Shown piece after piece: positions 1-64,000 of a DNA stretch of 64,000 bases. The notes beneath the pieces are model-generated. The model searched no databases. It had not been told where the DNA came from and saw only the letters and a program-made list of their open reading frames with translations. The DNA is taken from positions 17-64,016 of the forward strand of contig JAZSBI010000012.1 in NCBI GenBank assembly GCA_045602345.1, in the 5' to 3' direction. The DNA comes from Acutalibacteraceae bacterium. Lineage in GTDB: Bacteria > Bacillota > Clostridia > Oscillospirales > Acutalibacteraceae. How positions within the stretch are numbered: the stretch's first letter is position 1; every line of letters starts with the position of its first letter. The translations under genes and the position numbers were made by a program.

Positions 1-105
1 GGAAGAATAGGAATTGTTATTGGTGTATCGACAAATGAAGTATTAGTAGAATTTACTTCTGGTCCTAAATGGCTAAAATTATATGAAATAATTGAATTTG
101 ATTAG
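1..105 (+). CDS. 3' end of a small protein, paralog of CDS 1929..2075 (partial, runs off the window start)
   Basis: Frame-1 translation GRIGIVIGVSTNEVLVEFTSGPKWLKLYEIIEFD* matches the C-terminus of 1929..2075. nt 1-118 align without gaps to 1971-2088 at about 90% identity. Confidence 0.6.
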   Translation, partial: GRIGIVIGVSTNEVLVEFTSGPKWLKLYEIIEFD

Positions 106-118
106 GGAGATAAAAAAA

Positions 119-256
119 ATGAGCAATAAGTTCACAAAAGATGAGTTTGAGGACGTTGTAGAAGCTATCCTTGATACAAAGTTAGAAAATCATGAATGTG
201 CTGAATTGATAGCTGTAATAGCTGATAAGTATTTAGAGAAATCTAAAGAGGAGTAG
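119..256 (+). CDS. hypothetical small protein (45 aa)
   Basis: Hand translation MSNKFTKDEFEDVVEAILDTKLENHECAELIAVIADKYLEKSKEE*. The ATG follows the conserved junction TAGGGAGATAAAAAAAATG. It is below the 60-aa cutoff of the ORF track. Confidence 0.45.
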   Translation: MSNKFTKDEFEDVVEAILDTKLENHECAELIAVIADKYLEKSKEE

Positions 257-260
257 CTTT

Positions 261-452
261 ATGTTTGAGAAAGATAAAGTAGTTTTTACAGACAGAAAGG
301 AATTTGAAAAAGTCCTAGCAGAAAATAAAACCGATTTTATTATTTGTCAGAAAGGTAAAGGGCATTATCAGATTGTTGGCTATCACACAATTATGACAAG
401 CGAAGGCGACACAACTATTGTTTTGGAACTTGGAAAAAGAATGGAAGGCTAG
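261..452 (+). CDS. hypothetical protein
   Basis: ORF track. GAGGAG lies 7 nt upstream of the ATG. Confidence 0.6.
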   Translation: MFEKDKVVFTDRKEFEKVLAENKTDFIICQKGKGHYQIVGYHTIMTSEGDTTIVLELGKRMEG

Positions 453-454
453 AT

Positions 455-913
455 ATGTTTGAGGAAGAAAAAGAAATCACTGAAAAAGAAGAAAGAGTGA
501 TGTTTCATACACTTGGATATGATTATCAGCCAAGGTGGAATGACGATAAAGGCGGTTATCGAAATTGGTTCGGCATATATCCCAGCGAAGATAACGGAGA
601 TTATATTGCAATCAAATCTCTTGTTGAAAAAGGATTCATGCAGAAAGACGGAGTAATCGCTTGGAATGAAGAAGTATATTCTGTAACCAATAAAGGTAAC
701 GCTTATGTCGTAGATTTATGGTTCAAGAAAAAGAAAGAAAATAAACCTAACAGAAGCAAAAGACGTTACCAAGCATATCTTGATTGGTGTGATTGGAATG
801 ACGGAACTTTCAAAGATTTTCTTGATTGGTTGAAAATCACAGACGATGATAGGCTATTTTATCCAAAAGAAGTTGAAATCGTTGAAGAATATAAAAGAAG
901 GTGGAATATATAA
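455..913 (+). CDS. hypothetical protein
   Basis: ORF track. Tightly packed after the previous stop, with a GGAAGG SD-like sequence upstream. Confidence 0.65.
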   Translation: MFEEEKEITEKEERVMFHTLGYDYQPRWNDDKGGYRNWFGIYPSEDNGDYIAIKSLVEKGFMQKDGVIAWNEEVYSVTNKGNAYVVDLWFKKKKENKPNRSKRRYQAYLDWCDWNDGTFKDFLDWLKITDDDRLFYPKEVEIVEEYKRRWNI

Positions 914-914
914 C

Positions 915-1235
915 ATGGCAAGACCTTGTACAATCGAAGAAAGCTGCAATATGAAAGCAGCGGAAATAACAGAGAAATGGAATAAAGTGCAGGAAACTCA
1001 AAAAGCATTGTACGAAGAACATGACGGCATTGTGGACAGGATAAACTCTAATAAGATGCTTATTGAAAAGCTTCGGAAAGAAGAAGTTTGCAATGTTCTC
1101 AATTATGTAAGAAGCCGTTCGCGAAAGTTAAGCGCATCCAGAATAGATACGTTGCTTTGCCATTGCCAGAACATGCTTAACGGCAACATCGATAATATTG
1201 TGCTGACATTTTCAGAGGGAGACTTGGAAAAATGA
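915..1235 (+). CDS. hypothetical protein (start moved to the internal ATG)
   Basis: ATG 915 lies 2 nt after the stop of 455..913 and is in frame with track ORF 846..1235. The track start would overlap the upstream gene by 68 nt. Confidence 0.55.
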   Translation: MARPCTIEESCNMKAAEITEKWNKVQETQKALYEEHDGIVDRINSNKMLIEKLRKEEVCNVLNYVRSRSRKLSASRIDTLLCHCQNMLNGNIDNIVLTFSEGDLEK

Positions 1236-1822
1236 AAGAGATTGGAGCAGTTACAATAGGAAAATTGATTGAAGCACATTACGAGAAAGATGAACAAAAG
1301 TTCAAGGCTTATGCAGAGTTTATAGCCGAAGCCTATAAAGAAAGAGGTGAAGAAAGGGCTGAAAGAATCATCAGAAGTAAAATAGACGGAAGTTATAAGA
1401 ATAAATCTGTGGCAGTTACCTTAGACAATGAGAGAAAAGAAGAACTGAAAGAACGCTGTAATATCTTGGATAAAAGTCTAGTTACGTCTACAAAGAACAA
1501 TATTGAAAGACAAAAGATAATAGATGAGCTTAAAGAAGAAAAAGCAGAACTGAAACTGAAACTTGAAGCCTTAGAAGGACAGATACCGTGGAAAGATATT
1601 AAGGACAAGAGCGAAGTTATAGGAAAACTCACCAAAGCAAAAGAAATAATTGAAGAATTGTCAAAATCTTTATTCCTTGCAAAAGGAATAGTCGGAGATT
1701 TGATTGATGATACTGTGGATTTCAAAGAAAGTAAAAAACGGGCTACATATTGTTATGAACAAGAAAAGTTTGATACTTATAAAAAGGCAGAGCAATTCTT
1801 AAATAGCGAGGTTGAAAAATGA
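1232..1822 (+). CDS. coiled-coil protein, member 1 of the EQFLNSEVEK-terminated paralog family
   Basis: K/E-rich heptad-like sequence. Shares LTKAKEII and the C-terminal AEQFLNSEVEK* with 2659..3030 and 3027..3419. ATGA start/stop overlaps on both sides. Confidence 0.7.
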   Translation: MKEIGAVTIGKLIEAHYEKDEQKFKAYAEFIAEAYKERGEERAERIIRSKIDGSYKNKSVAVTLDNERKEELKERCNILDKSLVTSTKNNIERQKIIDELKEEKAELKLKLEALEGQIPWKDIKDKSEVIGKLTKAKEIIEELSKSLFLAKGIVGDLIDDTVDFKESKKRATYCYEQEKFDTYKKAEQFLNSEVEK

Positions 1823-1932
1823 ATTGTCCGAAATGCAACAAGCGAATGAAAAAACAGTTATGGGGATTTTGTTATTATTATGTTTGTGAATATTGCGGAC
1901 ATATAGTTCTTACAAGCGAGGTTGGGAAATGA
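1819..1932 (+). CDS. small zinc-ribbon protein (37 aa)
   Basis: Hand translation MNCPKCNKRMKKQLWGFCYYYVCEYCGHIVLTSEVGK*. Contains CPKC...CEYC. ATGA overlaps both neighbours. Below the track cutoff. Confidence 0.45.
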   Translation: MNCPKCNKRMKKQLWGFCYYYVCEYCGHIVLTSEVGK

Positions 1933-2075
1933 ATCACTATATATTGCGGACAGTAAAAGAAATAAGCACCGGAAGAATAGGAATTGTTATTGATGTATCG
2001 ACAAATGAAGTATTAGTAGAATTTCCTGCTAAATCTAAATGGCTAAAATTATATGAAATAATTGAACTTGATTAG
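1929..2075 (+). CDS. small protein (48 aa), paralog of partial CDS 1..105
   Basis: ATG 1929 sits in the conserved GAGGTTGGGAAATGA junction and is in frame with track ORF 1893..2075. Confidence 0.55.
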   Translation: MNHYILRTVKEISTGRIGIVIDVSTNEVLVEFPAKSKWLKLYEIIELD

Positions 2076-2136
2076 GGAGATAAAAGAAAATGACAGGGGA
2101 ACTTATGGCGAAATATGCGAAGGAGAAGGAATAATA

Positions 2137-2652
2137 ATGCCAGAATTAAACTTAACAGATAACAGCCAGTTTTTAGTTGGGATGCCTCTTTGGGGTGTTG
2201 CAAAAGGTGACACTGTACAGATTATTGTTGTTAAGCCACAAATACAAAATAAGAAATTCCTAAATGAGAAAAATAAGGATATATATAAGATTCCAAGAGG
2301 TCGTTATCTTGCAATAAAAGATTCAAACGGAAATCTTGTATGTGATGAACAGCCTTTGTTAAGTGGTGCTTACACTTTTCACGGAGGTAATAAATATCAT
2401 TGGACAGGCATTTATGCAGATAAACTTGATAGTGTAAGTTGGGGAAGTTATGCAAATTGGAAGAAAAAAAAGGAAGCAGATTCTAAGAAAATAAGTTGTA
2501 AGATTTGCGGAAAAAGATTTTTACCTTATGCAGATTTAATAGATAAGTGTCCAGACTGTTATGTACTTTATGAATGTATGATAAATAAAGATAATGAAAA
2601 TATGACTGTGGGTGAACTGAGAAATAAAATAAATGCTGTAATAGGGAGATAA
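2137..2652 (+). CDS. hypothetical protein with C-terminal zinc ribbon
   Basis: ATG 2137 is preceded by AGGAGAAGGA. The track start (TTG 2062) would overlap the upstream gene. Contains CKICG...CPDC. Confidence 0.6.
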   Translation: MPELNLTDNSQFLVGMPLWGVAKGDTVQIIVVKPQIQNKKFLNEKNKDIYKIPRGRYLAIKDSNGNLVCDEQPLLSGAYTFHGGNKYHWTGIYADKLDSVSWGSYANWKKKKEADSKKISCKICGKRFLPYADLIDKCPDCYVLYECMINKDNENMTVGELRNKINAVIGR

Positions 2653-2658
2653 AAGAAA

Positions 2659-3030
2659 ATGACAGATGAACAAATTACACAGAATGCTTCACAATATTGT
2701 GATATAATGAACGATAAAAATGAAGATATAAGACTAATTCGTTTTGCATCTTATACTGTTGGAGCAACTACGACAAAAGATATAATTGAAAAAGAAAATG
2801 CAGAACTGAAAAAGCAACAGTTTTCTTTAAGAAATGAACGAAATACTTTCCTTGCACAAAATGAACAGTATGAAAAAGATTTAATAGGCTTTAACGAAAA
2901 TCTCACCAAAGCAAAAGAACTTATTAAAAGGCTTATGCACGAATTAGTTGTAAGCAATAGACCTTATGATGAAGTCGAATTACTTGTGAAAGATGTTGAA
3001 CAATTCTTAAATAGCGAGGTGGAGAAATGA
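2659..3030 (+). CDS. coiled-coil protein, paralog family member 2
   Basis: Ends in VEQFLNSEVEK*. Contains LTKAKELIKRL. Preceded by the junction TAGGGAGATAAAAGAAAATG. Confidence 0.7.
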   Translation: MTDEQITQNASQYCDIMNDKNEDIRLIRFASYTVGATTTKDIIEKENAELKKQQFSLRNERNTFLAQNEQYEKDLIGFNENLTKAKELIKRLMHELVVSNRPYDEVELLVKDVEQFLNSEVEK

Positions 3031-3419
3031 CAACAAAAGAAGAACTTGAGAAAGAAGCAAAGACATATGCTGAAGAACACAAAATGGATATGATTGATTA
3101 TCATGACTCTTTATTTATGGAAGATGCTTATATTGCAAGTGCAGAGCCAAGAGAAAGACGAATTGAAGAGCTTGAAAAAGAAAATGCAGCATTGAAAGAA
3201 CAACTTGGCAACAAACAAATGCAGAGCCGAAAAGAAACTTCTGACTTTGTATGGAAACTGAAAACTGCTAATGAGCAGAAAACAGAACATCTCACCAAAG
3301 CAAAGAATATAATCATAAGATTGCTTGAGGCTTTAATTGTTATAGATGGCGAAGAAACTAGAGAATTGAAAGAAGTAAAAGAAGCAGAGCAGTTCTTAAA
3401 TAGCGAGGTAGAGAAATGA
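3027..3419 (+). CDS. coiled-coil protein, paralog family member 3
   Basis: Ends in AEQFLNSEVEK*. Contains LTKAKNIIIRL. ATGA coupling on both sides. Confidence 0.7.
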   Translation: MTTKEELEKEAKTYAEEHKMDMIDYHDSLFMEDAYIASAEPRERRIEELEKENAALKEQLGNKQMQSRKETSDFVWKLKTANEQKTEHLTKAKNIIIRLLEALIVIDGEETRELKEVKEAEQFLNSEVEK

Positions 3420-3889
3420 CAGATGAAGAAAAACTTGCAGGACTTAAAGCAATTAAAGAAATGATTATCAACAAGAAAGCTGTATACAAACAATTAGCAG
3501 AGGAATGTAGAAAACGTTGTAAAACAACATTTACACCTATTGCATATCATCAGTTTTATCATTTTCTTATGGCTTATAATGAAATGGAAGATCTTTTGGC
3601 TGAAATTGAAAACAGAGCACCGGTGTTGTTAGTTTCGTCAAAGCCGCCATTGATTACAAATATAACACTATCAATGCAGGTAAGGGCTAAAGATTGGCAA
3701 TTACTGAATGGTCAGATGCGTTCTGCAAATGAAGCGTTAAAAAACAAAATTGATGAAGCAATGAAAATTATTAATGATTTGTATGAAGACATTATTCATA
3801 TGTTTGGACATGACGCAAAATTAGCGCATCATAAAAAGATACTCGAAGACATGCACAATACAGAGGTTTTTATGGAGGAAAGAACATGA
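3416..3889 (+). CDS. hypothetical protein
   Basis: ORF track. ATGA overlap with neighbours. Confidence 0.65.
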   Translation: MTDEEKLAGLKAIKEMIINKKAVYKQLAEECRKRCKTTFTPIAYHQFYHFLMAYNEMEDLLAEIENRAPVLLVSSKPPLITNITLSMQVRAKDWQLLNGQMRSANEALKNKIDEAMKIINDLYEDIIHMFGHDAKLAHHKKILEDMHNTEVFMEERT

Positions 3890-4182
3890 GCTTTTTAATT
3901 TTTATTTTTGCATGTATGTTTTGCGGCCTTATGGGCCTGTTATGGGTTTTGCTCTTGGCGTGCTTTGCAAGACAGAAAAGCTTTGAATACTTTTCATCAA
4001 ATTCAAAGTGGCGAAATAATAAAACACAAAAGGGTTACACGGTTCTCTATCCACAGGCCATTGAATGCACTAATGGCCGCGAAGACATAGATTATACCGT
4101 GTATACAGACGGCGGCAAGGTTTTTGTACGAGAAACAAGCGAGTTTTATCAGAAATTCACAAGGGAGACCGGCGATGCGTGA
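3886..4182 (+). CDS. small membrane protein
   Basis: N-terminal hydrophobic stretch FLIFIFACMFCGLMGLLWVLLLACFA. Confidence 0.55.
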   Translation: MSFLIFIFACMFCGLMGLLWVLLLACFARQKSFEYFSSNSKWRNNKTQKGYTVLYPQAIECTNGREDIDYTVYTDGGKVFVRETSEFYQKFTRETGDA

Positions 4183-4405
4183 TTTTACACCAGAAGAAAA
4201 AGAGCTGATTATCAATACACCGATTGATGAATCATGTTTTGATTTACAGGTGTTAAAACCTAAAGAATCATTTCCCACTTATTTAAGATTTGCAGAGGCA
4301 GCAAGAAGGGCAAGTAAGAGAGAATATCTTGAGAAAAGCGGTGATAAATATTTTCGTATATTTGTAAGTATACTTTGCCCTGCATACAAGGTGGTGAAAT
4401 TATGA
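4175..4405 (+). CDS. hypothetical protein (start moved to ATG 4175)
   Basis: AAGGGAG SD lies 8 nt upstream of ATG 4175, which is in frame with track ORF 4124..4405. Confidence 0.5.
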   Translation: MRDFTPEEKELIINTPIDESCFDLQVLKPKESFPTYLRFAEAARRASKREYLEKSGDKYFRIFVSILCPAYKVVKL

Positions 4406-4632
4406 AATACAATGTAACTATTACAAACGATTTCGAAGGCTGTAAACTTAATATCAATTTGAAACCAGAAAATCTTTCTTGGCTCGTAAAGATTCCAGAG
4501 TTTGAAATTTCTTGTTATGGCGCAGATCAAAAAGAAGTTATGCAGACCGCAAAAGATAGTATTGATGTTTTGATTAAGGAATTCAAGAGCTTTAAGGCAG
4601 ATATAGAAAAAAATATAGAGGTGAAACTATGA
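4402..4632 (+). CDS. hypothetical protein (start moved to ATG 4402)
   Basis: AAGGTGGTG SD lies upstream. In frame with track ORF 4375..4632. Confidence 0.55.
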   Translation: MKYNVTITNDFEGCKLNINLKPENLSWLVKIPEFEISCYGADQKEVMQTAKDSIDVLIKEFKSFKADIEKNIEVKL

Positions 4633-5240
4633 AAACACGAAGCTTTAAGAAAGCCTTTAACAAGGCTGATAACTACTACACGCCGAAAATGCTTGTAAAG
4701 CCGCTGATTCCGTTTCTTGATAATTATTTCTGTATCTTTGCTAATGCAGTAGAGAGCGGCCGGGCGGCGCATACAATTTACTGCCCGTTTGACACTGAAA
4801 AATCGGAATATGTAATAACGCTTAAAGAGGCCGGTTATAATGTCATTTATGGCAGTATTGAAACCGGTCAGGATTTTTTTGAAAAACCAATTCCGAAAGA
4901 AGCGGATATAGTTGTCTCAAATCCGCCGTTTTCATTAAAGCTCGAAGTATTCCAAAAATGCGTATATGAAGAAAAGCCGTTTGCATTGCTTATGAATATG
5001 ATGGCTATAAATTATCAAGAGATAGGCTTTTTCTTTGCATCTTTACGGCCCGGAGATGTTCAATTTATCATTCCTGACAAGAAAGTGTCTTTCAACGGTA
5101 AAACATCCAGCTTTTGCAGCGGCTATGTCTGCTACAAATTTATTAAAAACACGGAATTCATTCATCTTGATCATAACAATACGGGCAAAAACTATAAACC
5201 GGCGGCCTATTATCAAGGTTGTATAGGAGAATCAGCATGA
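4629..5240 (+). CDS. putative N6-adenine DNA methyltransferase
   Basis: Catalytic-type motif IVVSNPPFS (NPPF), plus a YYTPKMLV N-terminal motif typical of small phage adenine methylases. No database check was possible. Confidence 0.55.
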   Translation: MKTRSFKKAFNKADNYYTPKMLVKPLIPFLDNYFCIFANAVESGRAAHTIYCPFDTEKSEYVITLKEAGYNVIYGSIETGQDFFEKPIPKEADIVVSNPPFSLKLEVFQKCVYEEKPFALLMNMMAINYQEIGFFFASLRPGDVQFIIPDKKVSFNGKTSSFCSGYVCYKFIKNTEFIHLDHNNTGKNYKPAAYYQGCIGESA

Positions 5241-5506
5241 AGAAATTGACGGAACTTTTTAAGAAAAACAGAAAAGAAGAACCAGAAAAGTATAAGAAAA
5301 TCAAAGGTGTGAAAATCGGCGTGCCGTCTTTGGGTAAAGCTGCTGACAGACTTAAAATCTTAGATAAATGTCTTAGATTGTTCGGCATGGCCATAGGTGC
5401 ATATAACATGACTATTAAGACAGAATCAACCGGAATAACCGGTATAAATCTGACAGTATATTTTTTAGACAAGCCGCTTAAAAAAAGTGATCCTTCGACA
5501 TTGTAG
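5237..5506 (+). CDS. hypothetical basic protein
   Basis: ATG 5237 overlaps the upstream stop (ATGA), with TAGGAG upstream. In frame with track ORF 5219..5506. Confidence 0.5.
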   Translation: MKKLTELFKKNRKEEPEKYKKIKGVKIGVPSLGKAADRLKILDKCLRLFGMAIGAYNMTIKTESTGITGINLTVYFLDKPLKKSDPSTL

Positions 5507-5512
5507 ACGAAA

Positions 5513-5538
5513 AGCAGGGCTTAAAACCCTGCTTTTTT
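5513..5538. terminator. hairpin terminator between convergent genes
   Basis: AGCAGGG-cttaaaa-CCCTGCT followed by TTTTTT, with an A-run on the 5' side. Confidence 0.65.
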
Positions 5539-5809
5539 ATTCTTTTACAGCCAAACGAACAATTTCTATTAATCGCCGTAAATGAGCATTTTCACTTTCA
5601 AGCGTTTCTTTTGTTTCACCTGTTATAAGCATTTCAAGAGAAACACCAAACAATTGAGCAATTCTATAGGCAGTTTCGACGTCCGGTAGAGCATCCTTAT
5701 AAATCCAGTTGGTTATTGTCGCCGCAGGAATTTCGAGACGTTCAGCAAGTTCTTTTTGCTGGACGTGATTATCTTTCATAAGTCTTTTAACATTATCCCA
5801 AAACATCAT
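5537..5809 (-). CDS. XRE/Cro-CI family HTH regulator (candidate phage repressor)
   Basis: Contains QKELAERLEIPAATITNWIYKDALPDVETAYRIAQLFGVSLEML, a classic HTH_3 pattern. It is the only minus-strand gene in the early region and is divergent from the rightward genes. Confidence 0.8.
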   Translation of the reverse strand: MMFWDNVKRLMKDNHVQQKELAERLEIPAATITNWIYKDALPDVETAYRIAQLFGVSLEMLITGETKETLESENAHLRRLIEIVRLAVKE

Positions 5810-5839
5810 AATTATATTTCGGCATTTTAATAAAAAAGG

Positions 5840-5868
5840 TTGAAAAAATCTATAAATAAAGATAAAAT
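5840..5868 (+). promoter_or_regulatory. candidate early rightward promoter
   Basis: TTGAAA-17 nt-TAAAAT in the divergent intergenic region. Confidence 0.45.
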
Positions 5869-5898
5869 ATATATATATTCTTCAAATAAATATTTTGT

Positions 5899-6075
5899 AT
5901 GTGCGTAAATAAAGAAGTGAGATTTAAGTGTAAATGCAATTCTCAACAGGTTTTTATAAGGACAGACGGGCAGTTTTTCTTTGTGCAATGTGAAGTATGC
6001 AAAACTCGAACAACAAACCAGCACAGCCCGGAAAAAGCAATTGAAGCATGGCAAAAAGGAAAGTTTCGTGCCTAA
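5899..6075 (+). CDS. small Cys-rich protein, Lar-like (restriction alleviation family) candidate
   Basis: Hand translation MCVNKEVRFKCKCNSQQVFIRTDGQFFFVQCEVCKTRTTNQHSPEKAIEAWQKGKFRA*. The CxC...CxxC plus EKAIEAWQ tail resembles the Lar family eeAieaWN signature. The start could instead be GTG 5917. Below the track cutoff. Confidence 0.4.
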   Translation: MCVNKEVRFKCKCNSQQVFIRTDGQFFFVQCEVCKTRTTNQHSPEKAIEAWQKGKFRA

Positions 6076-6862
6076 GATAACAGCATTTTTTCATGGTATT
6101 TTACAGAACGATAAAATAATTCTCAAAGCTACTGACAACAAAGATTTATATACAATTAAAAAAATATTCACATCAAAAGAGCAGCGTGAATTTAGAAGCA
6201 AAAAAGAAATTCTGCTTTTATGTTCTATCGATGCAAAATATCAGCACAGATCTGTAAGTCAAAGAAACGCAGTTTTTAAGCTGGTGTCTGTCATATTTGA
6301 AGCTGAAAACGGGCGAGCACCGACAGACGAAGAAAAGATGAAAACTTATTATAACCTGCTTGAGTTATACGCTGACAAAATACCAAACCCATATATGCCT
6401 TCTGTTTTACGTTCGGTTCATATTTCAGAAGCAAATACAGTTGAGGGAGCACGTTTTATCGACGGGCTTTTATATCATCTTGCAACGCTATGTAATTTTC
6501 ATATGGATTTGCAGGCTGATGTAAGAGAAGTTTTATATCAGTTTGAAATTTGGCGCGGCAAACAGGAAGAAGACATTTTTGAAAATATGGATTTGCAGCG
6601 CTGGAAAGAGCACGCTGTTTATTCAGAAGCATCGGGCCGGACAGACAATCTTGAGACCGCGCATATTGTTTCACGGGGTTCAGATGCAAGAGACGAAGAC
6701 AAAGCATGGAATGTTTTACGCCTGACTCAAGATGAACACAGATTCATGCACAATTACGGCTGGAAAGCTTTTGTTAAGAAATATCCGCATCTAAAAGGAC
6801 GTATTGAACGAGCATATGAAAGAGCAGAGAAATTAAACAAACTGGAGGGCTTTAATGAATGA
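6068..6862 (+). CDS. hypothetical protein with C-terminal HNH/DUF968-like His motif
   Basis: GTG 6068 has AGGA 7 nt upstream. The track start (TTG 5981) would overlap the Lar-like ORF. The C-terminus ETAHIVSRGSDARDEDKAWNVLRLTQDEHRFMHNYG resembles beta-beta-alpha-Me nucleases. Confidence 0.4.
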   Translation: MPKITAFFHGILQNDKIILKATDNKDLYTIKKIFTSKEQREFRSKKEILLLCSIDAKYQHRSVSQRNAVFKLVSVIFEAENGRAPTDEEKMKTYYNLLELYADKIPNPYMPSVLRSVHISEANTVEGARFIDGLLYHLATLCNFHMDLQADVREVLYQFEIWRGKQEEDIFENMDLQRWKEHAVYSEASGRTDNLETAHIVSRGSDARDEDKAWNVLRLTQDEHRFMHNYGWKAFVKKYPHLKGRIERAYERAEKLNKLEGFNE

Positions 6863-7307
6863 TACAAACAGTGTACTTCTAATCGGAAGATTAACGAGGG
6901 ATTCAGAAGTTCGATACACAAGAAACGGTTCAGCTGTAAGCAGTTTTTCTATTGCCGTAAACAGGCGGAGAAAAAGCGGCGAACAGTGGATTGATGAAGT
7001 AAGTTATTTTGAAATTAATCTTTACGGAAAGGCCGCCGAAAACTTGAGTCAATATCTGATTAAGGGCAGGCAGATTTGCGTAAACGGTGAACTAAGACAA
7101 GACCGCTGGACGGATGGCGAAGGCAGAGCTAAAAGTAAAGTTGTTATTGTAGCAGATTCAATACAGTTACTTGCTTCACCTTCTGATTCTCAACAAGGGC
7201 CGAAAGAACAAAATCAGCGTGATTATAAATCACAGTCAAAGAAAGAATTCTTTCAATCATCATATGAAGACGAACAGCCGGATTTAATGGAGGGCGGTGT
7301 TTTTTAA
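6855..7307 (+). CDS. ssb: single-stranded DNA-binding protein
   Basis: The OB-fold signature VLLIGRLTRDSEVRYTRNGSAVSSFSIAVNRR...YFEINLYGKAAENLSQYLIKGRQICVNGELRQDRW is followed by a Q/S/E-rich acidic tail. Confidence 0.9.
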   Translation: MNDTNSVLLIGRLTRDSEVRYTRNGSAVSSFSIAVNRRRKSGEQWIDEVSYFEINLYGKAAENLSQYLIKGRQICVNGELRQDRWTDGEGRAKSKVVIVADSIQLLASPSDSQQGPKEQNQRDYKSQSKKEFFQSSYEDEQPDLMEGGVF

Positions 7308-7798
7308 TGCTTGTTGCTATAAACGATAAAGAAAAACAATTTCTTCTTAAAATCCTGCAGGATGCAAAAGCTGATACAAACGCAGAAAAGAAAATGCTTG
7401 CTGCATTGATTAACAGGGTGACAAAGACGGGCAGAATAAAGCCGCGGAGTGCAAAACAAAAAGGGCTTGACTGGCAGAAAGAAGTTTGCGCGCTGGTAAG
7501 TGATATTACCGGCATAGAATACAATCAGCAGGATGATACTTGCGAGATACATTCAAGAGAATCGGGCCTAAACGGTACTGATGTAATTTTAAGAGGGAAA
7601 GCAAAAGAAAAGTTCCCTTATTCAATTGAGTGTAAAAATTGTAAGTCTATATCTTTGCCTGAATGGGTAAGACAGGCAGAAAGAAACTGTGATGCGCTGG
7701 ACAATTGGCTTTTGTTCATTAAAAGCCCTGTATTGCCCTGTAAAAAGGTTGTAGTGCTTGCTTTTTCAAAATTTAGGGAAATAATGGGAGGACAATAA
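7307..7798 (+). CDS. PD-(D/E)XK-type nuclease, Holliday-junction-resolvase-like
   Basis: Contains GTDVILRG...(14 aa)...SIECKN, a D...ExK arrangement. Located next to ssb. Confidence 0.45.
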   Translation: MLVAINDKEKQFLLKILQDAKADTNAEKKMLAALINRVTKTGRIKPRSAKQKGLDWQKEVCALVSDITGIEYNQQDDTCEIHSRESGLNGTDVILRGKAKEKFPYSIECKNCKSISLPEWVRQAERNCDALDNWLLFIKSPVLPCKKVVVLAFSKFREIMGGQ

Positions 7799-7802
7799 AA
7801 AG

Positions 7803-8099
7803 ATGGATTCTAGGGATTTTATCGCGGTAAAAGCAGAGATTCAGAAACAGAAAGCTTTGAAGTTTACGGGCATGATTAAAATTGGCGTAGACATGAACAG
7901 GTTCACACAACTTGGAATAAGCAATAATTATCAGGGTGTCTATGAAAAGTGTAACCAGCAGGATGTAGAAAAGGCCCTTGAGAACGTAAATTCTGGAAGC
8001 TTTATTATTGAATTCCAAAAGGGTGTTATCACAGCATATTCTTATGCACTGACATATAAAGCAGCCACTTTGACAAAAAGGATTCAAGAGAATGTATAA
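7803..8099 (+). CDS. hypothetical protein
   Basis: ORF track only. Confidence 0.55.
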   Translation: MDSRDFIAVKAEIQKQKALKFTGMIKIGVDMNRFTQLGISNNYQGVYEKCNQQDVEKALENVNSGSFIIEFQKGVITAYSYALTYKAATLTKRIQENV

Positions 8100-8274
8100 G
8101 TGCCGGAAATGTGGGGCAGAAATCAAATACATTACATCAGTAACCGGAACAAAACTATTCACGGTCGATGCAGAAAAGAAGCATTTTATTACGCCTTTTG
8201 GGCGCGAAGGTGACGGGTATACGCTGCATGTATGCGAGGTAAAAACAACGGATGATAAAGGAAAAACAGACTGA
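8092..8274 (+). CDS. small zinc-ribbon-like protein
   Basis: Starts MYKCRKCGAEI, with a later HVCE. Confidence 0.45.
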   Translation: MYKCRKCGAEIKYITSVTGTKLFTVDAEKKHFITPFGREGDGYTLHVCEVKTTDDKGKTD

Positions 8275-8962
8275 CACTTTACCGGATGGAACAGTAATAG
8301 ACCTTGAATCTTACGATTGGGGTGATGCAAAGCTTACCAAAAGAGAAAAGCTGTTTATTATCTGGTATACAGTACCAAATCAGCCCGGTTATCAGAACGC
8401 GACAACGGCGGCGATGAAAGCCGGGTACAAGAAAAAATCTGCATATGGCGCTAAATATGTAATACTCCAAAAACCGAAGGTTAAGGACTTAATCTCACAG
8501 ATAGAAAAAGAATCCCGGCAGATTGCTGTAATAGAAGCGGCGCGCCGGTATCAGCTCGAAGCCATAGAACGTGCTGAATATGACCTGAACGATTTTGTTG
8601 AAAGCGTAGAATATTGCGATAAAGACGGAAACAAAAGAACATCAACACGATTCAAAAAAATATCAGAGATACCGGAAGAAAAAAGGCGTATTATTGCCGG
8701 GGGCTTGAAGTTCAATAACAGCGGAGAACCAATTATAGAGCTGCCTGATAAGGACATGGCGCGGAAGACTGTAATGCAGATAGCAAAAGATATGCAGCAG
8801 ACTACAAACACAAGCGAAGAATTTGACGTAGAAACAACTATAAGCCTGATTAAAGAAAACATTGCGACTGTCACAACGAATGTAAGAACCAGAAATCAGG
8901 TAATAAGGGAGAATTCAGGGGAATATATTGAAAATATGGGAGATTTACCAGAATTTGACTAA
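8252..8962 (+). CDS. terS: terminase small subunit
   Basis: LTKREKLFIIWYTVPNQPGYQNATTAAMKAGYKKKSAYGAKYVILQKPKVKDLI matches the Terminase_2-type HTH pattern. Lies upstream of TerL. Confidence 0.75.
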   Translation: MIKEKQTDTLPDGTVIDLESYDWGDAKLTKREKLFIIWYTVPNQPGYQNATTAAMKAGYKKKSAYGAKYVILQKPKVKDLISQIEKESRQIAVIEAARRYQLEAIERAEYDLNDFVESVEYCDKDGNKRTSTRFKKISEIPEEKRRIIAGGLKFNNSGEPIIELPDKDMARKTVMQIAKDMQQTTNTSEEFDVETTISLIKENIATVTTNVRTRNQVIRENSGEYIENMGDLPEFD

Positions 8963-9058
8963 AAAATGATAAAAAAATGAGAAAAACAACGTAATTTTTG
9001 CAAAAAATATGCAATTTTTATCCAAATTTCGCTAAAAAAATTTAAAAAAACTCAAAAA
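8961..9058. other. phased A/T-tract non-coding region between terS and terL
   Basis: A5-7 or T5 runs start at 8961, 8971, 8982, 8994, 9002, 9015, 9034, 9044 and 9054. Also contains the palindrome TTTTTGCAAAAA. Confidence 0.5.
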
Positions 9059-9079
9059 TAGCATGATTTTGATTGAAAT

Positions 9080-10684
9080 ATGGTAGTAGAGAAGCTAACA
9101 CCGATTGAAAGATTAAATTATTTGTACGCATTCTGCAAGTTTGATGATAAGCCACTTGTTTTAGACCCGTGGCAAGAAGACTTCATTCTTTCAACAAAAC
9201 AATTCACATCTATTCTTAAATCGCGCCGTATGGGCTGGTCATTTGTTACAGCTTTGAAGGGCTATAGTAAAGCACAAGACCCTGGAAGACAGAAATATGT
9301 AAAGCAGTTTATTTCTTATAACGAATCGGATGCTATCGAAAAGATACGCTATGCAAAAGAGTTTAATGATTCAGTTCCAAAATGGGCAAAGAAAAAGATT
9401 GTAACTGAAAACAAAACAGAATTAGAGTTTCTTGATACAAACGGGAAAACAACAAGCCGTTTAATATCAATGCCATGTAGACCGCCGCGCGGAAAAGGTG
9501 GAGACATTTCACTAGATGAATTCGGAATTTTCTTGCCTTCAATGTCAAAACAGGTGTATACAGCTGCTCTTTATGTAATTTCGCGTGGCGGCTGTATAGA
9601 GGTAGGTTCAACACCTTTAGGCTGTATCGGGCGGTTCTATGAGATATGCACGGATAAGAAACGATACCCAGCATATCAACGGTTTACTATTCCGTGGTGG
9701 TTTTCAACGGCATTGTGTACGGATGTTGCAACGGCTGTAAAAGAAGCGCCGTTTATGAATACAGCTGAAAGAGTAGAAAAATTCGCAACAGATACACTTA
9801 AAGAAATTTTCAATAACGATGTTCTGGAAGACTTTCAGCAAGAATGTGAATGCATGTTCATTGACACAGCTGAAAGCTACATAACACTTGATGAAATTTA
9901 CGGCTGTACACCGGGAATGACAGAAGATTTTTCTGTATACGATAATTCTGAATTACCAGAACCCGGCGAAACTGATTCATATTTAGGGCGTGAATTAAAG
10001 ATATTTAATACTGTTGATGATATGTGTTTAGGGTACGATCCAGACAAACACGGTATATTGTATCTTGGGTATGATGTGGCAAAATTACGCGATGCAGTTT
10101 CGATTTTCTTGCTCGGTAAAATGCCTGACGGAAAGCGCCGTGTTTATGGCTACGAGGAATTGAGGGCTAAAGACTTTGAATATCAATTGAACTGTATACG
10201 CAAGATTATGAAGTCTTTACCGGTGCACAGAGGGGCATTAGACAGTACCGGTATGGGTGCGCCTATTGCTGAAAGACTGACAAAAGAATTCCCTGAAAAA
10301 TTTGATGCAATTACATTCAGCGTGGAAACAAAGGAAAAAATGGCGCAAAGTATTAAGATAGGGTTACAGCGCAAGGAATTTTTACTTCCAAACGATAAAA
10401 ACTTACATCATCAGATACACAGTATAAGACGAACACCGACAACGGGCGGTCATTTCAAATACGATGCAAATAGAGACGAAAACGGTCATGCTGATAGTTT
10501 TTGGGGATTTGCGCTTGCAAATATAGCCTGTATTGATTCAGGTTCAAACTTCTATCTTGAAAGAGCTGCAAGGGCACAGGCAACAGCAAAAGAGGGAATA
10601 ATTACAGACCCGGATGAACTTAAAAAGGTTATTAAAGGGAAAAGTTTGAATTCGGTTAATCGCGGTTTTGGGCTTTATCGTTGA
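9080..10684 (+). CDS. terL: terminase large subunit
   Basis: 534 aa. Has an ATPase-like KSRRMGWSF and ISLDEFG, and a C-terminal nuclease-like GYDVA...ENGHADSFWGFALA. Located between TerS and the portal gene. Confidence 0.85.
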   Translation: MVVEKLTPIERLNYLYAFCKFDDKPLVLDPWQEDFILSTKQFTSILKSRRMGWSFVTALKGYSKAQDPGRQKYVKQFISYNESDAIEKIRYAKEFNDSVPKWAKKKIVTENKTELEFLDTNGKTTSRLISMPCRPPRGKGGDISLDEFGIFLPSMSKQVYTAALYVISRGGCIEVGSTPLGCIGRFYEICTDKKRYPAYQRFTIPWWFSTALCTDVATAVKEAPFMNTAERVEKFATDTLKEIFNNDVLEDFQQECECMFIDTAESYITLDEIYGCTPGMTEDFSVYDNSELPEPGETDSYLGRELKIFNTVDDMCLGYDPDKHGILYLGYDVAKLRDAVSIFLLGKMPDGKRRVYGYEELRAKDFEYQLNCIRKIMKSLPVHRGALDSTGMGAPIAERLTKEFPEKFDAITFSVETKEKMAQSIKIGLQRKEFLLPNDKNLHHQIHSIRRTPTTGGHFKYDANRDENGHADSFWGFALANIACIDSGSNFYLERAARAQATAKEGIITDPDELKKVIKGKSLNSVNRGFGLYR

Positions 10685-10741
10685 TAAAATCGTTGAATAA
10701 CGATATACTTTATTTAGTTTTATAGATTTATTTGTAGATAA

Positions 10742-10797
10742 TTTGTCTTGTAAAGGCAGTTATTGCGTTTTATGACGCGGTAACTGTCTTTTTTTTT
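10742..10797 (+). promoter_or_regulatory. conserved leader hairpin (10744-10758) overlapping an intrinsic terminator (10753-10790 plus T9), copy A
   Basis: TGTCTT-GTA-AAGGCA hairpin. A 15-bp terminator stem reuses AAGGCA. No convincing -35/-10 lies upstream. Confidence 0.7.
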
Positions 10798-10814
10798 GCT
10801 TTTGGGAGGAACAA

Positions 10815-12449
10815 ATGGCAACAGTACCGACACAAGAAGACATTATGAAGCAATTGCGCAAAGATGAAAAGAAAAACACTAAAAATAGCAATTATTTCAA
10901 AAATGGCGGCAAACTTTACGGCGCTGAAAGTTCTTTTTTTAGCCCGGATTTTATAGCGTCCAGTTATCACGATAAATATAAAACAATTCCGCGCAATCAG
11001 GCAGGTGCGGTATCTTGTGGAGTTTTACGCGCCATTGCTTCAAAAGCATGGATAATCAATATTTGTATAAACCATATCTGCAAAAAAGTTAAACCATTTT
11101 TCAAACAAAGCACTGACAAAAATATACGCGGTTTTATTGTTTACAAAAATAATTCAGCAAAAGACAAATACAACACAAATGACAAAGAAGCAAAAGCAAT
11201 TACAGATTTTATCTTGAAAACGGGCAGTTACGCTGATACAGACCGCGATTCATTTGTGAAATTTGGAGCAAGGCTAGTTAGAGACCTTCTGACATTAGAC
11301 CAGATAGCAACAGAAATTCAGTACAACAAGAAAAATGAACCAGTAGCCTTTTTTGCGGTAGATTCAGCAACAATTGAAAAGGTTTTGCATGATGATACAA
11401 CAAAAGACGAATCAGAAGAAGATAAAGACGTTAAATATATTCAGGTTATCAACGGAATTGTAACGGCTGCTTATAAAAGCGATGAAATGCTTTTTGATTA
11501 TGAAAATCCTAGAACTGACATTTATCATTCACAGTACGGCTATTCATATGTTGAGCAGGCTGTAGACCTTGTAGCAACAGTTATTAACGCATTTATGTAC
11601 AATGCCGGAAACTTTACAGAAAACAAACTTCCAAAAGGAATGCTGCTTATTAATGGCGATGCTTCTCAAGATGTAGTTGACGAAATGACTGACTATATCG
11701 CAGAGATTTTAAGCGGTTCTCCACTCAATCAGTGGAGAATTCCAGTTATACCGTCAGGCAGCAAAGATGCAACAATCGAGTGGAAACAATTAAACGGCAA
11801 TAACCGTGAAATGGAATTTCAGGGTTTTATGGACTATCTGACAAGTGCCGTTGTAGCAATGTTTGGCTGTTCTATGGATGAATTGGGCTTACAATCACAG
11901 AAGTCACAGAATCTTTTTGAATCATCAGGAAATGCAAAAATTCAAGCGAGTAAATCTCTTGTTTTAGGTGACGTTCTTTCATTCTTTGAAGACTATATAA
12001 ACAAAATCGTTGAAAAGATAAATCCAGAATACAAATTTGAATTCGTCGGATATGAAAAAGACGACCCTTCAACAGTAGCAGACTTAGACGAAAAAGAATG
12101 CAGAACATGGAAAAGCGTAAATGAAAAACGTATTGAAAAAGGCTTAAAACCAATCAATCTTAAAGATATTAAAAATGGTGCTGACATTCCTATGAATGTT
12201 CAGTTAGTTCAGCTTTTACAATCTCAAATGGCGCAGGGCGGCATGGGTGATGGCGGTATGGATATGGGCGGCAATGGCGGCGGCGATGATGAATCATGGC
12301 AGGACTATTCTGACATTCAGACCGGCGATGAAAACTTTGAGAATCCAGAAGAAAATGAACCGGATAACACAGAACCAACAGACGGCATTGAAAAGTCACT
12401 TTCTTTCATAAACAAAAACAAAGCTACAAAGAAGCTTTTTGTAATTTAA
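10815..12449 (+). CDS. portal protein
   Basis: 544 aa, immediately after TerL, with an acidic G/D/E-rich C-terminus. GGGAGG SD upstream. Confidence 0.8.
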   Translation: MATVPTQEDIMKQLRKDEKKNTKNSNYFKNGGKLYGAESSFFSPDFIASSYHDKYKTIPRNQAGAVSCGVLRAIASKAWIINICINHICKKVKPFFKQSTDKNIRGFIVYKNNSAKDKYNTNDKEAKAITDFILKTGSYADTDRDSFVKFGARLVRDLLTLDQIATEIQYNKKNEPVAFFAVDSATIEKVLHDDTTKDESEEDKDVKYIQVINGIVTAAYKSDEMLFDYENPRTDIYHSQYGYSYVEQAVDLVATVINAFMYNAGNFTENKLPKGMLLINGDASQDVVDEMTDYIAEILSGSPLNQWRIPVIPSGSKDATIEWKQLNGNNREMEFQGFMDYLTSAVVAMFGCSMDELGLQSQKSQNLFESSGNAKIQASKSLVLGDVLSFFEDYINKIVEKINPEYKFEFVGYEKDDPSTVADLDEKECRTWKSVNEKRIEKGLKPINLKDIKNGADIPMNVQLVQLLQSQMAQGGMGDGGMDMGGNGGGDDESWQDYSDIQTGDENFENPEENEPDNTEPTDGIEKSLSFINKNKATKKLFVI

Positions 12450-12459
12450 CAGGCGGTAA

Positions 12460-13156
12460 ATGTACATGGATTTGCTACATGGTAATTGTTACGAGCTTAT
12501 AAAGAACCTGCCTGATAAAAGCATTGATGTTTGCATAACAGATCCGCCGTATCTGTTCAAAGAATCGGGGGGGGGGTATTATGAGAAAGCGTGATTATAC
12601 AAATCAATTAGCTGATTTGAATTGCTGCAATTTCAACCCGTCTGTTTTTCTGGATGCAATACACAGCAAGCTTAAAAAGACATATATTTATGCTTTTTGT
12701 AACAAATCATTGGTTTCTGAATACATTTCTTGGGCGCAAAAACACAAATGTAATTACGACATTCTTGTAATGTGCAAATCAAATCCAATACCGGCATACA
12801 ACAATCATTACTTGAGTGACTTTGAATACATAATAGTCATACGTGAACCGGGAACATATTTTTGCAAAGAGAAGGATATAGAGCTTTATAGAAAATGGTT
12901 TATGACTTCATGCAAAAAGGGCCTGCATCCAGCTGAAAAGCCGGTTACGCTGCTTGAGAAGTTTATAAAAGTATCTTGCCCGGATAACGGGACTGTTTTA
13001 GACCCGTTTATGGGTAGTGGCTCAACAGGTGTTGCTTGTGTAAGAACGAAGCGCAATTTTATCGGAATTGAGATAGACGAAAAATATTTTAAGCTTGCAA
13101 AAGAACGTATCAACGAAGCGAAAAATGAAAACATACTTTTTGATATGGCGGTGTAA
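12460..13156 (+). pseudogene. N4/N6 DNA methyltransferase (DPPY...FxGSGST type) interrupted by a frameshift at a G10 tract; phase-variable or homopolymer error
   Basis: 12460-12594 encodes MYMDLLHGNCYELIKNLPDKSIDVCITDPPYLFKESGGG then stops. The +1 frame (track ORF 12581..13156) carries LDPFMGSGSTGVACVRTKRNFIGIEIDEKYF. G9 would fuse the two parts. Confidence 0.75.
12567..12576 (+). repeat. G10 homopolymer inside the methyltransferase gene
   Basis: Counted directly: g at 12567-12576. Confidence 0.95.
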
Positions 13157-14071
13157 ATGAAAAGATACGGAACGCCATATATGGGCAGCAAAAATCAAAT
13201 AGCTGAATGGGTTTATTCACACTTTCCGAAAGCAACAAACTTTTATGATTTGTTTGCCGGTGGATGTGCTATAACGCATATCGCGCTTGAAAAGGGCGAA
13301 TTTAAGAATTACATATGCAATGACATTGACAATGGCGGCATAAGGCTTTTTGTTGATGCAGTAAACGGCAAGTTTGCAGATGAAACGCGCTGGATAAGCC
13401 GACAGGATTTTTTCAGGTTGAAAGATAAAGACCCGTATGTTCGTTTTTGTTGGAGTTTCGGCAACAATGGCCGCGATTATCTTTATTCAAAGCAAAGCGA
13501 ACCATATAAAAAAGCTGTCCATTGTGCAGTCTGTCAGAATGATTTTTCTTTTGCTGAAAGTTTGGGGCTGAATCTTAAAAGCATTGAACCGCTACAAGGA
13601 ATTCGCAACAGATACAGCGCTGTAAAACTGTTGCTGAAAGAAAGCCGCGTACTGAATATAGAACGCCAACAATCTTTGCAATCTTTGCAATCTTTGCAAG
13701 CTTTGCAAGCTTTACAGTCTTTGCAACAAGACTATTCACAGGTAGAAATTCAGCCTGATTCTGTTATTTATTGTGATTTACCATATAAAGACACAAACGG
13801 ATATGGCAAGGCAAAGAAAAATTCTTTCGATTTCGAGCGTTTTTATTCTTGGGCACTGGAACAAAAAGAATTGTTGATAATATCAGAATATCAAATGCCT
13901 TTAGGCTTTGTTTGCATAGATGAAATTGAAAAAAAAGTGACAATGAACAGCGACACGGTTACTAAAAGAATTGAAAGAATTTTTATCCCGAAGCAGCAGA
14001 TTGAAATGTATGCAAAGAGAATGAATACACTGAAAAAACAGCTTGAATTTAATTTTTGCGAGGTAGCATAG
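13157..14071 (+). CDS. Dam-like (D12 class) N6-adenine DNA methyltransferase
   Basis: Contains N-terminal YMGSKNQIAEWV, DLFAGGCAIT (AdoMet site) and YCDLPY (DPPY-type). Confidence 0.8.
   Translation: MKRYGTPYMGSKNQIAEWVYSHFPKATNFYDLFAGGCAITHIALEKGEFKNYICNDIDNGGIRLFVDAVNGKFADETRWISRQDFFRLKDKDPYVRFCWSFGNNGRDYLYSKQSEPYKKAVHCAVCQNDFSFAESLGLNLKSIEPLQGIRNRYSAVKLLLKESRVLNIERQQSLQSLQSLQALQALQSLQQDYSQVEIQPDSVIYCDLPYKDTNGYGKAKKNSFDFERFYSWALEQKELLIISEYQMPLGFVCIDEIEKKVTMNSDTVTKRIERIFIPKQQIEMYAKRMNTLKKQLEFNFCEVA
13670..13723 (+). repeat. in-frame 9-bp tandem repeat x6 (CAATCTTTG-like) encoding (QSL/QAL)n
   Basis: caatctttg x3, caagctttg, caagcttta, cagtctttg. Protein sequence QSLQSLQSLQALQALQSL. Confidence 0.9.
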
Positions 14072-14072
14072 A

Positions 14073-14444
14073 ATGGTTATAGCGATTGATTTTGACGGCA
14101 CAATTACACAGGAAAACAAATTTCCTGAAATTGGAGAAGCCCGGCCTTTTGCCATTGAAGCAATAAAGGACTTTCAAAGACACGGACACCAGTGTTTTTT
14201 GTGGACTTGCAGGGAAAACCAATACTTAGAAGATGCTAAAAACTTTCTGGAATCAAAAGGCTTGTATATGGACGGCTACAATACATCGCCTTATGACTAT
14301 ATAAATGCTGGATGCAGAAAACCTATTGCAGATTTTTATATTGATGATAGATGCGTATTCTGCAACGGGATTGACTGGCAATGGTTGCATAAAACCATTT
14401 TAGCAAAAGATGAAAGCATTATCAAAGAAAAAGAAGGTTTGTAA
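14073..14444 (+). CDS. HAD-superfamily phosphatase-like protein
   Basis: N-terminal IAIDFDGTIT (DxDGT motif I) and a distal YIDDR. Confidence 0.55.
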   Translation: MVIAIDFDGTITQENKFPEIGEARPFAIEAIKDFQRHGHQCFLWTCRENQYLEDAKNFLESKGLYMDGYNTSPYDYINAGCRKPIADFYIDDRCVFCNGIDWQWLHKTILAKDESIIKEKEGL

Positions 14445-17400
14445 TGGGATTTTTTGAAGATTTTGAAAAGAACGAAAAGCCGTCAAGTAAGAATTTTTTT
14501 TCTCGTGGTGATTTTGATGAATATAAAATTTCTGATGAACAATTGAAAGCTCATGGAATTGGACATTTTTTTAATAAGGATGAACTAATCAAAAGAGGAA
14601 AAGAAATAGAAAAAATCTATGAACAAATCTGCAAAGATACCGGTTTAGATATGACAACCGTTGTGAATAAATATCGTATAACAAAAGACGGCTGCTATTA
14701 TGACATTGAGAACCCGACAGAGAAGTTTTATTTTGATTTGAAAACAAAATTTGATGAAGCAGAACTTGTTGAGAAATCTGCAAAATATATTAAACGTTGG
14801 TTTAGTAATGGTGAGTGGCATTATAAATATCCACCAAAATATAAAGCAAATCAGAACCGAACGGAAACAAAAAAAGATATTGCTCAGTCTACAAAATTGA
14901 TAACAGGAATTGAACCTTTAAGAAATCCTACAGAACAGGAAATTGATGAAGCATTAGTTCAGTTAAGCCTTTATGCAATTAATGGAAAAATGAAATGTGG
15001 AGCTTTAGGAAATCATAGTGTATATGTTTCTGATAAAACTCAGGAACATATAAAAGAAACTCATGGAAAACCTAGAATTATTCCAGAAATAAAACATAAG
15101 GCTAAATATATTCCATTTGTTCCTGAGTTATTAAAAAATGGAAAGATTGCCGAAAAATCATCATCTAGCAAAGGTGTAATTTATGGAATTGTAGGTCAGG
15201 TAGAATATGTTAATGACAAAAACAAAAAGGTTAAAGAAGTTGTTGAACTTGCAATTAATTATGATAAAGATACAAGAAAATTTGTATTTTCATTTAGTGA
15301 TTGGGAAATAAAAAAATCCCTGCTAAATAACAGGGATCTTGACAACTCCTTGGCGTGTCCGATAGTAGATACTGAAACCGTTCCTATCACCGTCTACAGT
15401 CTATCAGAAACACCGATTTTGTCAAGTGGAACTGTAAACAAATCAATGAGTGACAAGCTTTTTTCATTATGGACAAGGCGATTATCGCCGGAATTCTGCA
15501 ATGAATTAAAGAAGCTCATGCACGATGATGAAGGTTTCCGGCTTATTCCAAAAAAGGTTTATGAAATTCCCGGTTATCCAAAAGGGCAGGATTTAGAAAA
15601 CTGTGATTTACTCGAATTGTCTTATGATTATTTCGTTATTTCATGCGGCGGAGACTGGCAGGATGAAAAGCTTGTAAAGTTTACTATCGGTGATGATGAT
15701 AAACTATCGGCAAAAGTTATTGATACATGTGAAAAAGAGAATAAAACAATCTTAAAAAACAAACTTGCTTATATTCACAATCCTGACAGCATAGACAAAT
15801 CTTTATTTATAGACTGGAAAGCTGAATTAAAAACAATCTGCAAAGAAAAGAATCTGGACTATGAAGAAACTTTCAAGAAATATGATACCAGCTTGTTACG
15901 CAAAACATGTGAAGTTTTCGGGCAGGATGCAGAAAATTGCATTGCATATAAAGCCTGCAAAGATTTGAATAAATCGCTTACTTTTTCCGGTTATAAATTA
16001 CAGGGTAGAACACGGCTTTATGGTATGGATATTTCAATTGAAAACAAAAAAGGTTCATACCGTTCAGGAACAGACAAAGACGGGCACAAGTGGAAAACAT
16101 TCATGCACTATGATTATGGTTACATCCGCGGTACTATTGGTGTTGATAAAGACCATGTTGACGTGTATATAGGCCCTGATAAAGAAGCTCAAAAGGTTTA
16201 TGTGATTCATCAGAATGATCCAGTTACCCATAAATACGATGAAGACAAGTGCATGTTGTGTTTTTCAAGTGCTGATGAAGCAAAAAAGGCATATTTGAAA
16301 CAATATGATAGACCGGGCTTTTTTGGCAGCATGGAAACATTTTCAATTGAACAGTTCAAAGATGTTGTTTTTAACAAGAAAGGTGAAAAAGTTGTAAAGC
16401 CTGATTATGACGGCGAAGACCTGCTGCATAAGTCTTTTACATTCCTTTTAACCGGCATAACAGAAAACAACAAGGCAAGAAAAATCGAACAGCTTGAAAA
16501 GGCTTTAACAGCTATATCCTGCAGGAATCCTTTTATTCTGACTCATGCAGAAGTTGACGATTCAAAAAAGTACAACGATATTGAAATACATTTTAGAGAT
16601 TTTAATAAAAGCAAAATTGCCGATGCAGTTGATAAGGTTGCTCTTGAATTAGATGAACCGTTAAAAGCTGCAAAAGGTGAACCGTTCCGATACAAAGCAC
16701 AAGAAGATTTGACAAATCAGGTAGTCAGAGAGCTGACAAGCAAAACGGCGGCCCTTTACCGGCTTGTTATTGAGTATTTCGGTTTACCAGAAGCAAACAC
16801 AGTTCAAAAGGCTTTTCCACTGACTTACAAGGGTAAAGTGTTGTATAACCCTGAAACCGGTGTACCAATTACACGCAATGACTGGCAGAAGTTTTTGAAT
16901 ATTCTGGACAAGTTTCTTAACCGCAATTATACCGGGCAAGGGGAGCGCATTATATTACGTTCTGATGCACTCGGTAGAATTATGAGCCGGATGTTAGAGA
17001 ACCAGAAACGCTACAAAGAAAACCTGCAGGATATACGCTATAAGGGCAAAACTTTTGATTGGATTTCTGACAGCGTTAAAAACATGAAGACAACTTTTGG
17101 GGATTCTATTACACGTTCTCAAGCTGCAAAGATTCAGATTGCTCAACAAAGCTGTACACAGCGTATCAAAAAAGTAACTGAAAATGTAAGAAATGATATT
17201 CAGCAGATTCTTATAGACGGCATTAAAGACAAAAAAAGTAGAAGTCAGGTTGCACAAGATTTATTTAACCGGTGTCATTCTCTTAACCGCGATTTTCAAA
17301 AGATTGCCGATACAGAGATTCAGGAAGCTTCATCTAAGGCTTACATTGCAGAGGAATTATATAATTCTGAACCTGGCGAAAAGGTTTATTTCAAAAGAAT

Positions 17401-17623
17401 TGAAGTTTTGGACGTAAAGACATGCAAGTTTTGCCGACAGATAAACGGTACAATTGCTTTATGGAGCAATACGCCTTTAAGCAGCGAGAAAATAGTTGAT
17501 GATATTGCAACGGTTGCCATATGGGAAGGAAAAAGAGACGGAATTCCGGCCGGTTGTTGTCACCCTTATTGCCGCGGCGCATGGATAAGATACTATCCTG
17601 AAATTGAAAGGCAGGCTGCATAA
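14444..17623 (+). CDS. large MuF/SPP1 gp7-type minor head protein fusion (polyvalent protein)
   Basis: The C-terminus LDVKTCKFCRQINGT...CCHPYCRGAW is the Phage_Mu_F signature. A central YDYGYIRGTIGVDKDHVDVYIG resembles the inorganic pyrophosphatase motif. Lies downstream of the portal gene. Confidence 0.8.
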   Translation: MGFFEDFEKNEKPSSKNFFSRGDFDEYKISDEQLKAHGIGHFFNKDELIKRGKEIEKIYEQICKDTGLDMTTVVNKYRITKDGCYYDIENPTEKFYFDLKTKFDEAELVEKSAKYIKRWFSNGEWHYKYPPKYKANQNRTETKKDIAQSTKLITGIEPLRNPTEQEIDEALVQLSLYAINGKMKCGALGNHSVYVSDKTQEHIKETHGKPRIIPEIKHKAKYIPFVPELLKNGKIAEKSSSSKGVIYGIVGQVEYVNDKNKKVKEVVELAINYDKDTRKFVFSFSDWEIKKSLLNNRDLDNSLACPIVDTETVPITVYSLSETPILSSGTVNKSMSDKLFSLWTRRLSPEFCNELKKLMHDDEGFRLIPKKVYEIPGYPKGQDLENCDLLELSYDYFVISCGGDWQDEKLVKFTIGDDDKLSAKVIDTCEKENKTILKNKLAYIHNPDSIDKSLFIDWKAELKTICKEKNLDYEETFKKYDTSLLRKTCEVFGQDAENCIAYKACKDLNKSLTFSGYKLQGRTRLYGMDISIENKKGSYRSGTDKDGHKWKTFMHYDYGYIRGTIGVDKDHVDVYIGPDKEAQKVYVIHQNDPVTHKYDEDKCMLCFSSADEAKKAYLKQYDRPGFFGSMETFSIEQFKDVVFNKKGEKVVKPDYDGEDLLHKSFTFLLTGITENNKARKIEQLEKALTAISCRNPFILTHAEVDDSKKYNDIEIHFRDFNKSKIADAVDKVALELDEPLKAAKGEPFRYKAQEDLTNQVVRELTSKTAALYRLVIEYFGLPEANTVQKAFPLTYKGKVLYNPETGVPITRNDWQKFLNILDKFLNRNYTGQGERIILRSDALGRIMSRMLENQKRYKENLQDIRYKGKTFDWISDSVKNMKTTFGDSITRSQAAKIQIAQQSCTQRIKKVTENVRNDIQQILIDGIKDKKSRSQVAQDLFNRCHSLNRDFQKIADTEIQEASSKAYIAEELYNSEPGEKVYFKRIEVLDVKTCKFCRQINGTIALWSNTPLSSEKIVDDIATVAIWEGKRDGIPAGCCHPYCRGAWIRYYPEIERQAA

Positions 17624-17673
17624 TAAAAAAAAATAACTTTAGAAGTTTGCAACCGGGCGTTTGTTGATTTTTA

Positions 17674-17765
17674 GTGACAAAACAGAACTATCTTTGTTAT
17701 AATAGACTAGATTTGTTCTGCAAGAGCAGTCTTAAAACTTTGTTTTCAGGCTGCTCTTTTTTTTT
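17674..17765 (+). promoter_or_regulatory. promoter plus leader hairpin plus overlapping terminator, copy B
   Basis: GTGACA-18-TATAAT. Hairpin 17714-17728 (TGTTCT-GCA-AGAGCA). Terminator arms 17723-17732/17748-17757, then T9. Confidence 0.7.
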
Positions 17766-17791
17766 GTGCCTGAAATTAAAAGGGGTACAAA

Positions 17792-18883
17792 TTGCAGGTT
17801 GTTTATGTTATCAGAAAATCAGTTCTAAAATCATTCAGTTTTTTCAATCCTCTTGAAATTATAAAAAGTGGCCGCGCCTTGCCCGTTGGTACAATCAGAG
17901 AATGGAAAGGAAAAAAATACAAAAAAATTACTCCACAAAAATGGGTTGAAGTTAAAGAACAAAGAAAACACGGTGATTTGATACCCGAAGAAAAATTTAA
18001 TGCGAATAACTACAAAAATAAGTTTACAGATCCTAAGTGTACGAATGATGCAGCCGGAATAAAACATGTTTACTCTTTGCTCGGCGAAGAAGGACGTGCA
18101 ACACAAGCAATGGTTGAAAAGAAACTGAACGAACAAAGCCACAGACTTAAAAATGGCGATACACAAATCCGTAACATGCACAATATCAAATACGATGAAA
18201 ACGGTAAATTTGTTTCAGGTGAATGGAACGAAGAAAGAAAGAAGCTTCATCTTGAAATAATTAAAAAGATTCTCACGCCTGAAAAAGTAAATGCTTGCAA
18301 GCCGAAAAACGGAGAAAAGCCTAAGTTCATAATGTTCGGCGGCCGTGGTGGAAGCGGTAAGTCTTGGTTTACTGATAAAGAAAGAGCTGTAAAAGAAGGG
18401 CGCAAAGTTATGTTTGATAGTGACAATTACCTTATACTTGATGCTGACGAAATCAAAAAAGCTTTGCCGGAATTTCAGGGCTGGAACGCCGGAGAAGTTC
18501 ACGAAGAATCTTCTTTCTTGATGAAAGAAATTAAGAAAAATGCTATGGCGCAAGGGTTAAACATTATCATTGACGGCACAATGAATTATAACGAGAAAAA
18601 GCCGGACAAAGTAAGAAACGAAATGCTGGAAGCTAAATCAAAAGGCTATTCTCTTGAAGCGCATTATATGTTTACGCCGATTCAAAAAAGCTGCTTAAAT
18701 GCAATGAACAGATTCAAGACAAAAAAAGGCGATTTTTCAGGGCGTTTAGTTCCTACAGACATTCTTTTAGGTATGCAGGATAACGAAAAATCTTTTGATT
18801 CTGTCAAAGATATTGTTGATGATTGGACTTTCCGGGATAACCAAAACTATGATGCAAAGCTTGTCGCAAGAAAAGGTTTTTAG
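17792..18883 (+). CDS. zeta-toxin-like P-loop kinase with conserved N-terminal tag
   Basis: TTG start with AAAGGGG SD; the start is supported by alignment of its N-terminus to 21762 and 46841. Walker A FGGRGGSGKSWF, IIDGTM, FSGRLVP. Confidence 0.75.
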   Translation: MQVVYVIRKSVLKSFSFFNPLEIIKSGRALPVGTIREWKGKKYKKITPQKWVEVKEQRKHGDLIPEEKFNANNYKNKFTDPKCTNDAAGIKHVYSLLGEEGRATQAMVEKKLNEQSHRLKNGDTQIRNMHNIKYDENGKFVSGEWNEERKKLHLEIIKKILTPEKVNACKPKNGEKPKFIMFGGRGGSGKSWFTDKERAVKEGRKVMFDSDNYLILDADEIKKALPEFQGWNAGEVHEESSFLMKEIKKNAMAQGLNIIIDGTMNYNEKKPDKVRNEMLEAKSKGYSLEAHYMFTPIQKSCLNAMNRFKTKKGDFSGRLVPTDILLGMQDNEKSFDSVKDIVDDWTFRDNQNYDAKLVARKGF

Positions 18884-18894
18884 AGCAATACAAC

Positions 18895-18923
18895 TTGACC
18901 GAATAACAAAATTGAGTTAATAT
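18895..18923 (+). promoter_or_regulatory. candidate promoter of a mini-cassette
   Basis: TTGACC-17-TAATAT, followed by the strong SD GGAGGT. Confidence 0.4.
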
Positions 18924-18941
18924 AATAATGGAGGTGGTTTC

Positions 18942-19094
18942 ATGGATGATAAAAGAATTAAAGAAATCGTGAACGATCCTAATACTTGGGAATGGGATGG
19001 CTGCACTTATAACGAAGCCAACATTGACTCAAGTTATCTTGATGATACTTTCAAAGAAATCTTTGAAAAAGCGGAAAAATTAAGAAAGAAATAG
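18942..19094 (+). CDS. hypothetical small protein (50 aa)
   Basis: Hand translation MDDKRIKEIVNDPNTWEWDGCTYNEANIDSSYLDDTFKEIFEKAEKLRKK*. GGAGGT lies 6 nt upstream. Confidence 0.45.
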   Translation: MDDKRIKEIVNDPNTWEWDGCTYNEANIDSSYLDDTFKEIFEKAEKLRKK

Positions 19095-19180
19095 TGTTTG
19101 TGCCGTAGCAGAGTTAAATAAACTTGAAGCTGCTTACGAAGCTTATAAAGCTAATAAACAAAAAACTGAATGACAATTCA

Positions 19181-19206
19181 AGCCGTGATAAATCACGGCT
19201 TTTTTA
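19181..19206 (+). terminator. intrinsic terminator
   Basis: AGCCGTGA-taaa-TCACGGCT followed by TTTTTT. Confidence 0.65.
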
Positions 19207-19207
19207 T

Positions 19208-19507
19208 TTAAATTTCAAATAAAAGTTGCGAATTTCTAAAGTTTTGACCGCGCCTTTCTGCTGCCTGTTGTTTTTCAAGCCATTTTCTTGTACATTCAGG
19301 ACAGAGACCATTGAATTTTTTATTTTTCAAATCTACATCTGACAAAAGACAAAATTCTTTAAGCGTGGATAATGGCAGGTGTAATTCTTTTCCGCACTCC
19401 GCGCAAACATACGGCTCAAATGTTGGGTGTAAGAGTTTTACAATATCTTGACTGAATAAGGTCTTTTCACCGCGCGCTTTTATTTTCCATATTTCCCGAT
19501 CCTTCAT
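19208..19507 (-). CDS. hypothetical zinc-ribbon protein
   Basis: CAECG...CPEC. Sits 4 nt downstream of the HTH gene on the minus strand. Confidence 0.6.
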   Translation of the reverse strand: MKDREIWKIKARGEKTLFSQDIVKLLHPTFEPYVCAECGKELHLPLSTLKEFCLLSDVDLKNKKFNGLCPECTRKWLEKQQAAERRGQNFRNSQLLFEI

Positions 19508-19510
19508 AAG

Positions 19511-19732
19511 CTATCCTTTAATTACGGATTCTTTTGTGTTCTTATCCAAAACCTCAAACTTTAATTCACAATCCAGAGCTGCAAGAACATTTTCAAAATC
19601 TGAAACTTTCATATCATTCCTGTAGAGCTTGTTAAAAAGATTCTGCTTTGAGAATCCCATTTTAACGGATAATTCTGCAACGGTAATATTTCGCTTTACA
19701 CATATAATCTTGATAATTTCGCTTACGTTCAT
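19511..19732 (-). CDS. XRE-family HTH regulator
   Basis: Contains ITVAELSVKMGFSKQNLFNKLYRNDMKVSDFENVLAAL. Confidence 0.7.
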   Translation of the reverse strand: MNVSEIIKIICVKRNITVAELSVKMGFSKQNLFNKLYRNDMKVSDFENVLAALDCELKFEVLDKNTKESVIKG

Positions 19733-19741
19733 AAGGGATAT

Positions 19742-19837
19742 ATTAAACTAAATAATTCAATAAATCAATAAAAAAATTGAACGGTTTTACAAAATAGTTT
19801 AATTCAATGATTGACAGATTAAACTAGATAGTTTAAT
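19742..19837. promoter_or_regulatory. operator-like 9-bp sites (4 copies) around a divergent promoter region
   Basis: ATTAAACTA at 19742-50 and 19818-26. Its complement TAGTTTAAT is at 19795-803 and 19829-37. TTGACA at 19811-16. Confidence 0.5.
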
Positions 19838-19880
19838 ATTAAGGTGTAAGGCGGTTTGGAAGCCTTGCAAGGAGTTGCAA

Positions 19881-20195
19881 ATGGAAAACTACATTGTTTT
19901 GAAGAACATCGAGATTGATGGCGGTTACAAGATTGATTTTGAGGAAGTTGAAAAGAGAATCCCGGAAATGGATATTTCAGAGAGCGACAAAAAGCAGTTG
20001 GGCGAGTATGTGCAGGAATGTAAAAAGCATGATTTGACATTCGCTTTTCGGTTCAGTGCTTTTGTAAAGCAGACTTGCGGACACTGGGAACACTTGCAGC
20101 TTGCACATGAGGAATGGGTAAATGACCACATCGGAAACGGCAGGTGTACAAGATGCATTTGCGGTTACTGGGATTTGATGAAGAAAAGAGCATAA
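19881..20195 (+). CDS. hypothetical Cys/His-rich protein
   Basis: ATG 19881 with AAGGAG 6 nt upstream. In frame with track ORF 19875. Confidence 0.6.
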   Translation: MENYIVLKNIEIDGGYKIDFEEVEKRIPEMDISESDKKQLGEYVQECKKHDLTFAFRFSAFVKQTCGHWEHLQLAHEEWVNDHIGNGRCTRCICGYWDLMKKRA

Positions 20196-20271
20196 ATCAA
20201 CGCGCCGGGCGTTATCCCGGCTAAAAGGTTTATACATACCTGAAAAATCTTGAAAAGGCATGGGGTGCGGT

Positions 20272-20430
20272 ATGATGTACAATGTTTGCAAATGGTTGCA
20301 TAACGGCAAAATGACCGTGAGGGTTACGGACTGGACTATTGGAGAAGTTCTTTTTAGCGGTTCTTACAATGAGTGTTTAGACTATTGCAAGAATAATAAA
20401 CTTTATCACTGGGAGCAGGAAGATGTTTGA
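20272..20430 (+). CDS. hypothetical small protein (52 aa)
   Basis: Hand translation MMYNVCKWLHNGKMTVRVTDWTIGEVLFSGSYNECLDYCKNNKLYHWEQEDV*. Overlaps the next start. Confidence 0.35.
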   Translation: MMYNVCKWLHNGKMTVRVTDWTIGEVLFSGSYNECLDYCKNNKLYHWEQEDV

Positions 20431-20731
20431 AATGAAACTTGACGACAAAACAATTAAGGTTATGCAGCTTGAAGACTGGAAGACTAGCATTGAAAATGAC
20501 TTCAAGCCTGGAGATTACTTTGACGAAGGTATAGCATGGGATTTGATAAATTGCGTACCACCGCTGACTTTTTCATGCGGTTATTTTCAGTGTGGAGAGC
20601 CGCACTCTTTTGTAAACGGAAAGCAGACATACTTAACACTTTTGAAAGTGAATAAAAATCCGGAAGTTTGGCAGTTTTTAGGGTATTGCCACGCCGGGCA
20701 GCTTGTAACGCCTGACAAAAAAAATGATTAA
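20423..20731 (+). CDS. hypothetical protein
   Basis: ORF track only. Confidence 0.6.
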   Translation: MFEMKLDDKTIKVMQLEDWKTSIENDFKPGDYFDEGIAWDLINCVPPLTFSCGYFQCGEPHSFVNGKQTYLTLLKVNKNPEVWQFLGYCHAGQLVTPDKKND

Positions 20732-20743
20732 AGGAATTACATT

Positions 20744-21304
20744 ATGAGCATGACAATTCAGAAAGCAATTATTTTCGCTACTCTTAAACACGAGGGGCAG
20801 AAAAGAAAAGGAACTGACATTCCTTATATTGTTCACCCTATGGAAGTAATGCAGATTTTAACAGATTTGCAATGTAGTGAAAATGTAATTATAGCCGGTA
20901 TTCTGCATGATACACTTGAAGACACAAATACAACGCCGGAAGAAATAGAAAAGTTGTTCGGCCCTGATATTCTTGCAATTGTAAAAACTGAAAGTGAAGA
21001 TAAAACAAAGACTTGGAAAGAACGGAAAACCGCTACAATTGAAGACCTGCAGCACGCTGAACCAGAAACTAAAATAGTTTGCTTTGCTGATAAGTTTTCA
21101 AATATAAAAAGTATGTACCGTGATAAACTGGATATAGGCGCGGAATTATGGAAGCGTTTCAACGCTGACAAAGATTCTATCAAATGGTATTACAGCAGTA
21201 TTGCCGCGGCCTTATCAACGCCGGGCGTTAAAATGAATAATAAACGGTATGATGAGCTTTATAATGAATTTCTGGATTTGATTGATGCAGTTTTTCAGCA
21301 ATAA
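20744..21304 (+). CDS. RelA/SpoT-type HD-domain protein (small alarmone hydrolase-like)
   Basis: ATLKHEGQKRKGTDIPYIVHPMEVMQILTDL...IIAGILHDTLEDTNTTPEEIEKLFGPDILAIV matches the (p)ppGpp hydrolase HD signature. No synthetase domain is present. Confidence 0.8.
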   Translation: MSMTIQKAIIFATLKHEGQKRKGTDIPYIVHPMEVMQILTDLQCSENVIIAGILHDTLEDTNTTPEEIEKLFGPDILAIVKTESEDKTKTWKERKTATIEDLQHAEPETKIVCFADKFSNIKSMYRDKLDIGAELWKRFNADKDSIKWYYSSIAAALSTPGVKMNNKRYDELYNEFLDLIDAVFQQ

Positions 21305-21376
21305 ATAAAAGCTCTTTTCATTCTATTATTTTTCCGGTTTCTTTTTTATTTTGAATGCTTTGCCGATAATTTCAGC

Positions 21377-21610
21377 ATGAGATATGAATATTGTTTAACG
21401 CCACAAGGCAGACATGCCGAAGCTGAGTTTTTCCGCAAAAACAAAAAAGATTGGGTAAAAGTGAAATTATTTGCTTATCATTCATCTTATGAGTTTTGTT
21501 TAGAAAAAACAAGTTTTGAAGATGCGCTAAAATATCTTGATGATAACATTGAAGACATTGAACGAATAGAGGACAAGCATTTTGAGCAATGGAGTGAATT
21601 AAACGATTGA
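21377..21610 (+). CDS. hypothetical protein
   Basis: ORF track only. Confidence 0.5.
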   Translation: MRYEYCLTPQGRHAEAEFFRKNKKDWVKVKLFAYHSSYEFCLEKTSFEDALKYLDDNIEDIERIEDKHFEQWSELND

Positions 21611-21645
21611 TGCAGTTTTTCGATAAATTGTAACCGCGTTTTATA

Positions 21646-21736
21646 TCGACAACAAAAATGAAATAAGCTATAATTACAGCATGATTTGTCTTGCAAAGAC
21701 AGTCTAACTTTGATTAGTTCAGACTGTCTTTTTTTT
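21646..21736 (+). promoter_or_regulatory. promoter plus leader hairpin plus overlapping terminator, copy C
   Basis: TCGACA-17-TATAAT. Perfect hairpin 21687-21701 (TGTCTT-GCA-AAGACA). Perfect 10-bp terminator stem 21696-21705/21721-21730, then T8. Confidence 0.75.
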
Positions 21737-21761
21737 ATGTCTGGACTTTGGGAGTACAGGC

Positions 21762-24700
21762 ATGTCAAGAATTATATATACAGTTGATAAATCAGTTCTT
21801 AGCTCATTTACTTTTTTCAAGCCTAATCAAATCATAGAAAAAGCTGCTAAAGGCAGCCAAAAAGCAGAACATGAATATTTGTACAGATACCCAAATTCTA
21901 AAGGGGGCTGGAATTACATCTATAAAGGTGAAGTTGAAAAGGTTAAAAAATTATTCCAGAACCCTATTGAAAAACTTTCTACAATTTTTCAATTTGCAAA
22001 AGAAAAAGTTCATACCCTCTATGTGAATCATGGAATCAAAGCATCTTATAATGCTACAGAAAAAGACTTTGCAAAGCATATTCTTGAATACAAACTTAAT
22101 AAAGAACGCTGGGATAAGCGCTTTGAAAAACTTGAAGCAAACCAGAAGCATAAAAGCCCGGTAAAACTTAACGGCGGCAAAACAACACAGCGCATTCAAA
22201 AAGAAGTAAAAGAAGTAACAGGACAGGATAAAAAAGAACCAGGCGAATTTAAACCCAATGCTTCTTTAATGCGCAAAGTTTGGGCAATATTCAACAAGGA
22301 AAAGGCAGCCGAAAGCGATAGAAAAGCTGAAAGTGAAAATCAGAAAAAAGTCAAAGAAACATTCGATGCTTATGCAGATGTTTTGAAAAACGGCGGCAGA
22401 CTAAATATTTCAAACCCGAAACTAGGAAACGTTGTATTTGATGCAGGTGTTTTAGGTGACTTAACGAAGAAAAATAAAGGCGGTTTCGGCATAAGGCATC
22501 TTATTGCAAGCCGGTATTTAAAAGACGGCATGAATACAGATGATATTTGTGCATTGCTGTACTTGGTAAAAGATACTGTTGAAACGGCTTTGCCGCCGGA
22601 CACTGAAAAATCAAAAATCAATCTTAAAAAAGATGGAATCTGGGTCGGAATCTCAAAAGAATGGAACGGTGAAAAAGAAAACTGGATTATTACAGGTTTT
22701 CCTGAAAATGACAGTGAAGGAAATATTACAAAAGAAGCGGCAGATACCATAAAGACGGTAAACGCACAATATGGCTATGCACTTGAACACTCTCCTATCC
22801 GCGAACAAGTGGGGGCTGTCATTGCTTCTATCAATACTATAGCATCGGCTGATAATTCTGTCAAACCAAAAGAATCAGAAATCGAAGCGCATGAAAACCG
22901 CCCACAGGCAATGTTGGGCAATGACAATGCTAAGAAAGACTTTACGGAAGCGGATAAGGAACTTGCCCTTAGTCATATTAAAAATGATGCTGTAAAAATG
23001 CTAGAAATTCCGTATGAAAGAAAGGAATATGAAAAACTTTTTCCGCGTGGCGAGGTAAAAACACCTTTTGAAACTGTAAAGCTCGGAGAGCATCAGTTTG
23101 AAAGGCTTGCCGCAAAAGACGGTGGAACAAGAAAAAATCTTATCGGCGCGATGTATCAGACATTGAAAGAGCCTTGTGCCGTGATTGAAGATGTCGATAA
23201 ACAGGGCAGAGAAGCAAAGCTCTATATTAAATCGTTCATCGGAGAGAATAAGAACAAATTTACGCTTGCTGTTGTTGTCGATATTGACGGCAAGCCTGTT
23301 TCTGTATCTTTTGGGGAAAGAAAAGAAAAGCAGATTGAGCAAAAAATAAAAATGGCTGCCCGGTTCTACTATGTAGCGGCGGACAGCCCGACTATTGGAA
23401 CCGGTCAAGAACCGTTGCCCAACAGCTCAAATATATCATCAATCGGCGGTTCTGTCAAACTTAGCGAGGGTGACAGGGTTTCGCAGAACGGCGATACAGG
23501 CGTTATCACAAACGATTTTAAGAACGGTTTAGTTTTTGTTGAATTTGACAATGGAAGTAAAGGCCGTGTCAAAGTATCAAAATTGAAGAAAATTGACGAA
23601 CCAAAAGAACCCGAAACCGAAACTGTCAAACCAAAAGAATCAGAAATCGAAGCCCATGAAAACCGCAGCCGGGCCATGCTTGGCAATCAGAACGCTCGTA
23701 AATATGGTATTTCAGACAAATCTTGGAATTATTTACAGCGACATTTTGAAGAATTTGAAAACGCTGGTAGAAATATAATAACTGATACAGGCGCTATCGA
23801 TTCAGATTTTTATAGAGCTGTTATGAACCCTGATACATACCTGACACCAGAGCAACAGAAAGAAAAATTTGCTGCTACGGATGAATTTGACGCTGTATTT
23901 GCTCAAAATGGTTTCAAAAAAGTATCTGAAATGCTGATAGCAATGTATAATGATTATAAGGGGGCTACAAATGCAGAAAATAACACTGGAATTGAGCCGG
24001 GAAGACTATCCGATTCTAATGAGCCGGTACAGTCTGAACAACTTGAAGGAAATAGCAATAAAGATGTGCATAGCACAGAAAATCGAGCTGACAGAAACGA
24101 ACCTTTATTCAGTTCTGACGAATCTGGAAATGGACTTGGAAGACCAAACAGCACAAGCGACAGAGGACGAGGACGAATAACAAAAGCACAGGCGCGTAAA
24201 ATACGCGAACAGTGCCGCGAAATACTCAAGAAACCCGATTCAGAAATAACAGAATCAGATAAAGAGATATTATCTCAATATGTTGGAGCTGGTGGAACAG
24301 ACGAAGAAGACAGTTCTAACAGCGGTGTTCTTTATGAATTCTACACGCCGCGCAATGTCATTAAAAAAGTATGGCAGCTTGTTGATAAATACAATCCAAA
24401 CAAAAACAAAAAAGTCATTGAACCGTCTAGCGGTATAGGGCGCTTTGCAGAAGACAGAACGGAAAACTTCACATTGTTTGAACTTGAAGAAGAATCGGCT
24501 AGAATAGCTCGAATTCTTCATCCTGATGCAGAAGTAGTACAAGGCGCATTCCAAAAGAACTTTATGAAGCAGGAAAACGGGCGCTTTGCTGATAAAAACT
24601 TTGACAAATTCGACGTAGCTGTAGGCAATCCGCCTTATGGTAGATATGAAGGTATCTACAAGGGCCGCGGAGAAGGCAAAGAATTCAAACGTTACGAATC

Positions 24701-27700
24701 TTATTTTATGTCACGTACTCTTGATACGCTTAAAGATGGCGGTATTATGGCTATGGTAGTACCGAGTAGTTTTCTTAATGGCGGCAGCTCATACGGCAAA
24801 GACTTAGAAAAGATTGCCGGTAAAGCAAAACTTCTTGAAGCGTGGCGTTTACCAAACGGAACATTTGACAGCACTGATGTTGGTACTGATATTGTTGTTT
24901 TCCAGAAAGGTGACGGCGGCAAAGTTGATGATTTTGTAAACTACTTTGCAAATAACCCTGATCATATTGCCGGAGAAGTTTCTACACGTATTGGACGTTT
25001 TGGAGAAGAAACATATATTAAATGTAAGGACGGTGAAACTTTTGAAAGTGCTGTTGACAATATCAGTGTAGATACAACTGATGCAGAATTACTTTTAAGG
25101 GAAACCGCGAAAATAACAGAAGTCAAAGAAGAAAAGCCGAAAAAGACAGAAGCCGAAAAGCATAATAATAGAAGCCGGGCCATGAAAGGTAATAAGAACG
25201 CCGAAGGCGCGCATGAAATGCTGAATTCGCCTGATGCTCATATTATGAATGTTGCTGAATTCAATGAGAAATACGGTAAGAACATCGACAAAGAAGACAT
25301 TGAAATTTGGAAGGCAACAGACAAATACGGCAATATCGATAAATCAAAACTGACTGATGAACAAATTGAGTATATCAAAAATAGCAATCATTATGTTTTT
25401 GATAACGGCGAATTTGTCAATGTTGTAAACTTTGCAAGCGGCAATATACGCAAGAAACTTAGAGAGCTATTGCCAAACGATCCACAGTATGAATACAAAA
25501 AGAAGCTGCTTGAAGACGTAATGCCGGTTGAACGCAAAATAGGACAGTTCTTATTGTCTCCAATAACAGACTGGGCCAGAAACTACAAAACGAAAGACGG
25601 CTTGAACCTGATTAAAGGCTTTATTGGCTGGGTTTACAACGGTAACGGCTATTATTCACCGGGCGATTCACCAGTTACACAAGAAGAAATTCCACCTGAA
25701 ATTAGTTTCAATGATGTTTTGGCATTTATTAACCGTGAGCCGGTAAGACTTGACCGCGGTGAAAAAGAAGATGATAAAAAGCTGAATGACCGCTTGAAGT
25801 TTAAGAAAAAGGAAAAGAGACAGGAATGCGCGAACAGACTTTTTAACCGGTATCTTGCCGAAGGTTTAGGACTTGAAGACCAGCAGGATTTAATAAAAGC
25901 ATGGAATGATAATTTTAACTCATTCAGAAACCCTGACTATACTAAAATTCCGGTTTTTGTTGATGGCATGTCTACTCACAAGGGAATGAAAAAATTCACA
26001 CTTACGCCACAACAATTAAAAGGTGTTACACAGCTTGTTAATAAAGGTACAGGCTTACTTGCGTATGATGTTGGTGTAGGTAAAACTGCAACCGGTATTG
26101 TAGCAACTGTTAATCAGATTCAGACAGGCAGAGCAAAAAGACCGTTAATTTGTGTACCAAAACCGACATATACAAACTGGATAAGAACAATCAAACAGCT
26201 TTTCCCAAACATTAAGGTTAATGAACTTGGAAACATGTCAGCTAAATATGTTGACAAAGATTTTACGCCAGAAGAAGGCTCTATTTCAGTTTGTACTTAT
26301 GAAGGTGTTGAAAATATCAGCTTTAACGATTCTGAAATGGAAAGTTTGAAGCGTGATATTGAAACTGTTAATTTTTATGATACAGGCGACAAGAAAGAAT
26401 CAAAAAGACAGCAGGCAAGCAGAGACGAAAAGAACGAAACTCAACTTGGTGAAATGACAAAAACACGCGACGAAGGTGTTCCATTTTCTCAAATGGGCTT
26501 TGACCATATCACTGTTGATGAAGTTCACAATTTCAGGAACTTGTTTAGAATGCCGCGCCGCTTACACAACAAAATTGCAACAGAAGACAATGAAGACATT
26601 GAGGAGGAAGATGTAAGCAAACAGTCTAATGAATTTGGCGCTTTAGGTACAGGCGGCGAACCATCAAACCGTGCAAAAAAACTGTTTGCAATTACACAGC
26701 TTATTCAGAAAAAGAATGAAGGACGTAATACATTCCTTTTAAGTGCAACGCCATTCCAGAATTCGCCGCTTGAGATTTATTCAATTCTTTCATTTATGGC
26801 AAGAGATAAACTGAAAGACTTAGGAATTTATTCTCTTGAGCAATTTGTAGGACAATTCTGTAAGCTGCAAAGTGAGTACGCTGTAAAAGCAAATAAGATT
26901 CAAGAAAAACTCGTAATGAAAGATTTTAACAATCTTTGTGCTTTACAAAATCTTATTACAGAATATATCGATAAAGTAGACGGAGAAGCCGCAGGGGTAA
27001 TACGTCCATATAAACGTACACATACGCCAGAACTTGAAATGACTGAATTACAAAAGGAAATTATGGCGCAATGCAGCGAGTATATTGAAGCACAAGAAGA
27101 ACTTCCAAAAGATGATAGAGATCCGGGGTATATGTTCAGGGCAATGAACGCGATGCGCAATTGTGCTTTAAGCCCGGCCCTTGTTGATGTAGACTTTTTC
27201 CCTGATCCGGCAGATAAACCGCCAATGAGTGAAATTGTTGAAAGTTCTCCAAAACTCAAGTTTGTTTGTGATTCTGTTATAGGACAATACAAACAGAATA
27301 GCAAAAATGGACAAGTTATATATATGCCGTCAGGCGTTGAACAATTCCCGGAAGTAAGAGATTATCTTGTAAAGAACGGCATTCCTAGAGACGCAATAGC
27401 CCTTATGGCAGGCGGCGCTACAACTGATAAAGCTATGGATGCGCGGCAGGCTGTTATAGATGAATTTAACGATGTTGAAGGAAAAACAAAGGTTATTATT
27501 GGAAGCTCAACAATAAAAGAAGGTATTAACCTGCAGGGCAATTCAACAGTTATTTATAACACGCAGCTTGACTGGAATCCTACGGATGCACAGCAGGTAG
27601 AGGGTAGAATTTGGAGACAGGGCAATAAACAGGGAATAACTCATATTGTTTACCCGTTGATGTATGATTCTATCGATTCAATGATTTACCAGAAATATGA

Positions 27701-28847
27701 TGAAAAATCATCAAGACTTGACGCTTTGTTTAGCTATCAAGGCGATACACTCAATGTTGCTGATATTAACCCGGAAGAATTGAAATTCGGACTTATTAAA
27801 GACCCTGAAAAACGCGCTGATTTACAGGTAATGGAATTCACCGATAAAAACAGAAATGATGCAAAAATGTACAGCCAGCTTATTGATGTTTTACACAGGC
27901 AGGTTGAAATTGCTTTTCAGTCGGATGATGTTCTTGCCAAAAAAGCAAACGATGCTATGCACTCTTGGAACTTCAGCGTTGAAAGTCATACAAAACGCTA
28001 TGAAGAAGAAAATGCAGAAGCAAAGAAATACAAAAAGCTGTATGATGAACTTGTTAAAAAATACAAGGGCAAAGAAGACACTTTTGAAAACAACGGTGCT
28101 TATTATACCCGTAGGAACGGAAAAGAAGGCTACGAAGAAGCATTAACTTATATAGGCCGTTCATATGAGAGTCACAAGGCATCAGCAAATAATTATAAAG
28201 AAACATTGACTCACTATAACAAAGAACTTAAAAAATTGACTGATAGCCGCGAATCATGTCGGAAATTCCTTGCAAATAAAGGCATTAACAATGAAGCTGA
28301 TTGCGATGCAAAAATTAAAACATATGTTCAGTTTATGGAAACTGCAAAAGACAACATTGAAAAGGCAAAGACAATGCGCGCGCAATTCTTGGAAGAAGCT
28401 ATAAAGGATAATAAAGCGAAAGAAAAGGTATTGCCATCTTTGGATGAAATGATTAAAGACAATATTTCATCTATTATGAATGACTTGCATCCAATGGACG
28501 ATGAATTCAAAGCGCGCCGACAGGATGAAAACGACAGACTGTTTAAGAGGGGTAAATACGCTGAAACACCGGTGTCAAAATCTCTTGACGGCTTGAAAAT
28601 TGAATTCATCAACTATGTTGAAAAAGAAGCAGCAAAAGAGTTTTATCAAAAATCTTTTGATGGTGTAGCTGATAGAGTTCAGTTTTTGAGTAATGTCAGA
28701 CATATAACGGACAAAATTGAACAAGTTCAATCGCCGGTAGAGTTATTGTCTTTACACAATGCAAGCAGGCCGTTATACAGAAATAATAACCGTTTCTCTA
28801 AAATGTCAGGCAGAATCAGAAAGCTTGTATTAAAAGGCATCAAATAA
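21762..28847 (+). CDS. giant multidomain protein: N-terminal tag, RNase-like modules, N6-adenine methyltransferase and SNF2-family helicase (DarB-like)
   Basis: Methyltransferase motifs IEPSSGIGRF and VAVGNPPYG. Helicase motifs DVGVGKTATG, VDEVHNFRN, LLSATPFQNSPLEIYS and DWNPTDAQQVEGRIWRQGN. Three NRSxAMxGNxNA motifs. Confidence 0.85.
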   Translation: MSRIIYTVDKSVLSSFTFFKPNQIIEKAAKGSQKAEHEYLYRYPNSKGGWNYIYKGEVEKVKKLFQNPIEKLSTIFQFAKEKVHTLYVNHGIKASYNATEKDFAKHILEYKLNKERWDKRFEKLEANQKHKSPVKLNGGKTTQRIQKEVKEVTGQDKKEPGEFKPNASLMRKVWAIFNKEKAAESDRKAESENQKKVKETFDAYADVLKNGGRLNISNPKLGNVVFDAGVLGDLTKKNKGGFGIRHLIASRYLKDGMNTDDICALLYLVKDTVETALPPDTEKSKINLKKDGIWVGISKEWNGEKENWIITGFPENDSEGNITKEAADTIKTVNAQYGYALEHSPIREQVGAVIASINTIASADNSVKPKESEIEAHENRPQAMLGNDNAKKDFTEADKELALSHIKNDAVKMLEIPYERKEYEKLFPRGEVKTPFETVKLGEHQFERLAAKDGGTRKNLIGAMYQTLKEPCAVIEDVDKQGREAKLYIKSFIGENKNKFTLAVVVDIDGKPVSVSFGERKEKQIEQKIKMAARFYYVAADSPTIGTGQEPLPNSSNISSIGGSVKLSEGDRVSQNGDTGVITNDFKNGLVFVEFDNGSKGRVKVSKLKKIDEPKEPETETVKPKESEIEAHENRSRAMLGNQNARKYGISDKSWNYLQRHFEEFENAGRNIITDTGAIDSDFYRAVMNPDTYLTPEQQKEKFAATDEFDAVFAQNGFKKVSEMLIAMYNDYKGATNAENNTGIEPGRLSDSNEPVQSEQLEGNSNKDVHSTENRADRNEPLFSSDESGNGLGRPNSTSDRGRGRITKAQARKIREQCREILKKPDSEITESDKEILSQYVGAGGTDEEDSSNSGVLYEFYTPRNVIKKVWQLVDKYNPNKNKKVIEPSSGIGRFAEDRTENFTLFELEEESARIARILHPDAEVVQGAFQKNFMKQENGRFADKNFDKFDVAVGNPPYGRYEGIYKGRGEGKEFKRYESYFMSRTLDTLKDGGIMAMVVPSSFLNGGSSYGKDLEKIAGKAKLLEAWRLPNGTFDSTDVGTDIVVFQKGDGGKVDDFVNYFANNPDHIAGEVSTRIGRFGEETYIKCKDGETFESAVDNISVDTTDAELLLRETAKITEVKEEKPKKTEAEKHNNRSRAMKGNKNAEGAHEMLNSPDAHIMNVAEFNEKYGKNIDKEDIEIWKATDKYGNIDKSKLTDEQIEYIKNSNHYVFDNGEFVNVVNFASGNIRKKLRELLPNDPQYEYKKKLLEDVMPVERKIGQFLLSPITDWARNYKTKDGLNLIKGFIGWVYNGNGYYSPGDSPVTQEEIPPEISFNDVLAFINREPVRLDRGEKEDDKKLNDRLKFKKKEKRQECANRLFNRYLAEGLGLEDQQDLIKAWNDNFNSFRNPDYTKIPVFVDGMSTHKGMKKFTLTPQQLKGVTQLVNKGTGLLAYDVGVGKTATGIVATVNQIQTGRAKRPLICVPKPTYTNWIRTIKQLFPNIKVNELGNMSAKYVDKDFTPEEGSISVCTYEGVENISFNDSEMESLKRDIETVNFYDTGDKKESKRQQASRDEKNETQLGEMTKTRDEGVPFSQMGFDHITVDEVHNFRNLFRMPRRLHNKIATEDNEDIEEEDVSKQSNEFGALGTGGEPSNRAKKLFAITQLIQKKNEGRNTFLLSATPFQNSPLEIYSILSFMARDKLKDLGIYSLEQFVGQFCKLQSEYAVKANKIQEKLVMKDFNNLCALQNLITEYIDKVDGEAAGVIRPYKRTHTPELEMTELQKEIMAQCSEYIEAQEELPKDDRDPGYMFRAMNAMRNCALSPALVDVDFFPDPADKPPMSEIVESSPKLKFVCDSVIGQYKQNSKNGQVIYMPSGVEQFPEVRDYLVKNGIPRDAIALMAGGATTDKAMDARQAVIDEFNDVEGKTKVIIGSSTIKEGINLQGNSTVIYNTQLDWNPTDAQQVEGRIWRQGNKQGITHIVYPLMYDSIDSMIYQKYDEKSSRLDALFSYQGDTLNVADINPEELKFGLIKDPEKRADLQVMEFTDKNRNDAKMYSQLIDVLHRQVEIAFQSDDVLAKKANDAMHSWNFSVESHTKRYEEENAEAKKYKKLYDELVKKYKGKEDTFENNGAYYTRRNGKEGYEEALTYIGRSYESHKASANNYKETLTHYNKELKKLTDSRESCRKFLANKGINNEADCDAKIKTYVQFMETAKDNIEKAKTMRAQFLEEAIKDNKAKEKVLPSLDEMIKDNISSIMNDLHPMDDEFKARRQDENDRLFKRGKYAETPVSKSLDGLKIEFINYVEKEAAKEFYQKSFDGVADRVQFLSNVRHITDKIEQVQSPVELLSLHNASRPLYRNNNRFSKMSGRIRKLVLKGIK

Positions 28848-28862
28848 GAAAGCGTATACTAA

Positions 28863-28884
28863 TTGCCTTACCGGAGTAAGGCAA
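28863..28884. terminator. hairpin between convergent genes
   Basis: TTGCCTTAC-cgga-GTAAGGCAA, a perfect 9-bp stem with no long T-run. Confidence 0.5.
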
Positions 28885-28889
28885 AAGAA

Positions 28890-29288
28890 TTATAACGCCA
28901 AAAAAGGACGGTTAAAAACTTTCTGCAATTTATAAAGCGTTTCTAAAGTTGGGTTTGTTTTGCGAGGGTTCTCTAATCGCTGATATTGTTGATAAGTCAT
29001 TCCGGCTTTTTCAGCAATATCTTTTTGTGATTTTCCAGCGCGTGCTTTTCTTAGCTCAATGGCAAAAGCAACTTTCGGAGAAACTTCAACAGGATAACCA
29101 CCGGTATATTTTGAAGGGGGAATTGGGAAACCTTTTTCAATATCAACAGACAGAACGCCGTCAAGTGCATCTTTTGCCATTTCTAAGGCTTCTTCTAAAG
29201 AATAACCGTAAGTAAGAACATTTGTCATGTCAGGGAACTGTGCAATAAATTTACCGTCTTTTTCCGTTATATCGCAGTTGTAAATCAT
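28890..29288 (-). CDS. hicB: HicB-family antitoxin with C-terminal HTH
   Basis: The N-terminus MIYNCDITEKDGKFIAQFPDMTNVLTYGYSLEEALEMAKDAL and an XRE-type HTH (SQKDIAEKAGMTYQQYQRLE). Overlaps hicA by 4 nt. Confidence 0.85.
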   Translation of the reverse strand: MIYNCDITEKDGKFIAQFPDMTNVLTYGYSLEEALEMAKDALDGVLSVDIEKGFPIPPSKYTGGYPVEVSPKVAFAIELRKARAGKSQKDIAEKAGMTYQQYQRLENPRKTNPTLETLYKLQKVFNRPFLAL

Positions 29289-29506
29289 TTTTGTTTCTCC
29301 TTTAATGTCTTTGGGTCTATATTTGCTTGTTTCAAAATATCTTTTGCAAAATCGCCAAGATCATCATCTTTCCCTTTATGGAATGGAACAGGCACAGGAC
29401 GTGCAAAACCTTCTTTTACAAAGATATGGTGAGAGCTGTTTATTCTATTCAACTTCCAACCGTTCTTTTTTAGTATTTTCATTAATTGTTTTGCCGTCAT
29501 TCCCAT
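29285..29506 (-). CDS. hicA: HicA-family mRNA interferase toxin
   Basis: Contains MTAKQLMKILKKNGWKLNRINSSHHIFVKEG...VPFHKGKDDDLGDFAKDILKQANI. The start is set at the internal Met (29506), directly downstream of the promoter. Confidence 0.8.
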   Translation of the reverse strand: MGMTAKQLMKILKKNGWKLNRINSSHHIFVKEGFARPVPVPFHKGKDDDLGDFAKDILKQANIDPKTLKEKQK

Positions 29507-29512
29507 ATCAAT

Positions 29513-29541
29513 AACATACAACATATATACTGTATTGTCAA
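29513..29541 (-). promoter_or_regulatory. hicAB promoter (possibly leaderless)
   Basis: Minus strand TTGACA-17-TATGTT. The A of ATG 29506 is the 7th nt after the -10. Confidence 0.5.
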
Positions 29542-29629
29542 TGATAATAATTTTCAAAAAACTCTATCTGACACCAACGCCGATAGTTAAATAATTGTAT
29601 TTATAATTACGTAAACAAAGATAAAATAC

Positions 29630-29657
29630 TTGAAAAATCCGCAAATAAAGATATAAT
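29630..29657 (+). promoter_or_regulatory. promoter of the paralog pair (possibly leaderless)
   Basis: TTGAAA-16-TATAAT. ATG 29665 is the 8th nt after the -10, and there is no SD. Confidence 0.45.
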
Positions 29658-29664
29658 GACACTT

Positions 29665-30204
29665 ATGAACGGTTCATCTAACGCCGCTACAAGTGGTATT
29701 CCAAAAAGCAAACTGAGGCAGCTGAAAAGGGCAGATTTTATAGTCGAAAACAATCTTCCTCCAGGCAACGCTATGCCGTCTATTACCGAAAACGAAGACG
29801 GTTCGCTCAATATAACATCATCTAGAATTGTTGATGGTAGTGATTATTGGGCAGGTGCTAAATTTCTGATGAAAAGAGGCGAATTCTTCATTCTTCGGGC
29901 GGAAAGAATCGATTCTGTGTTCGGAATGGTTGACTGGTGGCACAGAAACAATGACAGAGATTATATTCAGATTACGTCTGACGGCGAAGGTACTCTTAGA
30001 GGTAATGCAACTTTTACAGATGCAAAACAGGCTATTGTAATGACACAGGCCTGTCTGCCTGATGAAACGGAAAAAGAAATACATATCAGATTCGGTATAA
30101 ATGAAGGTACTACAGCCCCCGGAATTTATGGTCTTGAAGTATACATAGGAAATATAAGAGACCTTTGCAATGTTGCAAACGTCTTCAAACGAAAGGCGGT
30201 GTAA
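29665..30204 (+). CDS. hypothetical protein, paralog A of a two-gene family
   Basis: In frame with track ORF 29656. The C-terminal half aligns loosely with 30250..30750 (for example GLEVYIGNIRDLCNVANVFKRKAV versus GVTMYKVKTRKLFDALGLFRRESV). Confidence 0.6.
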   Translation: MNGSSNAATSGIPKSKLRQLKRADFIVENNLPPGNAMPSITENEDGSLNITSSRIVDGSDYWAGAKFLMKRGEFFILRAERIDSVFGMVDWWHRNNDRDYIQITSDGEGTLRGNATFTDAKQAIVMTQACLPDETEKEIHIRFGINEGTTAPGIYGLEVYIGNIRDLCNVANVFKRKAV

Positions 30205-30205
30205 G

Positions 30206-30750
30206 ATGGTAGGACGAACAAATGTTTCTGTAAACAGAATGGGGGGGGGGTGTTAGTTAAGGTTAACGCTTCCGGCATTGACCTTAGCAACAACGAAAAC
30301 GGCGGTTTTGGTTGGGGCGGAGATAATGCAGGTGCTTCTTATGCCGTCAGAGAGCCGCTTTCTGTAAGGGATAATGCGGACGGCACGGTCGATATATTGT
30401 CGGCTTATCAAGACCCCACTGGTTTCAGGCATCCATATTTTGCGGTGCATTGCAACGGCGATGAAACATTCCTGATGCATATAAGAAGCATGAAAGTGAA
30501 CACCTATATAGACTGGAACAGAAACGATGTGGCGATGGTTTCCTCTCCATTTGCGCTAAACGCAACTTTAGCGCAGGCGCAGAAAGTCATTGTTGTAAAG
30601 CCGACTTTTGACGTAGCAAATTATGAAGTCAAAATAAGCTTTGGCGCGAGAGGTGTGGACGACGCAGGGCTTTTCGGCGTTACGATGTACAAGGTTAAGA
30701 CACGCAAACTGTTTGACGCTCTGGGGCTTTTTAGGCGTGAATCTGTATAA
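30206..30750 (+). pseudogene. paralog B, reading frame broken at a 5' G10 tract (phase-variable candidate)
   Basis: ATG 30206 lies 2 nt after the upstream stop and encodes MVGRTNVSVNRMGGGC*. G11 would join it to the long frame (track ORF 30250..30750). Confidence 0.6.
30241..30250 (+). repeat. G10 homopolymer
   Basis: Counted directly: g at 30241-30250. Confidence 0.95.
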
Positions 30751-30760
30751 GGATTTTTTA

Positions 30761-30840
30761 TTGAAGCAAAAAACAAAATGATGTATACTTGTTTCTAACG
30801 ATTTGTTTCGCAGGAACAGTCTCATATTAATGGAGGTTGT
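30761..30840 (+). promoter_or_regulatory. promoter plus leader hairpin, copy E (no terminator)
   Basis: TTGAAG-17-TATACT. Hairpin 30804-30818 (TGTTTC-GCA-GGAACA). A possible alternative stem 30816-30823/30833-30840 covers the SD GGAGG. Confidence 0.65.
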
Positions 30841-30846
30841 CTCTTA

Positions 30847-32895
30847 ATGAACAAATCGGATTTCAATTCTTTATCACCAGAAACAAAGCTTAACTACTTC
30901 AAACGTGAACTTATCAAACGCCTTGCAGAACAAGAAAAAAAAGACAAACAGATAGTAAAAAAAGCTCTTTCATTTCTTGATATTATTTCAATTCAGAAAA
31001 GTGCAGGCGGCACAACAAGAAAGCGTCACGGCGTAGGCGAGCATGTTATATGGCACGGTCAGGAATATGTAAAAGTTTCCGAACATCCAGCAAGATACAA
31101 GCCCTATTATCGTGAAAACAGCCGTGGTGCACAACTTGCGGCGGCGGCAATTGCAAAAAAAATACGCGCTGCAAAAGATATTGATGAATTGATGCAGGTT
31201 GTTCAAGACAATATGCAGCGTTTCGGCTTTTCGTCCGACGGCAACGATCCATTGTTCAAACTTATGAAAGAAGCCCGGAAAGAATGGGCTAAAAACAAAA
31301 AATCTGGAAAATCGCCGCTTAGTGCTATGAGCACAAAAGAAATGCGTAAAAAATACGGAATTTCTGAAAAGAAAAAAGATGCAAACAATAAACCTGCAGG
31401 CGGCAATATTGAAGACAAGAAAAAGGCGTTAAAAGAAGTTGAAGACGCTATTGATAATGCCGGTGATTATGATGATATTGAGGAACTCGAAAACGAGCGT
31501 CAAAAACTACTCAAAGAAATAAAAGCATCTGAAAAGAAACCGGAACAAAAAGAACCAGAAGCCGAGAAAACAAAGAACCGTAGCGACGCAATGAAGGGAA
31601 ACAAAAACGCCTATAAAGACGGCCCGAAAGACGAAGAAAAAACACAGCGTTTCGCTACTCAAGATGAAGTTGACGAAGCTACAGCCGCTTGCGATAAACA
31701 AACAATTGAACGAAAAGACATGTTGAAAAAGCCTGCAACTCAAATTCAGCAGTATGCAAATTCAAACGTTGAGAATTTTGAAGGTGGCATTGATAAATTT
31801 ATCGAGCATATGCGCGAAGGTAATTCTGATATTTCAATGCAGAAAATTGGAAACGAATTCGCAAAATTGATAAATCATAATATCGCGCGCGATATATGGA
31901 ACGAATACGAATCAGGTCATTTGAAGATTGATGAAAACGGCTTATTCAAAGCAGCTGATGAAGACAAGCTTGAAAGCGAAAAGAATGATACAGAAAAGGC
32001 TATTGAAACAGCTAAAGAACAAATCAAAGAGAATGTAGAACACTACAAAAAATCTGAATATAACAGATGGTCTGCTGAATCAATCATCCGTAAACTCGGC
32101 AAAAAGAAACTAGAGGTATATGCAAACGCAAAAATTGAACTGGATGCAGAAAACTACGAAAAAGATTTGATTGCAAAAGTTGAAAGCATGATTAAAGACG
32201 GGAAAACAGTCAGTGAAACATCAATAGGTTTTGCAGTAAATAATCATTTTATCAATATTGAGTGTCAGAAACTTGCAAGAGCAAAACTTGAAAGCATGGA
32301 AAAAGTGGCCACAGAAATAGACTTGCCGGTAGATCCTGCTGATATGACAGAAGCAAGGTCTATTATTGGTGCTGATGTTGCTCGAATTTTGAACGGACGT
32401 GATGTATACGGGAATGCCAAACAAACTTTGACAGACAAAATACGAAGACGTGTACGCAACAATCCAGGTGTAGCGCGCGCTATGCTTGTTTTTATAAAAC
32501 AGGAACAGGAAAGAACCGGCAAAACCGTTTACACACCGAAACACAGTATATGGGAAGTTTTACCAAAACTCAATGAAAACGCAAAACAGGCAGCCGAAAA
32601 AGGCGAAGGCGAGAAGAAAACTGGTACATCCGGTGTATTGTATCACTCGGATGATGGTGTAACGGTTGTTGAAGATAAGGATTGGGGCAGATATAAAGTA
32701 GAATTCCCCGGCAAGCCTGATTCAGATACAATCAGCACATTGAAACACAACGGCTTTAGATGGTCTCCAAAAAACAAAGTTTGGGTATGCTACAACACAG
32801 CAAACGGCGAGTATTCATTAAAACGTGTTGCTGAAAAGCTCGGCTGGAAGAAAGGCGATTCAAAAGAATCTGCTGATGATACGGAGGGCGTGTAG
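30847..32895 (+). CDS. large K/E-rich multidomain protein with one NRSxAMxGNxNA motif
   Basis: 682 aa. KNRSDAMKGNKNAYK at nt 31573-31617. Has a compact C-terminal domain ...LKHNGFRWSPKNKVWVCY. Confidence 0.7.
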   Translation: MNKSDFNSLSPETKLNYFKRELIKRLAEQEKKDKQIVKKALSFLDIISIQKSAGGTTRKRHGVGEHVIWHGQEYVKVSEHPARYKPYYRENSRGAQLAAAAIAKKIRAAKDIDELMQVVQDNMQRFGFSSDGNDPLFKLMKEARKEWAKNKKSGKSPLSAMSTKEMRKKYGISEKKKDANNKPAGGNIEDKKKALKEVEDAIDNAGDYDDIEELENERQKLLKEIKASEKKPEQKEPEAEKTKNRSDAMKGNKNAYKDGPKDEEKTQRFATQDEVDEATAACDKQTIERKDMLKKPATQIQQYANSNVENFEGGIDKFIEHMREGNSDISMQKIGNEFAKLINHNIARDIWNEYESGHLKIDENGLFKAADEDKLESEKNDTEKAIETAKEQIKENVEHYKKSEYNRWSAESIIRKLGKKKLEVYANAKIELDAENYEKDLIAKVESMIKDGKTVSETSIGFAVNNHFINIECQKLARAKLESMEKVATEIDLPVDPADMTEARSIIGADVARILNGRDVYGNAKQTLTDKIRRRVRNNPGVARAMLVFIKQEQERTGKTVYTPKHSIWEVLPKLNENAKQAAEKGEGEKKTGTSGVLYHSDDGVTVVEDKDWGRYKVEFPGKPDSDTISTLKHNGFRWSPKNKVWVCYNTANGEYSLKRVAEKLGWKKGDSKESADDTEGV

Positions 32896-32939
32896 CTACA
32901 GAAAGCGAAGCGGAAGAACACCAGAATAGAAGTGATGCA

Positions 32940-34703
32940 ATGATGGGCAACCAGAACGCCTATAAAGGAATTGCAGCTCGCTTGCGTGAACAGTTTACAG
33001 AAAATACAAATAAGTATCTCGGTATGTCTTTTGAAAACAAGGCTACAGGCATTGAAGCTGTTTTTTCAAAAGAAAGTCAAAAGGAATTAAAAAGTCGAAC
33101 TGATAATACAAAAGAAAACGGATTTACGTTACAAGAACATTTTGAAGTGGCTAATCAAATAAAAGAGCTATTTGAAAATGCTACACTTGAAAACACTCAC
33201 AATGACACAAAGCACGGCGAAACTAATGTGAAAATCGAACGATTCTTGAGCAAAGAAATCACTTTAAAGTCGGGAAAGAAAGTACAGGCTTGTATCACAG
33301 TTAAACATTCTCTTGATAAAGACGGCAGAATTATCTACTCACTTGAAGCAATGGACATAAAAAATGCCCTTGAAAAAACAAGGGCGAAGGGGCAGCCGAT
33401 TAATCGGACTGTCCACACATCTAATAATATATCACAAACTGGTAAAAATTCAAGCGGAATTGATGATATACGCAAAAATTATGAATCGGCAAAATCAGTT
33501 TCCGGCAATAAGAAAACGATTCATTTAGGCGATGAAAAAATTAAATGTCATTACAAGCTTGTGGAAGCTGATACACCGACGGCAAGCCATGACGAAAACA
33601 CATACAAGCCAACAGAAGGTTTCCCACAAACAAAAGGCTCAACCGCTAACGACAGAAACTATCAGACAGATAAAGATGCACAGGAAAGTGTAAGACATAT
33701 CGCTGCAAACTATAACGGTTTAGCTATTTCTGATTGCCCGGTAGTAACCAAAGACGGCATTGTTTTGTCAGGTAATAATAGAACAATGTCTTCTAAGCTT
33801 GCAGCCAAAAACGGCACAGACGGTGCATATATGGATGCGCTCAAAGAAGAATGTGAGGAATACGGCTTTGATGAAGACGATTTGAAACAGTTCAAGCATC
33901 CGCGCCTGATTCTGGAAATGGACGAATACAACGGTAATTATTCAACGAATGATTTTGCCAAATTCAATAAAGACGGTAAAAAAACAATGAACAACACAGA
34001 AAAAGCCGTCAAAATCTCCAAGACAATTGATGAAAAAGCAATTACAGATATTGCCGAAACAATGAGTGAGTATGAAACTTTAGGCGAGCTTTATGATAAC
34101 AAAAAAGCTGCAATGAACCTTGCTACAACACTTGTTACCAGCGGCATTATTGACCGTAATGAGCTTGCTCAATACTACACAGAAGACAACGGCTTTTCTG
34201 AAACTGGAAAAGACTTTATTGAAACGGCCCTTGTTGGAAGCGTTCTGGACGAAGCGAACATAAGAAGCGTTTCAAGTTCCGGCGGAAAAGAAATCCGTAA
34301 AAAACTTGTACGCGCCATACTTCCATTGATTGAAAACAAGGGTACAGGAAATGAATATTCATTCAACAAAGAATTGAATGAAGCTGTAAAGATTGCCGTT
34401 GAAGTTTCAAAGAACCATGACAAATTCAAGAACACAGACGAATATTTTGCGCAAGGCGATTTGTTTGGCGGAAATAAAAAAGACCCGTTGACGAAAAAGC
34501 TTGCTGAAATAATTCACGATTCTACACAGAAAGACTTTAACGAAAAAATGAAATCTATTAATGCCGGTTTAAGACCTGCTGCAAGCGGTCAATTTGATAT
34601 GTTTTGTGGCGGTTGCGAGTCAAAAGAAAGTATCATGTCAAGAATTCTTGATATAAAAGATACTGTTAAAAAAGCATTTAATTCTATATTTGGTGGTAAA
34701 TAA
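32940..34703 (+). CDS. large protein with ParB/sulfiredoxin-like core; begins inside an NRSxAMxGNxNA motif
   Basis: PVVTKDGIVLSGNNRTMSSKLAAKNG resembles the ParB-superfamily GxxR loop. The N-terminus is MMGNQNAYKG. Confidence 0.55.
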   Translation: MMGNQNAYKGIAARLREQFTENTNKYLGMSFENKATGIEAVFSKESQKELKSRTDNTKENGFTLQEHFEVANQIKELFENATLENTHNDTKHGETNVKIERFLSKEITLKSGKKVQACITVKHSLDKDGRIIYSLEAMDIKNALEKTRAKGQPINRTVHTSNNISQTGKNSSGIDDIRKNYESAKSVSGNKKTIHLGDEKIKCHYKLVEADTPTASHDENTYKPTEGFPQTKGSTANDRNYQTDKDAQESVRHIAANYNGLAISDCPVVTKDGIVLSGNNRTMSSKLAAKNGTDGAYMDALKEECEEYGFDEDDLKQFKHPRLILEMDEYNGNYSTNDFAKFNKDGKKTMNNTEKAVKISKTIDEKAITDIAETMSEYETLGELYDNKKAAMNLATTLVTSGIIDRNELAQYYTEDNGFSETGKDFIETALVGSVLDEANIRSVSSSGGKEIRKKLVRAILPLIENKGTGNEYSFNKELNEAVKIAVEVSKNHDKFKNTDEYFAQGDLFGGNKKDPLTKKLAEIIHDSTQKDFNEKMKSINAGLRPAASGQFDMFCGGCESKESIMSRILDIKDTVKKAFNSIFGGK

Positions 34704-34954
34704 TGGTACTTAATTGCAATATCACATTTTATCCAAACGAATTTCTGGATGAATACCCACAATTACAGCTCAAGAATATTTATTCTTTATTCAGACATGG
34801 ACAGTACAACGCAAAATTTGCTGATACTGAATTAGATTTGTATTACCACTGGATAAAAGAAAAAGACGAAGAAATTACAGCCTTGTACAGTGAGATAAAA
34901 GCGGCAATTGCGCCATATTTAGCGCCAGAAAGTTCAGGCATGTATTCCGTGTAA
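34703..34954 (+). CDS. hypothetical protein
   Basis: ORF track. TAATG overlap with the upstream gene. Confidence 0.6.
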   Translation: MVLNCNITFYPNEFLDEYPQLQLKNIYSLFRHGQYNAKFADTELDLYYHWIKEKDEEITALYSEIKAAIAPYLAPESSGMYSV

Positions 34955-34980
34955 GAATAAATGGAGAGTAAACAAGTTCT

Positions 34981-36327
34981 ATGACAATAATTGATTTTGA
35001 CGTATTAAAAAGTTTTGCTGATAGTTTTGGATATGATATTGTAATAGAAAAGCGTGTTAATGGACGGAACATAGCAAAGCTGATAAAGCGCCGTGTTCAA
35101 GATAAAAACGGTAAAATGACAACTGTTTATGTTAAAAATGGTGAAGAAGTGAAAATTCACACAAATAGGAACGGCAAGGCTGTAGGTGAGGTTGACATAA
35201 CCGGCAAGACAAAACATATATTAGGAAGCAAAGTTAGTTTTTCAAATAAGAACGGCAAAAATCAGAACGGCTTTATTGTTGAATCAAGAAACAACATGGA
35301 TGTAATACAAGACATTCACGGCGTTAGGCACTTTGTTCCGCACGACGCTATCCAGGTGAAGCATCTAACGCCGGAAACAATCAATAAAAAAATGTCTGCA
35401 AAAGATTTTAATGCTGCTGAATATAACCGTAAATATGATGATTTTGAAGCAAACGGAAGCTATAAAGGCATTGACTATTCTCTACAAAAATTCATAAGCG
35501 GTCTGAAAGACACGCATCCAGAAATTGAGCAGCGAATAAACTATGATATTAAAAGAGCTGAATCAAAACCCGAAACGATTTCGCTTTACAGGTTGAGCGG
35601 AGAGGGCGCGGAAGCTGTTTATTCTAAAGAACGGGAAGAAATACATAAAAAGATTATGGCTGAATTTTTTACGCCAGAAAAAATATGGAATACAACGCCC
35701 ATAGGAAACGAAAAACCGAAATTCCTTATTTTAGGTGGCAGAGGCGGAAGCGGCAAATCAGCCTTTAATGCAGATGAACATCCTGAATCCGGTGTATATT
35801 CAGAGAAAAACGTAATAAAGGTTGACCCTGACGAATTAAAAGAAAAGCTTGCAAACCTGACAGAAAAAGAGGGTTGGCAGGGTTATATGGCGGCGGCTTA
35901 TCACGAAGAATCAAGCGATTTATCAAAGAAAATAATGAAACAAGCAGTTTTAATGAACTTGAATGTTGTCATGGATATTACAATGTCGAATGCAGACAAG
36001 CAAATTGAAGAATTGGAACTTGCTCATTCATACGGATATGAAACAGGCGTTCATTATATGCACGTACCGAAACAAGACAGTTTCCGGCGCGCGATGTGTA
36101 GATATTGCGAAAACAAAAAGACAAAAGAATTTGATTATTCCGGGAGACTTGTTCCGCCGAGCGTATTATTGAGCATGGTTAATAATGAAGAAAACTTTGA
36201 AAAAATCAAAAAGTATGCTGATAATTGGAGTTTTTGGAACAATTTTATTCCGTGGAAGAATCCAGACGGCACAAAAAACGGAGCTATTAAAATTTGTGAG
36301 GGTGGAAAGCAGAAGGCTTGCCGATAA
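34981..36327 (+). CDS. zeta-toxin-like P-loop kinase, paralog 2
   Basis: Contains KPKFLILGGRGGSGKSAFN, VVMDITMSN and YSGRLVPPSVLLSM. Its C-terminal half is collinear with 17792..18883. Confidence 0.75.
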   Translation: MTIIDFDVLKSFADSFGYDIVIEKRVNGRNIAKLIKRRVQDKNGKMTTVYVKNGEEVKIHTNRNGKAVGEVDITGKTKHILGSKVSFSNKNGKNQNGFIVESRNNMDVIQDIHGVRHFVPHDAIQVKHLTPETINKKMSAKDFNAAEYNRKYDDFEANGSYKGIDYSLQKFISGLKDTHPEIEQRINYDIKRAESKPETISLYRLSGEGAEAVYSKEREEIHKKIMAEFFTPEKIWNTTPIGNEKPKFLILGGRGGSGKSAFNADEHPESGVYSEKNVIKVDPDELKEKLANLTEKEGWQGYMAAAYHEESSDLSKKIMKQAVLMNLNVVMDITMSNADKQIEELELAHSYGYETGVHYMHVPKQDSFRRAMCRYCENKKTKEFDYSGRLVPPSVLLSMVNNEENFEKIKKYADNWSFWNNFIPWKNPDGTKNGAIKICEGGKQKACR

Positions 36328-36366
36328 TATATATGTATATATAAATATATTTATGAAAAAAAGTAT

Positions 36367-36394
36367 TTGACAAAATAGAGATTTTAGATATACA
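36367..36394 (+). promoter_or_regulatory. candidate promoter for 36430..36654
   Basis: TTGACA-16-TATACA. It lacks the conserved leader hairpin. Confidence 0.4.
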
Positions 36395-36429
36395 CTAAAT
36401 TGTAGACAGGATAAAAGAGAGGTGTTGAT

Positions 36430-36654
36430 ATGGGAGAATGTTTCTTAAAAGACGATTTTAACGATCCAACTTTGGTTTATCACATTATCAGACCGGCAAA
36501 GCCTGAAAAATACATCAAAGATACAGCCCTTAACAAAGACGATATGAAAGACCCAAATAATTTTGGCAGCCCTGAATTTTCTGCATGGGTTTTAGAATGT
36601 ATCGAAAATGGGAAAAAGATTAGTCAGAAAGCTAAAGAAGCCAAAGCATGTTGA
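36430..36654 (+). CDS. hypothetical protein
   Basis: ORF track. AGAGAGGTG SD upstream. Confidence 0.6.
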   Translation: MGECFLKDDFNDPTLVYHIIRPAKPEKYIKDTALNKDDMKDPNNFGSPEFSAWVLECIENGKKISQKAKEAKAC

Positions 36655-36666
36655 TAAACTCTTTAG

Positions 36667-36754
36667 TTGACAACACTGAAATATAAATATATTATGACAC
36701 TATAGATTTGTCTTGCAAAGGCAGTCGTACTTTATGTATGGCTGCCTTTTTTTT
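36667..36754 (+). promoter_or_regulatory. promoter plus leader hairpin plus overlapping terminator, copy D
   Basis: TTGACA-17-TATTAT. Hairpin 36709-36723 (TGTCTT-GCA-AAGGCA). Terminator arms 36718-36726/36740-36748, then T8. Confidence 0.75.
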
Positions 36755-36775
36755 ATGGTCAGCCAAGAGGATTTT

Positions 36776-38158
36776 ATGGCTGATTCTTTGATAGACATTT
36801 CAGTTCCATTTATTATATGTAAATCACTGGAAGAAGGTTTTGATAATGACGGCAATTACATTTTTGAAACCGAAGCATCAAACGAAAACTTAGACCTTCA
36901 AAATCAAATCACACAGCAAACAGCCCTATTAGATTCTAAAGAATACTTTCTTTCAAATGGTGTAGTTTCCGACGATCACCAGCATAAAAAAAGACGGCCG
37001 GACGGCACAATAGAAACAGATAAATCAAAAATAATCGGTGAACCAATTTCAGTAAGAACAGAAGGCAAAAGAACTTTTGTAAAAGGCAAACTGTATGGCG
37101 CGGTAGAAGCGGCAAAGCCTTTTATTACTTTGCTTAAAGCTCATTCATCAAGAGTCAAAGCGTCAATCGGCGGAATAATGCCGCGCATTGTCAAAAATCC
37201 AGACGGCACAGAAACAATAACATCATTCTTATGGAATGATATGGCACTGACTGTATCGCCTGTTAATTACACTGTTGGCAGTGCATGTTTTGCAAAATCT
37301 TTGACAAATGCAGAATTCTGCAAAGCTTTAACAGCAGAAAGTCCGGCTGGAATGGCATTACAGCACGAAGATTTAGAACCGCATATTACACAGGCACAGC
37401 TTGCAAAAGACAGTGAAATTGAAAAGAACAATGACAAAAATGAAGCATTGATAAGAAACTGTTTAACAGAAATTAAAAATAAAAAACTACAGTCAAATGA
37501 AACTGAAATAACAAACTATCTTATTTTTCACGGTATGAACAAACACACAGCACAGGCTGCGGCTTGTGAAATTATAAAGCAAGGAGGGCCTATTATGGCT
37601 AAGAGCTGGTTCAGACAGCAGCTTGATGAAATCTTTCAGAAATCGTTGCCTGACAACGAAAAACCAAAGAAAGACGATGAAGCTGTTAATGAAAACGATC
37701 TTGATTTGGATGGAATCAATGATAACGAAGATGGAAACGACAACGACGATGTTGATAAATCCATTGTCGACATGACATCGATTCTGAAATCGGTTGATGC
37801 AGAAATGACTACAATGCGTCAGACAATTGAAGATCAAAAAGCACAGATTGCGGAATTGCAGGGCGCTGTTCTCGATGTAACAAAGTCATTTTCTTCTTAT
37901 CTTGAAAAGCCAAATGCACGTCAAACTGTTATTCAGAAAAGCGCGACAAACACACAGCAGGCAAAGAAGGCTGCAAAGCCTGATACAACTGATTTTGATG
38001 TTTTGAAATCTGCTTTGATGAAAGCAAGCCACGAAGGAAAAATTGGAGTTGAGACTGTTCAGCTTTACAGCAGCGAATTCCAGAAGGCAATGAAAGGCGA
38101 AACTGTGAACCCAAAGGTTATGCAGGATATTTGCCGTTTCGTAAATGCCAATAAATAA
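36776..38158 (+). CDS. prohead protease (XkdF/S78-like) fused to a coiled-coil scaffold-like C-terminus
   Basis: The start is moved to ATG 36776 (AAGAGGA SD), because the track start TTG 36713 lies inside the leader hairpin. Contains DDHQH, SIGG and ALTVSPVN motifs. Lies upstream of the capsid gene. Confidence 0.6.
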   Translation: MADSLIDISVPFIICKSLEEGFDNDGNYIFETEASNENLDLQNQITQQTALLDSKEYFLSNGVVSDDHQHKKRRPDGTIETDKSKIIGEPISVRTEGKRTFVKGKLYGAVEAAKPFITLLKAHSSRVKASIGGIMPRIVKNPDGTETITSFLWNDMALTVSPVNYTVGSACFAKSLTNAEFCKALTAESPAGMALQHEDLEPHITQAQLAKDSEIEKNNDKNEALIRNCLTEIKNKKLQSNETEITNYLIFHGMNKHTAQAAACEIIKQGGPIMAKSWFRQQLDEIFQKSLPDNEKPKKDDEAVNENDLDLDGINDNEDGNDNDDVDKSIVDMTSILKSVDAEMTTMRQTIEDQKAQIAELQGAVLDVTKSFSSYLEKPNARQTVIQKSATNTQQAKKAAKPDTTDFDVLKSALMKASHEGKIGVETVQLYSSEFQKAMKGETVNPKVMQDICRFVNANK

Positions 38159-38169
38159 GGGAGCGTATC

Positions 38170-39618
38170 ATGGGATTTTTTGATCAGCCAGAAGAAAACG
38201 AATTTGATACAAGTGTTCAGAACGAAGTGCTTGAAAAAGCTCTTGAAGCAGGTTATGGCACTGATGCCGCAAATTTCACAGGTGGACGCGCATTGCAGCG
38301 CGAAGACCTTGAAGCAACATTGGTTTCTATTCTCGATGTAAAACAGAAAGATTTGAAGCTTTTCCATAAACTTCACAAACAGAATGAAACATCAACAGTT
38401 CATCAGCTTGACCGTATGGTAGGCGTTGGCGATGATGAATTCCTTTTTGTTGGTGAAGGCGAGGAAGCTAAAGAAGGTGACGGCGAAATTGAAAGAAGAA
38501 TCTTTCAGACAAAGTACATTTCTACAGAATGGAAAGTTACGCATCCAGCAACATTGACAAACAATGTTGAATCAGCTATTAACGTCCAGAAAATCGCCGG
38601 TACAACAAGAGTTGGTAAGGCCGTTGAACGCGGAATTTTCCACGGTGATTCATCTGTAGTACCTAAGCAGTTTGACGGCTTGCTTAAAACTTTGAATGAT
38701 TCATCAAAGAACGCTGATTTAGCTAAAGAGCATCGTGCCGTATTGTTTGATGCACGCGGTCTTGAAATCGGTGAAAAAAATGACACACTGGGCGTTAAAT
38801 TTAATGAAGACACATTCAATGAAATTGCGGAAGAAGTATTTAACCGCGGTGGTGATCTTTCAGAAGCATACTTCCCTCCGGCTTTAGCTGGACAGTTCTG
38901 GAATTTGTTTAGTGAACGTTTGCGCTATTCGACAGGTGACACTCATACAGGACTTGAGAAATTGCCTGATGTTTGCACTGGTATCGGTTCTACTATCAAA
39001 ATTACAGACGATTGCGGCCCTGATAAAATGTTTAAGATCAAAGGTGAAGTTGTTGCAAAAGGTAATGGTGAAAAACGTCCAAACACACCAACAGGACTTA
39101 CAGCCGTTGCATCAGCTGATTCAGCATCTAAATTTAACGGCTTTGCCGGTGATTATCTCTATGCTGTTCATGCGGTCAACTCATTCGGTATTTCAGCAGG
39201 TAAAGAAATTGCCGCCGCTGTTACAGTTGCAGCCGGTAGCAAGGTTACTCTGACAATCACACCTGATTCAAACGGCCCTAGACCTTCTGGTTTTATTATT
39301 ACAAGAAGTGCTGCAGGCGGTTCAAAGCTCATGGAAATGGTTCGCATTAAGGCAAGCCCTGATGGAACTACAACATATATTGATTTGAACGAAGAACTGC
39401 CGGGAACTGGTTCAATCGTATTGCTTACACCAGTAACCGATGAAATGATTCCTAACCTGTCATTCGCACAGCTTATGGGGCTTTCAAACTTTGACTTGCC
39501 AACAAACAACCAGTTGACACATCGCGGTGTAATTGCTGTTTACGGTAATGCAGAGTTGCGCGCGCCTGAACATTGTGCATTGATTAAGAATATTGGTTGC
39601 CGCGGCGGCTTGTATTAA
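38170..39618 (+). CDS. major capsid protein
   Basis: 482 aa, immediately after the protease/scaffold gene, with GGGAG SD. The call rests on position and size. Confidence 0.75.
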   Translation: MGFFDQPEENEFDTSVQNEVLEKALEAGYGTDAANFTGGRALQREDLEATLVSILDVKQKDLKLFHKLHKQNETSTVHQLDRMVGVGDDEFLFVGEGEEAKEGDGEIERRIFQTKYISTEWKVTHPATLTNNVESAINVQKIAGTTRVGKAVERGIFHGDSSVVPKQFDGLLKTLNDSSKNADLAKEHRAVLFDARGLEIGEKNDTLGVKFNEDTFNEIAEEVFNRGGDLSEAYFPPALAGQFWNLFSERLRYSTGDTHTGLEKLPDVCTGIGSTIKITDDCGPDKMFKIKGEVVAKGNGEKRPNTPTGLTAVASADSASKFNGFAGDYLYAVHAVNSFGISAGKEIAAAVTVAAGSKVTLTITPDSNGPRPSGFIITRSAAGGSKLMEMVRIKASPDGTTTYIDLNEELPGTGSIVLLTPVTDEMIPNLSFAQLMGLSNFDLPTNNQLTHRGVIAVYGNAELRAPEHCALIKNIGCRGGLY

Positions 39619-39643
39619 ACCGGAATAAACAAAAGGAGACTGT

Positions 39644-40051
39644 ATGGCTACTAATAAACCTACAGTTTCCGCCAATCCGGCAAAAGGTAACGCGGAAACT
39701 GTTAAAACACAAACAAGCACAGAAACAAAACCGGATGAAACTGTTAAACAGAACGAAACAGGAACACAGCCTGCAGACAACCAGGCGGAAACTGAAAAAA
39801 CTGTAAATACAGAAAAAAAACCGGATGAAACACCTGAAAAAGATGAAACAGCCGGAAAGTCAGAAAAAGACAAAGAAGGTTTTGATGATGATGATACTGT
39901 TATCATCGTTTCAAAAAGCCGCGCTGGAAAGTCTATTACAGCTAACACAACAAATATCATTACATTTGATAAAAGTGGTAAAGCTGAATGTTCTGGATTT
40001 GAAGCAAAGTATTTGCTTGCATCCGGCTTGGGTTTTGAGCTTTCAAAATAA
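39644..40051 (+). CDS. hypothetical protein with T/E/K/P-rich low-complexity N-terminal half (decoration or scaffold-like)
   Basis: Strong SD AAGGAG. KPDET is repeated. Confidence 0.6.
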   Translation: MATNKPTVSANPAKGNAETVKTQTSTETKPDETVKQNETGTQPADNQAETEKTVNTEKKPDETPEKDETAGKSEKDKEGFDDDDTVIIVSKSRAGKSITANTTNIITFDKSGKAECSGFEAKYLLASGLGFELSK

Positions 40052-40062
40052 TTAAGGTAATT

Positions 40063-41250
40063 ATGGCAATATTCGCTGAAAGAACATCTAAAAGAGTTCT
40101 CATTACTATAGATGATGATGCAGATAAAAAATACATCTTGCAGCGTGCATTCTATAAAGACAGAACATGGAAAACATGGATTGGAAGCGAATTTGCCGTA
40201 ATTCTTGAAAATCCAGAAATACCGGATAATGATATACCCACAGACCCGGACACAAACACAAAAGAACCAATAAAGGCGCTTGCTATTGGTGCAGGTGATT
40301 TTATTGATTCATCAGTAACAGACGGACTATGGGAATACAGATATTACCCGGCAGATATAGAAAAACCTGAATTCAAAGATTTTAAGTTTAGTAAATGGGT
40401 AAAATTCGGAACACCTGATGCAGTAGGATATTCTTTCAACAATTATCATCCTGCTGCTGGTGAATGGGGCACAATCGTAACGCCGGATGATATGCGCTAT
40501 ACCTATCTATGGGGAACTGACTTAAAGGCCACAAACGGCACAATTTTCACTGATGAACAAATTCAGTTTTTCATTGATGAAAGTCTTGCCTATATGGAAA
40601 GAGAACTTAATTTGACGCTCAAAAAGCGCGTTATTAAGTCAGAAGCCCGGCAAAGAGGACTTCAAAAAGGCGTTGATTATGACACAGAAGAAGCTTTGTA
40701 TGATTTTTCGTATAGAAAAATTCAGCGCTACGGAATGATTCAAACACGTCAAAGACCGATTATCAACGTTGATAAATGCGAACTCATTTATAAAGACAGA
40801 ACAAAAAAAGATTTATTACCTTCTGTTGTAATTGACTACACAAAAGGAATCGTAAAGTTTTTGGAACGTCCTTATAAACCTTCTGAAAGAAATACAGGCA
40901 TTACAAGCGCTTTATTTGCATATGGACAGGAAACTTTTCAAAGCAGATTGTTCTATGCGATTGACTATTCAGCCGGTTATGAAACATCGGACGAAATACC
41001 GGCAGATTTAAGACAAGCAATCGCAAAAGTTGCGGCAATTTCGCTGCTTAACATTATCGGTGACGGCCTTATGTCTGGTTTTAGTTCAAGTTCACTTTCT
41101 CTTGATGGTATGTCAGAATCATTCAGCTCTACACAATCAGCTACATCGGCTTATTTTGGCGCACGAATTTCACAGTACAAAGACGACATAAAACAATACA
41201 TTCAGGAAAACAAATACAAATTCGGTTTTCTTCCAATGGGATGTTTATAG
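40063..41250 (+). CDS. hypothetical virion protein
   Basis: Long ORF in the structural operon. Confidence 0.7.
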   Translation: MAIFAERTSKRVLITIDDDADKKYILQRAFYKDRTWKTWIGSEFAVILENPEIPDNDIPTDPDTNTKEPIKALAIGAGDFIDSSVTDGLWEYRYYPADIEKPEFKDFKFSKWVKFGTPDAVGYSFNNYHPAAGEWGTIVTPDDMRYTYLWGTDLKATNGTIFTDEQIQFFIDESLAYMERELNLTLKKRVIKSEARQRGLQKGVDYDTEEALYDFSYRKIQRYGMIQTRQRPIINVDKCELIYKDRTKKDLLPSVVIDYTKGIVKFLERPYKPSERNTGITSALFAYGQETFQSRLFYAIDYSAGYETSDEIPADLRQAIAKVAAISLLNIIGDGLMSGFSSSSLSLDGMSESFSSTQSATSAYFGARISQYKDDIKQYIQENKYKFGFLPMGCL

Positions 41251-41259
41251 GGGGTTCAA

Positions 41260-41985
41260 ATGGCAGATTTTACCATGAATAAATTAAAAATTGCTGGAAT
41301 CCCTGGTTATGACAATGCAATAGGACAGAAAAAACCAGAAAATACAGGGCTTACACCAGAAGAATTAATGTCAAATATGCTTTTACCTTTTGACAAGCAA
41401 CATCCGGTTGTAATAACTGAAAATTGCGAAACGGGCAAGATTGAATACGATGCAAAGATTGAAATTGCCCGGAAAGACATTGTTCTTACGCTTGGAAAAG
41501 GCTCATATAACGGGCAAAGACTTGTTATAGTTGCCGGATTTGGTGAAGAAGGCACAGCAAAAATAATTCTTGAAGAAGGCAAAGAAAAAGCAATTAGTGC
41601 CGGTAGAGTAATTGAATATTTCTGGAATCAAAATCATTGGACAGGTGGAAGCAGCGGCGGCGGTTTAGGCAGCGGCGAAAGTTGCAGAATTTTCGGCGTT
41701 ATTGACGGAAACACAGCGACATTCACGAGCGAAGAATTCATAGGCGTTGAAGAGAATTATCTTATTGAGCTTTTCTGCTCAAACAAAGATGTAAAAATCA
41801 AAAACAGAACGGTGCAGGAGCACAGCCTTATTGTAACCTATGACCGCAGCGTGGAAGGTTGCGATTGTGTTGCAATAGTGACAACGGATGCCGGGAGCAT
41901 TGCGGCCGAAATCGGCAGAATGACGGAAGAAACGGAGAATATTTTATTCCCCGAAGAAATAACTACGGAGGCTATTAATGGCTAA
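41260..41985 (+). CDS. hypothetical virion protein; its C-terminal domain is paralogous to that of 43799..44233
   Basis: NTATFTSEEFIGVEENYLIELF...IVTYDRSVEG versus RQATFTSSTVIGSDASFAVSFY...TVTFDRDFIEG. Confidence 0.7.
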   Translation: MADFTMNKLKIAGIPGYDNAIGQKKPENTGLTPEELMSNMLLPFDKQHPVVITENCETGKIEYDAKIEIARKDIVLTLGKGSYNGQRLVIVAGFGEEGTAKIILEEGKEKAISAGRVIEYFWNQNHWTGGSSGGGLGSGESCRIFGVIDGNTATFTSEEFIGVEENYLIELFCSNKDVKIKNRTVQEHSLIVTYDRSVEGCDCVAIVTTDAGSIAAEIGRMTEETENILFPEEITTEAING

Positions 41986-43021
41986 ATTATTTGTTACACG
42001 TGCTTACTTGGTTGTACAGTTCAAGAATTTCTGGACTTTCATCCAGAGTAAATTTATTAAAAAAATCAAGGTAAACGGCGAAGAAGTTGCTGTAAACGCA
42101 GAAGACGGTTCGGTAAACATCGAAATCCCGGAAGGTGCTGAATATTCGCTTGCAAAAGCCGAAACAGCGGCAGAAGGCTTTCTTGCGACGTATCACCTTA
42201 CAAAGAACGGTGAGAATGTCGGTGAAGCAATCAACATCCCGAAAGACTATCTTGTAAAAGAAGCAGCCGTAAAGACTGTTGAAACTGAGAACGAGCCGGT
42301 TGAAGGCTATGCAGTAGGTGAAAAGTACATCGACTTTACCGTAAACACAAAGGGTAAAGACGGCAACGAAACTCACCTGTATATCAGGGTTGCTGATCTT
42401 GTAAAGCCGTATACATTCGGTTTCGGCATTGAACATGACGAAGAAACGAATGCAGTTGCAGCTAACAAGCATGAAGTTCTCGGCATAACAAAAGACCTTG
42501 AAGAATACGCACGTTCCCTCGGTTGGGAAGATGCAGATATTAGTCACGAAGCATTTGAAGATGCGGCAGTTATCCATGTAGATGGCTTCAGCAAAAACTT
42601 TGCATTTGTAAAGCAAGAGAATTCTAAAGTTTATGATTGTGCACAGAAATCTAGCTATGAAGATGATTTTACCCCACAGGGGCAGGTTATTCTCGTTGCT
42701 GCCGACGAAAATTATTATGATCCAAGATTCGGCGATTATGTTACGCCTGTTCAGTTTGCCCTTATTACAGATGCGCCGGTCAGGAGAACTGCATATGCAC
42801 AAACCCGAATAAGACTTTCTGTTGAATCTGGTTTACACCCGTTTGGAGAAGCATTCAAAAAATCAGACGGAACGCTTGTCGGTATTAGTGAAGATTTCCA
42901 AGTTACACCGACAAACGAAACGGTAATTGCCTACCGCTGGAAGCATAAGGCCTTAGATGATTATGAATATCTTGTAGGAGAACACCATAACATTGATTTC
43001 GAGACAGAGCTGACAGCTTAA
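41978..43021 (+). CDS. fibre-like virion protein
   Basis: The N-terminus MAKLFVTRAYLVVQFKNF is paralogous to MRFITRSYLIEQFQNF of 43799. Confidence 0.65.
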   Translation: MAKLFVTRAYLVVQFKNFWTFIQSKFIKKIKVNGEEVAVNAEDGSVNIEIPEGAEYSLAKAETAAEGFLATYHLTKNGENVGEAINIPKDYLVKEAAVKTVETENEPVEGYAVGEKYIDFTVNTKGKDGNETHLYIRVADLVKPYTFGFGIEHDEETNAVAANKHEVLGITKDLEEYARSLGWEDADISHEAFEDAAVIHVDGFSKNFAFVKQENSKVYDCAQKSSYEDDFTPQGQVILVAADENYYDPRFGDYVTPVQFALITDAPVRRTAYAQTRIRLSVESGLHPFGEAFKKSDGTLVGISEDFQVTPTNETVIAYRWKHKALDDYEYLVGEHHNIDFETELTA

Positions 43022-43033
43022 TTTTCTCGGTTT

Positions 43034-43057
43034 ACGGCGGTGCTTCGGCACTGCCGT
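43034..43057 (+). terminator. stable hairpin with UUCG tetraloop (no T-run)
   Basis: ACGGCGGTGC-TTCG-GCACTGCCGT, 10 bp with one G:T pair. Confidence 0.5.
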
Positions 43058-43082
43058 ATATATCATCTTGCAGGGCGGAACT

Positions 43083-43802
43083 ATGGGATTCTTTGACGCT
43101 GACGAAGACATTGAAAAAGGCTACTCAAAAACGGTAATAGTTCCGGCTGCAAACGGCAGACAAGGCTATCAGTATATCCGTAACTATGACGGCATAGAGG
43201 GCAAGCAGAATTGTTACAGGGGAAAGAGAACAGTAGCTTATGATTTATATTGCGGTCATATAACAGAAGCATTGAAAAATGGAAAATCATTCTTTATTAA
43301 GAATAATTCAGGTGAGTTCATTGAAATAACGAGGGGTAGCTACACAAAATCAGAAGGTTTACGGCATATCATAAAAAGACGTGTAACAGAATATACTCGT
43401 AACAAACCTATAACAAGAAAAGAGAAACTCCATTTGATAAATGAAATTTCTCATGTACTTTGCATAATAACAGACAATCTAAAAAACTGTGAACTAAAAA
43501 GAGATATAAACGGAAATTATTTCGTAAAGAAAGACGGCGTAAAAGCTATTGTGACAAAAAACGGAAATCATAAGTGGCTTTTAACCGGTTATATATTGGA
43601 TGATGAAAGAAAAATTACAGAAGGTGTTATAGCCGCGAGGAGCGCAGGGAATAACTACTCACCCAGCTTTCTCGGTATGTACGGCTGTGTGGGAGCTTCC
43701 GTAACTGATATTATCTTAACATCTTTACAAGATAAGTCAAGCAGAACGGAAAAATCGTTCAAAGAGCAGCTCTACGAAATTACAGGGGTGGTTATAAGAT
43801 GA
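43083..43802 (+). CDS. AT-rich insert gene; RNase-like module related to the N-terminal region of the giant protein
   Basis: ATG 43083 gives MGFFDADED. GLRHIIKRR...KWLLTGY is parallel to GFGIRHLIASR...NWIITGF in 21762..28847. Confidence 0.5.
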   Translation: MGFFDADEDIEKGYSKTVIVPAANGRQGYQYIRNYDGIEGKQNCYRGKRTVAYDLYCGHITEALKNGKSFFIKNNSGEFIEITRGSYTKSEGLRHIIKRRVTEYTRNKPITRKEKLHLINEISHVLCIITDNLKNCELKRDINGNYFVKKDGVKAIVTKNGNHKWLLTGYILDDERKITEGVIAARSAGNNYSPSFLGMYGCVGASVTDIILTSLQDKSSRTEKSFKEQLYEITGVVIR

Positions 43803-44233
43803 GATTTATCACGCGCAGTTATCTTATAGAGCAGTTCCAGAATTTTGTTGACAATGTTCTGTGCCGCTACGGAAAAGCGAAAGAACTTACACAGGCAGAA
43901 TATGCCGCTTTGCCGCCGGAAAAGGTTGACGACGGCGTTATATATTTTATCAGCGATACTGGCACTCTTATAAGGAACGGCATTGAATACACGGCGGCGG
44001 CCGGTGAATCAAAGATAATCGAGATTCTGGGCGAAACAAGCGGAAGACAGGCAACCTTTACAAGCAGCACGGTTATCGGCTCTGATGCAAGCTTTGCCGT
44101 AAGCTTCTACACTGGCGAGCTGAAGACAATTAAAAACAAGCAGATTGAGGGAAACACACTGACAGTTACTTTTGACCGCGATTTTATCGAGGGCGAAAAA
44201 GCAATAATGATTGCAAAAAGGGTGGCAGGATGA
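43799..44233 (+). CDS. fibre-like protein
   Basis: Contains the LTQAEYAALPPEKVDDGVIYFISD motif, which is common at fibre N-termini. Confidence 0.6.
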   Translation: MRFITRSYLIEQFQNFVDNVLCRYGKAKELTQAEYAALPPEKVDDGVIYFISDTGTLIRNGIEYTAAAGESKIIEILGETSGRQATFTSSTVIGSDASFAVSFYTGELKTIKNKQIEGNTLTVTFDRDFIEGEKAIMIAKRVAG

Positions 44234-44664
44234 GCAACTTATTATGGGAAACTATTGAAAAAGGCGGTGCAGGCTCTGGCCTTATGTATGCGGCTTGCTC
44301 AACGGCAAGCAATGTGCAGATTAAGACTATAGAGATTGAAGGCGTTGAAGAGCTTTTTGCAGGGCTTGCCGTGAACGTGAAATTCATAAACGCAAACAGT
44401 TTCGGCACTTTTGACGGCAACCATGCCGTAGGAACGCCGCCCATGCTCAACATAAACGACTTGGGCGCAAAAGCTATCAAGGTAGGCGGTGAAAATGCCG
44501 GGATTGGCTTTGTTAGAGCCGGTGACGTTCATACGCTTGTTTATGACGGCACGGCTTTCAACGATGTTACGGCTGATGTTGTCTACCGCAATGCAACGGA
44601 AATCAAATTCCGCAACGGCTCATACATGAACTGGAACGGCACGAATCTCAACATCGTATACTAG
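44230..44664 (+). CDS. fibre-associated protein
   Basis: Contains the PPMLNINDLGAKAIKVGG...LVYDGTAF pattern seen in phage fibre proteins. Confidence 0.55.
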   Translation: MSNLLWETIEKGGAGSGLMYAACSTASNVQIKTIEIEGVEELFAGLAVNVKFINANSFGTFDGNHAVGTPPMLNINDLGAKAIKVGGENAGIGFVRAGDVHTLVYDGTAFNDVTADVVYRNATEIKFRNGSYMNWNGTNLNIVY

Positions 44665-44672
44665 GGGGCGGC

Positions 44673-45035
44673 ATGGGCTATTTGATGAAAAACGGCGTAG
44701 TCGTTCATGCTGACCCACCGGCAAAGACAAGGCTTAGGGCGTATGGCCAGCAGACTTTGGTTCAGAATTACGGCAACATGAATACCGGAAACCCATATCA
44801 GTTTGCAATGCCCTTCAACGGCATTGTACATGTATGCTTTCAGAGAGGCGGAAATGGATTCACTCTAAGCATCAGCGTTGACGGTACTGATGTGGCGCAT
44901 TACCCAACTCATTCATCTTGGTCAGCCGGTGTTCTTACGGCATTTGCCGGTGCAGGGCAGACGGTGCGCGTAAGAACAGACGGCGGCCCGTTCTATATAA
45001 ACAGAATTTCGGCACAAGCTTTAGTGCTTGAATGA
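44673..45035 (+). CDS. hypothetical protein
   Basis: ORF track. GGGGG SD upstream. Confidence 0.6.
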   Translation: MGYLMKNGVVVHADPPAKTRLRAYGQQTLVQNYGNMNTGNPYQFAMPFNGIVHVCFQRGGNGFTLSISVDGTDVAHYPTHSSWSAGVLTAFAGAGQTVRVRTDGGPFYINRISAQALVLE

Positions 45036-45045
45036 GGTTTTAAGC

Positions 45046-45492
45046 ATGGGCTTTATTCAGAAAACGGCTGTAACAGCAAACCCTGCACAGAAGAGCGGCG
45101 TTACATTTCAGAACAGCTATCAGGTGCTTGACCACTATGACATTAAGTACGGAACACGCAGCGTGCCTGTGTACGGCAACGGTAATGAATACGTTTCTTT
45201 TTCACACTGGTCAGGGTCATACAACGCAGGAGTAAACGCAGAAAACCATTCACCGTATACAGTTGAGCTTGTAGGCGGAAACGAACGGGTCACAATACCG
45301 CCTAACGGAAGTGGCTCTGTAAACTACTGCACATCTGCCAGCTTGTACTTTAACGGCAGGTATATACACTCAAGTTCATCAGGCACTTTTTATTTTAATC
45401 AGGTGCAGGTCGGCACACGGACAGAGCAGTACGAAGTGAGCCGCACACCTGTGTACAGGACTGACTGGAACACTAAATGGAGCAAAACGTAA
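45046..45492 (+). CDS. hypothetical protein (start moved to ATG 45046)
   Basis: GAGG lies 8 nt upstream. The track start is TTG 45028. Confidence 0.55.
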   Translation: MGFIQKTAVTANPAQKSGVTFQNSYQVLDHYDIKYGTRSVPVYGNGNEYVSFSHWSGSYNAGVNAENHSPYTVELVGGNERVTIPPNGSGSVNYCTSASLYFNGRYIHSSSSGTFYFNQVQVGTRTEQYEVSRTPVYRTDWNTKWSKT

Positions 45493-45493
45493 A

Positions 45494-46078
45494 ATGCAGC
45501 TTGATTTTTCTACGATAGGCTTTACAGGCATAATTGCACTGCTGATTATCGTTACAGGCATATCGATAGTTCTTTTCTTTGTTCTCAGAAACGTCAAGGC
45601 TCTGAGCATAAAGACAAACGCAATATCGCTTGAGACAGACACATATATGACCAATCAGGTTAAGGCTGAAAGCCTTAGCGAATCGAAAAACTATATAAAA
45701 AGGCAGTGCGTGCTGATAGAGCATTACATAGGCGTTATTTCCGGCGACTTGCGTGAGCTTTTCAGCAAGACATACGATCTGACACCGGAAGAAAAGATAC
45801 GTATATGGGTTCTTGTTGACCTGTTCATTGCCAAGCTTCAATATCAGCTTATAAACAACTTTACAGAGAACCATATAGGCAAGACGCAAGCCGAAATAGC
45901 TGAATACACGCAGCTTAGAGCTAGGGAGTATACAGCTTATACAAAGAATTTCTTTGACACATACGATTGGGTTGTGCCCGGAAAAAGGCTCAAGGAAGCA
46001 ATCAATCATCTGCCGGTAGACTATTTCTTTACACGGCTGCTTGTCATATACACAGACGGCAAAGCAATAGAAAAATAA
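45494..46078 (+). CDS. membrane-anchored protein
   Basis: N-terminal TM segment FTGIIALLIIVTGISIVLFFVL. Confidence 0.6.
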   Translation: MQLDFSTIGFTGIIALLIIVTGISIVLFFVLRNVKALSIKTNAISLETDTYMTNQVKAESLSESKNYIKRQCVLIEHYIGVISGDLRELFSKTYDLTPEEKIRIWVLVDLFIAKLQYQLINNFTENHIGKTQAEIAEYTQLRAREYTAYTKNFFDTYDWVVPGKRLKEAINHLPVDYFFTRLLVIYTDGKAIEK

Positions 46079-46103
46079 ATTTTCAAGTAAAGGGGTTCAA
46101 ACA

Positions 46104-46826
46104 ATGAATTTACGTGAAGAAATTCGTGAAATGCTTGGAATTAAAGAAGAAATAATGCACAAGTCTATCAATGAGCTTCTTGATGATGTAATTGAAAAGG
46201 CAAACGGCTACGGAAATAAAATTCCTGTTAAAAAAGAAACCGCTGACGGCAGAATGATTACTTATTGGTTAAGTCCGGAAGACCTGAATGCCGGTAAAAA
46301 TAGAGGACAGCAGAATTTGTTTGATATTGATGATTCGCAGAAAGCAAGTAATAATGATTATTTTGCAAATTGGGATAAACAAACATACGCTTCTCAAATC
46401 AAACCGCTTATTTCAAAAATGAAAGAAGTTGAGGACGATTATAAGGGTTTGTCGGCCAGAATTGAAAACAAATATGCTAACTACAAATGGGATAGAGATA
46501 CAAGAGACTTAGATATTCAGCTTGACTATGACACTTTGGCATATATGAACCGCTGCAAACTTCATCCAGAACACAAACAGGAATATTACAAAGATTATCT
46601 GCAAGAAACAGACCGCAACTGTAAGAAATTGAATAACAGAAAACTTGCAATGGCACGCCTTAAAGTTGGAAGCGAAGTTATCTACAACGGCGAAAAGACA
46701 ACAATTAAGAGCATCAGCAAACGCGGCTATCCTATTGTTTCAACTAAAAACGGCGATAAAACATGTTTTGTTGATGAAATCGCAGATATTGACGCATTGA
46801 TAGAAAAGTTTGCAATGGCAGCTTAA
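46104..46826 (+). CDS. hypothetical protein
   Basis: ORF track. AAAGGGG SD upstream. Confidence 0.65.
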   Translation: MNLREEIREMLGIKEEIMHKSINELLDDVIEKANGYGNKIPVKKETADGRMITYWLSPEDLNAGKNRGQQNLFDIDDSQKASNNDYFANWDKQTYASQIKPLISKMKEVEDDYKGLSARIENKYANYKWDRDTRDLDIQLDYDTLAYMNRCKLHPEHKQEYYKDYLQETDRNCKKLNNRKLAMARLKVGSEVIYNGEKTTIKSISKRGYPIVSTKNGDKTCFVDEIADIDALIEKFAMAA

Positions 46827-46840
46827 TAAAGGCGGAAAAC

Positions 46841-47641
46841 ATGGGAAAAATCAATTATACATGTGATATTGATGTTTTGATTCCTTTGTCATTTTTCAAG
46901 CCGGAAATGATTATAAAGTCAACATATCCAGTAGGTACAATCCGTATATGGAACGGTAAAAAGTACATAAAGACTGCTACAGGTAGATGGAATCAGTTAA
47001 ACGAAAACAAATCTACTGTTTCCCACGATGGCGAATTTGTCTTAACAAGCAAGGGGAGCAAAGACTTTGGAGAAATTACACCTGAAATGTCAAAAATAAT
47101 GCATAGACAATCTGGTAAAATAAGATTAAGAATAGGCATTGAAAGCGAAACTGATAAAAATCATAATTATGGTGAAAAACATATAAACAGAGCTTTGAGA
47201 GCTAAAAATTTAGCTGATATTGGATTTAATAATGCAAGAGATTTTGTAGAATATATCAGTGAAAATATCAGTTATATTTTTGAAAACGGAAAGTCTTTAA
47301 TAGCAGTAAGAGAGAAAAATAGTCATTTGGCAGGGGCATGGATGGAACTCACACCTTCTGTTGAAGGTGATTTTTATGATGTAAAGACAGCTTCACCACT
47401 AAGAAGCAACTGGTATAAAAATAAAACGCCTGTTTGGATAAATCCAAAACTAGGCGTTTTAACAAAGAGTATAGGTGTTCCGCCTGCACACCAATTCAAT
47501 AAAAACATTGAATCCATTTACGGAATTGTCAGTAACTCTAATGGAATCATACTACAATCAGATGATTTGTCAAGTAAGAAAATCATAAATAAATCTTTCC
47601 GCAAACAAATTGAAGAAATACTTTGTAGTATAGGAGCGTAG
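46841..47641 (+). CDS. protein carrying the conserved N-terminal tag (third member)
   Basis: MGKINYTCDIDVLIPLSFFKPEMIIKSTYPVGTIRIWNGKKYIK aligns with the N-terminus of 17792. Confidence 0.65.
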   Translation: MGKINYTCDIDVLIPLSFFKPEMIIKSTYPVGTIRIWNGKKYIKTATGRWNQLNENKSTVSHDGEFVLTSKGSKDFGEITPEMSKIMHRQSGKIRLRIGIESETDKNHNYGEKHINRALRAKNLADIGFNNARDFVEYISENISYIFENGKSLIAVREKNSHLAGAWMELTPSVEGDFYDVKTASPLRSNWYKNKTPVWINPKLGVLTKSIGVPPAHQFNKNIESIYGIVSNSNGIILQSDDLSSKKIINKSFRKQIEEILCSIGA

Positions 47642-47645
47642 ATTT

Positions 47646-48842
47646 ATGAGTCAGGGATTAGGGAAAAATTCACCGGTTGTATTACAACTTGGAAAAGCAA
47701 ATTATGAAGCACTCATTCAAAGACACGGGCAATGGATAAGATGGCGTGTAGCAAAAAAATGTACTTGTCTGCAAAAAAATAGCCAGCAGCCGGATATACA
47801 TTGCGATAAATGCAAGGGTTTAGGCTATATATACGACATTCAAAAGGCAGCAATTTGCACTGAAACCGTAATGACTGACGATGAATATTCTGCAAGAGTT
47901 TCTGACGAATTTGAAAATGCCGGGCTTGTAAGCATTACTGATGCTAAAGGCGAAAAAGTAGAAGCTGAAAAATCAGGTAAATATCTTCTATTAAATGAGC
48001 CATACGGCAAGGCTAAACCGCTGTATGTTGTTTTGTCTCAAGACAACACAAAGAGAATAGAAGGGCCGGTCGAATGTAAGAATGTTGGTTTTAATTATTT
48101 TCAGATTCCTGATTTGCGCGTAGGCAAGCCCGGCACAGATGATTTATACCATACAGCGCCATGCGATATTTTATCAATTGATAAAATAACGGATGCAGAC
48201 GGCAAAGAATATAAAGCTGTTGAATTGCGCAATGACCAGTTTTTTATTGAAACTAAGACAGAAGAAATTGAGATTGAAAACCCTGAAACCGGAGAAATGG
48301 AAACTGTTATACAGCCTATTCCGGTAAAAGAGCCGGTAACTGTTAGGGGCGTAAAATACATTGAACCTTTTATTTTTGCCTTACTTTCACAGGAATTGTC
48401 AAAGCAGGATCAGCTTGCACTTGAACAGGCAGGCGGAGAAGCAATGCTTACGTTCCCGTATAATTGCGATGTTTCAAACGGTGATATTTTGACTGTTTTA
48501 TCTGGAACATACACACAGAAAGACGTTTTAACGCGCAAAAGAAGCAAATTTGATGAATTACCGGCTTATTTTATTGAAGATGTTGTTTTTTGTGAAGGTG
48601 AAAGGGAATTTGTAAAGGGCGTTGATTTTGTTCTTGTTGGAACAAATTCGCTTAAATGGATATGTGAAGATGCGCCGGAAGAAGGTGAGAATTACTCTGT
48701 TATTTACAAAATATTTCCTACTTACATTGTAGTTAAGGCGATTCCACAGATAAGGACAAGCGAAAACCAAAGACTACCTAAAAAAGCAGCAGTTAAATTA
48801 TTCAGTGCATACGGTGAAAAAAGAGGTGTAAACCGGCAATGA
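47646..48842 (+). CDS. hypothetical virion protein
   Basis: Long ORF. Contains CTC...CDKCKGLG. Confidence 0.65.
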   Translation: MSQGLGKNSPVVLQLGKANYEALIQRHGQWIRWRVAKKCTCLQKNSQQPDIHCDKCKGLGYIYDIQKAAICTETVMTDDEYSARVSDEFENAGLVSITDAKGEKVEAEKSGKYLLLNEPYGKAKPLYVVLSQDNTKRIEGPVECKNVGFNYFQIPDLRVGKPGTDDLYHTAPCDILSIDKITDADGKEYKAVELRNDQFFIETKTEEIEIENPETGEMETVIQPIPVKEPVTVRGVKYIEPFIFALLSQELSKQDQLALEQAGGEAMLTFPYNCDVSNGDILTVLSGTYTQKDVLTRKRSKFDELPAYFIEDVVFCEGEREFVKGVDFVLVGTNSLKWICEDAPEEGENYSVIYKIFPTYIVVKAIPQIRTSENQRLPKKAAVKLFSAYGEKRGVNRQ

Positions 48843-49672
48843 TTGAAGTTGATGTAACCGCAAACAATAACCTTCTCATGGTTTTACAGGCAAAACTTGA
48901 CATGTTATCAGGCAAATCAAACAAAGTTTTTCCGGCTGCATCAATGGCTTTTTCTATGGGTACAAAAATGGTTCAAAAGGCTTGGCAATCATGGTGTATG
49001 GGAGATACTATTGACGGATTGACAATAGACAGCCCGAATTCAAGATTGGCACAAAGCATAAGAATCAGACAGAACGGTGTATTTGATTATTCTATTTATT
49101 CAAATTCGCCGCGCATGGAAGAAATAATAAAGGGTAGAGACGAATACGACATGAAACCGGCTTTAGTAAATGGCCCTAGAAGCCGTGTTGTACAATCAGG
49201 CCCGAACAAGGGCAGAAAATACAATATTATTCCTTTTAGATGGAGAACACCTACAGGAAACTTAAAAAGAGTTTCGCCGGGCGAAGTTTCTTTTAATCTT
49301 ATTCCACAGTCAATTTATCAGCTTCTTAAATCGCGTGAAGCTACATATAGAACAGGTGAAACACACTTTGAACCAAACGCAAGAGGGCAGCAAGTAGAAA
49401 GAAGCAATTATTCAGGCTGGAAGGGTAGTATTTCAGAATTTGATGCCGGAGATAACGGGCGGCTTGTTGGTTTGTCAAGAATAATGGACGAATCAGGGCC
49501 GAGACCTAAAAGTGTTTATTTCACTTTCAGAATCGTTCACGAAGGACAAACCGATAAATGGGTTCGCAAAGCTGTTGAAGGTAAAAATATTGTTGAGGTG
49601 CTTGAAAAGAAATACAAAGCAAAAGTTGAAGAAAGTGTTCAGCAGGGCTTAATGGCAGACTTAGGGCTTTGA
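48839..49672 (+). CDS. hypothetical virion protein
   Basis: ORF track. ATGA overlap with the upstream gene. Confidence 0.65.
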   Translation: MIEVDVTANNNLLMVLQAKLDMLSGKSNKVFPAASMAFSMGTKMVQKAWQSWCMGDTIDGLTIDSPNSRLAQSIRIRQNGVFDYSIYSNSPRMEEIIKGRDEYDMKPALVNGPRSRVVQSGPNKGRKYNIIPFRWRTPTGNLKRVSPGEVSFNLIPQSIYQLLKSREATYRTGETHFEPNARGQQVERSNYSGWKGSISEFDAGDNGRLVGLSRIMDESGPRPKSVYFTFRIVHEGQTDKWVRKAVEGKNIVEVLEKKYKAKVEESVQQGLMADLGL

Positions 49673-49675
49673 CAT

Positions 49676-49731
49676 TTGACAACAATTGAAATAAAACGTA
49701 AAATATAACGGATGTTTGTATCGTAGGTACA
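49676..49731 (+). promoter_or_regulatory. promoter plus leader hairpin, copy F
   Basis: TTGACA-17-TAAAAT. Hairpin 49717-49731 (TGTATC-GTA-GGTACA). Confidence 0.65.
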
Positions 49732-49757
49732 GCAATTATTTAAGGCTGGTAAATCCT

Positions 49758-50525
49758 ATGATATGTTATATCAACAGAGGACTAATACTCGAACAACTTC
49801 TTGTAAGTGCATTTACTGATTATTTTAAGACAATCAATCTTGAAGGCATTTACAAAAACTTTCATGTCAACGTAACTAATTCACATCCATTTGCAGATTT
49901 ACTTGCCTACGAATCAGAAAAAACAAACGATAACTTTCCAGCCGTTATAATCACCACAGAATCAGAAGACAAAACAAGCGAATTAATGGACTTAGCGCCG
50001 GAAGTAGATGCTGTTGGTTTTGACCTTGCCAGAATTGAAGAACTGACACAAAACACAGAAATAATCATCAAAAAGGGTAAGGAAAAACAGGAAAAAATTC
50101 CAGGTTATTGCAATATTATTGATTCTGATGCAATAGAAACAATCAAAAGTGTCATTGAAAAACAAAACTATATTTACGGTATTGATATAAGAAACCGTAG
50201 AACTGACCATGTTTCAATTGAAATTTGGGCTGAAAACAATCAGCTAAAGAATGAGCTTTATGAGCAGATAAGGCTTTTTGTTACCGGAAATCTTCGATTC
50301 ATTTTAAGAAATAACAAATATCTTCCATATGATATAGCACTTTTTGACTCAACAATCAGCGGACAGCGTTCAAATAATTATAATTTTGATTTTTCTACAA
50401 CTTTGTGCGGTGCACGAATTTCTTTTGACGTAAATTATCGCGTTGAACAAATCGTTTTAGACACTGAAATAACAGGACTCAATAAAGACATTATTGTGGA
50501 GGTAAACAATCATGTCAAAATCTAA
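49758..50525 (+). CDS. hypothetical virion protein (start moved downstream of the leader hairpin)
   Basis: The track start TTG 49716 lies inside the hairpin. ATG 49758 is in frame. The SD is weak (AAGG). Confidence 0.55.
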   Translation: MICYINRGLILEQLLVSAFTDYFKTINLEGIYKNFHVNVTNSHPFADLLAYESEKTNDNFPAVIITTESEDKTSELMDLAPEVDAVGFDLARIEELTQNTEIIIKKGKEKQEKIPGYCNIIDSDAIETIKSVIEKQNYIYGIDIRNRRTDHVSIEIWAENNQLKNELYEQIRLFVTGNLRFILRNNKYLPYDIALFDSTISGQRSNNYNFDFSTTLCGARISFDVNYRVEQIVLDTEITGLNKDIIVEVNNHVKI

Positions 50526-50691
50526 TAAGCCTAAAAAAATGGGTTATTACAGATATTTGCAGATCAGCAATCTATGCGACAACAAAAAACTTGCAGGGCT
50601 GGTTGCAGTTGCTTATCCAACGGCTGTAATGACATATGACGAATGGGAAATAGCAGTACAAGAGCTGCTTAAAAAGAAAATTCCGCATTAA
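50512..50691 (+). CDS. hypothetical small protein (59 aa)
   Basis: Hand translation MSKSNKPKKMGYYRYLQISNLCDNKKLAGLVAVAYPTAVMTYDEWEIAVQELLKKKIPH*. GTGGAGGT SD upstream. Confidence 0.45.
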   Translation: MSKSNKPKKMGYYRYLQISNLCDNKKLAGLVAVAYPTAVMTYDEWEIAVQELLKKKIPH

Positions 50692-50702
50692 GGGGGTAAT
50701 GT

Positions 50703-52433
50703 ATGGGAGTAAGACCAGCCAAATTTGAAAGTGCCGGTAAAACATCCGAGCACTACATACCCGGTGTATACACCAGACGGCACACAGTACCAGCCGGAAG
50801 CGGTGTTTCATCGGGCAATCTTTGTATTATCGGGCACAGTAACGGCGGAGAACCGTTCAAAATGTATGATTTTGCCGACAAATCAGAAGCAAAACAGTAT
50901 TTGTTTAACGGCCAGCTTCTTGACGGTGTAGCAAATGCCTTTAACGGTTCAAATGATTTTGTTCCGCAGCATGTAATGGCAATGCGCGTCAATGAGGGTA
51001 CTCAATCATCATTGCTTCTTAAAAGAGGAGCGGAAGATATAATTAAAATTCCGAGTGCTGATTTTGGACCGCATTGTAATCAGCTCAAATTGTGGCTCAA
51101 AAAAGGCACAGAACCAGGAACAGTACGGTTAATTGCAGACTTCAAAGGTGAAGCAATTACAGCAGACAATATCGGACAGAAACTTTTTTCATTGTCTTAT
51201 ATTGGTGAAGGTGTAAGTGCTTCTTATGCCATTTCAAACTACGGTATCACTTTGAAAGCAGCAGATGGAGATGGTAATGTAATTGATTCTTATGAATTCC
51301 TTTGGGATGATATTGAAACAATTTATCAGCTTATTGCTGTTATCAATGACACAGACGCTTATCATGCAACAACTATCATTAAAGACCCTGACGCACGGAC
51401 AAATCTGATTGACGCTGTTCCGTCAACAGAATTTGAAGAAAACGCAGCAATTATCCGGGGTGATTGTACTGCATTAATTAACGCGCTGAAAAACATTTCT
51501 TATTTTGATTCTGATGAAATAGAACTTGTTGAAAATGCGCCGCGTATGCTGCCTGATTTAACAGATTCTTATATTTATTTCACCGGTGGAAGTGAAGGTG
51601 CTTATACTGTAGAACAGTGGATGAAAGCACTGACAGAACTCGAAAAGTACGACATTCAGTGTATTGCGACACCTTCGACGGAGCATTTTGTACATGTTCT
51701 TATTTCAGACCATTGTGCAGAAATGTCTTTGATTGATAAAAAGCAGGAACGGCAGTTCATTGTTGGCAATGCTATTGGTACATCAATTGATGATACAATT
51801 GCCGCTGCTTCTGAATTAAATTCAGAATACGGCTCTCTTGTTTTCAACAGTGCAATTGCAAATGATCCGTTCACAACTGCAAAAGAACATATTTCAGGCG
51901 GTATGCTTGCATGTAAAATTGCCGGTATGGAAGCTGCTTTATCTCCAAACAATCCAGTCACAAACAAAGTGCTCAAAGTTAATGGTTTTGGAGAAGAACT
52001 TAGCGCAACACAAATGAACAAGCTTATTAAAAATGGTGTTCTTTGTTGCGGTAAAAATGACGACGGCGAGCTTGTTGTTATACGTGCCGTAACAACATTG
52101 CAGCGCGATAATCTTGCATTGAATGAGCGTTCTATGGTGCGTGAAGCACTTTATATGGACAGAGATTTGCGCAAGGCATTTTCACGGAAAGTTGGTTCTG
52201 GAGAAAACCCTTCTGAAAGCGATATTCTTAACATTTTGAAGAACAAAGCTAATGAATGGGCTGAACTTGGTTATATCGTTGTCGGTGATGAAGGACTTAT
52301 TCACGGTGCAAGTGTTAAGTTTGATGGAGACGCTATTTATCTTACATATGGTAAATATCTTACAGCTCCAAAAAACTTCATTTTTATTACAAGCGTAAAC
52401 GAAGTATATACTTCTACAACCAGAGTAAAATAA
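50703..52433 (+). CDS. tail sheath protein
   Basis: 576 aa, directly upstream of the tube gene, with AGGGGG SD. The call rests on position and size in the myovirus module. Confidence 0.8.
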   Translation: MGVRPAKFESAGKTSEHYIPGVYTRRHTVPAGSGVSSGNLCIIGHSNGGEPFKMYDFADKSEAKQYLFNGQLLDGVANAFNGSNDFVPQHVMAMRVNEGTQSSLLLKRGAEDIIKIPSADFGPHCNQLKLWLKKGTEPGTVRLIADFKGEAITADNIGQKLFSLSYIGEGVSASYAISNYGITLKAADGDGNVIDSYEFLWDDIETIYQLIAVINDTDAYHATTIIKDPDARTNLIDAVPSTEFEENAAIIRGDCTALINALKNISYFDSDEIELVENAPRMLPDLTDSYIYFTGGSEGAYTVEQWMKALTELEKYDIQCIATPSTEHFVHVLISDHCAEMSLIDKKQERQFIVGNAIGTSIDDTIAAASELNSEYGSLVFNSAIANDPFTTAKEHISGGMLACKIAGMEAALSPNNPVTNKVLKVNGFGEELSATQMNKLIKNGVLCCGKNDDGELVVIRAVTTLQRDNLALNERSMVREALYMDRDLRKAFSRKVGSGENPSESDILNILKNKANEWAELGYIVVGDEGLIHGASVKFDGDAIYLTYGKYLTAPKNFIFITSVNEVYTSTTRVK

Positions 52434-52446
52434 GGGGAGGTAAAAA

Positions 52447-52983
52447 GTGGCAGATTCAAAAGACATGCAGAATTATGACACTCGCGGCGGCTCTTTGACA
52501 CAGGGCCATAACTGTGTTGTTCGTGTTGACTTGAGCGATCCTAACGGTTCTAACCCTGTTGAAATTGGTATGGTAGAAAATGGGGACTGGACGGCAAATG
52601 TTGAGACAGCAAAAGCAAACGTTATCGGATGTTTTACCAGCGCATCAATTGATGCTGTAGGTATTTCAGCAAATGCATCACTGACTGGTTTTATTCCTAC
52701 AAAGAACGCTTTGAAAGGCTTTGAGGATATGCGCGGCGGCGGTAAATTCTCAATTAAATCTTTCAAGCCGTCAAACACACGCCTTATTGATTCAAAACTT
52801 GTCACAAAAATTCCATACATGGATTTTTACGACAAAGACAGTCAGGCAGTTGTTTCGTTTGTAGTTCATTGTGTACCGACAAGATACCATGAAGCAGTAC
52901 AAGGCAGAGGATATGTTAAAGCTGATATTAACTTTGAATGTATTCTTATGGAAAACGGTGCTGATTTTGAAAGCGAGATTTAA
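52447..52983 (+). CDS. tail tube protein
   Basis: 178 aa. GTG start with GGGGAGG SD. Followed by a terminator. Confidence 0.7.
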   Translation: MADSKDMQNYDTRGGSLTQGHNCVVRVDLSDPNGSNPVEIGMVENGDWTANVETAKANVIGCFTSASIDAVGISANASLTGFIPTKNALKGFEDMRGGGKFSIKSFKPSNTRLIDSKLVTKIPYMDFYDKDSQAVVSFVVHCVPTRYHEAVQGRGYVKADINFECILMENGADFESEI

Positions 52984-52996
52984 GCTTTAATTACTG

Positions 52997-53024
52997 ACGC
53001 TGCTGTAACAGGCAGCGTTTTTTA
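52997..53024 (+). terminator. intrinsic terminator after the tube gene
   Basis: ACGCTGCT-gtaaca-GGCAGCGT followed by TTTTTT. Confidence 0.65.
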
Positions 53025-53038
53025 GAAAGGACAAGACA

Positions 53039-53539
53039 ATGGAAGTTACTGAAAAAATGCTTAAAGAGGGCGGTGACTCTCTTTTTTATGCTATTATCAA
53101 CGGCGAGGAATTAACACAGACAATCAAAACACACAGAGGTATTTTTGTAATTAAATACGCTAACCAGCGTGAATTGCAGAAAATTGACTGGATTGTAGCA
53201 AGAATGCGCGCAGGTGTTCCAACAGAATGTTTTGATGCTGTAGCAAATATTTCACTTATCAAAACTGCTACACTTGATGTACTGACAGTTACCGGTGCGG
53301 ACTGGTACGAAAAAGCAAAAGTTAAAAACGAAAATTTCTCATGGAGGGATGTGCCTGATACAGAGCTCATTGATGAGCTGTATGTTAAGGCATTTACTTT
53401 TCGCGAAGAAGTTAAAAATCAGATTGGAAGAGCTAAAAAAGAAGCCGATTCAGCAAAATCTGAACATGAAGACGTTCAAGAAACTCTGGATGATGATGTA
53501 TTTTCGGGTGTTACCGGAGACACAAAGACAGGACAATGA
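53039..53539 (+). CDS. tail assembly chaperone (gpG-like)
   Basis: Located between the tube and tape measure genes. Acidic C-terminus. Confidence 0.6.
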   Translation: MEVTEKMLKEGGDSLFYAIINGEELTQTIKTHRGIFVIKYANQRELQKIDWIVARMRAGVPTECFDAVANISLIKTATLDVLTVTGADWYEKAKVKNENFSWRDVPDTELIDELYVKAFTFREEVKNQIGRAKKEADSAKSEHEDVQETLDDDVFSGVTGDTKTGQ

Positions 53540-53705
53540 TTTTATTGATATTTTCTTTGATTTTGCTAACTCATACACAGAAGAATCGATACGTAACGCA
53601 TATCTAAAAGAGAAACACGCGGAAACTCATAAGCATGATGCGAATTTCTTTAGAGATTTAGGATATTCAGAAGAAGATATTTCTAAAATGGATTTAGATA
53701 AATAG
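53490..53705 (+). CDS. +1-frame ORF overlapping the chaperone 3' end (candidate frameshift extension, gpGT-like)
   Basis: The open frame continues to 53705. A TTTT run at 53501-53504 lies in the overlap. No SD precedes its ATGs. Confidence 0.35.
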   Translation: MMMYFRVLPETQRQDNDFIDIFFDFANSYTEESIRNAYLKEKHAETHKHDANFFRDLGYSEEDISKMDLDK

Positions 53706-53713
53706 GGGCTTTT

Positions 53714-55816
53714 ATGGCAGGTTCAACAGAAGTTAGATTAAAAGTAAACACAGGCGATTCAGTAGGTGCGATTCAGAATTTAACTGATAAAGTTAAAGAT
53801 TTGAATGTGGCACTTGGCGACGCTATGGCAAAAGGTGACTACAATCAAGCCGCGTCAATCGCTTCTACAATCAACTCTATTGAACAGGCCAACAGGTACG
53901 GCAGCGGAGACGGTAACGGATCAGCGCCGGACAAAAAAGGCAAAAACGGCGGCGGTGTTGGCGGTATGCTCGTCAACACTTCTAATGCCGCAGCCGGAAC
54001 AGTTCAAAACGTAGCAAGCGGCAACTATGCTGGTGCTACTGTAACCGGCGTAAAAGGTGCTGGAAACGCGCTCAAAGATTTGAGTGGCACAGCCAGTAAA
54101 GCCGGACTAGGTGGACTAAGTACATTTCTATCAATTGGCGGTGTAGCTGCCTTGATTGGTGGTGCGGCATTAGGTGCTGGAAACGCGCTTGCAGAACAAT
54201 ACGAAAAAGTATTACCAACAATTGATGAATTCCAACAAAGATACGGGAAAAGCGGTTTAAGCGCAGAAGAAAATTCTGTACATGGACTTGATAAATATAG
54301 AGAAACAGCGTCAAAGTGGGCGAAGGGTACAGGCAAAAGCACTGCTGAAATAATGTCTTTAGCCGGTGCAGCTGGAACATATGGCGTTAAAAATGAAGAC
54401 AAAGCCCTTGAAATGGCAAGCCGCGATGTAAAATGGGCAAACTATACAAGCGGAAATGTTGACCTTATGCAGCAATTATCAGGCTTGTCTTACCGTTACG
54501 GTATGAAAGGCGAAGCCATGCAGTTTGCCAACGCCGGGCGAGAAGCTACGGGCCTTGCAAAAGGACAGACAGACGAATTTTTAAATTCAATGCTCAAAGT
54601 CATTCAGGAAGGAATTTCAAGCGGTTTTGTAAGAAGCGCGGAAGAAGTAGCTACAAACATGAATATGCTGTATAAACTTTCAGGCGGAAATGCCATGTGG
54701 CAGGGAGAAAACGGCGCGCAGAAACTTTCAAGCATGAATCAGGCTATGGCATCGGCTACAAATCTTGAAAGTGTTACTGATATGATACAATACAGTGCCG
54801 CAAATAACATTCTTGACGGTAAAACAATTGAAGAAAGACAGGCGATTTTAGGTAAAGATGTTACAGGCGGCTACACTGATACTATGCAGCTTTTAGAGCG
54901 CGGTGTAACTCCTGAAATTCTTAAAACCGTGTTTGAATCTGTCGGCAAGCTTGACGGCGGAAACAAAGATGCTATGATTGAGCGTTTCCGTTCAATGTAT
55001 GGCTTGAACTATACCGGCGCGGCACAGGTTTTAGGCATGTACGAGAAAGCACAGAGCGGAAACGTTGACTGGGGTTCATTTTCACAGCAGATTAAGGCTA
55101 TCAAGGAAAACCCCGATTTTAAGTCTGACCAGACCAAGATGCAGGAAACGGCAAACCAAATTAATAGCGAGGTTGTATCTATAGGCCGTTCTGCTGAAAC
55201 AATGAAAGATACCTTACTTTCTGGAATTTCCGGCGGTGTAAACAAGATTGTAGAATTCCTTTATAAAGATGAATCTGAAAGAACGGCGAAATCTGCTCTT
55301 GACGGCTTATTTGATAAAAACGAAAAAAACTATAGGAAAAATGCTGAAAAAAATCTTGCAGCTGCTCTTAGCAATCCAGAAACAGCAACAAATGCAGCTA
55401 TGATAGTTCAATATCTTGGTGGTCTTAGTGATGAAGAAAGAGAAGCGCTTAACAAAAGCGACAAACTAAATGCAATAGACTTTAAATCTGCTAATACAAT
55501 GAACATTTTGAAAGGTGCTGATAATGCTGTATCTTCTATGCAAAACAAATCTGATTATTATAGGCTGGTAGACAAGGCTATTACTGATAATGAATGGCTT
55601 AACACATTAACGGAAAAAGACGGTAGAAAAACAAAGTTCAGTTTTCAAAGGGATGCTATGGATCTTTTTGATGTTGAGTCTTCAATAGCTTCGGCTCAAA
55701 ACAGACCTATTGATAATTCTGAACTAATTAGAGCTATTGTAACATTACTTGAACAAATAGCTAAGAAAAACGACATAACAAATGTAAATTTAGAGTTTAT
55801 GAACGACGCATATTAA
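53714..55816 (+). CDS. tail tape measure protein
   Basis: 700 aa. Has a G/A-rich hydrophobic segment (GLGGLSTFLSIGGVAALIGGAALGAG). Position fits. Confidence 0.8.
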   Translation: MAGSTEVRLKVNTGDSVGAIQNLTDKVKDLNVALGDAMAKGDYNQAASIASTINSIEQANRYGSGDGNGSAPDKKGKNGGGVGGMLVNTSNAAAGTVQNVASGNYAGATVTGVKGAGNALKDLSGTASKAGLGGLSTFLSIGGVAALIGGAALGAGNALAEQYEKVLPTIDEFQQRYGKSGLSAEENSVHGLDKYRETASKWAKGTGKSTAEIMSLAGAAGTYGVKNEDKALEMASRDVKWANYTSGNVDLMQQLSGLSYRYGMKGEAMQFANAGREATGLAKGQTDEFLNSMLKVIQEGISSGFVRSAEEVATNMNMLYKLSGGNAMWQGENGAQKLSSMNQAMASATNLESVTDMIQYSAANNILDGKTIEERQAILGKDVTGGYTDTMQLLERGVTPEILKTVFESVGKLDGGNKDAMIERFRSMYGLNYTGAAQVLGMYEKAQSGNVDWGSFSQQIKAIKENPDFKSDQTKMQETANQINSEVVSIGRSAETMKDTLLSGISGGVNKIVEFLYKDESERTAKSALDGLFDKNEKNYRKNAEKNLAAALSNPETATNAAMIVQYLGGLSDEEREALNKSDKLNAIDFKSANTMNILKGADNAVSSMQNKSDYYRLVDKAITDNEWLNTLTEKDGRKTKFSFQRDAMDLFDVESSIASAQNRPIDNSELIRAIVTLLEQIAKKNDITNVNLEFMNDAY

Positions 55817-55850
55817 ACATGTCAACAATTGAATGTCAATTCTATAATCA

Positions 55851-55905
55851 TTGACAGTAAAAAGATATAATTATAAAATGTAGTAACGTTTGTATCGCAG
55901 ATACA
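55851..55905 (+). promoter_or_regulatory. promoter plus leader hairpin, copy G
   Basis: TTGACA-17-TAAAAT. Perfect hairpin 55891-55905 (TGTATC-GCA-GATACA). Confidence 0.7.
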
Positions 55906-55927
55906 GCACAAATCGTGAGGTACAAAC

Positions 55928-57325
55928 GTGCGCGAAACCAATATACATGCAAGAGTTATCAAGCCGAAAGTTTTAATTAAAGATAACGAAAGCGGAAATA
56001 TCAAAAAGACCTTCGCGCCTTCTGCAGGCTGTAAAAGCCTTCTCAATTACACATTTCAGACTGGAATCAACGACACAAAAGGTTCATTCTCATTAACATT
56101 TTATCCAGACGATGAAAACGGCAATCCTATTTTTGACCAAATTTCCGTTATGGATATTGTAGAAATTCACGAGCGTATTGACCCGAAAGACGAAAATTCA
56201 AAGCCTGATTTTATAGGTGTTGTTAAAAGTAGAAAATATGTTTCTCAAGTTACAGGAAGCGGAATTCAAAGAAAATTATCTGTATCTGGTATCTCTGTTA
56301 TCGGTTTAATTGCTGATTATGAAATAAACCTTGACAGCAAGGCTTGTGCCATAACAAATCAAATGAGCGTAACAGAAGAAATTCGCAAAAAACTTTCAAT
56401 TCAGCTTATTAAAGAAAATTTAACTGTTAAAGAAGTTATAGATGCAGTTTGGGAGCACTTCAAACACAATGCTAATGCTTTTGGTTGTTTGGCAAATCCA
56501 AAAATCGGTGAAATTCTTGAAAAATTTTGCGGTTCAATATTCCAGGTAGAAGACGGGCTTAATGTTCATTATTATATCGGCAATCTGTTTAATGATTCAG
56601 GCTGCAATAATTTTTATGGCATAATTGACGGTGTTACGCCTTCGCCGCCGTATGAAAAAAGAATCATCATGGATGATACAGGCCCTAAAATTGCAATCCG
56701 TGAATGTCCTTTTGGTGACAGCTGGCAGAATCTTGATGATACAATACAGACTATTGATCCGACGTATGTAAGAGCTTATGATTTTACACAGTCTGACAGT
56801 GATGTATATACAGTCTTTTTCAGCTATGTCAACGGTTATCCGGTTCAAGAAGACAAAGCCCTTAAACTTAATGCAATTGCACAAAACAAAGACGGCACTT
56901 TGGAAATTGCTAATAAGAAAATGGGCATTTACGGCTACAAGCCGCTTATGGTTACATTCAACGGTTACGGCAAAGAAGACGGTAAACAGGACACTACAAC
57001 TAATGAGAAGCTTCAAAAGCTGAATCAAAAACTGATGAAATGGTTCGGGCAGTTAGACGAAATGCTGACGGGTAGCTTGACTGTTATAACCTACAAGAAA
57101 ACAGACAGTGAAACAAAAGAAGTGCCGAAGCCCGGCGAAAAAATCAAATTCTTAGGCGGTGAGTGGTACATAGAGACAGCCCGGCATACATGGAATTATG
57201 GCGGCAGCCCTGAAACTGTTTTGACCATTTCGCGTGGCGGTGATTATTCTAGCGGTGAATTCGCGCCATTAAAAAACGCATCTACGGCTTACAAGTTGTT
57301 TGAAGAAGGGAAAAAGCAGGAATGA
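55928..57325 (+). CDS. baseplate hub / gpD-XkdQ-like protein
   Basis: GTG start with GTGAGG SD. It is the first gene after the tape measure. Assigned by position only. Confidence 0.5.
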   Translation: MRETNIHARVIKPKVLIKDNESGNIKKTFAPSAGCKSLLNYTFQTGINDTKGSFSLTFYPDDENGNPIFDQISVMDIVEIHERIDPKDENSKPDFIGVVKSRKYVSQVTGSGIQRKLSVSGISVIGLIADYEINLDSKACAITNQMSVTEEIRKKLSIQLIKENLTVKEVIDAVWEHFKHNANAFGCLANPKIGEILEKFCGSIFQVEDGLNVHYYIGNLFNDSGCNNFYGIIDGVTPSPPYEKRIIMDDTGPKIAIRECPFGDSWQNLDDTIQTIDPTYVRAYDFTQSDSDVYTVFFSYVNGYPVQEDKALKLNAIAQNKDGTLEIANKKMGIYGYKPLMVTFNGYGKEDGKQDTTTNEKLQKLNQKLMKWFGQLDEMLTGSLTVITYKKTDSETKEVPKPGEKIKFLGGEWYIETARHTWNYGGSPETVLTISRGGDYSSGEFAPLKNASTAYKLFEEGKKQE

Positions 57326-58170
57326 CAACTAATGTAAACGTAAATATCGTTAAACCGCCGGTTTTGCAACAAAAAGAGATTCCACAGGAAACACCTTTTG
57401 ACAAACGCTTTGGATTTTGGGGAGTTGTTACGGAAGTGCATCCAGAAGACTGCACTGTTCATGTAACAATGGACACCGGGCGCGAGCTTACAGGTGTACG
57501 TGTAGCTTCTACTGAATGGGTAACAATCGACAAAGAGAAAAACTACTTATCAGGTGAAAGACACTTGCCGCCGGTTGATTCATTTGTTTTTTGCATTATG
57601 CCGAATGGCAGACCAGAAACAGCATTTGTTTTATGTTCTGGATTTGCCTATCAGGATGCGCGGCACGCTGAATTCAAGAAAAAAGACAAAGCAAAAGAAT
57701 GGGAAAAACACGAAAATTCCGGCTGGAAGAAAATAACAAAGTATGAAGACGGCTCAAAACTAATTCAAAACGCTGTAAAAGACGGTGATGAAGACATAAA
57801 AATAGAAATAGACCAGTCAGACAAAGACAACAAAGTTATTAGAATAACTGTCTATGACCATAAACTAACCGTTGATAAAGATCAGGTAGAGCTTAAAACC
57901 ACAAGCAAAAAAGTGTTAATAGAAACTGAAAAAGACAAATTTGAGCTTGACGGCAAAATAGAATTAATGGCAAAAGAATCTGATTTACTGAAAATCGGTA
58001 ATAAAGTTGGTACTTTAGGCAAGCTTTTTGATGATTTATGCGATGCTTTAATGAAACTGTACACAAACACAGCAATGGGGCCGCTTATTCACAAACACAG
58101 CGCGACAATGTGGGGAGAGCATAGAATCCGGCCTATAAGAGAGAGGGCAGAAAGGATTTTGGAGAAATAG
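57322..58170 (+). CDS. baseplate spike (gpV/gp5 OB-fold-like)
   Basis: Contains the FWGVVTEVHPEDCTVHVTMDTGRELTGVRVAS pattern. Confidence 0.55.
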   Translation: MTTNVNVNIVKPPVLQQKEIPQETPFDKRFGFWGVVTEVHPEDCTVHVTMDTGRELTGVRVASTEWVTIDKEKNYLSGERHLPPVDSFVFCIMPNGRPETAFVLCSGFAYQDARHAEFKKKDKAKEWEKHENSGWKKITKYEDGSKLIQNAVKDGDEDIKIEIDQSDKDNKVIRITVYDHKLTVDKDQVELKTTSKKVLIETEKDKFELDGKIELMAKESDLLKIGNKVGTLGKLFDDLCDALMKLYTNTAMGPLIHKHSATMWGEHRIRPIRERAERILEK

Positions 58171-58171
58171 C

Positions 58172-60097
58172 ATGGCTTATATGAATGAAAAATTATGGCA
58201 GAAAGCCTACATGCTGGAATTTCTCGAAGACACAACATCAGTTGATGTTTTTACTTTTTCAGTGCCGCCTGAAAGTGAAGACCTTGATTTTCCGCAAAGA
58301 GTATCAGAAACAAAGACTTTTGGCGGAGCTGTATTTGATGATTATGGCAATGACACAATACACATTACTCTTTCAGGCACAACAATAAACGAAGAAGAAA
58401 AATATATTTATTGCGGTGCAAAAGAAGCTTTAAGCCTGACCGGAGAACGAGAAATATTCCATTTGCAGAATTTATTGCAGAAATGGGGAGACTTAGAACA
58501 AGTTAAAAAGAATAAAAAAATATATCTCTATGACTTGTCTAAGATGAACGCCGCGCAGCGGATGACCGGCACTACAACAAGGAATTATTGGCGTGTTTTT
58601 ATAAAAGATTTCAAAATCAAACGCTCAAAAGACAAGCCTTTTACATTCTGCTATACACTCGACATGATAGGTGTTTTGACAGAAAAAAACACGTTCAGCG
58701 CGCCTTTTGAGAAATATTCAGAAGTAATTGAAAAAGCAATGAAGGGTGTTGAAAAGCTGCAAAAAGGCATAGATAAAGCGCAGATTGTTATAAATACCGT
58801 TGATAATGTACTGGACAATCTTTGGAACTTAAAAAAATCCTTTGAAAGCATGAAAAACCCTTCTGTGCTTAAAATTGCAAGTGCAGCTGATTCAGCGTTA
58901 AGGATTGTAACGGGTAACTCAAATCATATTTGCTATAGCACAGCTAAAACCGTTATGAAGCACATGCAGCGCTTGAAAAGTCTTGCAAAAAAAGACGGTA
59001 AAATATCACTCAAAGAGGGCAAAACATTTCGGGGTGAAAGCAGTATCGTATCTTTTGATACTTTGGGCGGTTCTGTTGTACCTTCTCAGGTTGTTCGTTA
59101 TCTTGAGCTTGTAAGCAAGCCGTTTGAACCAGAAAAGAAACGCTGTAGTTTTACCGGCTGGTTTGCTGACAAAACATGTTCTGAATTATTCAATTTTTTA
59201 ACGGAAATAGACAAGAATACAACGCTTTATGCCGGTTGGGTAACAAAAACTATTGTTGTTACCGTCAATCCGAAAAATGGGAAAGCTTCTTATTATGTTG
59301 AAATTCCAAAAGGCTCATGCCTTGAAATTCCTGTAACACCGACAAAAAAAGACAGTGTATTTATGGGCTGGTGTACTGATAATAATTGCGAAAATCCTTT
59401 TGATTTTGCGCAGCCTGTAAATGAAGACATGACGATTTATGCAAAATGGATTTCAGGGTATCAGATTGTTTTTAACTCAATGGGCGGCGATGAAGTTGAA
59501 ACACAGTTGATTCACAAAAATGAACGTGTCATATATCCACTTACACCAAACAAAAAGAATTATCAGTTTGCAGGCTGGTATACAGATGAATTATGCCTTA
59601 ATGAATATGACTTCTCTTTGCCGGTAACTTCATCTTTTGAACTGTTTGCCGCATGGGTTAAGTTTGCTAATTTCATAAAATTTGAAAGCTACGGCGGCAG
59701 CCCGGTTGAGGTTCAGTCTGTCAATATTGGTGAAAAAATCATTAAACCGGCTGATCCGGTACGGGAAGGCTACACCTTTATTTTCTGGTGCGATGATGTA
59801 AATGCAAGCAATGAATTCTTTTTTGATAATTTTGCTGTATACGGTTCAAAAACTCTTTATGCGCGCTGGCAGAGAAACTTGTATAATGTAAGTTTTGACA
59901 CAAACGGCGGAAGCTTAATAGAAGACAGTAAAATATATCATGGCGAGCTTGTTCCAGCGCCTATAAGACCTTTCAAAGAAAATTATGTATTTGACAAGTG
60001 GTGTACTGATGCAGAATTGCAGCATGAATTTGATTTTGACACGCCTATAACAGCAAATATCACTTTATATGCAAAATGGTTCAGAGGTGCGGAATGA
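58172..60097 (+). CDS. baseplate-associated protein with about 5 Listeria-Bacteroides (Flg_new) repeats
   Basis: Recurring F.GW..D..C...FDF..P...(D/N).TLYAKW units run from about aa 320 to 640. Confidence 0.65.
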   Translation: MAYMNEKLWQKAYMLEFLEDTTSVDVFTFSVPPESEDLDFPQRVSETKTFGGAVFDDYGNDTIHITLSGTTINEEEKYIYCGAKEALSLTGEREIFHLQNLLQKWGDLEQVKKNKKIYLYDLSKMNAAQRMTGTTTRNYWRVFIKDFKIKRSKDKPFTFCYTLDMIGVLTEKNTFSAPFEKYSEVIEKAMKGVEKLQKGIDKAQIVINTVDNVLDNLWNLKKSFESMKNPSVLKIASAADSALRIVTGNSNHICYSTAKTVMKHMQRLKSLAKKDGKISLKEGKTFRGESSIVSFDTLGGSVVPSQVVRYLELVSKPFEPEKKRCSFTGWFADKTCSELFNFLTEIDKNTTLYAGWVTKTIVVTVNPKNGKASYYVEIPKGSCLEIPVTPTKKDSVFMGWCTDNNCENPFDFAQPVNEDMTIYAKWISGYQIVFNSMGGDEVETQLIHKNERVIYPLTPNKKNYQFAGWYTDELCLNEYDFSLPVTSSFELFAAWVKFANFIKFESYGGSPVEVQSVNIGEKIIKPADPVREGYTFIFWCDDVNASNEFFFDNFAVYGSKTLYARWQRNLYNVSFDTNGGSLIEDSKIYHGELVPAPIRPFKENYVFDKWCTDAELQHEFDFDTPITANITLYAKWFRGAE

Positions 60098-60822
60098 AAG
60101 ACAGCAAAATAGACATTGAAGACAGACTGATAGAAAATCTTGCTGTTTGTGAAGACGCGGCAAATAAGCTTGTCATGCTTGCAAAAGAGAATACCACTAA
60201 CATTGAGCAGCTTGTTTATGTGAATAAAGAGGGCAATGACGAAACAATTTTCGTTTATGACTTCAAAAAAATTGCATGGAAAAGCACAGACACTTTTGAC
60301 AAGCTGGCTGTTCAATTCTATAGCGATGCAAATTACGGTACTTTGATAGCTTATTACAATAAGATTCAGAATGAAGATGAAATTGAAGCCGGTACAGAAA
60401 TAAGAATTCCGATTTTCACTCAAACAACAAATATTTTCAGAAACAAGATTTATTCAACGCCTGAACAAAGAGAAAATTATGGGCGTGATATACGCATGAA
60501 AGACGGTAAATTTGAACTTTTTGGTAATGATTTTGCTTTTACCGTCGGACAGGAAACTTTAGCGCAATCGATTGATAACAGACTTAATACATCTTTCAAA
60601 AAAAGAATCCGCTTGGGTGCTTATGGTATACGCGCATCAATCGGAGATACGGCAGCTGTAAATTCTTACCTAGTTTCTTCTATTGAACAGACAATACTTG
60701 AAGATCCGCGTATAAGCGCGGTAACAGGCATTGAATTCAAACATGAGGGCAGCGCTTTAACCGTTCTAGTCAAATATAAAGACATTAACAGCACTGAAAA
60801 TTCGCATGAGGTATTAGTATGA
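60094..60822 (+). CDS. LysM-like domain fused to a gp25/GpW-like baseplate wedge domain
   Basis: ATG 60094 overlaps the upstream stop. LysM-like TFDKLAVQFYSDANYGTLIAYYNKIQNEDEIEAGTEIRIP, and gp25-like LAQSIDNRLNTSFKKRIRLGAYG. Confidence 0.55.
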   Translation: MKDSKIDIEDRLIENLAVCEDAANKLVMLAKENTTNIEQLVYVNKEGNDETIFVYDFKKIAWKSTDTFDKLAVQFYSDANYGTLIAYYNKIQNEDEIEAGTEIRIPIFTQTTNIFRNKIYSTPEQRENYGRDIRMKDGKFELFGNDFAFTVGQETLAQSIDNRLNTSFKKRIRLGAYGIRASIGDTAAVNSYLVSSIEQTILEDPRISAVTGIEFKHEGSALTVLVKYKDINSTENSHEVLV

Positions 60823-61898
60823 TAAGACGTTATGATGAAATAATGGATTCTGCTTTAGCGAATATGATTGCAAAGCAAGATATAGTCACTGATTTTAACG
60901 AAGGAAGTGGTATTCATACACTGCTTGATACATTTTCACGGCTTCTTGAACGTGCATATGTAGATGTAAGGCAGGGCTATACAGAAGCTTTGAGACTTAT
61001 TCCTTATTCGCTTTTTGGTTTTCAGAAGAAAACCGGCAAAAACGCAACCGGCGCGGTTATTTTTTCGCGTGATACACCTTTTGAACAAGAAACTATCATT
61101 TTGAAGGGTACGCGCCTTACATGCGGCGATTTGACTTTTATCACAGCGGAAACCGGCTCTATTCCTGCAGGTGCTATTGATTCAGAAAGCATTGCAATTA
61201 CGGCTGAATATCCGGGGAATGCCTATAATGTAGCTCCAAACATGATTAAGCGCATAGACAGTACAGTGCCTTCTGATGTTGTTAAAGTGAATAACCCAAA
61301 CGCCACAACAGGCGGCAGCAATGAAGAAACAACCGAAGAAATGGACGAGCGTTTTAAGCTGCATATCAACGGTTTAAGCGGTACAAATACATGCGCTGTA
61401 AAATCGGCGGCGTTGAATATAGATGCTGTACGTTCTGTTTGTTTGCAGGAACATCCTGAACCAATAAAAGACATTTACAACATGACTTTGTATGTTGATG
61501 ATGGTTCAGGTTCAGCAAGCGACGAGACAATAAAACTGGTAAGAAAAGCCATTGAAGGTGACGGTACGGAACAAAATCCGGGGCATTTAGCTCCTGGCAT
61601 TAATGCAAGGGTTTTGCCGCCACAGTCTGTACCTGTGGACTTTGAGATTAAAGCGTCTGTTTATAGAACAGATTCAGACGCAGCACAGGCAGAAATAGAA
61701 ACGGCCCTGATTCAGTACATAAACAGTCGCATCATCGGGCAGCCGGTTATTTTAGCTGAAATTATTCAGCAGATAATGGATTTGTCTTTTGTCAAAGATG
61801 TAAAAATAAATACACCTATAGACAACATTATTCCGTCACCTTCTCAAATTGCAAGATTTTCTACGGCGGAAATTCTTATTGAGGAGTATCGTGAATGA
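60819..61898 (+). CDS. baseplate J-like protein
   Basis: Contains VTDFNEGSGIHTLLDTFSRLLERAY...ATGAVIFSR. Position fits. Confidence 0.7.
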   Translation: MIRRYDEIMDSALANMIAKQDIVTDFNEGSGIHTLLDTFSRLLERAYVDVRQGYTEALRLIPYSLFGFQKKTGKNATGAVIFSRDTPFEQETIILKGTRLTCGDLTFITAETGSIPAGAIDSESIAITAEYPGNAYNVAPNMIKRIDSTVPSDVVKVNNPNATTGGSNEETTEEMDERFKLHINGLSGTNTCAVKSAALNIDAVRSVCLQEHPEPIKDIYNMTLYVDDGSGSASDETIKLVRKAIEGDGTEQNPGHLAPGINARVLPPQSVPVDFEIKASVYRTDSDAAQAEIETALIQYINSRIIGQPVILAEIIQQIMDLSFVKDVKINTPIDNIIPSPSQIARFSTAEILIEEYRE

Positions 61899-63229
61899 CC
61901 GGCAATAACAGTATCGGCGATTTCATCAGAAGCATTTTTCCAGGCAAAATAGACCGCGATGATGTGTTCTTTAAGGCCCTTCTTGCAGACCGTGAAAAAA
62001 GAGATGGTACTGTAGAAAAAATGTTTCTGGATTTCCGCGCTACAAGGGAAAGATGGGGAAACCCGAATATTTATACTCAATACGGCGAACATCTTGATAA
62101 ATCTCTTGATTTTTTCAGTGCCCTTCACAGACTTTACGCAGAAACGGATGAAGACATAATTTTCCGTAACTGGATTGTGTTTTATCGTCTAGGCGAGCAA
62201 TTGTGGGGTGATTATTGGAACATCTTACATATTTTACGTGCTTATTTCAAAACAAAGTATGTTTATATTGTCAATAACACAGACGACATAAAGAATAATC
62301 TGCTGGAAAATGCTGATTTTGAGCATGAAGAAGCATGGAAACTTGAAGGCGCGTGCTCTTATACCAGAGCTGCAAGATTCAGCGAATGTTTAGGTATTGA
62401 GTTTGTTAATAATGGCTCATGCAAACAGACTGTAAGCCTTTCAACAAACAGAACATATTTTCTACACTTTTTCCTTAAAGGAAATATAAAAGTCAGTATA
62501 AGCAGTAACGGCAAATTCTGGAATAAGAATCTTGGCGAATTTGGCGAGTGGACAGAAGAACCATGTTTTGAATATTTCACTTGCGATGATTGGGATAATT
62601 GCAGCTTATTCTTTATTACTGATGAACAGCATACCAATATCACAATATCTTTTGAATTCTATAGAGAGAGCGCATACATTGATTATATCAGGCTGTTTCT
62701 AAAACATAATTATCCTTCTTTCAGTGTTATAGGCGTTTTTAACGGAAAATACACGAATGAAACAGCAGCATTAGCGCCATACCGTGATGATCCGGTAAAC
62801 AGACTTGATTTTGATACTTTCGGCTATCAGGCAGGCGGAGAAGCTGACAGAGACCCGGCAAAACAGATTGACTATAACGAAGCGAGCTTTATAGACAATG
62901 CTGAACTAAAAGAAGGCGAGTCGCCTGTATTAGTTGACGGACAAAAAGACATAAAAGACGACGGTATAGCAACAGAACAGCCGTTCTTGGATTTCTTTGA
63001 TGAAACTAAGACACTTGCGCCTGACACGCCATATCACAAAGATGATTTTATTCCAATAGATTACGATAAAGCAAGTTATTGGAATCAGGCTTTTGTTTAT
63101 GGTGCTGGTGGAATCCGTTCATCAACATCATATAACGAAATTATAAACTTGGTAAAACCTGCAGGTGTCAGATATTTTACTGAAATGCTTATAAGGGAGT
63201 GTGAAGAAAGTGAGCTTAACGACGAATAA
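61895..63229 (+). CDS. baseplate/tail-fibre-proximal protein
   Basis: Long ORF translationally coupled to the baseplate J gene. Confidence 0.6.
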   Translation: MTGNNSIGDFIRSIFPGKIDRDDVFFKALLADREKRDGTVEKMFLDFRATRERWGNPNIYTQYGEHLDKSLDFFSALHRLYAETDEDIIFRNWIVFYRLGEQLWGDYWNILHILRAYFKTKYVYIVNNTDDIKNNLLENADFEHEEAWKLEGACSYTRAARFSECLGIEFVNNGSCKQTVSLSTNRTYFLHFFLKGNIKVSISSNGKFWNKNLGEFGEWTEEPCFEYFTCDDWDNCSLFFITDEQHTNITISFEFYRESAYIDYIRLFLKHNYPSFSVIGVFNGKYTNETAALAPYRDDPVNRLDFDTFGYQAGGEADRDPAKQIDYNEASFIDNAELKEGESPVLVDGQKDIKDDGIATEQPFLDFFDETKTLAPDTPYHKDDFIPIDYDKASYWNQAFVYGAGGIRSSTSYNEIINLVKPAGVRYFTEMLIRECEESELNDE

Positions 63230-64000
63230 AGTTTGGGAAAACGAAATACTCAAACAACCTGACTTGGATTTTGCAAATGACAGCAATCTTTCAAATCTAT
63301 CACTGATTTTCAACTATTTTTTAACGAATGGAAGAAAAGATATAAATTTTATTTTCGGCGGCAAAGTTAAGCCTTATCCATCATTGGGTATGTTCGCTTC
63401 AATTTCACCGGTTATGGCATTTGAGAAAACATCAGGGCGAATTTTTGTACAAACTGACGTTACTGAACCAGTTGAATTTGAACCGGCAGACGAAACAAGA
63501 GACAGAATCGACATTGTTGAAATAAAAGGCATTGAAGAAGACTATGACAAACAAGTAAGAGCTTTCAAAGATCCTGAAACAAAAGAAACTACTTATGCCG
63601 AAACGTTCACCAAAAAGCGCATTATCCTAGAAGCAAAGGTTAAGAAAGGCGATTATGACATGCCTGCTTCTCCTGTTGATGTGGGATGGATAAAGATAGC
63701 AGAAGTTAGAATTCCAGCCGGAACACTGAATATAACTGCTGATTTGATTAAGAATGTTACGGCAAGAGTGCCCGGCAATGAAAATGCGGACTGGACTGCA
63801 AATATCCATGAAACATTTGAACCGCGGACAGCCGAAGCACTTAACATGAAAACTGAAACTGTCTATTCAGTTGAACAGAGAGTAACAGATGAAATTTGGT
63901 TAAACGGTAAGAAATTCTATCGTAGAACCATAATTTTGAATCAAGATAATTTTTCACAAACAGATTTTATCGGACTTCATGGTGGTGTTTATACCGTTGA
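63210..64000 (+). CDS. tail fibre/receptor-binding protein, 5' part (runs off the window end)
   Basis: Not in the ORF track because it has no stop in the window. GTG 63210 lies 10 nt after AAGGGAG. Hand translation is open to nt 64000 (SLTTNKVWENEILKQPDLDF...RIDIVEIKG...). Confidence 0.55.
   Translation, partial: MSLTTNKVWENEILKQPDLDFANDSNLSNLSLIFNYFLTNGRKDINFIFGGKVKPYPSLGMFASISPVMAFEKTSGRIFVQTDVTEPVEFEPADETRDRIDIVEIKGIEEDYDKQVRAFKDPETKETTYAETFTKKRIILEAKVKKGDYDMPASPVDVGWIKIAEVRIPAGTLNITADLIKNVTARVPGNENADWTANIHETFEPRTAEALNMKTETVYSVEQRVTDEIWLNGKKFYRRTIILNQDNFSQTDFIGLHGGVYTV

Follow-up and report, generated by a model that had tools for sequence, protein, structure and literature searches.

A poly-G tract in a phage DNA methyltransferase gene as a probable slipped-strand ON/OFF switch

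Introduction

Homopolymer contingency loci have recently been described in the phages T2 and T4, notably in the DNA-modification gene agt (Gomez, Barrick, Waters). In T2, a poly-A run within agt, the gene for a DNA glucosyltransferase, gives rise to reversible null mutants that evade the modification-dependent system TgvAB and turn sensitive to McrA/BC, and revertants of these mutants are about 1000-fold more frequent than those of a point mutant (bioRxiv 10.1101/2025.10.21.683753). The locus described here resembles the T2/T4 loci in that a homopolymer lies within a phage DNA-modification gene and length changes of one nucleotide in either direction produce null alleles. The T2/T4 loci were proposed to hedge between defenses directed against modified DNA and defenses directed against unmodified DNA, and the same proposal is made below for the present locus.

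Hypermutable poly-G tracts are known from Campylobacter phages (Sorensen et al. 2021, Cell Rep 35:109214; cited in PMC12823448 and PMC10877375). To judge from the citing papers, each of these genomes carries a few long intragenic poly-G tracts that generate ON and OFF subpopulations, an arrangement like the one considered here. In that study the tracts reportedly affect receptor-binding and other host-range genes.

Phase-variable methylases of bacteria include those encoded by type III mod, type I hsd and type IIG genes such as C. jejuni cj0031 (PMC4889913, PMC13076061). In these systems, as proposed here, slippage at a simple sequence repeat in the 5′ region of the gene toggles methylation genome-wide. 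The typical length of a poly-G tract is about 9-10 nucleotides (PMC3401435). A phage-encoded orphan methylase switched by poly-G was not found in the literature covered, which was incomplete and included the key Campylobacter-phage paper only as a citation.

Results

The window, i.e., the whole 64,000-nucleotide stretch of DNA that was analyzed, contains a methylase gene that is interrupted at a run of ten G residues, tract 1 (Table 1). A preliminary description had claimed that this run splits a DNA methyltransferase that is read from the ATG at 12460, and that removal of one G restores an enzyme of about 231 aa. The split was borne out: the first frame meets a stop shortly after the run, and the +1 frame is open from there to the end of the gene. 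The frame and the stop assigned to the first ORF, which translates to MYMDLLHGNCYELIKNLPDKSIDVCITDPPYLFKESGGGYYEKA (stop), were also correct, but the ATG at 12466 is better placed than that at 12460 with respect to a Shine-Dalgarno-like AGGCGG at 12452-12457. The truncated product is 44 aa long from the first of these ATG codons and 42 aa from the second. The downstream ORF as listed begins at the ATG at 12581, runs to 13156 and codes for 191 aa, including FMGSGSTG.

Table 1. Features of the two poly-G loci and their neighborhood (positions in the window)
Feature	Position	Strand	Remarks
Portal gene	10815-12449	+	PF04860; immediately 5′ of the methylase gene
Methylase N-terminal fragment	12460-12594	+	Motif IV, DPPY; TGA at 12592-12594
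Poly-G tract 1 (G10)	12567-12576	+	Codes for the conserved Gly-Gly-Gly after DPPY; allele OFF
Methylase remainder, +1 frame	12577-13156	+	Target-recognition region, HPAEKP, motif I FMGSGSTG
D12-class methylase	13157-14071	+	PF02086; adjoins the tract 1 methylase
Gene 2 upstream paralogue	29656-30204	+	182 aa, 26% identity, without poly-G tract
Gene 2 5′ leader, MVGRTNVSVNRMGGGC (stop)	30206-30256	+	ATG 30206; cut by the frameshift at tract 2
Poly-G tract 2 (G10)	30241-30250	+	In frame at G11 or G8; allele OFF
Gene 2 body, 166 aa ORF	30250-30750	+	-1 frame relative to the leader

Deletion of one G from tract 1 restored a methylase of 231 aa, or of 229 aa, beginning with MDLLHG, when read from ATG 12466, the start that is also called in relatives. 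The restoration claimed earlier was thus upheld, and the G9-repaired protein matched the Pfam family PF01555 (N6_N4_Mtase) over the full length of the profile (positions 1-221 of 221, residues 22-215, E 2.6e-29) with a score of 103.2 bits against a cut-off of 26.7. DPPY occupies residues 28-31 and FMGSGSTG residues 183-190, which is the motif order of the beta class, and residues 4-218 align to M1.HpyAVI (5hek) with E 2e-24. Judged by these matches, the repaired product is a complete beta-class N6/N4 DNA methyltransferase of the PF01555 family with putative activity. M1.HpyAVI, an N6-adenine methylase from Helicobacter pylori (5hek/5hfj), is the closest solved structure; it has the same order of motifs (DPPY first, FxGxG second) and is similar in size. 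The sequence similarity is distant, however, the target specificity is not transferable, and M1.HpyAVI has no Gly-Gly-Gly motif at the aligned position.

In the alignment of the methylase family, the Gly-Gly-Gly behind DPPY is a conserved motif. Tract 1 is located at about codons 36-39 of 231, i.e., in the 5′ part of the coding region, and it is in frame when it consists of nine, six or twelve G residues; G10 is out of frame. Since the break separates DPPY from all other motifs, the product of 42-44 aa is not an enzyme.

The two G10 runs, tract 1 and tract 2, are the only runs of six or more G or C residues in the window, whose composition is 38% G+C. In shuffles that preserved the dinucleotide composition, 0.02 G10 runs were expected, and none of 100 shuffles yielded the two observed; both tracts are therefore more than chance would produce. 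They are also written in an uncommon codon. Of the glycine codons in the genes of the window, GGG is used least (85 of 1235, 6.9%), and the in-frame alleles contain two and three consecutive GGG codons at the two tracts, respectively, in addition to flanking G residues. A homologue at 63% identity, represented by ten contigs, writes Gly-Gly-Gly as GGT GGT GGA, and another methylase homologue writes the motif as GGT GGA GGG. The protein sequence can thus be encoded without a homopolymer and does not force the use of poly-G. The shortened methylase homologue P0115 was suspected of being split at poly-G as well; its reading frame is actually broken at an A run.

Tract 1 was compared in 11 related contigs from independent metagenomes whose DNA is 94-99% identical to that of the window (Table 2). 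Sample names such as XIEF21 and WILK20 suggest that the metagenomes are probably from the ruminant gut. The preliminary description had suggested a comparison of tract lengths in relatives and had counted an absence of the tract from homologues against a switch. The tract was present in all close relatives, at lengths of G7, G8, G9 and G10, and the genes were intact in some and broken in others. A distance matrix over 1.1 kb separated two clades. In the clade of the window, its four members (the window, L014, L023 and L024) are 11-16 substitutions apart per 1.1 kb and show four different tract configurations. The second clade consists of two haplotypes, each identical across several datasets, with G9 in every copy. 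A G9 haplotype was recovered identically from six datasets through several assembly pipelines, namely NCBI and ENA assemblies (k141-named contigs and XIEF21 scaffolds among them) and Logan. Because the eight G9 contigs represent two haplotypes, the independent ON observations are few, three when L014 is included.

Table 2. Alleles of the two tracts in related contigs
Tract	Contig	Source	Allele	State
1	L014	SRR29277930	AATTT-G8	Intact (ON)
1	L015-L022 (eight contigs)	Several datasets	AATT-G9	Intact (ON)
1	L023	SRR29277962	AATC-G8	Broken (OFF)
1	L024	SRR29277928	AATC-G7	Broken (OFF)
1	Window	NCBI record	AATC-G10	Broken (OFF)
2	L046		G9	OFF
2	L048		G10	OFF
2	L050		G8	OFF
2	L047		G10	ON; 67% protein identity, different flanks
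2	L049		G11	ON
2	L051		Contig ends within tract 2	

At the protein level, the cluster formed at 90% identity comprises three intact forms (229, 230 and 231 aa) and three different truncated forms of 191 aa, one of which is that of the window. In public databases the truncated forms figure as three 191-aa "proteins", which shows how genes of this type are split or omitted by annotation pipelines. A scan of IMG/VR yielded no exact match to the flank of tract 1, and a scan of JGI metagenomes for the same flank yielded no contig beyond the related set.

Tract 2 interrupts a second gene, gene 2, between a short leader and its body. The fused reading of leader and body was confirmed by the intact homologues P0128 and L049, which are 179 aa long and start with MTGRTN(V/A)S...GGG. 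This tract also varies in length among relatives, with ON and OFF alleles (Table 2); the gene call in L050 starts at a TTG just behind the tract, yet the allele is OFF. The 12-aa leader is conserved, OFF alleles included. Gene 2 has no family match in Pfam or PHROG. Its AlphaFold model is all-beta with a pLDDT of 60.6 (moderate confidence) and gave no fold match below E 0.03 in PDB or BFVD. The states of the methylase gene and gene 2 could be read together on single contigs, and they were OFF/OFF in the window, ON/ON in JAEEGH010001126 and ON/OFF in SRR29277930_11607. The states of the two tracts combine independently.

The genes around the tracts are those of a phage. The window encodes the small and large terminase subunits, a portal, a head protease, a major head protein and a tail fiber, and all of its named genes are on the + strand. 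On this gene content the window represents a bona fide phage genome, from an uncultured phage. Relatives encode a CI-like repressor, and the phage is apparently temperate. The D12-class methylase gene that adjoins the tract 1 methylase gene contains a 9-bp tandem repeat in frame, (CAATCTTTG)x6.3, at 13670-13726. Genes for a HAD-like protein and for an InPase-MuF protein follow, and relatives have, next in order, genes for zeta-toxin and HD proteins and for an Eco57I-type methylase/SNF2 helicase of 2100-2650 aa. Neither a restriction endonuclease gene nor a res or hsd partner was found among the genes neighboring the methylase gene. For lack of such a partner nearby, the methylase is regarded as an orphan that would be expressed with the late genes. 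Its position in the late operon fits a role in the modification of progeny DNA better than one in the regulation of lysogens, and would argue against expression in lysogens.

There was no close relative among cultured phages, and the one patch of nucleotide similarity, 123 nucleotides long, matched Lactococcus phage LW81 at 79%. The best protein matches to cultured phages were at most 41% identical for the methylase and 30% identical for the major capsid protein; the Campylobacter phages with poly-G tracts are unrelated to the phage of the window. Representative genomes of GTDB contained relatives of the methylase only, at identities of up to 37%. All taxonomically named homologues of the large terminase subunit (TerL) were proteins of Treponema/Spirochaetia MAGs, with identities of about 51%, a weak hint that the host may belong to this group. 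No tRNA genes were present.

Recurrence of the arrangement in other viral methylases was surveyed in IMG/VR with a pattern consisting of GATCCNCCNTAY, a spacer of 9-21 nucleotides and a run of at least eight G residues. The scan returned 36 contigs, which were sorted by translation and by Pfam checks of the repaired proteins; four were not methylases. One match, L073, belongs to the same methylase family as the enzyme of the window, at 54% identity, and is OFF with G10 at the same motif. A second family of 230-aa methylases is ON with G8 in L079, L088 and L102, and OFF in L087, which has G9, and in L080, which has G8 but one border base fewer. Fusions of ParB and a methylase were ON in L071 and L086 (G10) and OFF in L095 (G9) and L100 (G8), and several members of a family with the signature FYNMDC...DPPYG look OFF. 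In a separate PF01555 enzyme the poly-G lies just 5′ of motif I, and the gene is OFF at G11 in L011 and ON at G10 in L040, which comes from an Erysipelotrichaceae MAG. In all, at least four to five methylase lineages in IMG/VR and MAGs show poly-G at DPPY-GGG or before motif I. The search pattern biases this sample, and the contigs come from mixed sequencing technologies, so the survey shows recurrence, not frequency, and the high fraction of OFF alleles in it is not clean evidence.

On several sequencing platforms long runs of G are prone to error, and metagenome assemblers can miscall long homopolymers. The true sequence could accordingly be G9 at the first site and G11 at the second, with both genes intact, as the preliminary description had allowed for the methylase. 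Both long G runs of the record are out of frame, and assemblers evidently struggle at the tracts: L051 ends inside tract 2 and other contigs stop near the tracts. Small indels were recorded in alignments of the window with its relatives over 145 kb. Uncompensated indels of 1-2 nucleotides within genes were confined to the two poly-G tracts. All other small indels were located in A/T runs outside predicted + strand ORFs (8978, 9071, 17625, 17757, 19206 and 21729), were in-frame events of 3 nucleotides, or were indels of 1-2 nucleotides that lie closely paired or clustered where the sequences diverge locally. The A8 and T8 runs within genes of the window are all in frame. Since these runs are in frame and intragenic frameshifts are confined to poly-G, the assembly is not generally prone to homopolymer error.

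Other observations also speak for real variation. The corrections needed would be of opposite sign, -1 at tract 1 and +1 at tract 2, and this speaks against G having been systematically over- or under-called. Identical haplotypes gave the same G9 wherever they were assembled, two more independent assemblies of the window's sub-lineage are likewise out of frame at different lengths, G7 and G8, and DRR855074 independently shows the same G10 at tract 2. We therefore consider a sequencing or assembly error an unlikely source of the broken frames.

Discussion

In our judgment, the results are best accounted for if tract 1 is a contingency locus at which slipped-strand mispairing turns an orphan methylase of the phage on and off, and we regard this interpretation, in which the window carries an OFF allele, as likely. 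Three of the features by which contingency loci are recognized were found together at this locus: a frame-shifting homopolymer in the 5′ coding region, length polymorphism with both ON and OFF alleles, and over-representation of the tract. The view of the preliminary description that the methylase is phase-variable gains support from tract lengths of 7-10, the coexistence of intact and broken genes, the reproducible G9 and the opposite sign of the frameshift at tract 2.

According to this model, slipped-strand mispairing during replication would add G residues to tract 1 or remove them. At G9 the full enzyme of 229-231 aa would be made, and at G7, G8 and G10 translation would end a few codons past DPPY, so that OFF alleles would yield no protein in which DPPY is joined to the AdoMet-binding motif I. 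Tract 2 would act in the same genome as a second, independent poly-G switch on a gene of about 180 aa. Slippage is expected to take place at high and reversible rates within populations, and the end of contig L051 within tract 2 may be a weak hint of this. The benefit may be one of bet-hedging: methylated progeny could evade restriction-modification systems that cut unmethylated DNA, and unmethylated progeny could evade methylation-dependent (type IV-like) restriction, or escape the cost of the enzyme. By analogy with T2, the switch probably hedges between methylation-sensitive and methylation-dependent restriction; the fitness trade-off behind such a hedge is one that we infer.

The same alleles could have arisen by non-adaptive decay, the tract being a mutational hot spot at which an accessory methylase was irreversibly pseudogenized in the window's sub-lineage. 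Accessory methylases of phages are often dispensable. Alleles with a TC border are OFF in three of three cases and the other clade is uniformly ON, a pattern that could reflect loss of the gene in that sub-lineage. However, L014, the fourth member of the window clade, is ON, and the 191-aa downstream frames of the three OFF genomes are still open and only a few substitutions apart. Against decay also speaks that every lineage has retained 7-10 G residues, spelled in rare GGG codons, and that L073, a family member at 54% identity, has a G run at the same motif. At tract 2, the poly-G is maintained across alleles that are 67% identical and differ in their flanks, and the leader is conserved when the gene is OFF. 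On balance, decay seems to us improbable.

It is very improbable that the G10 allele is ON or leaky through +1 ribosomal frameshifting or RNA-polymerase slippage: although G10 lets tRNA-Gly re-pair in any frame, homopolymers of nine or more can give transcriptional slippage, and the overlap of the first ORF's stop with the region opened by the second ORF's ATG makes re-initiation of the C-terminal fragment conceivable, a fragment without DPPY is not catalytic in the family of PF01555 and 5hek, the A site at the slip position holds neither a stop nor a rare codon, a stimulatory element was not found, and most relatives are in frame, G7, G8 and G10 requiring shifts that differ in sign and size relative to the in-frame G9, which points to the absence of a conserved recoding signal.

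With slipped-strand switching as the preferred interpretation, the locus would work, by analogy, like the phase-variable methylases of bacteria and the recently described phage contingency loci. It differs from the latter in several respects. The tract is poly-G of 7-10 here and poly-A of 6-9 in T2/T4, and the present enzyme is a beta-class methyltransferase that uses AdoMet, whereas that of T2 is a glucosyltransferase. In T2 switching was measured; the present phage is known from metagenomes only, and its switching is deduced from natural variants. Unlike the bacterial phase-variable methylases, the enzyme is an orphan of about 230 aa of the beta class with no res or hsd partner, and its gene is carried by a phage, between portal and head-associated genes. 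The comparison with phasevarions, in which a phase-variable methylase controls a host regulon, made in the preliminary description was for this reason not supported, the gene being that of an orphan, type II-like methylase in a late portal/head operon and not part of a type III, type I or type IIG locus. Given this location, the protection of progeny DNA is the likelier role.

The recurrence of the motif in other viral methylases raises the question of generality. We suggest, tentatively and at somewhat less than even chance, that poly-G on the Gly-Gly-Gly codons after DPPY, or before motif I, is a convergent and widespread switch of PF01555 phage methylases that hedges between methylation-sensitive and methylation-dependent host defenses, and that it is paired here with a second switch.

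Conclusions

Orphan methylases of phages are usually regarded as fixed anti-restriction armor. If the switch proposed here is real, one phage lineage would release both methylated and unmethylated progeny, which would be a direct counter to hosts that pair classical restriction-modification with methylation-dependent nucleases. If the two tracts switch independently, up to four genotype classes could be present in each burst. Natural ON and OFF alleles on near-identical backgrounds are available in public gut metagenomes and constitute ready test material. That unrelated viral methylases share this design suggests a rule of general validity, one that can be tested from sequencing reads alone.

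Poly-G Tracts in Other Methylase Genes

Runs of G8 to G17 located within 9–21 nt after DPPY, the catalytic motif IV of PF01555 methylases, were found in 36 viral contigs of IMG/VR (L068–L103). These contigs represent at least four methylase lineages and include intact as well as frameshifted copies; G17 was found in one of them (L078). Another PF01555 methylase, identified in two contigs (L011 and L040), carries its poly-G immediately 5′ of the AdoMet-binding motif I (VLDPFMGAGSTG), and the length and state of each copy are listed in the table below. A G10 run was also observed in a Pradoshia sp. MAG (L041), where it is in frame, codes for GGG and belongs to the gene directly upstream of a PF01555 methylase homologue.

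Other homopolymers were observed in methylase homologues and their neighbours. The methylase homologue of contig L057 (64% identical) is broken soon after its GGG motif, which is encoded by GGT GGA GGG and has no homopolymer. The break, which may be either an error or a second type of homopolymer break, lies within or just 5′ of an A7 run (GCAAAAAAATAA). Among the ten loci fetched (L058–L067), six (L058–L061, L064 and L067) have a G7 run within the C5-cytosine methylase gene (PF00145) that neighbours the P0008 methylase. The called length of this gene is 217 aa in each of the eight loci where it is complete, and therefore the reading frame with G7 appears to be intact.

Coordinates of features in the window and in related or scanned contigs (L-numbers)
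Location	Source or strand	Feature
13670–13726	D12 methylase gene, 13157–14071	9-bp tandem repeat (CAATCTTTG)x6.3, in frame
14444–36327		Cargo gene products: InPase-MuF protein, 1059 aa; methylase/SNF2-helicase protein, 2361 aa; 587 aa protein
28890–29557	minus strand	HicA/HicB toxin-antitoxin pair
29656–30204		Paralogue of gene 2
30206–30750		Gene 2
30241–30250	gene 2	Tract 2, G10
8978, 9071, 17625–17633, 17757–17765, 19206, 21729–21736	outside predicted + strand ORFs	Variable A/T runs
L011:3640	IMGVR_UViG_3300033463_000143, viral contig	Poly-G before motif I, G11, frameshifted
L040:10633	Erysipelotrichaceae MAG RUG12586	Poly-G before motif I, G10, intact
L041:9429	Pradoshia sp. MAG	G10
L057:3990–4005	SRR17418354 contig	Methylase break
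L058:3308		G7, C5-cytosine methylase (example)

A Second Tract and the Cargo Region

Besides the G10 that splits the PF01555 methylase (tract 1), the whole window contains a single G/C run of at least six nucleotides. This G10 (tract 2) frameshifts gene 2, which would encode about 180 aa and has a tandem paralogue upstream. Among relatives its length ranges from G8 to G11, and both ON (intact) and OFF (frameshifted) states are present. The HicA/HicB pair, on the opposite strand, is flanked by the giant helicase gene on one side and the gene 2 paralogues on the other; HicB is 100% conserved in nine contigs.

About 22 kb of cargo separates the portal/methylase genes from the head protease. It includes a 587 aa protein, and counterparts in the relatives L048–L050 have LPD3 and/or ddrB-ParB domains; zeta-toxin/kinase-like proteins are also part of the set. 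Such domains typically occur in "polyvalent" proteins, a group believed to be packaged or injected. The lengths of the proteins are strongly unequal across relatives (e.g., 979–1131 aa and 1554–2650 aa).

Length differences of 1–2 nt among relatives were also seen in A/T homopolymers (A8/A9, T7/T8/T9) that lie outside the predicted + strand ORFs. They may represent terminator or promoter-spacer runs that could modulate expression.

A Tandem Repeat in the Adjacent D12 Methylase

The 9-bp array is translated as (QSL)n, located between the AdoMet-binding region and the DLPY region of the D12 methylase. In the relative L021, 14 or more perfect units are present and a scaffold gap lies inside the array, and three other contigs (L017, L019 and L023) end within the repeat. 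Consequently, the repeat number of this methylase, which is adjacent to that carrying tract 1, may vary.

Follow-up and report, generated by a model that had tools for sequence, protein, structure and literature searches.

The stretch of DNA analysed here (the window, 64,000 nt) holds all but about 17.5 kb of the 81.5-kb genome of an uncultured phage, which is apparently temperate and whose host is probably Treponema. No DNA similarity to cultured phages was found, and the capsid protein is only 28-30% identical to SPO1-like capsids. HTH proteins are encoded at 5537-5809, 19511-19732 and 28890-29288. Seven short leaders, designated A to G, lie on the + strand, and in each of them a small hairpin stands 3' of a sigma70-like promoter and 5' of a virion-gene operon. 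The hairpin overlaps a predicted terminator in leaders A-D, and is found without one in leaders E, F and G. The elements are as follows.

10681..10709, + strand, promoter-like site A: TTGATA-17-TATACT, 10/12 matches, upstream of the portal operon
10744-10758, + strand, hairpin A: TGTCTT-GTA-AAGGCA, -2.7 kcal/mol; 30.5 bits, E = 3.6e-5
10752-10791, + strand, predicted terminator A: stem, with T9 at 10789-10797; -23.9 kcal/mol; shares AAAGGCA with the hairpin
17674..17703, + strand, promoter-like site B: GTGACA-18-TATAAT with an upstream TG, 11/12 matches
17714-17728, + strand, hairpin B: TGTTCT-GCA-AGAGCA, -3.3 kcal/mol; 30.9 bits
17722-17758, + strand, predicted terminator B: stem, with T9 at 17757-17765; -18.3 kcal/mol; shares AAGAGCA
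21646..21674, + strand, promoter-like site C: TCGACA-17-TATAAT, 11/12 matches
21687-21701, + strand, hairpin C: TGTCTT-GCA-AAGACA, -3.3 kcal/mol; covariance-model match
21695-21731, + strand, predicted terminator C: stem, with T8 at 21729-21736; -17.1 kcal/mol; shares AAAGACA
36667..36695, + strand, promoter-like site D: TTGACA-17-TATTAT, 11/12 matches
36709-36723, + strand, hairpin D: TGTCTT-GCA-AAGGCA, -2.7 kcal/mol; 33.5 bits
36717-36749, + strand, predicted terminator D: stem, with T8 at 36747-36754; -21.0 kcal/mol; shares AAAGGCA
30761..30818, + strand, leader E: promoter-like TTGAAG-17-TATACT and hairpin; gene start at 30847
30804-30818, + strand, hairpin E: TGTTTC-GCA-GGAACA; 28.6 bits; no terminator
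49676..49731, + strand, leader F: promoter-like TTGACA-17-TAAAAT and hairpin; tail-sheath operon, ATG 49758
49717-49731, + strand, hairpin F: TGTATC-GTA-GGTACA; covariance-model match; no terminator
55851..55905, + strand, leader G: promoter-like TTGACA-17-TAAAAT and hairpin; GTG 55928
55891-55905, + strand, hairpin G: TGTATC-GCA-GATACA; covariance-model match; no terminator

Leader A is followed by the portal gene (ATG 10815), leader B by a zeta-toxin-domain gene (start codon 17792), leader C by a gene for a 2361-aa SNF2/Eco57I/PBECR polyvalent protein (ATG 21762), and leader D by a protease gene (ATG 36776) and then the major capsid gene. Operons end just 5' of leaders with terL at 10684, a MuF-domain gene at 17623 and a zeta gene at 36327. 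The promoters at 5840, 19811 and 29630, which are of early or moron type, carry no hairpin.

Anatomy and energetics of the leaders

In the window the 15-nt hairpin consists of an unbroken 6-bp stem closed by 3 loop nucleotides, and its consensus is UGUnnn-GYA-nnnRCA, then G. A covariance model detected exactly seven copies in the window, every one of them on the + strand and with E between 6e-6 and 7e-3, the next-best match having E = 0.21, and a 19-mer scan allowing up to three mismatches gave 3 matches against 0.04 expected; chance is thus excluded. When the leaders were compared with Rfam 15, zero matches were obtained at gathering thresholds, and the sole match at E <= 1 was L20_leader on leader D (27.7 bits, threshold 58.7). 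Some copies, and only these, show a sequence TGTTCT..GAAAA that resembles an rrn boxA. This reading was rejected because the positions covary as a stem and differ among the copies.

The predicted promoter lies 34 nt 5' of the hairpin in leader A and 7-11 nt 5' of it in leaders B-G. In A-D, the hairpin runs into a structure with the predicted features of an intrinsic terminator, namely a GC-containing stem-loop followed by a U-tract of 5-9 nt; the stems comprise 14-18 bp and are followed by T8-T9 runs. An earlier note on this DNA had described four such hairpin/terminator copies, and our analysis found all four where they had been placed and the stem pairings quoted for B and C to be correct. 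The overlap amounts to 7 nt in each case, consisting of the 6-nt 3' arm of the hairpin and its last loop base. A comparison of folding energies, which the note had suggested, gave -17.7 to -24.4 kcal/mol for the terminators (-17.1 to -23.9 kcal/mol for the stems as listed above; z = -4.7 to -6.7, with 0/200 shuffles as stable) and only -2.7 to -3.3 kcal/mol for the hairpins. Forcing the hairpin to form costs 7.6-10.4 kcal/mol, and the residual terminator stem then stops 5-6 nt short of the U-run, so that the two structures are mutually exclusive, as had been claimed. The hairpin is missing from every MFE or centroid fold of the leaders.

The proposal that the terminator lies between the promoter and the SD was also borne out. 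The distance from the T-run to the start codon is 17 nt in A, 26 nt in B, 25 nt in C and 21 nt in D, and these 17-26 nt leave no room for another promoter. With a predicted terminator placed just before essential genes, expression of the genes behind leaders A-D would therefore require that termination be bypassed.

Leaders E, F and G were inspected for pairing with the ribosome-binding region. In leader F a helix of 10 bp is possible between the 5' arm of the hairpin and the region of the start codon (p ~0.004 vs shuffles). In leader G GUUUGUAUC pairs with GGUACAAAC (p ~0.025 vs shuffles), and the helix takes in some of the SD together with spacer sequence that precedes GTG 55928. Folding and the shuffle test gave no significant alternative pairing or SD sequestration in leader E. 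Since the hairpin is kept without a terminator in three copies, it must act beyond blocking a terminator.

Conservation and covariation in related phages

About 40 related contigs, whose proteases are 34-69% identical, together carry the same layout in about 60 leaders. Essentially all leaders of the relatives end in a terminator, compared with four of the seven in the window phage. Every hairpin match in the relatives (34/34) is in sense orientation, and all 25 matches with E <= 0.035 lie 19-22 nt before the called terminator stem. A promoter match of at least 9/12 is present within 75 nt in 72% of the leaders, versus 8% of random windows. Between the -10 element and the hairpin there are anywhere from 5 to 46 nt, and in leader A and most relatives the hairpin lies 20-46 nt past the -10 hexamer. 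This variable spacing, together with the constant adjacency to the terminator, ties the hairpin to the terminator and not to the promoter.

The stem covaries. In the stem alignment 94.4% of the cells are paired, against 84.4 +/- 1.5% in shuffles (0/500), the covariation score is 0.483 against 0.254 in shuffles (0/500), and slid registers reach 40-57% pairing; similar results were obtained on a model-derived sequence set. An unbiased test anchored on the terminator gave a helix of 4.10 bp, compared with 2.74 +/- 0.15 bp for shuffled and 3.67 +/- 0.07 bp for partner-swapped sequences. A U.G pair occupies pair 3 in 17-19 of 27-30 sequences, and these wobbles mean that the stem fits + strand RNA only. 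The base of the stem and its flanks are conserved as U-N-UG...CA-G, with T13, G14, C, A and G invariant. The loops of the relatives have 3-6 nt and vary in sequence (GCA, GTA, GAAA, AGA, AAA and others), and a single bulge in the hairpin occurs only in some distant relatives.

In a more distant terL clade, an anchor-free test gave no significant upstream complementarity (z = 0.7), and the pairings GGTTTT/AAAGCC and GGT[T]GTT/AACGCC, picked out there by eye, were dropped as a claim on this result. An exact-motif scan of IMG/VR gave 12 matches, all of them chance or coding, and a locus search with the portal as single protein gave one weak match. No earlier account of such leaders, or of this group of phages, turned up in the body of literature searched.

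Candidate factors and known systems

Domain scans of about 50 window ORFs against Pfam, PHROGs or NCBIfam detected no RNA-binding or antiterminator domain, and in particular no CAT, ANTAR, N, Q, NusG or LoaP domain. The ORF at 1893-2075 gave a weak KOW-like match (E = 0.011), and the window contains no NusG N-terminal domain. Two small genes at the end of the early-right operon are candidates for a trans factor, singly or together, by gene position only.

7803..8099, + strand, candidate X: 98 aa, second-to-last gene of the early-right operon
8092..8274, + strand, candidate Z: 60-aa C2HC zinc ribbon, always adjoining X
8252-8962, terS: directly after the X-Z pair

The X-Z pair was present in 30/33 related terL loci with enough upstream DNA. 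It follows RusA and closes the set of early genes ahead of the late region, the place taken by lambda Q; the synteny of X lies within a single phage lineage and is not independent evidence. X resembles a tandem DUF2292-like repeat, with 2/54 members matching DUF2292 (best E = 2e-4), a family without known function on which a literature search gave nothing useful. In one lineage a portion of X forms a fusion with a CI-like HTH domain. The predicted model of X has a pLDDT of 89. Structure searches with a poor and a good model against PDB and BFVD gave no match at E <= 1e-3, Foldseek returned no CAT structure, and a PDB sequence profile search with X found nothing. A locus search with the X alignment confirmed none, and yielded 2 loci when a typical member was placed first. 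Z and four homologues scored above no Pfam cut-off and did not match the Com family. The window copy of Z has a sub-threshold match to Fin, an RNAP-binding protein (E = 0.029), which is lacking in the four homologues; Z as a Fin-like protein was accordingly set aside, and the match is kept as a hint only.

The earlier note had assigned the leaders an attenuator or antiterminator logic, and this reading was supported, being reinforced by the layout in about 40 contigs, the covarying stem, the 25/25 hairpins that abut predicted terminators and the mere 17-26 nt between T-run and start codon. It had further named RAT-type and N/Q-type control in one breath. These are different mechanisms; the data favour the RAT-type, short of proof, and membership of the BglG/SacY/LicT family did not hold, the hairpin system being outside that family. 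In RAT-CAT systems such as B. subtilis licS, the 3' end of a weak antiterminator likewise forms the 5' base of the terminator, and termination is the default state, as is proposed here. The licS structures overlap by 8 nt, at a cost of 6.6 kcal/mol to the protein (PMC5393181), versus 7 nt and 7.6-10.4 kcal/mol in our leaders. However, a RAT is a hairpin of about 29-33 nt whose two conserved internal loops are the recognition features (PMC5393181), whereas the present 15-nt hairpin has an uninterrupted stem, a loop of 3 nt and neither of those internal loops. No CAT_RBD or PRD protein was found among the roughly 50 scanned ORFs of the window. The setting also differs, RAT-CAT serving PTS-controlled sugar operons and the present leaders a putative phage late-gene switch at seven operons.

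With lambda pR'-tR' and Q, the predicted layout of the leaders has in common a constitutive host-type promoter with a terminator close behind it, before the late genes. The position of the X-Z genes matches that of the regulator gene for lambda Q and AlpA-type loaders, and a short terminated leader RNA is predicted here. In lambda, Q works from DNA within the promoter and with the help of a sigma-dependent pause; it does so at one place in the genome and is processive. The conserved element of the present leaders behaves as an RNA hairpin, overlaps the terminator, is repeated per operon and stands at a variable distance from the promoter. No Q-family protein was found with Pfam in the scanned ORFs, the Q-equivalent position included. 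Lambda N/nut (boxB) and HK022 put also link a small conserved leader stem-loop to read-through. In boxB, however, specificity resides in a GNRA-like pentaloop, whereas here the loop varies and the stem base and flanks are conserved; the terminators that nut and put suppress lie outside these sites, unlike those of A-D, and put consists of two stem-loops of about 35 nt and needs no protein.

Two further systems offer partial parallels. The Com protein of phage Mu is a small zinc-binding protein that binds an RNA stem-loop and opens an inhibitory helix over a translation start; Com/mom thus parallels leaders F and G with the zinc-ribbon candidate Z, but Com serves a single mRNA and does not act on terminators. 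In antibiotic operons of Bacillus, a small leader hairpin 5' of intrinsic terminators is reportedly required for the specialised antiterminator LoaP. This NusG paralogue is a processive, NusG-like protein, and the combination of leader hairpin and terminators is alike here.

A proposed switch and the alternatives to it

We propose that the late virion-gene operons would be transcribed from host-type, sigma70-like promoters into short leaders, in which the terminator would form by default and keep the late genes silent, a state useful in the lysogen and in early infection. The same terminator would also end the upstream operon. A trans-acting factor would clamp the weak hairpin (about -3 kcal/mol), the terminator stem would then fall short of the U-tract, and RNA polymerase would read through into portal, capsid and other genes. 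In leaders F and G the hairpin may compete with a helix over the ribosome-binding region, so that one factor could switch on both read-through and translation. The results above show the anatomy and energetics of the leaders, their conservation and covariation, and that read-through is needed. The existence of the factor, its clamping of the hairpin and its identity with X and/or Z are what we infer; it is most likely phage-encoded, from the early-right operon. We regard this factor-dependent antiterminator hairpin switch, RAT-like in logic and with a factor likely from that operon, as an even call. The variable sequence and size of the loop are unusual for a specific protein site, and this counts against the clamp. 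The hairpins of E, F and G without a terminator, leader E with no significant alternative pairing, the negative domain scans, the lack of a structural neighbour for X and the result for the more distant terL clade also weigh against the proposal. More tentatively, and rather doubtfully as a whole, X and Z could form the two-protein late-gene regulator of a widespread family of gut Treponema phages, which would clamp the 15-nt hairpin and so relieve the terminators of most late operons and, at others, the helices that sequester the RBS, a RAT-like device invented independently of CAT, ANTAR, N and Q.

The hairpin RNA, alone or with nearby DNA, might instead be the loading site of a processive antitermination factor (nut/boxB-N, put, Q or LoaP-like), in which case RNA polymerase would become resistant to leader and downstream terminators and the overlap would be secondary. 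We consider this unlikely, although several observations suit it. Hairpins E, F and G lack an overlapping terminator, and in the tail operon an internal terminator at 52996-53019 (+) is followed by genes without a promoter or hairpin of their own. X and Z occupy the lambda-Q position, the HTH domain in one lineage of X is as expected for a Q- or AlpA-type loader, and Z is a small zinc protein whose window copy weakly matches Fin. Yet a loading site needs no overlap of its 3' arm with the terminator, and all 25 hairpins of the relatives have it; each late operon has its own copy, whereas lambda needs one site. A Q-type element anchored to the promoter is at odds with the spacing of 5-46 nt, and processive action of any of these kinds with the domain scans, which found no N, Q, NusG or LoaP, and with the four Z homologues, which lack the Fin match.

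Attenuation without any factor appears less likely still. Here the hairpin would kinetically lower termination to a fixed level, and leaky terminators at operon ends would set the ratios of the late operons, with timing set elsewhere, by a repressor or by genome copy number. Partial terminators are common in phage late operons, the leader terminators directly follow upstream operons and thus act as operon ends, and for the factor there are candidates only. However, the competing stem outweighs the hairpin by 7.6-10.4 kcal/mol, no MFE or centroid fold contains the hairpin, and strand displacement over 6 bp is fast, so that little effect would be expected without a clamp. The conservation of stem base and flanks exceeds what pairing needs, and strong consensus promoters before lethal late genes in an apparently temperate phage would call for a tight off state.

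A role of the hairpin near the 5' end in mRNA stabilisation or translation, unrelated to termination and with the terminator overlap a by-product of U-rich/A-rich and GGCAG-like sequence, is very improbable. Such a role would suit the hairpins of B-G, which begin 7-11 nt past the -10 hexamer, at or near the predicted 5' end, as well as the absence of terminators in E, F and G and the RBS pairing in F and G. In leader A and most relatives the 20-46 nt past the -10 element mean that the hairpin is not 5'-terminal; moreover, the 5' block covaries with its specific terminator base in the partner-swap test, and the hairpin is absent from leaders in their terminated or fully folded state. A DNA-level operator, an inverted repeat TGTnnn-N3-nnnACA bound by a dimeric phage repressor or activator at late promoters, is hardly credible in spite of the palindrome, its adjoining promoters and the several HTH proteins encoded, since variable stem positions change on both sides with complementarity kept, U.G at pair 3 is an A.C mismatch on the other strand and does not preserve symmetry in duplex DNA, all copies are in sense orientation, and the distance to the -10 hexamer varies.

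Late-gene switching has been worked out in detail in only a few model phages, namely lambda (Q), T4, P2/P4 and Mu. To our knowledge, nothing has been described on late-gene switching in spirochaete phages or most uncultured gut phages. The factor-dependent hairpin switch proposed here looks like a previously undescribed antitermination switch. Its cis element is compact (15 nt plus a terminator), recurs at each late operon, covaries across dozens of genomes and offers a directly testable logic, with abundant leader RNAs of 45-85 nt predicted in lysogens. X and Z are small, conserved proteins and candidate antiterminators of a new class, binding either RNA or RNAP, and the switch might be of use in synthetic biology as a very small protein-responsive terminator. 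For this phage group, the motif marks the late operons and the boundary between early and late genes.

Shared arm of hairpin and terminator in the late leaders

The window holds seven leaders, A to G, with a 15-nt RNA stem-loop of the form UGUnnn-GYA-nnnRCA followed by G. Read directly from the sequence, the unit in A-D is a 6-bp stem (TGTnnn/nnnRCA) with a 3-nt loop of GCA or GTA, flanked by TT on the 5' side and G on the 3' side. An earlier note had described the 3' arm of this hairpin as reused in a terminator in these four copies, and this was borne out: the last loop base and the entire 3' arm, 7 nt (A AAAGGCA, B AAGAGCA, C AAAGACA, D AAAGGCA), also form the bottom of the long stem's 5' arm. 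The stem pairings that it gave for B and C were correct.

Leaders of the window, their elements and the operons behind them
A, + strand: hairpin 10744-10758; terminator stem-loop 10752-10791, T9 run 10789-10797; portal
B, + strand: hairpin 17714-17728; terminator stem-loop 17722-17758, T9 run 17757-17765; zeta-toxin-domain protein
C, + strand: hairpin 21687-21701; terminator stem-loop 21695-21731, T8 run 21729-21736; 2361-aa SNF2/Eco57I/PBECR polyvalent protein
D, + strand: hairpin 36709-36723; terminator stem-loop 36717-36749, T8 run 36747-36754; prohead protease and major capsid protein
E, + strand: hairpin 30804-30818, no terminator ahead of the SD; 682-aa protein, then LPD3/ParB-like and zeta proteins
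F, + strand: hairpin 49717-49731, no terminator ahead of the SD; tail-sheath operon
G, + strand: hairpin 55891-55905, no terminator ahead of the SD; tail/lysin operon

The 64 kb were searched with a degenerate pattern and then with a covariance model from 27 hairpins, which returned exactly seven copies, all on the + strand (E = 6e-6 to 7e-3; next-best match, E = 0.21). All seven sit 3' of a good sigma70-type -35/-10 pair (17-18 nt spacing, 9-11/12 matches), and the distance from the -10 hexamer to the hairpin is 7-11 nt in B-G and 34 nt in A. From the genes behind it, the motif marks late, virion-protein operons. Hairpin and terminator were both absent at three other strong + strand promoters.

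Strong promoters lacking the hairpin
5840, +: ahead of the early-right operon
19811, +: in the regulatory island
29630, +

The island, regulatory or moron in type, occupies 19208-21610 within the late region. On its minus strand are two genes, one for a zinc-ribbon-like protein of 99 aa and one for a Cro/C1 HTH protein of 73 aa. It further contains a strong divergent promoter (19811-19839), an HD hydrolase and small genes on the plus strand. In two related loci, L044 and L048, its 102-aa protein (20423-20731) is 88-89% identical, as against only about 36% for their protease, a contrast that suggests recent exchange. Minus-strand genes at 28890-29557, between late operons, encode a HicA/HicB-like toxin-antitoxin pair whose HicB contains an HTH domain.

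The terminators do lie between promoter and SD, as had been proposed. From the end of the T-run to the start codon there are 17, 26, 25 and 21 nt in leaders A, B, C and D, respectively, with the SD inside, and there is no space for a further promoter. Therefore, portal, protease and capsid mRNA must come from polymerases passing the terminator, a need that hinges solely on the predicted terminators being functional.

The two structures had also been called mutually exclusive, with a comparison of their folding energies suggested. Folding of leaders A-D yielded the terminator only, at -17.7 to -24.4 kcal/mol (z = -4.7 to -6.7; 0/200 shuffles as stable), against -2.7 to -3.3 kcal/mol for the small hairpins by themselves, which were missing from every MFE and centroid fold. 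When the hairpin was enforced, the best remaining structure was 7.6-10.4 kcal/mol less stable, and the residual terminator stem stopped 5-6 nt short of the U-run. A gap of this size should block hairpin-driven release.

Conservation and placement in related phages

Strong terminators were sought at loci around protease homologues (34-69% identical) and terL homologues, and one order of elements recurs in about 57-67 distinct + strand leaders: promoter-like site, 5' block (R-W-T-N-TG-Y...), 3-6-nt loop, 3' block, T-run, SD and start codon. The 3' block, ...RGRCAG(T/C), is at the same time the base of a terminator with -17 to -37 kcal/mol. Stem sub-types include TGTCTT/AAGGCA, TGCTTT/AAGGCA, TGTTCT-GAAA-AGGGCA and TGTTCA-GAAA-TGGGCA, and the bulged forms TGC[A]CTT/AAGGCA and TGC[G]CC/GGGCA.

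In the seed alignment 94.4% of cells were paired, compared with 84.4 +/- 1.5% when partners were shuffled (0/500) and 40-57% in slid registers. Two-sided changes occurred at 3/6 pairs (17 cells; 4.2 expected), and the covariation score was 0.483 versus 0.254 (0/500 shuffles). Since the seeds had passed a hairpin filter, two less biased tests were run. A model-derived alignment of 34 matches in relatives gave 90.9% versus 84.3% paired and a score of 0.355 versus 0.222 (0/500). Anchoring on terminators that start with RCAG gave a mean uninterrupted helix of 4.10 bp, versus 2.74 +/- 0.15 with shuffled upstream sequence and 3.67 +/- 0.07 with partners swapped between leaders (0/300 each). An anchor-free test was weaker, still positive in the window's clade (4.78 vs 4.36 +/- 0.10), and gave 4.35 vs 4.20 at other terminators; in the more distant terL clade it was not significant (z = 0.7), so that the hairpin claim is confined to the window's clade. 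The layout is thus real, non-random and evolutionarily conserved. In three related loci the major capsid gene also contains, at a matching position, a motif-like hairpin, TGTTTC-N4-GGAACAG (L014 11935, L018 11931, L021 11929), with a two-sided change, TGTATC/GGTACA, in L021; the capsid gene of the window showed no such hairpin.

The hairpin goes with the terminator rather than the promoter. All 25 model matches with E <= 0.035 in relatives begin 19-22 nt ahead of the called terminator stem, and the position orthologous to leader F has a terminator in L037 (19033), L046 (19774) and L057 (20199). A promoter-like site (>=9/12 matches, <=75 nt upstream) precedes 72% of leaders and 8% of random windows, at 5-46 nt from the 5' block. 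This fixed placement at one end and variable placement at the other argues against a Q-type promoter-anchored DNA element and a purely 5'-terminal stabiliser. U.G pairs are frequent (pair 3 in 17-19 sequences), which would be A.C on the opposite strand, and 41/41 significant covariance-model matches are in sense orientation; together these point to RNA rather than a duplex operator.

Readings of the layout

These results support the attenuator reading. The layout matches the canonical antiterminator/terminator competition, of which licS RAT/LicT is the best-studied case. There, 8 nt overlap and 6.6 kcal/mol must be made up by the protein (PMC5393181), compared with 7 nt and 7.6-10.4 kcal/mol here. 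The hairpin is far too weak alone and absent from the predicted folds, so a clamping trans-acting factor is the most economical explanation. With moderate confidence, we propose that such a factor would clamp the hairpin, and that the competing terminator would then be bypassed. T-N-TG at the 5' base and CA-G at the 3' base are invariant and may be the features that this factor recognises; loop conservation was not seen across the aligned hairpins.

The same stabilising event could also free ribosome-binding sites in F and G. In F the 5' arm is complementary to the translation-initiation region over 10 bp, including the ATG at 49758 (p ~0.004 vs shuffles), and in G it pairs over 9 bp with part of the SD and the spacer (p ~0.025 vs shuffles). 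Other hairpins fit these regions worse, and no comparable pairing was found in E; the data weakly suggest a dual role. A pairing of the same kind as in G joins AUUUGU, which lies immediately 5' of the hairpin and runs into it, to ACAAAU directly before the start codon in A (10741-10746/10809-10814; 0/1000 shuffles) and B (17711-17716/17786-17791; p = 0.32, not significant), and may reflect just A-rich spacers.

Alternatively, the hairpin could load a factor that makes polymerase terminator-resistant. The terminator-less copies E-G would suit such processive antitermination, as would the fusion, in one lineage, of part of candidate factor X to an HTH domain and the internal tail-operon terminator at 52996-53019 (+; GACGCTGCTGTAACAGGCAGCGTT plus T-run), which lies between the sheath/tube and chaperone/tape-measure genes with neither hairpin motif nor promoter of its own. 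It leaves unexplained the always-shared 3' arm and the presence of a separate copy at each operon, and we consider it unlikely. Leaky attenuation without any factor is more doubtful still, as it sits badly with both the energy gap and the conserved sequence at the stem base. That the hairpin only stabilises the transcript is very improbable given its varying promoter distance and partner-specific covariation, and a DNA operator, in view of the wobble pairs, strandedness and varying position, is scarcely credible.

Candidate factors and the phage family

Among about 50 window ORFs scanned, no CAT, PRD, ANTAR, N, Q or NusG-NTD domain was found. Two small genes, X and Z, close the early-right operon directly ahead of terS. 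The end of this operon is the position of Q in lambda.

X-Z pair
X: 7803-8099, 98 aa (~100 aa in the family)
Z: 8092-8274, 60 aa (~57 aa in the family)
Pair: window 7803-8274; L058 8760-9247; L061 8190-8975; L064 9998-10473

The X family is narrow (65 representative clusters among 1.84 billion representative proteins). X carries an internal repeat and looks like a tandem DUF2292-like repeat, with a weak DUF2292 match in 2/54 family members. Its AF2 model is confident (pLDDT 89, pTM 0.76; alpha-beta-beta-alpha-beta-beta-alpha), and Foldseek found no structural neighbour in PDB or BFVD. Z is a C2HC zinc ribbon with invariant C4, C7, H46 and C48 plus G37-R38; in several relatives Z and the 3' end of X overlap in different reading frames. 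The pair is present in 30/33 related terL loci with enough upstream DNA and on the leader-bearing contigs of L020, L021 and L025. The L061 lineage has a split X whose C-half is joined to a CI-like HTH domain. From this synteny within one phage lineage, X and Z are reasonable candidate factors.

Elsewhere in the early region, ORFs 1232-1822, 2659-3030 and 3027-3419 have a common C-terminal peptide (...AEQFLNSEVEK), and ORFs 92-256 and 2062-2652 both begin MNLIREIK, a pattern suggestive of early paralogues or of gene ends that are repeated. A 60-aa early ORF (1893-2075) with a weak, sub-threshold KOW (Spt5/NusG C-terminal) match (E = 0.011) could conceivably be relevant to transcription elongation control.

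The window belongs to an 81.5-kb NCBI contig, and by its genes (terS/terL, portal, MuF/InPase, sheath, CI-like repressor, SSB, RusA) the phage is a myovirus. No DNA relative was found among cultured phages; the capsid protein shares 28-30% identity with SPO1-like capsids. In GTDB genomes, terL relatives occur mainly in Treponema/Treponemataceae MAGs; at loci L066-L097, most belong to animal or human gut MAGs assigned to Treponema, Treponemataceae or Spirochaetes. Several are located within contigs of 113-232 kb, which suggests prophages. Judged by these terL relatives, the phage probably belongs to a temperate family that infects spirochaetes.

No match to the hairpin or leaders reached Rfam gathering thresholds. 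The sole match at E <= 1, L20_leader over leader D (36629-36759; 27.7 bits, gathering score 58.7; E = 0.27), is most likely a chance similarity between terminator-containing leaders. Our literature search found no prior description of such leaders, as RNA family or in a paper. Of the RAT or N/Q-type logic first suggested, the RAT-like competition layout stands, whereas the system did not qualify as a member of the BglG, N, Q or LoaP families, though its working resembles RAT/terminator switches. A new class of antiterminator protein has a realistic chance of underlying it.

Follow-up and report, generated by a model that had tools for sequence, protein, structure and literature searches.

The capsid-targeting sequence (CTS) of the T4 internal proteins IPI, IPII and IPIII guides them into the prohead core and is then removed by the head protease (PMC9024508, PMC3012670). 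[quoted passage not shown] Many head-internal proteins of phiKZ and SPN3US reportedly bear N-terminal propeptides that are removed by the prohead protease at a short motif (PMC10052503, PMC7411985). A further class, the polyvalent effectors, is expected to be packaged and injected, and processing by zincin-like metallopeptidases has been proposed for it (Iyer, Burroughs, Anand, de Souza and Aravind 2017, PMC5512222).

The window described here, meaning the whole stretch of 64,000 nucleotides that was analysed, resembles T4 in that a short N-terminal peptide (aa 1-27) is common to several unrelated proteins of one phage, in this instance three. One of these, the giant protein 21762, is a methylase-helicase antirestriction protein of the same architecture class as P1 DarB and is a functional analogue of it. 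The effector repertoire (PBECR, ddrB-ParB, InPase, ART, Zeta, the methylase-helicase dyad and the MuF linkage) and the late-gene context are those of the polyvalent proteins of Iyer et al.

A tag shared by three proteins of one phage

The window is part of an uncultured myovirus whose genes lie nearly all on the + strand, as do all the features whose ranges are given below; proteins are named by the first position of their reading frames. The named homologues and all nine confirmed reference-genome matches are Treponema or Treponemataceae, and therefore a spirochaete host, probably Treponema, is likely. From 5' to 3', a small terminase (8252) and large terminase (9080) are followed by the portal protein (10815..12449), which forms the upstream limit of the head-module cargo cluster, two DNA methylases (12581 and 13157), a 1059-aa InPase/MuF protein (14444) and effector-like genes that cluster between 17792 and 36327. 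Downstream of this cluster are the head maturation protease (36713..38158; PHROG 1028), which is probably fused to a scaffold region, the major head protein (38170..39618), neck and tail genes, the tail sheath (50703) and the baseplate. The order of portal, MuF protein, cargo cluster, protease and major head protein is repeated in the strain variant L023 and in L025 and L029. A Pfam search of the protease gave no match, and its true start is probably downstream of 36713 because the first codons of the reading frame overlap a promoter/leader element at 36705. SPO1/Twort-type myoviruses have major head proteins that share 28-30% identity with that of the window. No close relative emerged when 24 kb were searched for near-identity against annotated phages and plasmids, and tblastn of 46841 against phages returned no match. 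Among viral contigs, searches by portal or major head protein yielded only head-protein relatives of 58% identity, in which the gene order differs and the tag is lacking.

An earlier note on this DNA had claimed that three proteins with different downstream domains begin with the same sequence of about 25 residues. The copies are found at 17792..17869 (aa 1-26 of a 363-aa Zeta-toxin protein with a TTG start, MQVVYVIRKSVLKSFSFFNPLEIIKS), at 21762..21842 (aa 1-27 of a 2361-aa PBECR1/PBECR2/Eco57I-methylase/SNF2 DarB-like giant, MSRIIYTVDKSVLSSFTFFKPNQIIEK) and at 46841..46921 (aa 1-27 of a 266-aa protein, MGKINYTCDIDVLIPLSFFKPEMIIKS), with a common stretch of 26-27 residues. A 28-column profile of the three N-termini scored 55-66 bits on its own members and no more than about 6 bits elsewhere in the six-frame window. 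When each tag was left out in turn, the omitted copy ranked first among 1,039 ORFs (E = 2.2e-6 for 17792, 2.6e-9 for 21762 and 3.2e-5 for 46841), the next-best match having an E of at least 0.24. The shared N-terminus is thus confirmed by both kinds of profile search, with coordinates and sequences as the note gave them, and the PVGTIR(E/I)W(K/N)GKKY stretch does follow the tag in 17792 and 46841. The unusual TTG start of 17792, for which the tag had been taken as support, is borne out by an ATG at the same codon in L023 and by the orthologues P0117, P0118 and P0256, which begin MQVVYVIRK.

Between any two of the tags, 42-48% of the residues and 45-64% of the nucleotides are identical, and 3-5 of the conserved residues have different codons in the two genes. 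The low DNA identity and the differing codons indicate an old divergence with selection on the peptide. The DNA upstream of 17792 and 21762 is alike (z = 7.3) and belongs to a four-copy element made of a promoter, a conserved leader and a hairpin. This element is also found 5' of 30847, which lacks the strict tag, and of the protease gene, and is missing at 46841; an origin of the tag as a by-product of gene-start duplication was rejected on these grounds. Likeness of the tag to methyltransferase motif X (SVLTSFYTPQPIIEG, at aa ~830 of the giant) and to the Zeta sequence FFTPEKI was put down to chance (HMMER E at least 15).

The cargo behind these N-termini is varied. Zeta-toxin kinase domains are present in 17792 and in a second protein, 34981. 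The giant 21762 combines PBECR1, PBECR2, an Eco57I-type methylase and an SNF2 helicase, and matches the PHROG 'DarB-like antirestriction'. Elsewhere in the window, LPD3 occurs together with a ddrB-type ParB domain in 32940, and InPase with MuF in 14444. No database model covers the cargo domain of 46841, which shares 43% identity (E 1e-36) with part of the MuF/InPase protein of L023 and is therefore taken to be an ordinary shuffling effector domain. The claim of a common leader on otherwise unrelated cargo holds, the cargo being polyvalent-type effectors within a head-gene cluster.

A wider unit of about 50 residues

The sequence comparisons indicate that the tag is not a free-standing leader: residues ~10-27 and the PVGTIR module are parts of one widespread unit. 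This unit opens with a few hydrophobic residues and an amphipathic ..KS[FL].. helix; a [hydrophobic].K[A/S/G] junction then leads into a three-stranded beta-meander rich in lysine, of which several flavours exist. Sixteen viral contigs were found to encode the PVGTIREWKGKKY.K..GKW stretch seen after the tag in 17792 and 46841; each time the protein is of the polyvalent type, and ..KKS[FL]......[IV].K[AGS].. comes before the stretch. A profile made from database proteins only aligned with residues 10-52 of 17792 (52 bits) and 17-51 of 46841 (41 bits), so that 'elkKSfgle..evieKg' is the counterpart in other phages of the second tag half (SVLKSFSFFNPLEIIKS). The same N-terminal grammar recurs in about 120 homologues of the Zeta cargo of 17792 (34-94% identical, mostly 60-80%): a short hydrophobic start leads into a ..KS.Y.E...K[AS]FG helix, which a [hydrophobic].K[AGS] junction joins to a basic hairpin, with at least five hairpin flavours seen.

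The SFF[KN]P..II version of the tag is confined to the window lineage (P0004/5, P0117/8, P0256 and L023). A profile of the window tags found nothing at E <= 1 among 229 related database proteins, the same result as with a reversed-sequence decoy. Leader-only profiles from other phages did not recover the window tags either: a 12-seed profile reached at best 5.9 bits, and one of 104 mixed N-termini, degraded by its mixture of hairpin types, also failed. Co-resident cargo N-termini in other related phages have only loose or weak mutual similarity. By these comparisons residues 1-9 and the FF core of the tag are lineage-specific, and homology with the wider unit is demonstrable only from residue ~10 onward.

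Several flavours of the unit were located in the window. The type-A module of 17792 (PVGTIREWKGKKYKKITPQKWVEV) is a basic beta-meander at 17882..17953 (aa 31-54); independent profiles aligned with the protein from aa 9 or 10 to aa 52 or 81 (52-65 bits), and the type-A unit match over aa 9-81 has an E of 1.6e-20. In 46841, the type-A module PVGTIRIWNGKKYIKTATGRW is at 46928..46990 (aa 30-50; 40-42 bits) and the unit match covers aa 23-58 (E 2.8e-13, independent profile). The tag of the giant is followed by a type-B hairpin, HEYLYRYPNSKGGWNYIY, at 21870..21923 (aa 37-54), and a type-B unit profile from database orthologues aligned with aa 16-55 of 21762 (E 8.8e-8). A possible internal type-B unit (ELVEKSAKYIKRW...) at 14726..14833 of the 1059-aa protein 14444 (aa 95-130) gave a marginal match (E 0.055).

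Two further proteins had been named in the earlier note as carriers of a weaker tag, and for both the claim stood in part. The second Zeta-toxin protein, 34981, was only marginal for the strict tag (E 0.24-0.45). It does begin with a unit of the same kind and another hairpin, a type-C unit at 34981..35145 (aa 1-55, MTIIDFDVLKSF...VIEK...KRRVQDKNGKMTTVYVK), and a type-C profile from 24 database proteins aligned with its aa 7-55 (35.2 bits, E 2.8e-11). The 682-aa protein 30847 carries a long-form type-A unit with a divergent hairpin, GVGEHVIWHGQEYVKV, at 30922..31203 (aa 26-119, 36.0 bits, E 2.6e-11). The register given for it was wrong: the tag equivalent is KKALSFLDIISIQKS (aa 38-52), not KLNYFKRELIKR, a stretch by which long type-A units are commonly extended upstream.

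An AlphaFold2 model of 17792 was made with a 121-sequence alignment. The Zeta kinase core was predicted with pLDDT above 90, residues 1-30 as short helices at 45-56, and residues 31-50 as a three-stranded sheet at about 75, followed by a weaker linker. When the unit was modelled alone, the sheet (strands 35-38, 41-47 and 50-53) rose to pLDDT 93 and the tag remained at 51-66. Neither the tag nor the module docked onto the kinase core. The predicted layout is that of a handle, a flexible linker and a cargo. The note had named, as an observation that would count against it, a tag forming an integral part of a known enzymatic fold; the model places the tag outside the Zeta kinase fold.

The two Zeta proteins were also compared with their counterparts in L023. 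Their first 60 residues are 58/60 and 59/60 identical (59/60 for 34981), and the remainders are 76-77% identical and differ in length. In the first 60 codons of 34981 there are 7 synonymous differences and 1 non-synonymous difference. Across phages, orthologous Zeta cargo (60-80% identical) bears freely varying N-terminal units. The unit thus tracks the phage and not the cargo, which fits a part that would have to match a phage-encoded partner.

An exhaustive HMMER search with a 57-position unit profile against 1.84 billion representative proteins found the unit in 965 clusters at E <= 1e-3, 121 of them at E <= 1e-10. Carriers are polyvalent-type effectors (Zeta toxin, PBECR1-3, ddrB-ParB, InPase, ART and methylase-helicase). 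Among the genes of the window only cargo-type proteins carry the unit, and structural and replication genes are without it; the carriers sit between the portal and the protease/major head protein, adjoining the MuF protein. The top 148 proteins have one copy (68 proteins), two (58), three (17), four (4) or five (1). In 122 of these 148, and in 64 of the 68 with a single copy, no more than 100 aa separate the N-terminus from the start of the first copy.

Internal copies number 131 of the 256 in the top 148 proteins and are placed between effector domains. P0242, for example, has the order unit, topoisomerase IB, unit, ART, unit, ..., unit, and P0241 has the order unit, SAM lyase, unit, Gp96-like, unit, unit, with a similar arrangement in P0238. 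Giant polyvalent proteins can therefore be read as concatenated blocks of a unit plus an effector, blocks that the window phage encodes as separate genes. About half of the copies being internal, a position for which a classical N-terminal signal has no need, is a point against reading the unit as a loading device. The proposal that the tag is an N-terminal signal like a capsid-targeting sequence agrees with its N-terminal place on three cargos and is too narrow for a unit repeated up to five times per protein, about half of the time internally.

No significant model covers the tag or the module in Pfam, including LPD1-39 (E <= 10), in NCBIfam (E <= 1) or in PHROGs. A PDB profile search with the unit gave no significant match, and Foldseek of the unit model against PDB and BFVD gave nothing at E <= 0.001. 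A word-indexed protein search with a 60-aa alignment found only 3 module-bearing fragments. The unit may be an LPD of Iyer et al. that was never deposited in Pfam. It deserves a domain model even without a function, as it delimits effector domains and would improve the annotation of polyvalent proteins.

Loading, cleavage and other possible roles

Loading into the capsid is the best-supported function that can be suggested for the unit, because the unit is limited to effector-type proteins, lies in a head-module context, has a handle-linker-cargo layout and has precedents in T4 and P1 DarB. Our best explanation, which has roughly an even chance of being right, is that the tag is the lineage-private first part of a unit of about 50 residues that loads effectors into heads via an internal procapsid partner, with cleavage as a weaker, secondary role. 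The unit would mark where each effector unit destined for the heads of tailed phages begins. It would bind an internal component of the procapsid (the protease/scaffold protein, the portal or the MuF protein), and this binding would bring diverse cargo in before DNA packaging. The three cargos of the window would share one version of the tag because they dock on the same phage-specific partner; in other phages, several blocks of unit plus effector would be fused into one giant polyvalent protein. Packaging, binding partner and cleavage are what we infer from a family whose members, positions, copy numbers, independence of the cargo fold and genomic context are observed.

As a secondary and weaker proposal, the head protease would cut the junction, so that the tag is lost and the effectors of giants come apart. 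The protease 36713 is a candidate for the trimming enzyme as well as for the binding partner of the unit. The junctions at the ends of units and tags read IIEK↓A, VIEK↓R, IIK↓S and IQK↓S, the arrow marking the proposed cut. PDB entry 5lii contains the full length of the homologous phi812 major head protein and 9row begins at its S25, which implies a cut at EDVVK24↓S25; this aligns with the predicted maturation cut NEVLEK23↓A24LEAG of the window major head protein (nt 38236-38241). A literature search found no published cleavage site for the phi812-type major-head-protein family and no paper behind PDB 9row. The motif [ILVM][ILVM]EK[ASGR] occurs 5 times in the N-terminal 60-aa segments against 1.4 expected, a modest enrichment for a short motif chosen post hoc. 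With a scoring matrix from head-protein cleavage sites, the junction of the giant 21762 ranked 17 of 18,405, and the other four ranked 219-558, which is near the chance level when the best of ~50 windows is taken. A structural helix cap and turn might explain the junction equally well. Trimming by the head protease at the junction, as judged from these motifs, is possible and on the whole doubtful. A more general role as cargo handle and cut mark, in which the unit would load effectors, cutting at [hydrophobic].K↓[A/S/G] would dice giants in the head and the helix would be tuned to the docking partner of each phage, seems unlikely.

A different protease had been brought up in the earlier note, which likened the hydrophobic-x-F-F core of the tag to the FF↓A site at which the host protease Prp cuts L27 and phage 80alpha head proteins. 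Apart from the presence of this hydrophobic-x-F-F sequence, the comparison fails. Prp cuts F↓A after 13-14 residues in a conserved L27-like context (CP and SP of phage 80alpha; PMC5744158), whereas in the tag FF occupies residues 17-19 and K/N-P comes next. Only the window lineage has the exact FF motif, which is missing from all related units of other phages. In addition, the confirmed genome matches, all Treponema or Treponemataceae, point to a likely host other than the Firmicutes-type hosts in which the Prp system has been described. We give almost no credence to Prp processing.

Other roles were considered that do without loading by the unit. The module is strongly basic, with conserved aromatics and a small beta-sheet, and its 1-5 copies, internal ones included, are common in avidity-type binding modules; it could be a nucleic-acid-binding or post-ejection handle that tethers an effector to the phage genome, with which it would be co-ejected, or to host DNA or RNA, with the tag as a cap and loading achieved otherwise. 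Faint, non-significant partial fold matches were Tudor-like. However, PDB profile and Foldseek searches gave no significant fold or sequence match to DNA-binding domains, and such a role leaves unexplained the private helix version on three cargos and the N-terminal first copy (122/148). We consider it rather unlikely. Still less probable is a pro-sequence, or a chaperone or inhibitor handle, that would keep toxic cargo inactive or folded until assembly. Toxins (Zeta kinase, RNases) are indeed among the cargo, and the N-terminal peptide of the phage 80alpha scaffold is needed for assembly independently of cleavage (PMC5744158). Against this, the AlphaFold model has no contact of tag or module with the kinase core, and the unit also heads non-toxic domains (ParB, methylase-helicase and SAM lyase).

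The conserved 5' ends could also be recombination junctions for the exchange of cargo cassettes, with no function at the protein level. Near-identity of the first 60 codons between window and L023, next to Zeta cargos that are 76% identical and of different lengths, is a hallmark of cassette exchange, and so is the fusion of the 46841 cargo domain into the MuF protein of L023. The three tags, however, are only 45-64% identical in DNA, and their conservation is at the peptide level; the ratio of synonymous to non-synonymous differences in 34981 is 7:1; the upstream DNA element also occurs at untagged genes and is missing at 46841; and the module has a confidently predicted fold. Recombination without a protein-level role therefore has only a slim chance of being the explanation.

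If the loading handle is real, packaged and injected phage effectors would be recognisable from sequence across ~1,000 protein families, most of them unannotated. It would also offer a portable tag with which foreign proteins could be loaded into non-model phages, extending the T4 and P1 systems. Finally, it would explain how polyvalent giants are built as chains of handle plus effector, and perhaps also how they are processed.

Comparison with known systems

The CTS of T4, of ~10 residues, occurs strictly at the N-terminus and is cleaved at (L/I)xE, whereas the window-type unit has ~50 aa, is predicted to include a folded beta-sheet and also occurs as internal repeats. The (L/I)-x-E end of the T4 sequence is generally lacking: the tags end in IIKS (17792), IIEK (21762) and IIKS (46841), and only that of 21762 fits (IIE↓K). 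In 34981 the end is VIE↓K, with V at the first position, unlike in T4. The lysine-based junction of the window resembles the phi812-type head-protein site and not the T4 motif.

For P1, profiles of the unit and of the tag were run against DarB, DarA, DdrA, DdrB and Ulx. They found nothing at the N-terminus of DarB and only noise at positions other than the N-terminus (i-E 0.12 to 5). The phiKZ/SPN3US prohead protease recognises the motif S/A/G-x-E. The N-termini of the P1 Dar proteins are without a consensus according to their authors (PMC9024508), and in the window three cargos visibly share one. The phiKZ and SPN3US systems differ from the window in their protease and in their motif, and no common folded module is reported for them; cleavage in the window is a proposal. 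A recurring N-terminal and punctuating unit likewise does not appear to be described by Iyer et al. (PMC5512222). Set beside these systems, the reading of the unit as a handle on packaged cargo is plausible and has precedent, and what is new is an uncatalogued, widespread and repeated module with a lineage-specific cap.

Shared N-termini and a motif between domains

A second N-terminus, MGFF[DE], is common to three proteins in the window: the major head protein (38170-38184, starting MGFFDQPEENEFD), the 1059-aa InPase/MuF protein (14444-14458, starting MGFFEDFEKNEKP) and a weakly PBECR1-like protein (43083-43097, starting MGFFDADEDIEK|G), whose true start is likely the ATG at 43083, which is preceded by a good Shine-Dalgarno sequence. 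Because homologous major head proteins have an N-terminal peptide removed, MGFF[DE] could be a second class of propeptide on cargo proteins, one that would imitate the head-protein N-terminus.

The motif E.E..[ENK]NR[SP].AM.GN.NA recurs between the PBECR1, PBECR2, methylase and helicase domains of the 2361-aa giant encoded at 21762 (22908-22931, 23673-23696 and 25179-25202) and is found once in the 682-aa unit-bearing protein 30847 (31588-31611). Its second half, as MMGNQNAYKG, forms the N-terminus of the LPD3/ddrB-ParB protein (32940-32969), and a gene of the related contig L029 similarly starts with MKGNKNAYKG. The motif is a second kind of punctuation and may mark a point of fusion or fission, or of processing.

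Variation among related phages

In the tag-led protein 46841 (window 46841-47641), the cargo domain (aa 56-253) shares 43% identity with residues 57-256 of a protein of the strain variant L023, its MuF/InPase protein (4261-7365). One and the same effector domain thus forms a solo, tag-led protein in the window strain and, in L023, belongs to a MuF fusion headed by MGFF. L023 also has an additional 257-aa gene directly after the portal gene (1511-2284, starting MFMDLLHGDYIEKAGLPVGTIRGNYKK), which encodes a further short unit-bearing protein and is absent from the corresponding position in the window.

An orthologue of the giant (P0016, contig L027, 3435-11009) contains Hom_end/LAGLIDADG homing-endonuclease domains, which suggests that an intein, or else the insertion of a homing endonuclease, interrupts its methylase-helicase. 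By eye, the tag segment KSVLSSFTFFKPNQIIEK (window 21792-21842) resembles methyltransferase motif X of the giant (SGVLYEFYTPRNVIKKV, aa ~826-842) and that of the database protein P0072 (SVLTSFYTPQPIIEG); with HMMER E-values of at least 15, the likeness is probably due to chance. Directly after the giant gene, and on the opposite (minus) strand, lies a toxin-antitoxin gene pair (28890-29557), whose HicA-like toxin is accompanied by a HicB-like antitoxin that has an HTH domain; the pair is also present in L023.

A repeated upstream element

An element in four copies (4 matches compared to 0.01 expected) lies 5' of the Zeta-toxin gene 17792 (17674-17760), the giant gene (21646-21735), 30847 (~30765-30850) and the head maturation protease gene (~36670-36760). 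The position of the last copy implies that the protease probably starts further downstream than the TTG listed for it (36713). Each element comprises a near-consensus sigma-70-type promoter (11/12 consensus matches in the two copies scanned), the conserved sequence GATTTGTYYTGCAARRRCAGTCT and a hairpin that carries a T-run, an arrangement like that of late promoters under antitermination control, for example lambda PR'-tR'.

Follow-up and report, generated by a model that had tools for sequence, protein, structure and literature searches.

In the RAT systems of BglG, SacY, and LicT, transcription terminates by default, and a protein that clamps the RAT hairpin leads to readthrough. The RAT is approximately 29 nt long with two internal loops, and its cognate proteins carry CAT and PRD domains and are connected to sugar phosphotransferase signals. 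In phage lambda, Q binds DNA and the sigma-paused polymerase, while N modifies the polymerase processively via boxB and Nus factors; boxB is a hairpin of approximately 15 nt with a GNRA-like pentaloop and an upstream boxA, and its N protein is arginine-rich. Short terminated leader transcripts are an expected by-product of this arrangement, as at the PR' promoter in Stx phages (PMC7547250). The Com protein of phage Mu, a zinc-finger protein of 62 aa, binds a hairpin that is adjacent to a "translation inhibition structure" holding the start codon, and thereby activates the translation of mom, a late function (PMC6483171). In T4-type phages, PeSL cassettes, in which a promoter is combined with a stem-loop, are repeated at module boundaries (PMC2839356, PMC4122927).

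In the present study, these systems were compared with a set of leaders in a stretch of DNA of 64,000 nt, the whole of which is hereafter called the window. The window is part of the genome of an uncultured myovirus-like phage that probably infects Treponema. It encodes a myovirus-like gene set (terminase, portal, head protease, sheath, and baseplate proteins); no DNA match to it was found among cultured phages, nor was a close cultured relative found, the portal protein being only approximately 29% identical to the portals of Herelleviridae. Metagenomes are rich in homologues of the portal, sheath, and capsid proteins at 40-67% identity, and most of the 30 matches obtained from genome collections are held by Treponema or Treponemataceae bins from the rumen and from horse and termite guts. 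In one close relative, designated L035, the portal is 96% identical to that of the window. Almost no relatives of the window phage are present in IMG/VR, and the 28 matches obtained when this collection was scanned with GATTTGTNNNGCANNNRCAGTC all occurred by chance within coding regions.

A sequence-only reading of the window had described seven hairpins on the + strand, and their coordinates (10744-10758, 17714-17728, 21687-21701, 30804-30818, 36709-36723, 49717-49731, and 55891-55905) and sequences proved to be exact. The motif TTTGTNNNGYANNNACAG occurs ten times in the window when up to one mismatch is allowed, against 0.71 occurrences expected (none of 100 shuffles reached ten), and seven of the ten matches are these sites, all on the + strand. 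The 6-bp stems were also as listed (TGTCTT/AAGACA, TGTCTT/AAGGCA twice, TGTTCT/AGAGCA, TGTTTC/GGAACA, TGTATC/GGTACA, and TGTATC/GATACA), with six of six pairs formed in each copy, and none of the seven contains a non-Watson-Crick pair other than T:G as read on the + strand. The claim of compensatory base changes was borne out; in an alignment of eight sequences, comprising the seven window copies and one variant from L035, 100% of the cells pair, four of the six pairs are altered on both sides, and the covariation score was matched by none of 500 shuffles. The L035 homologue of the copy at 17714 reads UGCUUU/AGAGCA versus UGUUCU/AGAGCA in the window, such that two pairs swap wobble and Watson-Crick states while pairing is preserved.

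The 6-bp helix described previously is part of a larger structure; neither the bulge and the U·G-bearing lower helix nor the terminators and the start-codon pairing had been noted. Based on RNAfold and the alignment with relatives, the full element is 22 nt long and consists of a 3-bp helix topped by U·G (P1), a 1-nt bulge on the 5' side, a 6-bp helix (P2), and a triloop. On the + strand of the window, it is located at 10740-10761 before the portal gene (AAU-U-UGUCUU-GUA-AAGGCA-GUU, with a covarying lower helix), at 17710-17731 before the zeta-toxin-domain gene (GAU-U-UGUUCU-GCA-AGAGCA-GUC), at 21683-21704 before the DarB-like gene (GAU-U-UGUCUU-GCA-AAGACA-GUC), at 30800-30821 before the 682-aa gene, at 36705-36726 before the head protease gene, at 49713-49734 before gene 49758 (UGU-U-UGUAUC-GUA-GGUACA-GCA), and at 55887-55908 before the first baseplate-module gene, which has a GUG start at 55928. 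P1 is GAU/GUC in most window copies, AAU/GUU at 10744, UGU/GCA at 49717, and CGU/GCA at 55891, where the outer C·A is unpaired; it is CGU/GCG or GGU/GCU in relatives.

In an alignment of 23 window and related sequences, 97% of the cells pair and the two outer pairs of P1 covary (GC 14, AU 2, CG 2, GU 2, and UA 1 for one, and AU 15 and GC 7 for the other), with counts that do not represent independent events because the copies in one genome are paralogous and the relatives share ancestry. The top U·G of P1 and the first two pairs of P2, U-A and G-C, are invariant in all 23, and the U·G pair was present in 34 of 34 distinct hairpins. The loop is GCA or GUA in each of the seven window copies, and loops vary between related phages and inside some genomes, so that any protein reading the RNA must read the helix core and not the loop. 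A sequence-free descriptor of the P1/bulge/P2 layout was unspecific, giving 37 matches versus approximately 22 in shuffles.

The elements head late units and lie downstream of strong predicted promoters of the sigma-70 type, as had been proposed. The six promoter sequences quoted at that time were confirmed on the + strand, namely, GTGACA-18-TATAAT with a TG extension (17674-17703, 11/12 matches), TCGACA-17-TATAAT in the leader of the DarB-like gene (21646-21674, 11/12, ending 12 nt before the stem), TTGAAG-17-TATACT (30761-30789, 9/12), TTGACA-17-TATTAT (36667-36695, 11/12), and TTGACA-17-TAAAAT at both 49676-49704 and 55851-55879 (11/12 each). The spacing of 8-12 nt reported between promoter and hairpin is correct from the -10 hexamer to the conserved ATT, and corresponds to 10-14 nt to the first T of the stem. 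For the seventh copy, at 10744, a promoter-like TTGATA-17-TATACT was found in the portal leader (10681-10709, + strand, 10/12), 34 nt upstream of the stem. The + strand contains 22 sites with at least 10/12 promoter matches, six of which are 10-34 nt upstream of a hairpin copy, and five of the six promoter-like sites with 11/12 matches sit just upstream of one.

The assignment of the downstream genes was also confirmed, i.e., the genes for the portal, the zeta-toxin-domain protein, the DarB-like giant protein, the 682-aa protein, and the head protease (the true start of which is 36776), gene 49758, and a baseplate-module gene. The placement of the hairpin at the extreme 5' end of the transcript may hold for the window phage, as judged from its predicted promoters, but does not extend to relatives, the hairpins of which are 20-30 nt from the -10 hexamer. 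On inspection of the seven copies, a -10-like ANNNT was seen just upstream of the hairpin and was not significant. A sigma-dependent pause element, considered because of the conserved GAT, was rejected; the enrichment of A at -6 or -5 is marginal, and the GAT is better accounted for by the covarying pairing with GUC within P1.

In four of the seven leaders (10744, 17714, 21687, and 36709), an intrinsic terminator is predicted between the promoter and the gene, and the entire hairpin 3' strand doubles as the 5' strand of this terminator. The minimum-free-energy fold of these leaders is not the hairpin, but a stem of 11-18 bp that is followed by a run of 8-9 T. The terminators are located on the + strand at 10752-10797 (an 18-bp stem and then a T-run), 17722-17765, 21695-21736 (a stem at 21695-21731 and then a T-run), and 36717-36754, and the four strongest + strand terminators of the window all bear the motif. 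The minimum free energy of the 21687 leader is -28.7 kcal/mol (z = -3.8). The window hairpins alone are weak, at about -4 to -6.5 kcal/mol, versus -17 to -24 kcal/mol for the terminator state.

The other three leaders (30804, 49717, and 55891) have no terminator, and the 5' strand of their hairpin can base-pair with the start region of their own downstream gene, again on the + strand. In the 30804 leader, the segment at 30849-30858, which spans the 682-aa gene from the G of its AUG to the fourth codon, pairs with the hairpin 5' strand at 30799-30808 in a 10-bp helix (minimum free energy -19.2 kcal/mol, z = -3.45). In the 49717 leader, the start-codon segment CCUAUGAUAUG at 49755-49765, which includes the AUG, pairs with the 5' arm and loop at 49717-49727, and two foldings gave minimum free energies of -19.3 kcal/mol (z = -3.5) and -17.6 kcal/mol (z = -3.7). 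In the 55891 leader (-15.8 kcal/mol), the segment GGUACAAACGU at 55919-55929, which starts at the end of the Shine-Dalgarno sequence and takes in the first two start-codon bases, forms an 11-bp helix with the hairpin 5' strand at 55886-55896. The z values of the three leaders range from -3.3 to -3.7. When each was compared with 59 start regions, the own start region ranked first for the 30804 and 55891 leaders and third for the 49717 leader, and the proportions of random 40-mers that paired as well were 0.034, 0.020, and 0.003 for 30804, 49717, and 55891, respectively.

Conservation in related phages was assessed using a covariance model, R2, which was derived from sequences of the window and relatives and searched against both strands. 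At E < 1, this model gave 28 matches in 623 kb and 17 in 347 kb, all 45 of which were on the gene strand, and those inspected were all in leaders ahead of genes; the hairpin at 21683-21704 scored 31.0 bits. Related metagenomic phages, mostly binned with Treponema, carry the same hairpin with the same terminator overlap in 34 distinct leaders. In the 29 terminator-type leaders evaluated in the window and its relatives, a number that leaves out L042 and L044, in which a T-run is present in the terminator loop and the overlap is the same, 8-9 of the nine nucleotides of the hairpin 3' strand were inside the terminator stem in every case, and the mean energy was -3.7 kcal/mol for the hairpin versus -24.1 kcal/mol for the terminator state.

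In four relatives (L068, L069, L070, and L072), the hairpin occupies homologous sites, ahead of the baseplate module and of the gene that lies upstream of the sheath gene, and the platform at these sites has a terminator in some and lacks it in others, which indicates that the two are interchangeable. The baseplate leader of L068 retains the equivalent helix between the 5' end and the start codon. By inspection of relatives, a second leader group was recognized that has GGU-N-...-GCC followed by an AGCCGS terminator, and in which the P1/bulge/P2 layout is equal.

Taken together, these leader RNAs are real, conserved, and structured, and each of them has two mutually exclusive folds, of which the hairpin is the weaker one. 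With a probability of roughly 0.55, we consider each copy to be a cis-acting leader RNA switch heading a late unit, in which the hairpin functions as a protein-dependent antiterminator or translational activator. A near-consensus promoter of the host type would fire, and the nascent RNA would fold in either of two ways, i.e., into the weak bulged hairpin or into a far more stable competitor that uses one of the hairpin strands, this competitor being the intrinsic terminator at 10744, 17714, 21687, and 36709 and the helix with the start-codon region at 30804, 49717, and 55891. Because the competitor uses one hairpin strand in both designs, the hairpin is the ON conformer in both. Considering the energies of the hairpin (about -4 to -6.5 kcal/mol) and the competitors (-16 to -24 kcal/mol), RNA that is left alone is expected to be terminated or untranslated, and a default OFF state of this type implies a stabilizer acting in trans. 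We infer that the hairpin is clamped by a factor produced at an earlier stage, most likely a small RNA-binding protein of the phage that recognizes the U·G/bulge/U-A/G-C core, upon which RNA polymerase would read through or the start codon would be freed, and the whole structural-gene region would be switched on together. Co-transcriptional folding could also allow substantial factor-independent readthrough.

Rfam 15 gave no matches at gathering thresholds, and the only match near a leader at E <= 5 was to L20_leader (27.7 bits versus a gathering threshold of 58.7, over 36629-36759). Literature searches returned no description of this leader element. The best reading is that the element behaves like RAT/LicT combined with Mu Com and is a member of neither family. 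Of the roles that had been suggested previously, a RAT-like site for an RNA-binding antiterminator fits best, in view of the terminator strand sharing in 4/7 leaders of the window and 29/29 overall. Similar to the RAT, the element is a weak conserved 5' hairpin, the 3' portion of which also serves as the 5' portion of a strong intrinsic terminator. It differs in its 22-nt P1/bulge/P2/triloop structure and apparently in its consensus; it is also phage-borne, present in multiple copies over the late genes, and has a translational version, and no CAT_RBD or PRD protein was found among approximately 50 window proteins scanned against Pfam and PHROGs.

The similarity to Mu Com lies in the leaders at 30804, 49717, and 55891, in which a hairpin adjoins a helix sequestering the start codon, and in the presence of a conserved gene for a 60-aa zinc ribbon, designated FAM2. 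Com, on the other hand, has a single target and no terminator version and reads a loop motif, and FAM2 showed no match to the Pfam Com family at E <= 1 and nothing significant in a PDB profile search; a Com-like role for FAM2 is pure conjecture. The arrangement also resembles Q at PR'-tR' and N at nut in lambda, where a strong constitutive late promoter is immediately followed by a terminator and a phage factor is needed for readthrough, but neither of these depends on strand sharing between a hairpin and the terminator, and there are seven units here versus one. What is conserved in the present leaders is an RNA helix that shows covariation and a G·U bias. Riboswitch and T-box leaders similarly connect one sensor to a transcriptional or translational platform, as do the leaders of relatives in which the platform is swapped at homologous positions; however, the sensor here is only a bulged hairpin of 22 nt, which is too small for a metabolite pocket and implies a macromolecular ligand. 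On balance, the element most likely acts as a factor-dependent switch that turns on late genes through either a transcriptional or a translational platform.

Among the alternatives, processive antitermination, in which the hairpin would be a loading site that modifies the polymerase as in lambda N/boxB or in the factor-free put RNA of HK022, is unlikely. It would account for the proximity of the hairpin to the promoter in the window phage, for the terminator at 52996-53019, which lies inside a hairpin-headed unit, and for the retention of the hairpin in the three copies without an adjacent terminator; the presence of several sites per genome is also reminiscent of nutL and nutR. The pyrimidine-rich 5' arm may resemble the boxA of rrn. 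Sharing of a strand with a terminator is not required by such a mechanism, yet it occurs in 29/29 leaders, and this obligatory overlap is left unexplained by the boxB-like and put-like roles that had been suggested. The terminator-less copies, moreover, share a strand with the start-codon region, which points to a structural switch. Regarding the individual systems, the window loops are 3 nt long with no GNRA-like pentaloop, boxA was not recognized, and a single hairpin of 22 nt is present here versus the two-hairpin RNA of approximately 70 nt that constitutes put. An N-like protein was not identified in the window, N proteins being undetectable by homology.

An attenuator or insulator that is independent of any factor is quite unlikely. 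In this scheme, early formation of the hairpin fixes a partial level of readthrough and the terminator stops transcripts from the upstream unit, with no switching involved. The terminators indeed also end the preceding units, as exemplified by the stop codon of terL at 10684, and kinetic trapping of 5' hairpins is known. The hairpin is, however, weak, and the computed barrier for its refolding into the terminator is just 0.7-6.3 kcal/mol. Furthermore, upstream transcripts carry the identical hairpin, which therefore offers no means of distinguishing the two classes of transcript, and the invariant mid-helix core of U·G, bulge, U-A, and G-C would be superfluous for plain kinetic competition.

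We consider an element acting at the DNA level to be very unlikely, whether as the operator of a dimeric DNA-binding regulator, as a non-template-strand hairpin that a polymerase-bound factor reads in the way RfaH reads ops, or as a repeated promoter-terminator cassette of the PeSL type with a role mainly in recombination. TGT-N9-ACA resembles a palindromic operator, the FAM1 protein, which is encoded beside FAM2, is fused to a helix-turn-helix domain in one relative (L006), and the junction of mosaicism between the window and L035 coincides exactly with the 17714 leader, for which the repeated promoter and stem-loop of PeSL cassettes provide a precedent (PMC2839356, PMC4122927). A duplex operator, however, has no need of an inner stem such as the present one, the positions of which vary freely in sequence and yet always pair. 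In the 26 hairpins compared, 46 of 233 pairs are G·U, which the opposite strand of a duplex would show as A·C mismatches, and for 24 the + strand RNA folds more stably than its complement (-5.4 versus -2.5 kcal/mol, Wilcoxon p = 1.4e-5); together with the covariation, these findings uphold the earlier view that an RNA structure is maintained rather than a DNA palindrome. A non-template-strand hairpin is compatible with the strand bias, but leaves the terminator and start-codon overlaps unexplained. Recombination at the leaders may be a by-product of their repetition, and, unlike in PeSL cassettes, the promoter precedes the terminator inside one leader; the covariation of the small hairpin and its strand sharing point to an RNA switch and not merely to a recombination joint.

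A 5' stabilizer or RNA-processing signal, by which the hairpin would shield the 5' ends of late mRNA from nucleases or mark a cleavage site, is highly improbable since, although the hairpin of the window phage would start within approximately 5-9 nt of where the transcript is predicted to begin, it explains neither the strong terminator between promoter and gene nor the strand sharing with it, and the hairpins of relatives are set back from the -10 hexamer.

Concerning the factor that would operate the proposed switch, scans of approximately 50 window proteins against Pfam and PHROGs revealed none of the CAT, ANTAR, N, Q, or Com-like domains in what is only part of the genome. Pfam scans of the early-region and other small proteins gave two helix-turn-helix proteins, a HicAB pair, and an HD-domain protein. 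Two speculative candidates, based on their position only, are encoded on the + strand just upstream of terS, namely, FAM1, a 98-aa tandem-repeat protein (7803-8099), and its partner FAM2, the 60-aa zinc ribbon with CxxC...HxC (8092-8274), and homologues of both are present at the same place in most related loci. Neither showed a sequence match in Pfam, PHROGs, or the PDB, a word-index homologue search with FAM1 returned one near-identical protein only, and single-sequence AlphaFold models had pLDDT values of 46 and 43 and were unusable. The helix-turn-helix fusion of FAM1 in L006 points, if anything, to DNA binding. The terminator at 10752-10797 also ends the upstream unit, which contains the replication genes, terS, terL, FAM1, and FAM2; if the factor is encoded in this unit, a simple early-to-late cascade would result. 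That one small phage RNA-binding protein, maybe the FAM1 and FAM2 pair, serves as both antiterminator and translational activator through one motif at seven or more late operons is a tentative proposal, which we regard as somewhat doubtful.

The control of late genes is understood for a few model phages, such as those using lambda Q, T4 gp55/gp33, P2 Ogr, and RinA or Alt in Gram-positive hosts, and to our knowledge it is not understood at all in spirochaete phages. A cis-regulatory RNA that is defined by an invariant core would constitute a regulon over the whole structural region, in which one sensor hairpin has two outputs, termination or masking of the start codon; we know of no description of such a two-mode mix for phage antitermination systems. 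The switch model predicts abundant short terminated leader transcripts, and the 22-nt hairpin may be used as bait for the regulator. The covariance model, in addition, provides a signature with which the late operons of uncultured phages from guts, the rumen, and digesters may be annotated. If one protein indeed acts at both platforms, it would represent a hitherto undescribed type of master regulator for phage late genes that is widespread in the spirochaete phages of the gut and rumen.

Regarding the leader whose hairpin stem starts at 17714, a comparison of window 17600-17735 with positions 12830-12910 of L035, the locus of a related phage with a 96% identical portal, showed that the two sequences are identical from the hairpin onward and unrelated upstream of the GATTTG of this leader. 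Since the genes upstream of the leader also differ between the two phages, the 17714 leader is regarded as a mosaic junction, and in this respect it resembles the PeSL (promoter and stem-loop) cassettes of T4-type phages (PMC2839356). A further leader-like site was found at window 19811-19875, in which a promoter (TTGACA-17-TAATAT) is followed by AAGGUGUAAGGC...GCCUU. This site resembles the GGUGU-type leaders of relatives; however, it is without the lower helix and the terminator.

Besides the leaders, a conserved pair of small genes is located at window 7803-8274, directly upstream of terS, and a pair in the same position is also present in the related loci L003, L006, L037, L042, L043, and L046-L067. 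The first member, FAM1, is a protein approximately 100 aa long that carries the repeat F-x-G-x-[IV]-K...G-x-[IV]-V twice, while the second, FAM2, is a zinc ribbon (CxxC...HxC) of approximately 60 aa; neither had a family match in Pfam, PHROG, or PDB. In L006, the FAM1 protein is fused to an HTH_3 domain. In the early region, a gene for a CI/Cro-type helix-turn-helix protein (window 5537-5980, minus strand) opposes the early/replication operon. The AT-rich region between the two contains promoter-like sites, and the arrangement looks like a lysis-lysogeny switch.

Two genes for proteins with zeta-toxin (kinase) domains (window 17792-18883 and 34981-36327) are found separately in the structural region, where they adjoin the gene for a 2361-aa DarB-like methylase-helicase. 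The late region also contains a pair encoding a HicA toxin and a HicB-like antitoxin (window 28890-29557), which is on the minus strand, opposite to the neighboring genes, and the antitoxin of which carries an HTH domain. A gene for an N6/N4 DNA methyltransferase (window 12459-13156) is interrupted by a G10 tract at 12567-12576, such that the N-terminal part, which contains the DPPY motif, lies in a different frame from the Pfam-matched remainder (ORF 12581-13156); this interruption is due either to phase-variable switching or to an error in the assembly. The same layout is observed around a second G10 tract at 30241-30250 (window 30206-30750), where a short ORF from approximately 30206 and the ORF 30250-30750 are in different frames.

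The relatives identified in the genome collection (L038-L067) were mostly found in Treponema or Treponemataceae MAGs, which originated from the rumen, horse feces, and termite gut, and some were carried on contigs of approximately 130-160 kb. This binning, taken together with the contig sizes, points to a spirochete host and possibly to prophages or phage-plasmids. Another relative, L073 (JAEEGH010001126.1), is near-identical to the window, with a 98% identical capsid, and its three equivalents of the leaders at 30804, 36709, and 49717 carry hairpins with the same sequence as those of the window. The 79 kb contig of L073 would, moreover, supply the parts of the genome that are absent from the window.
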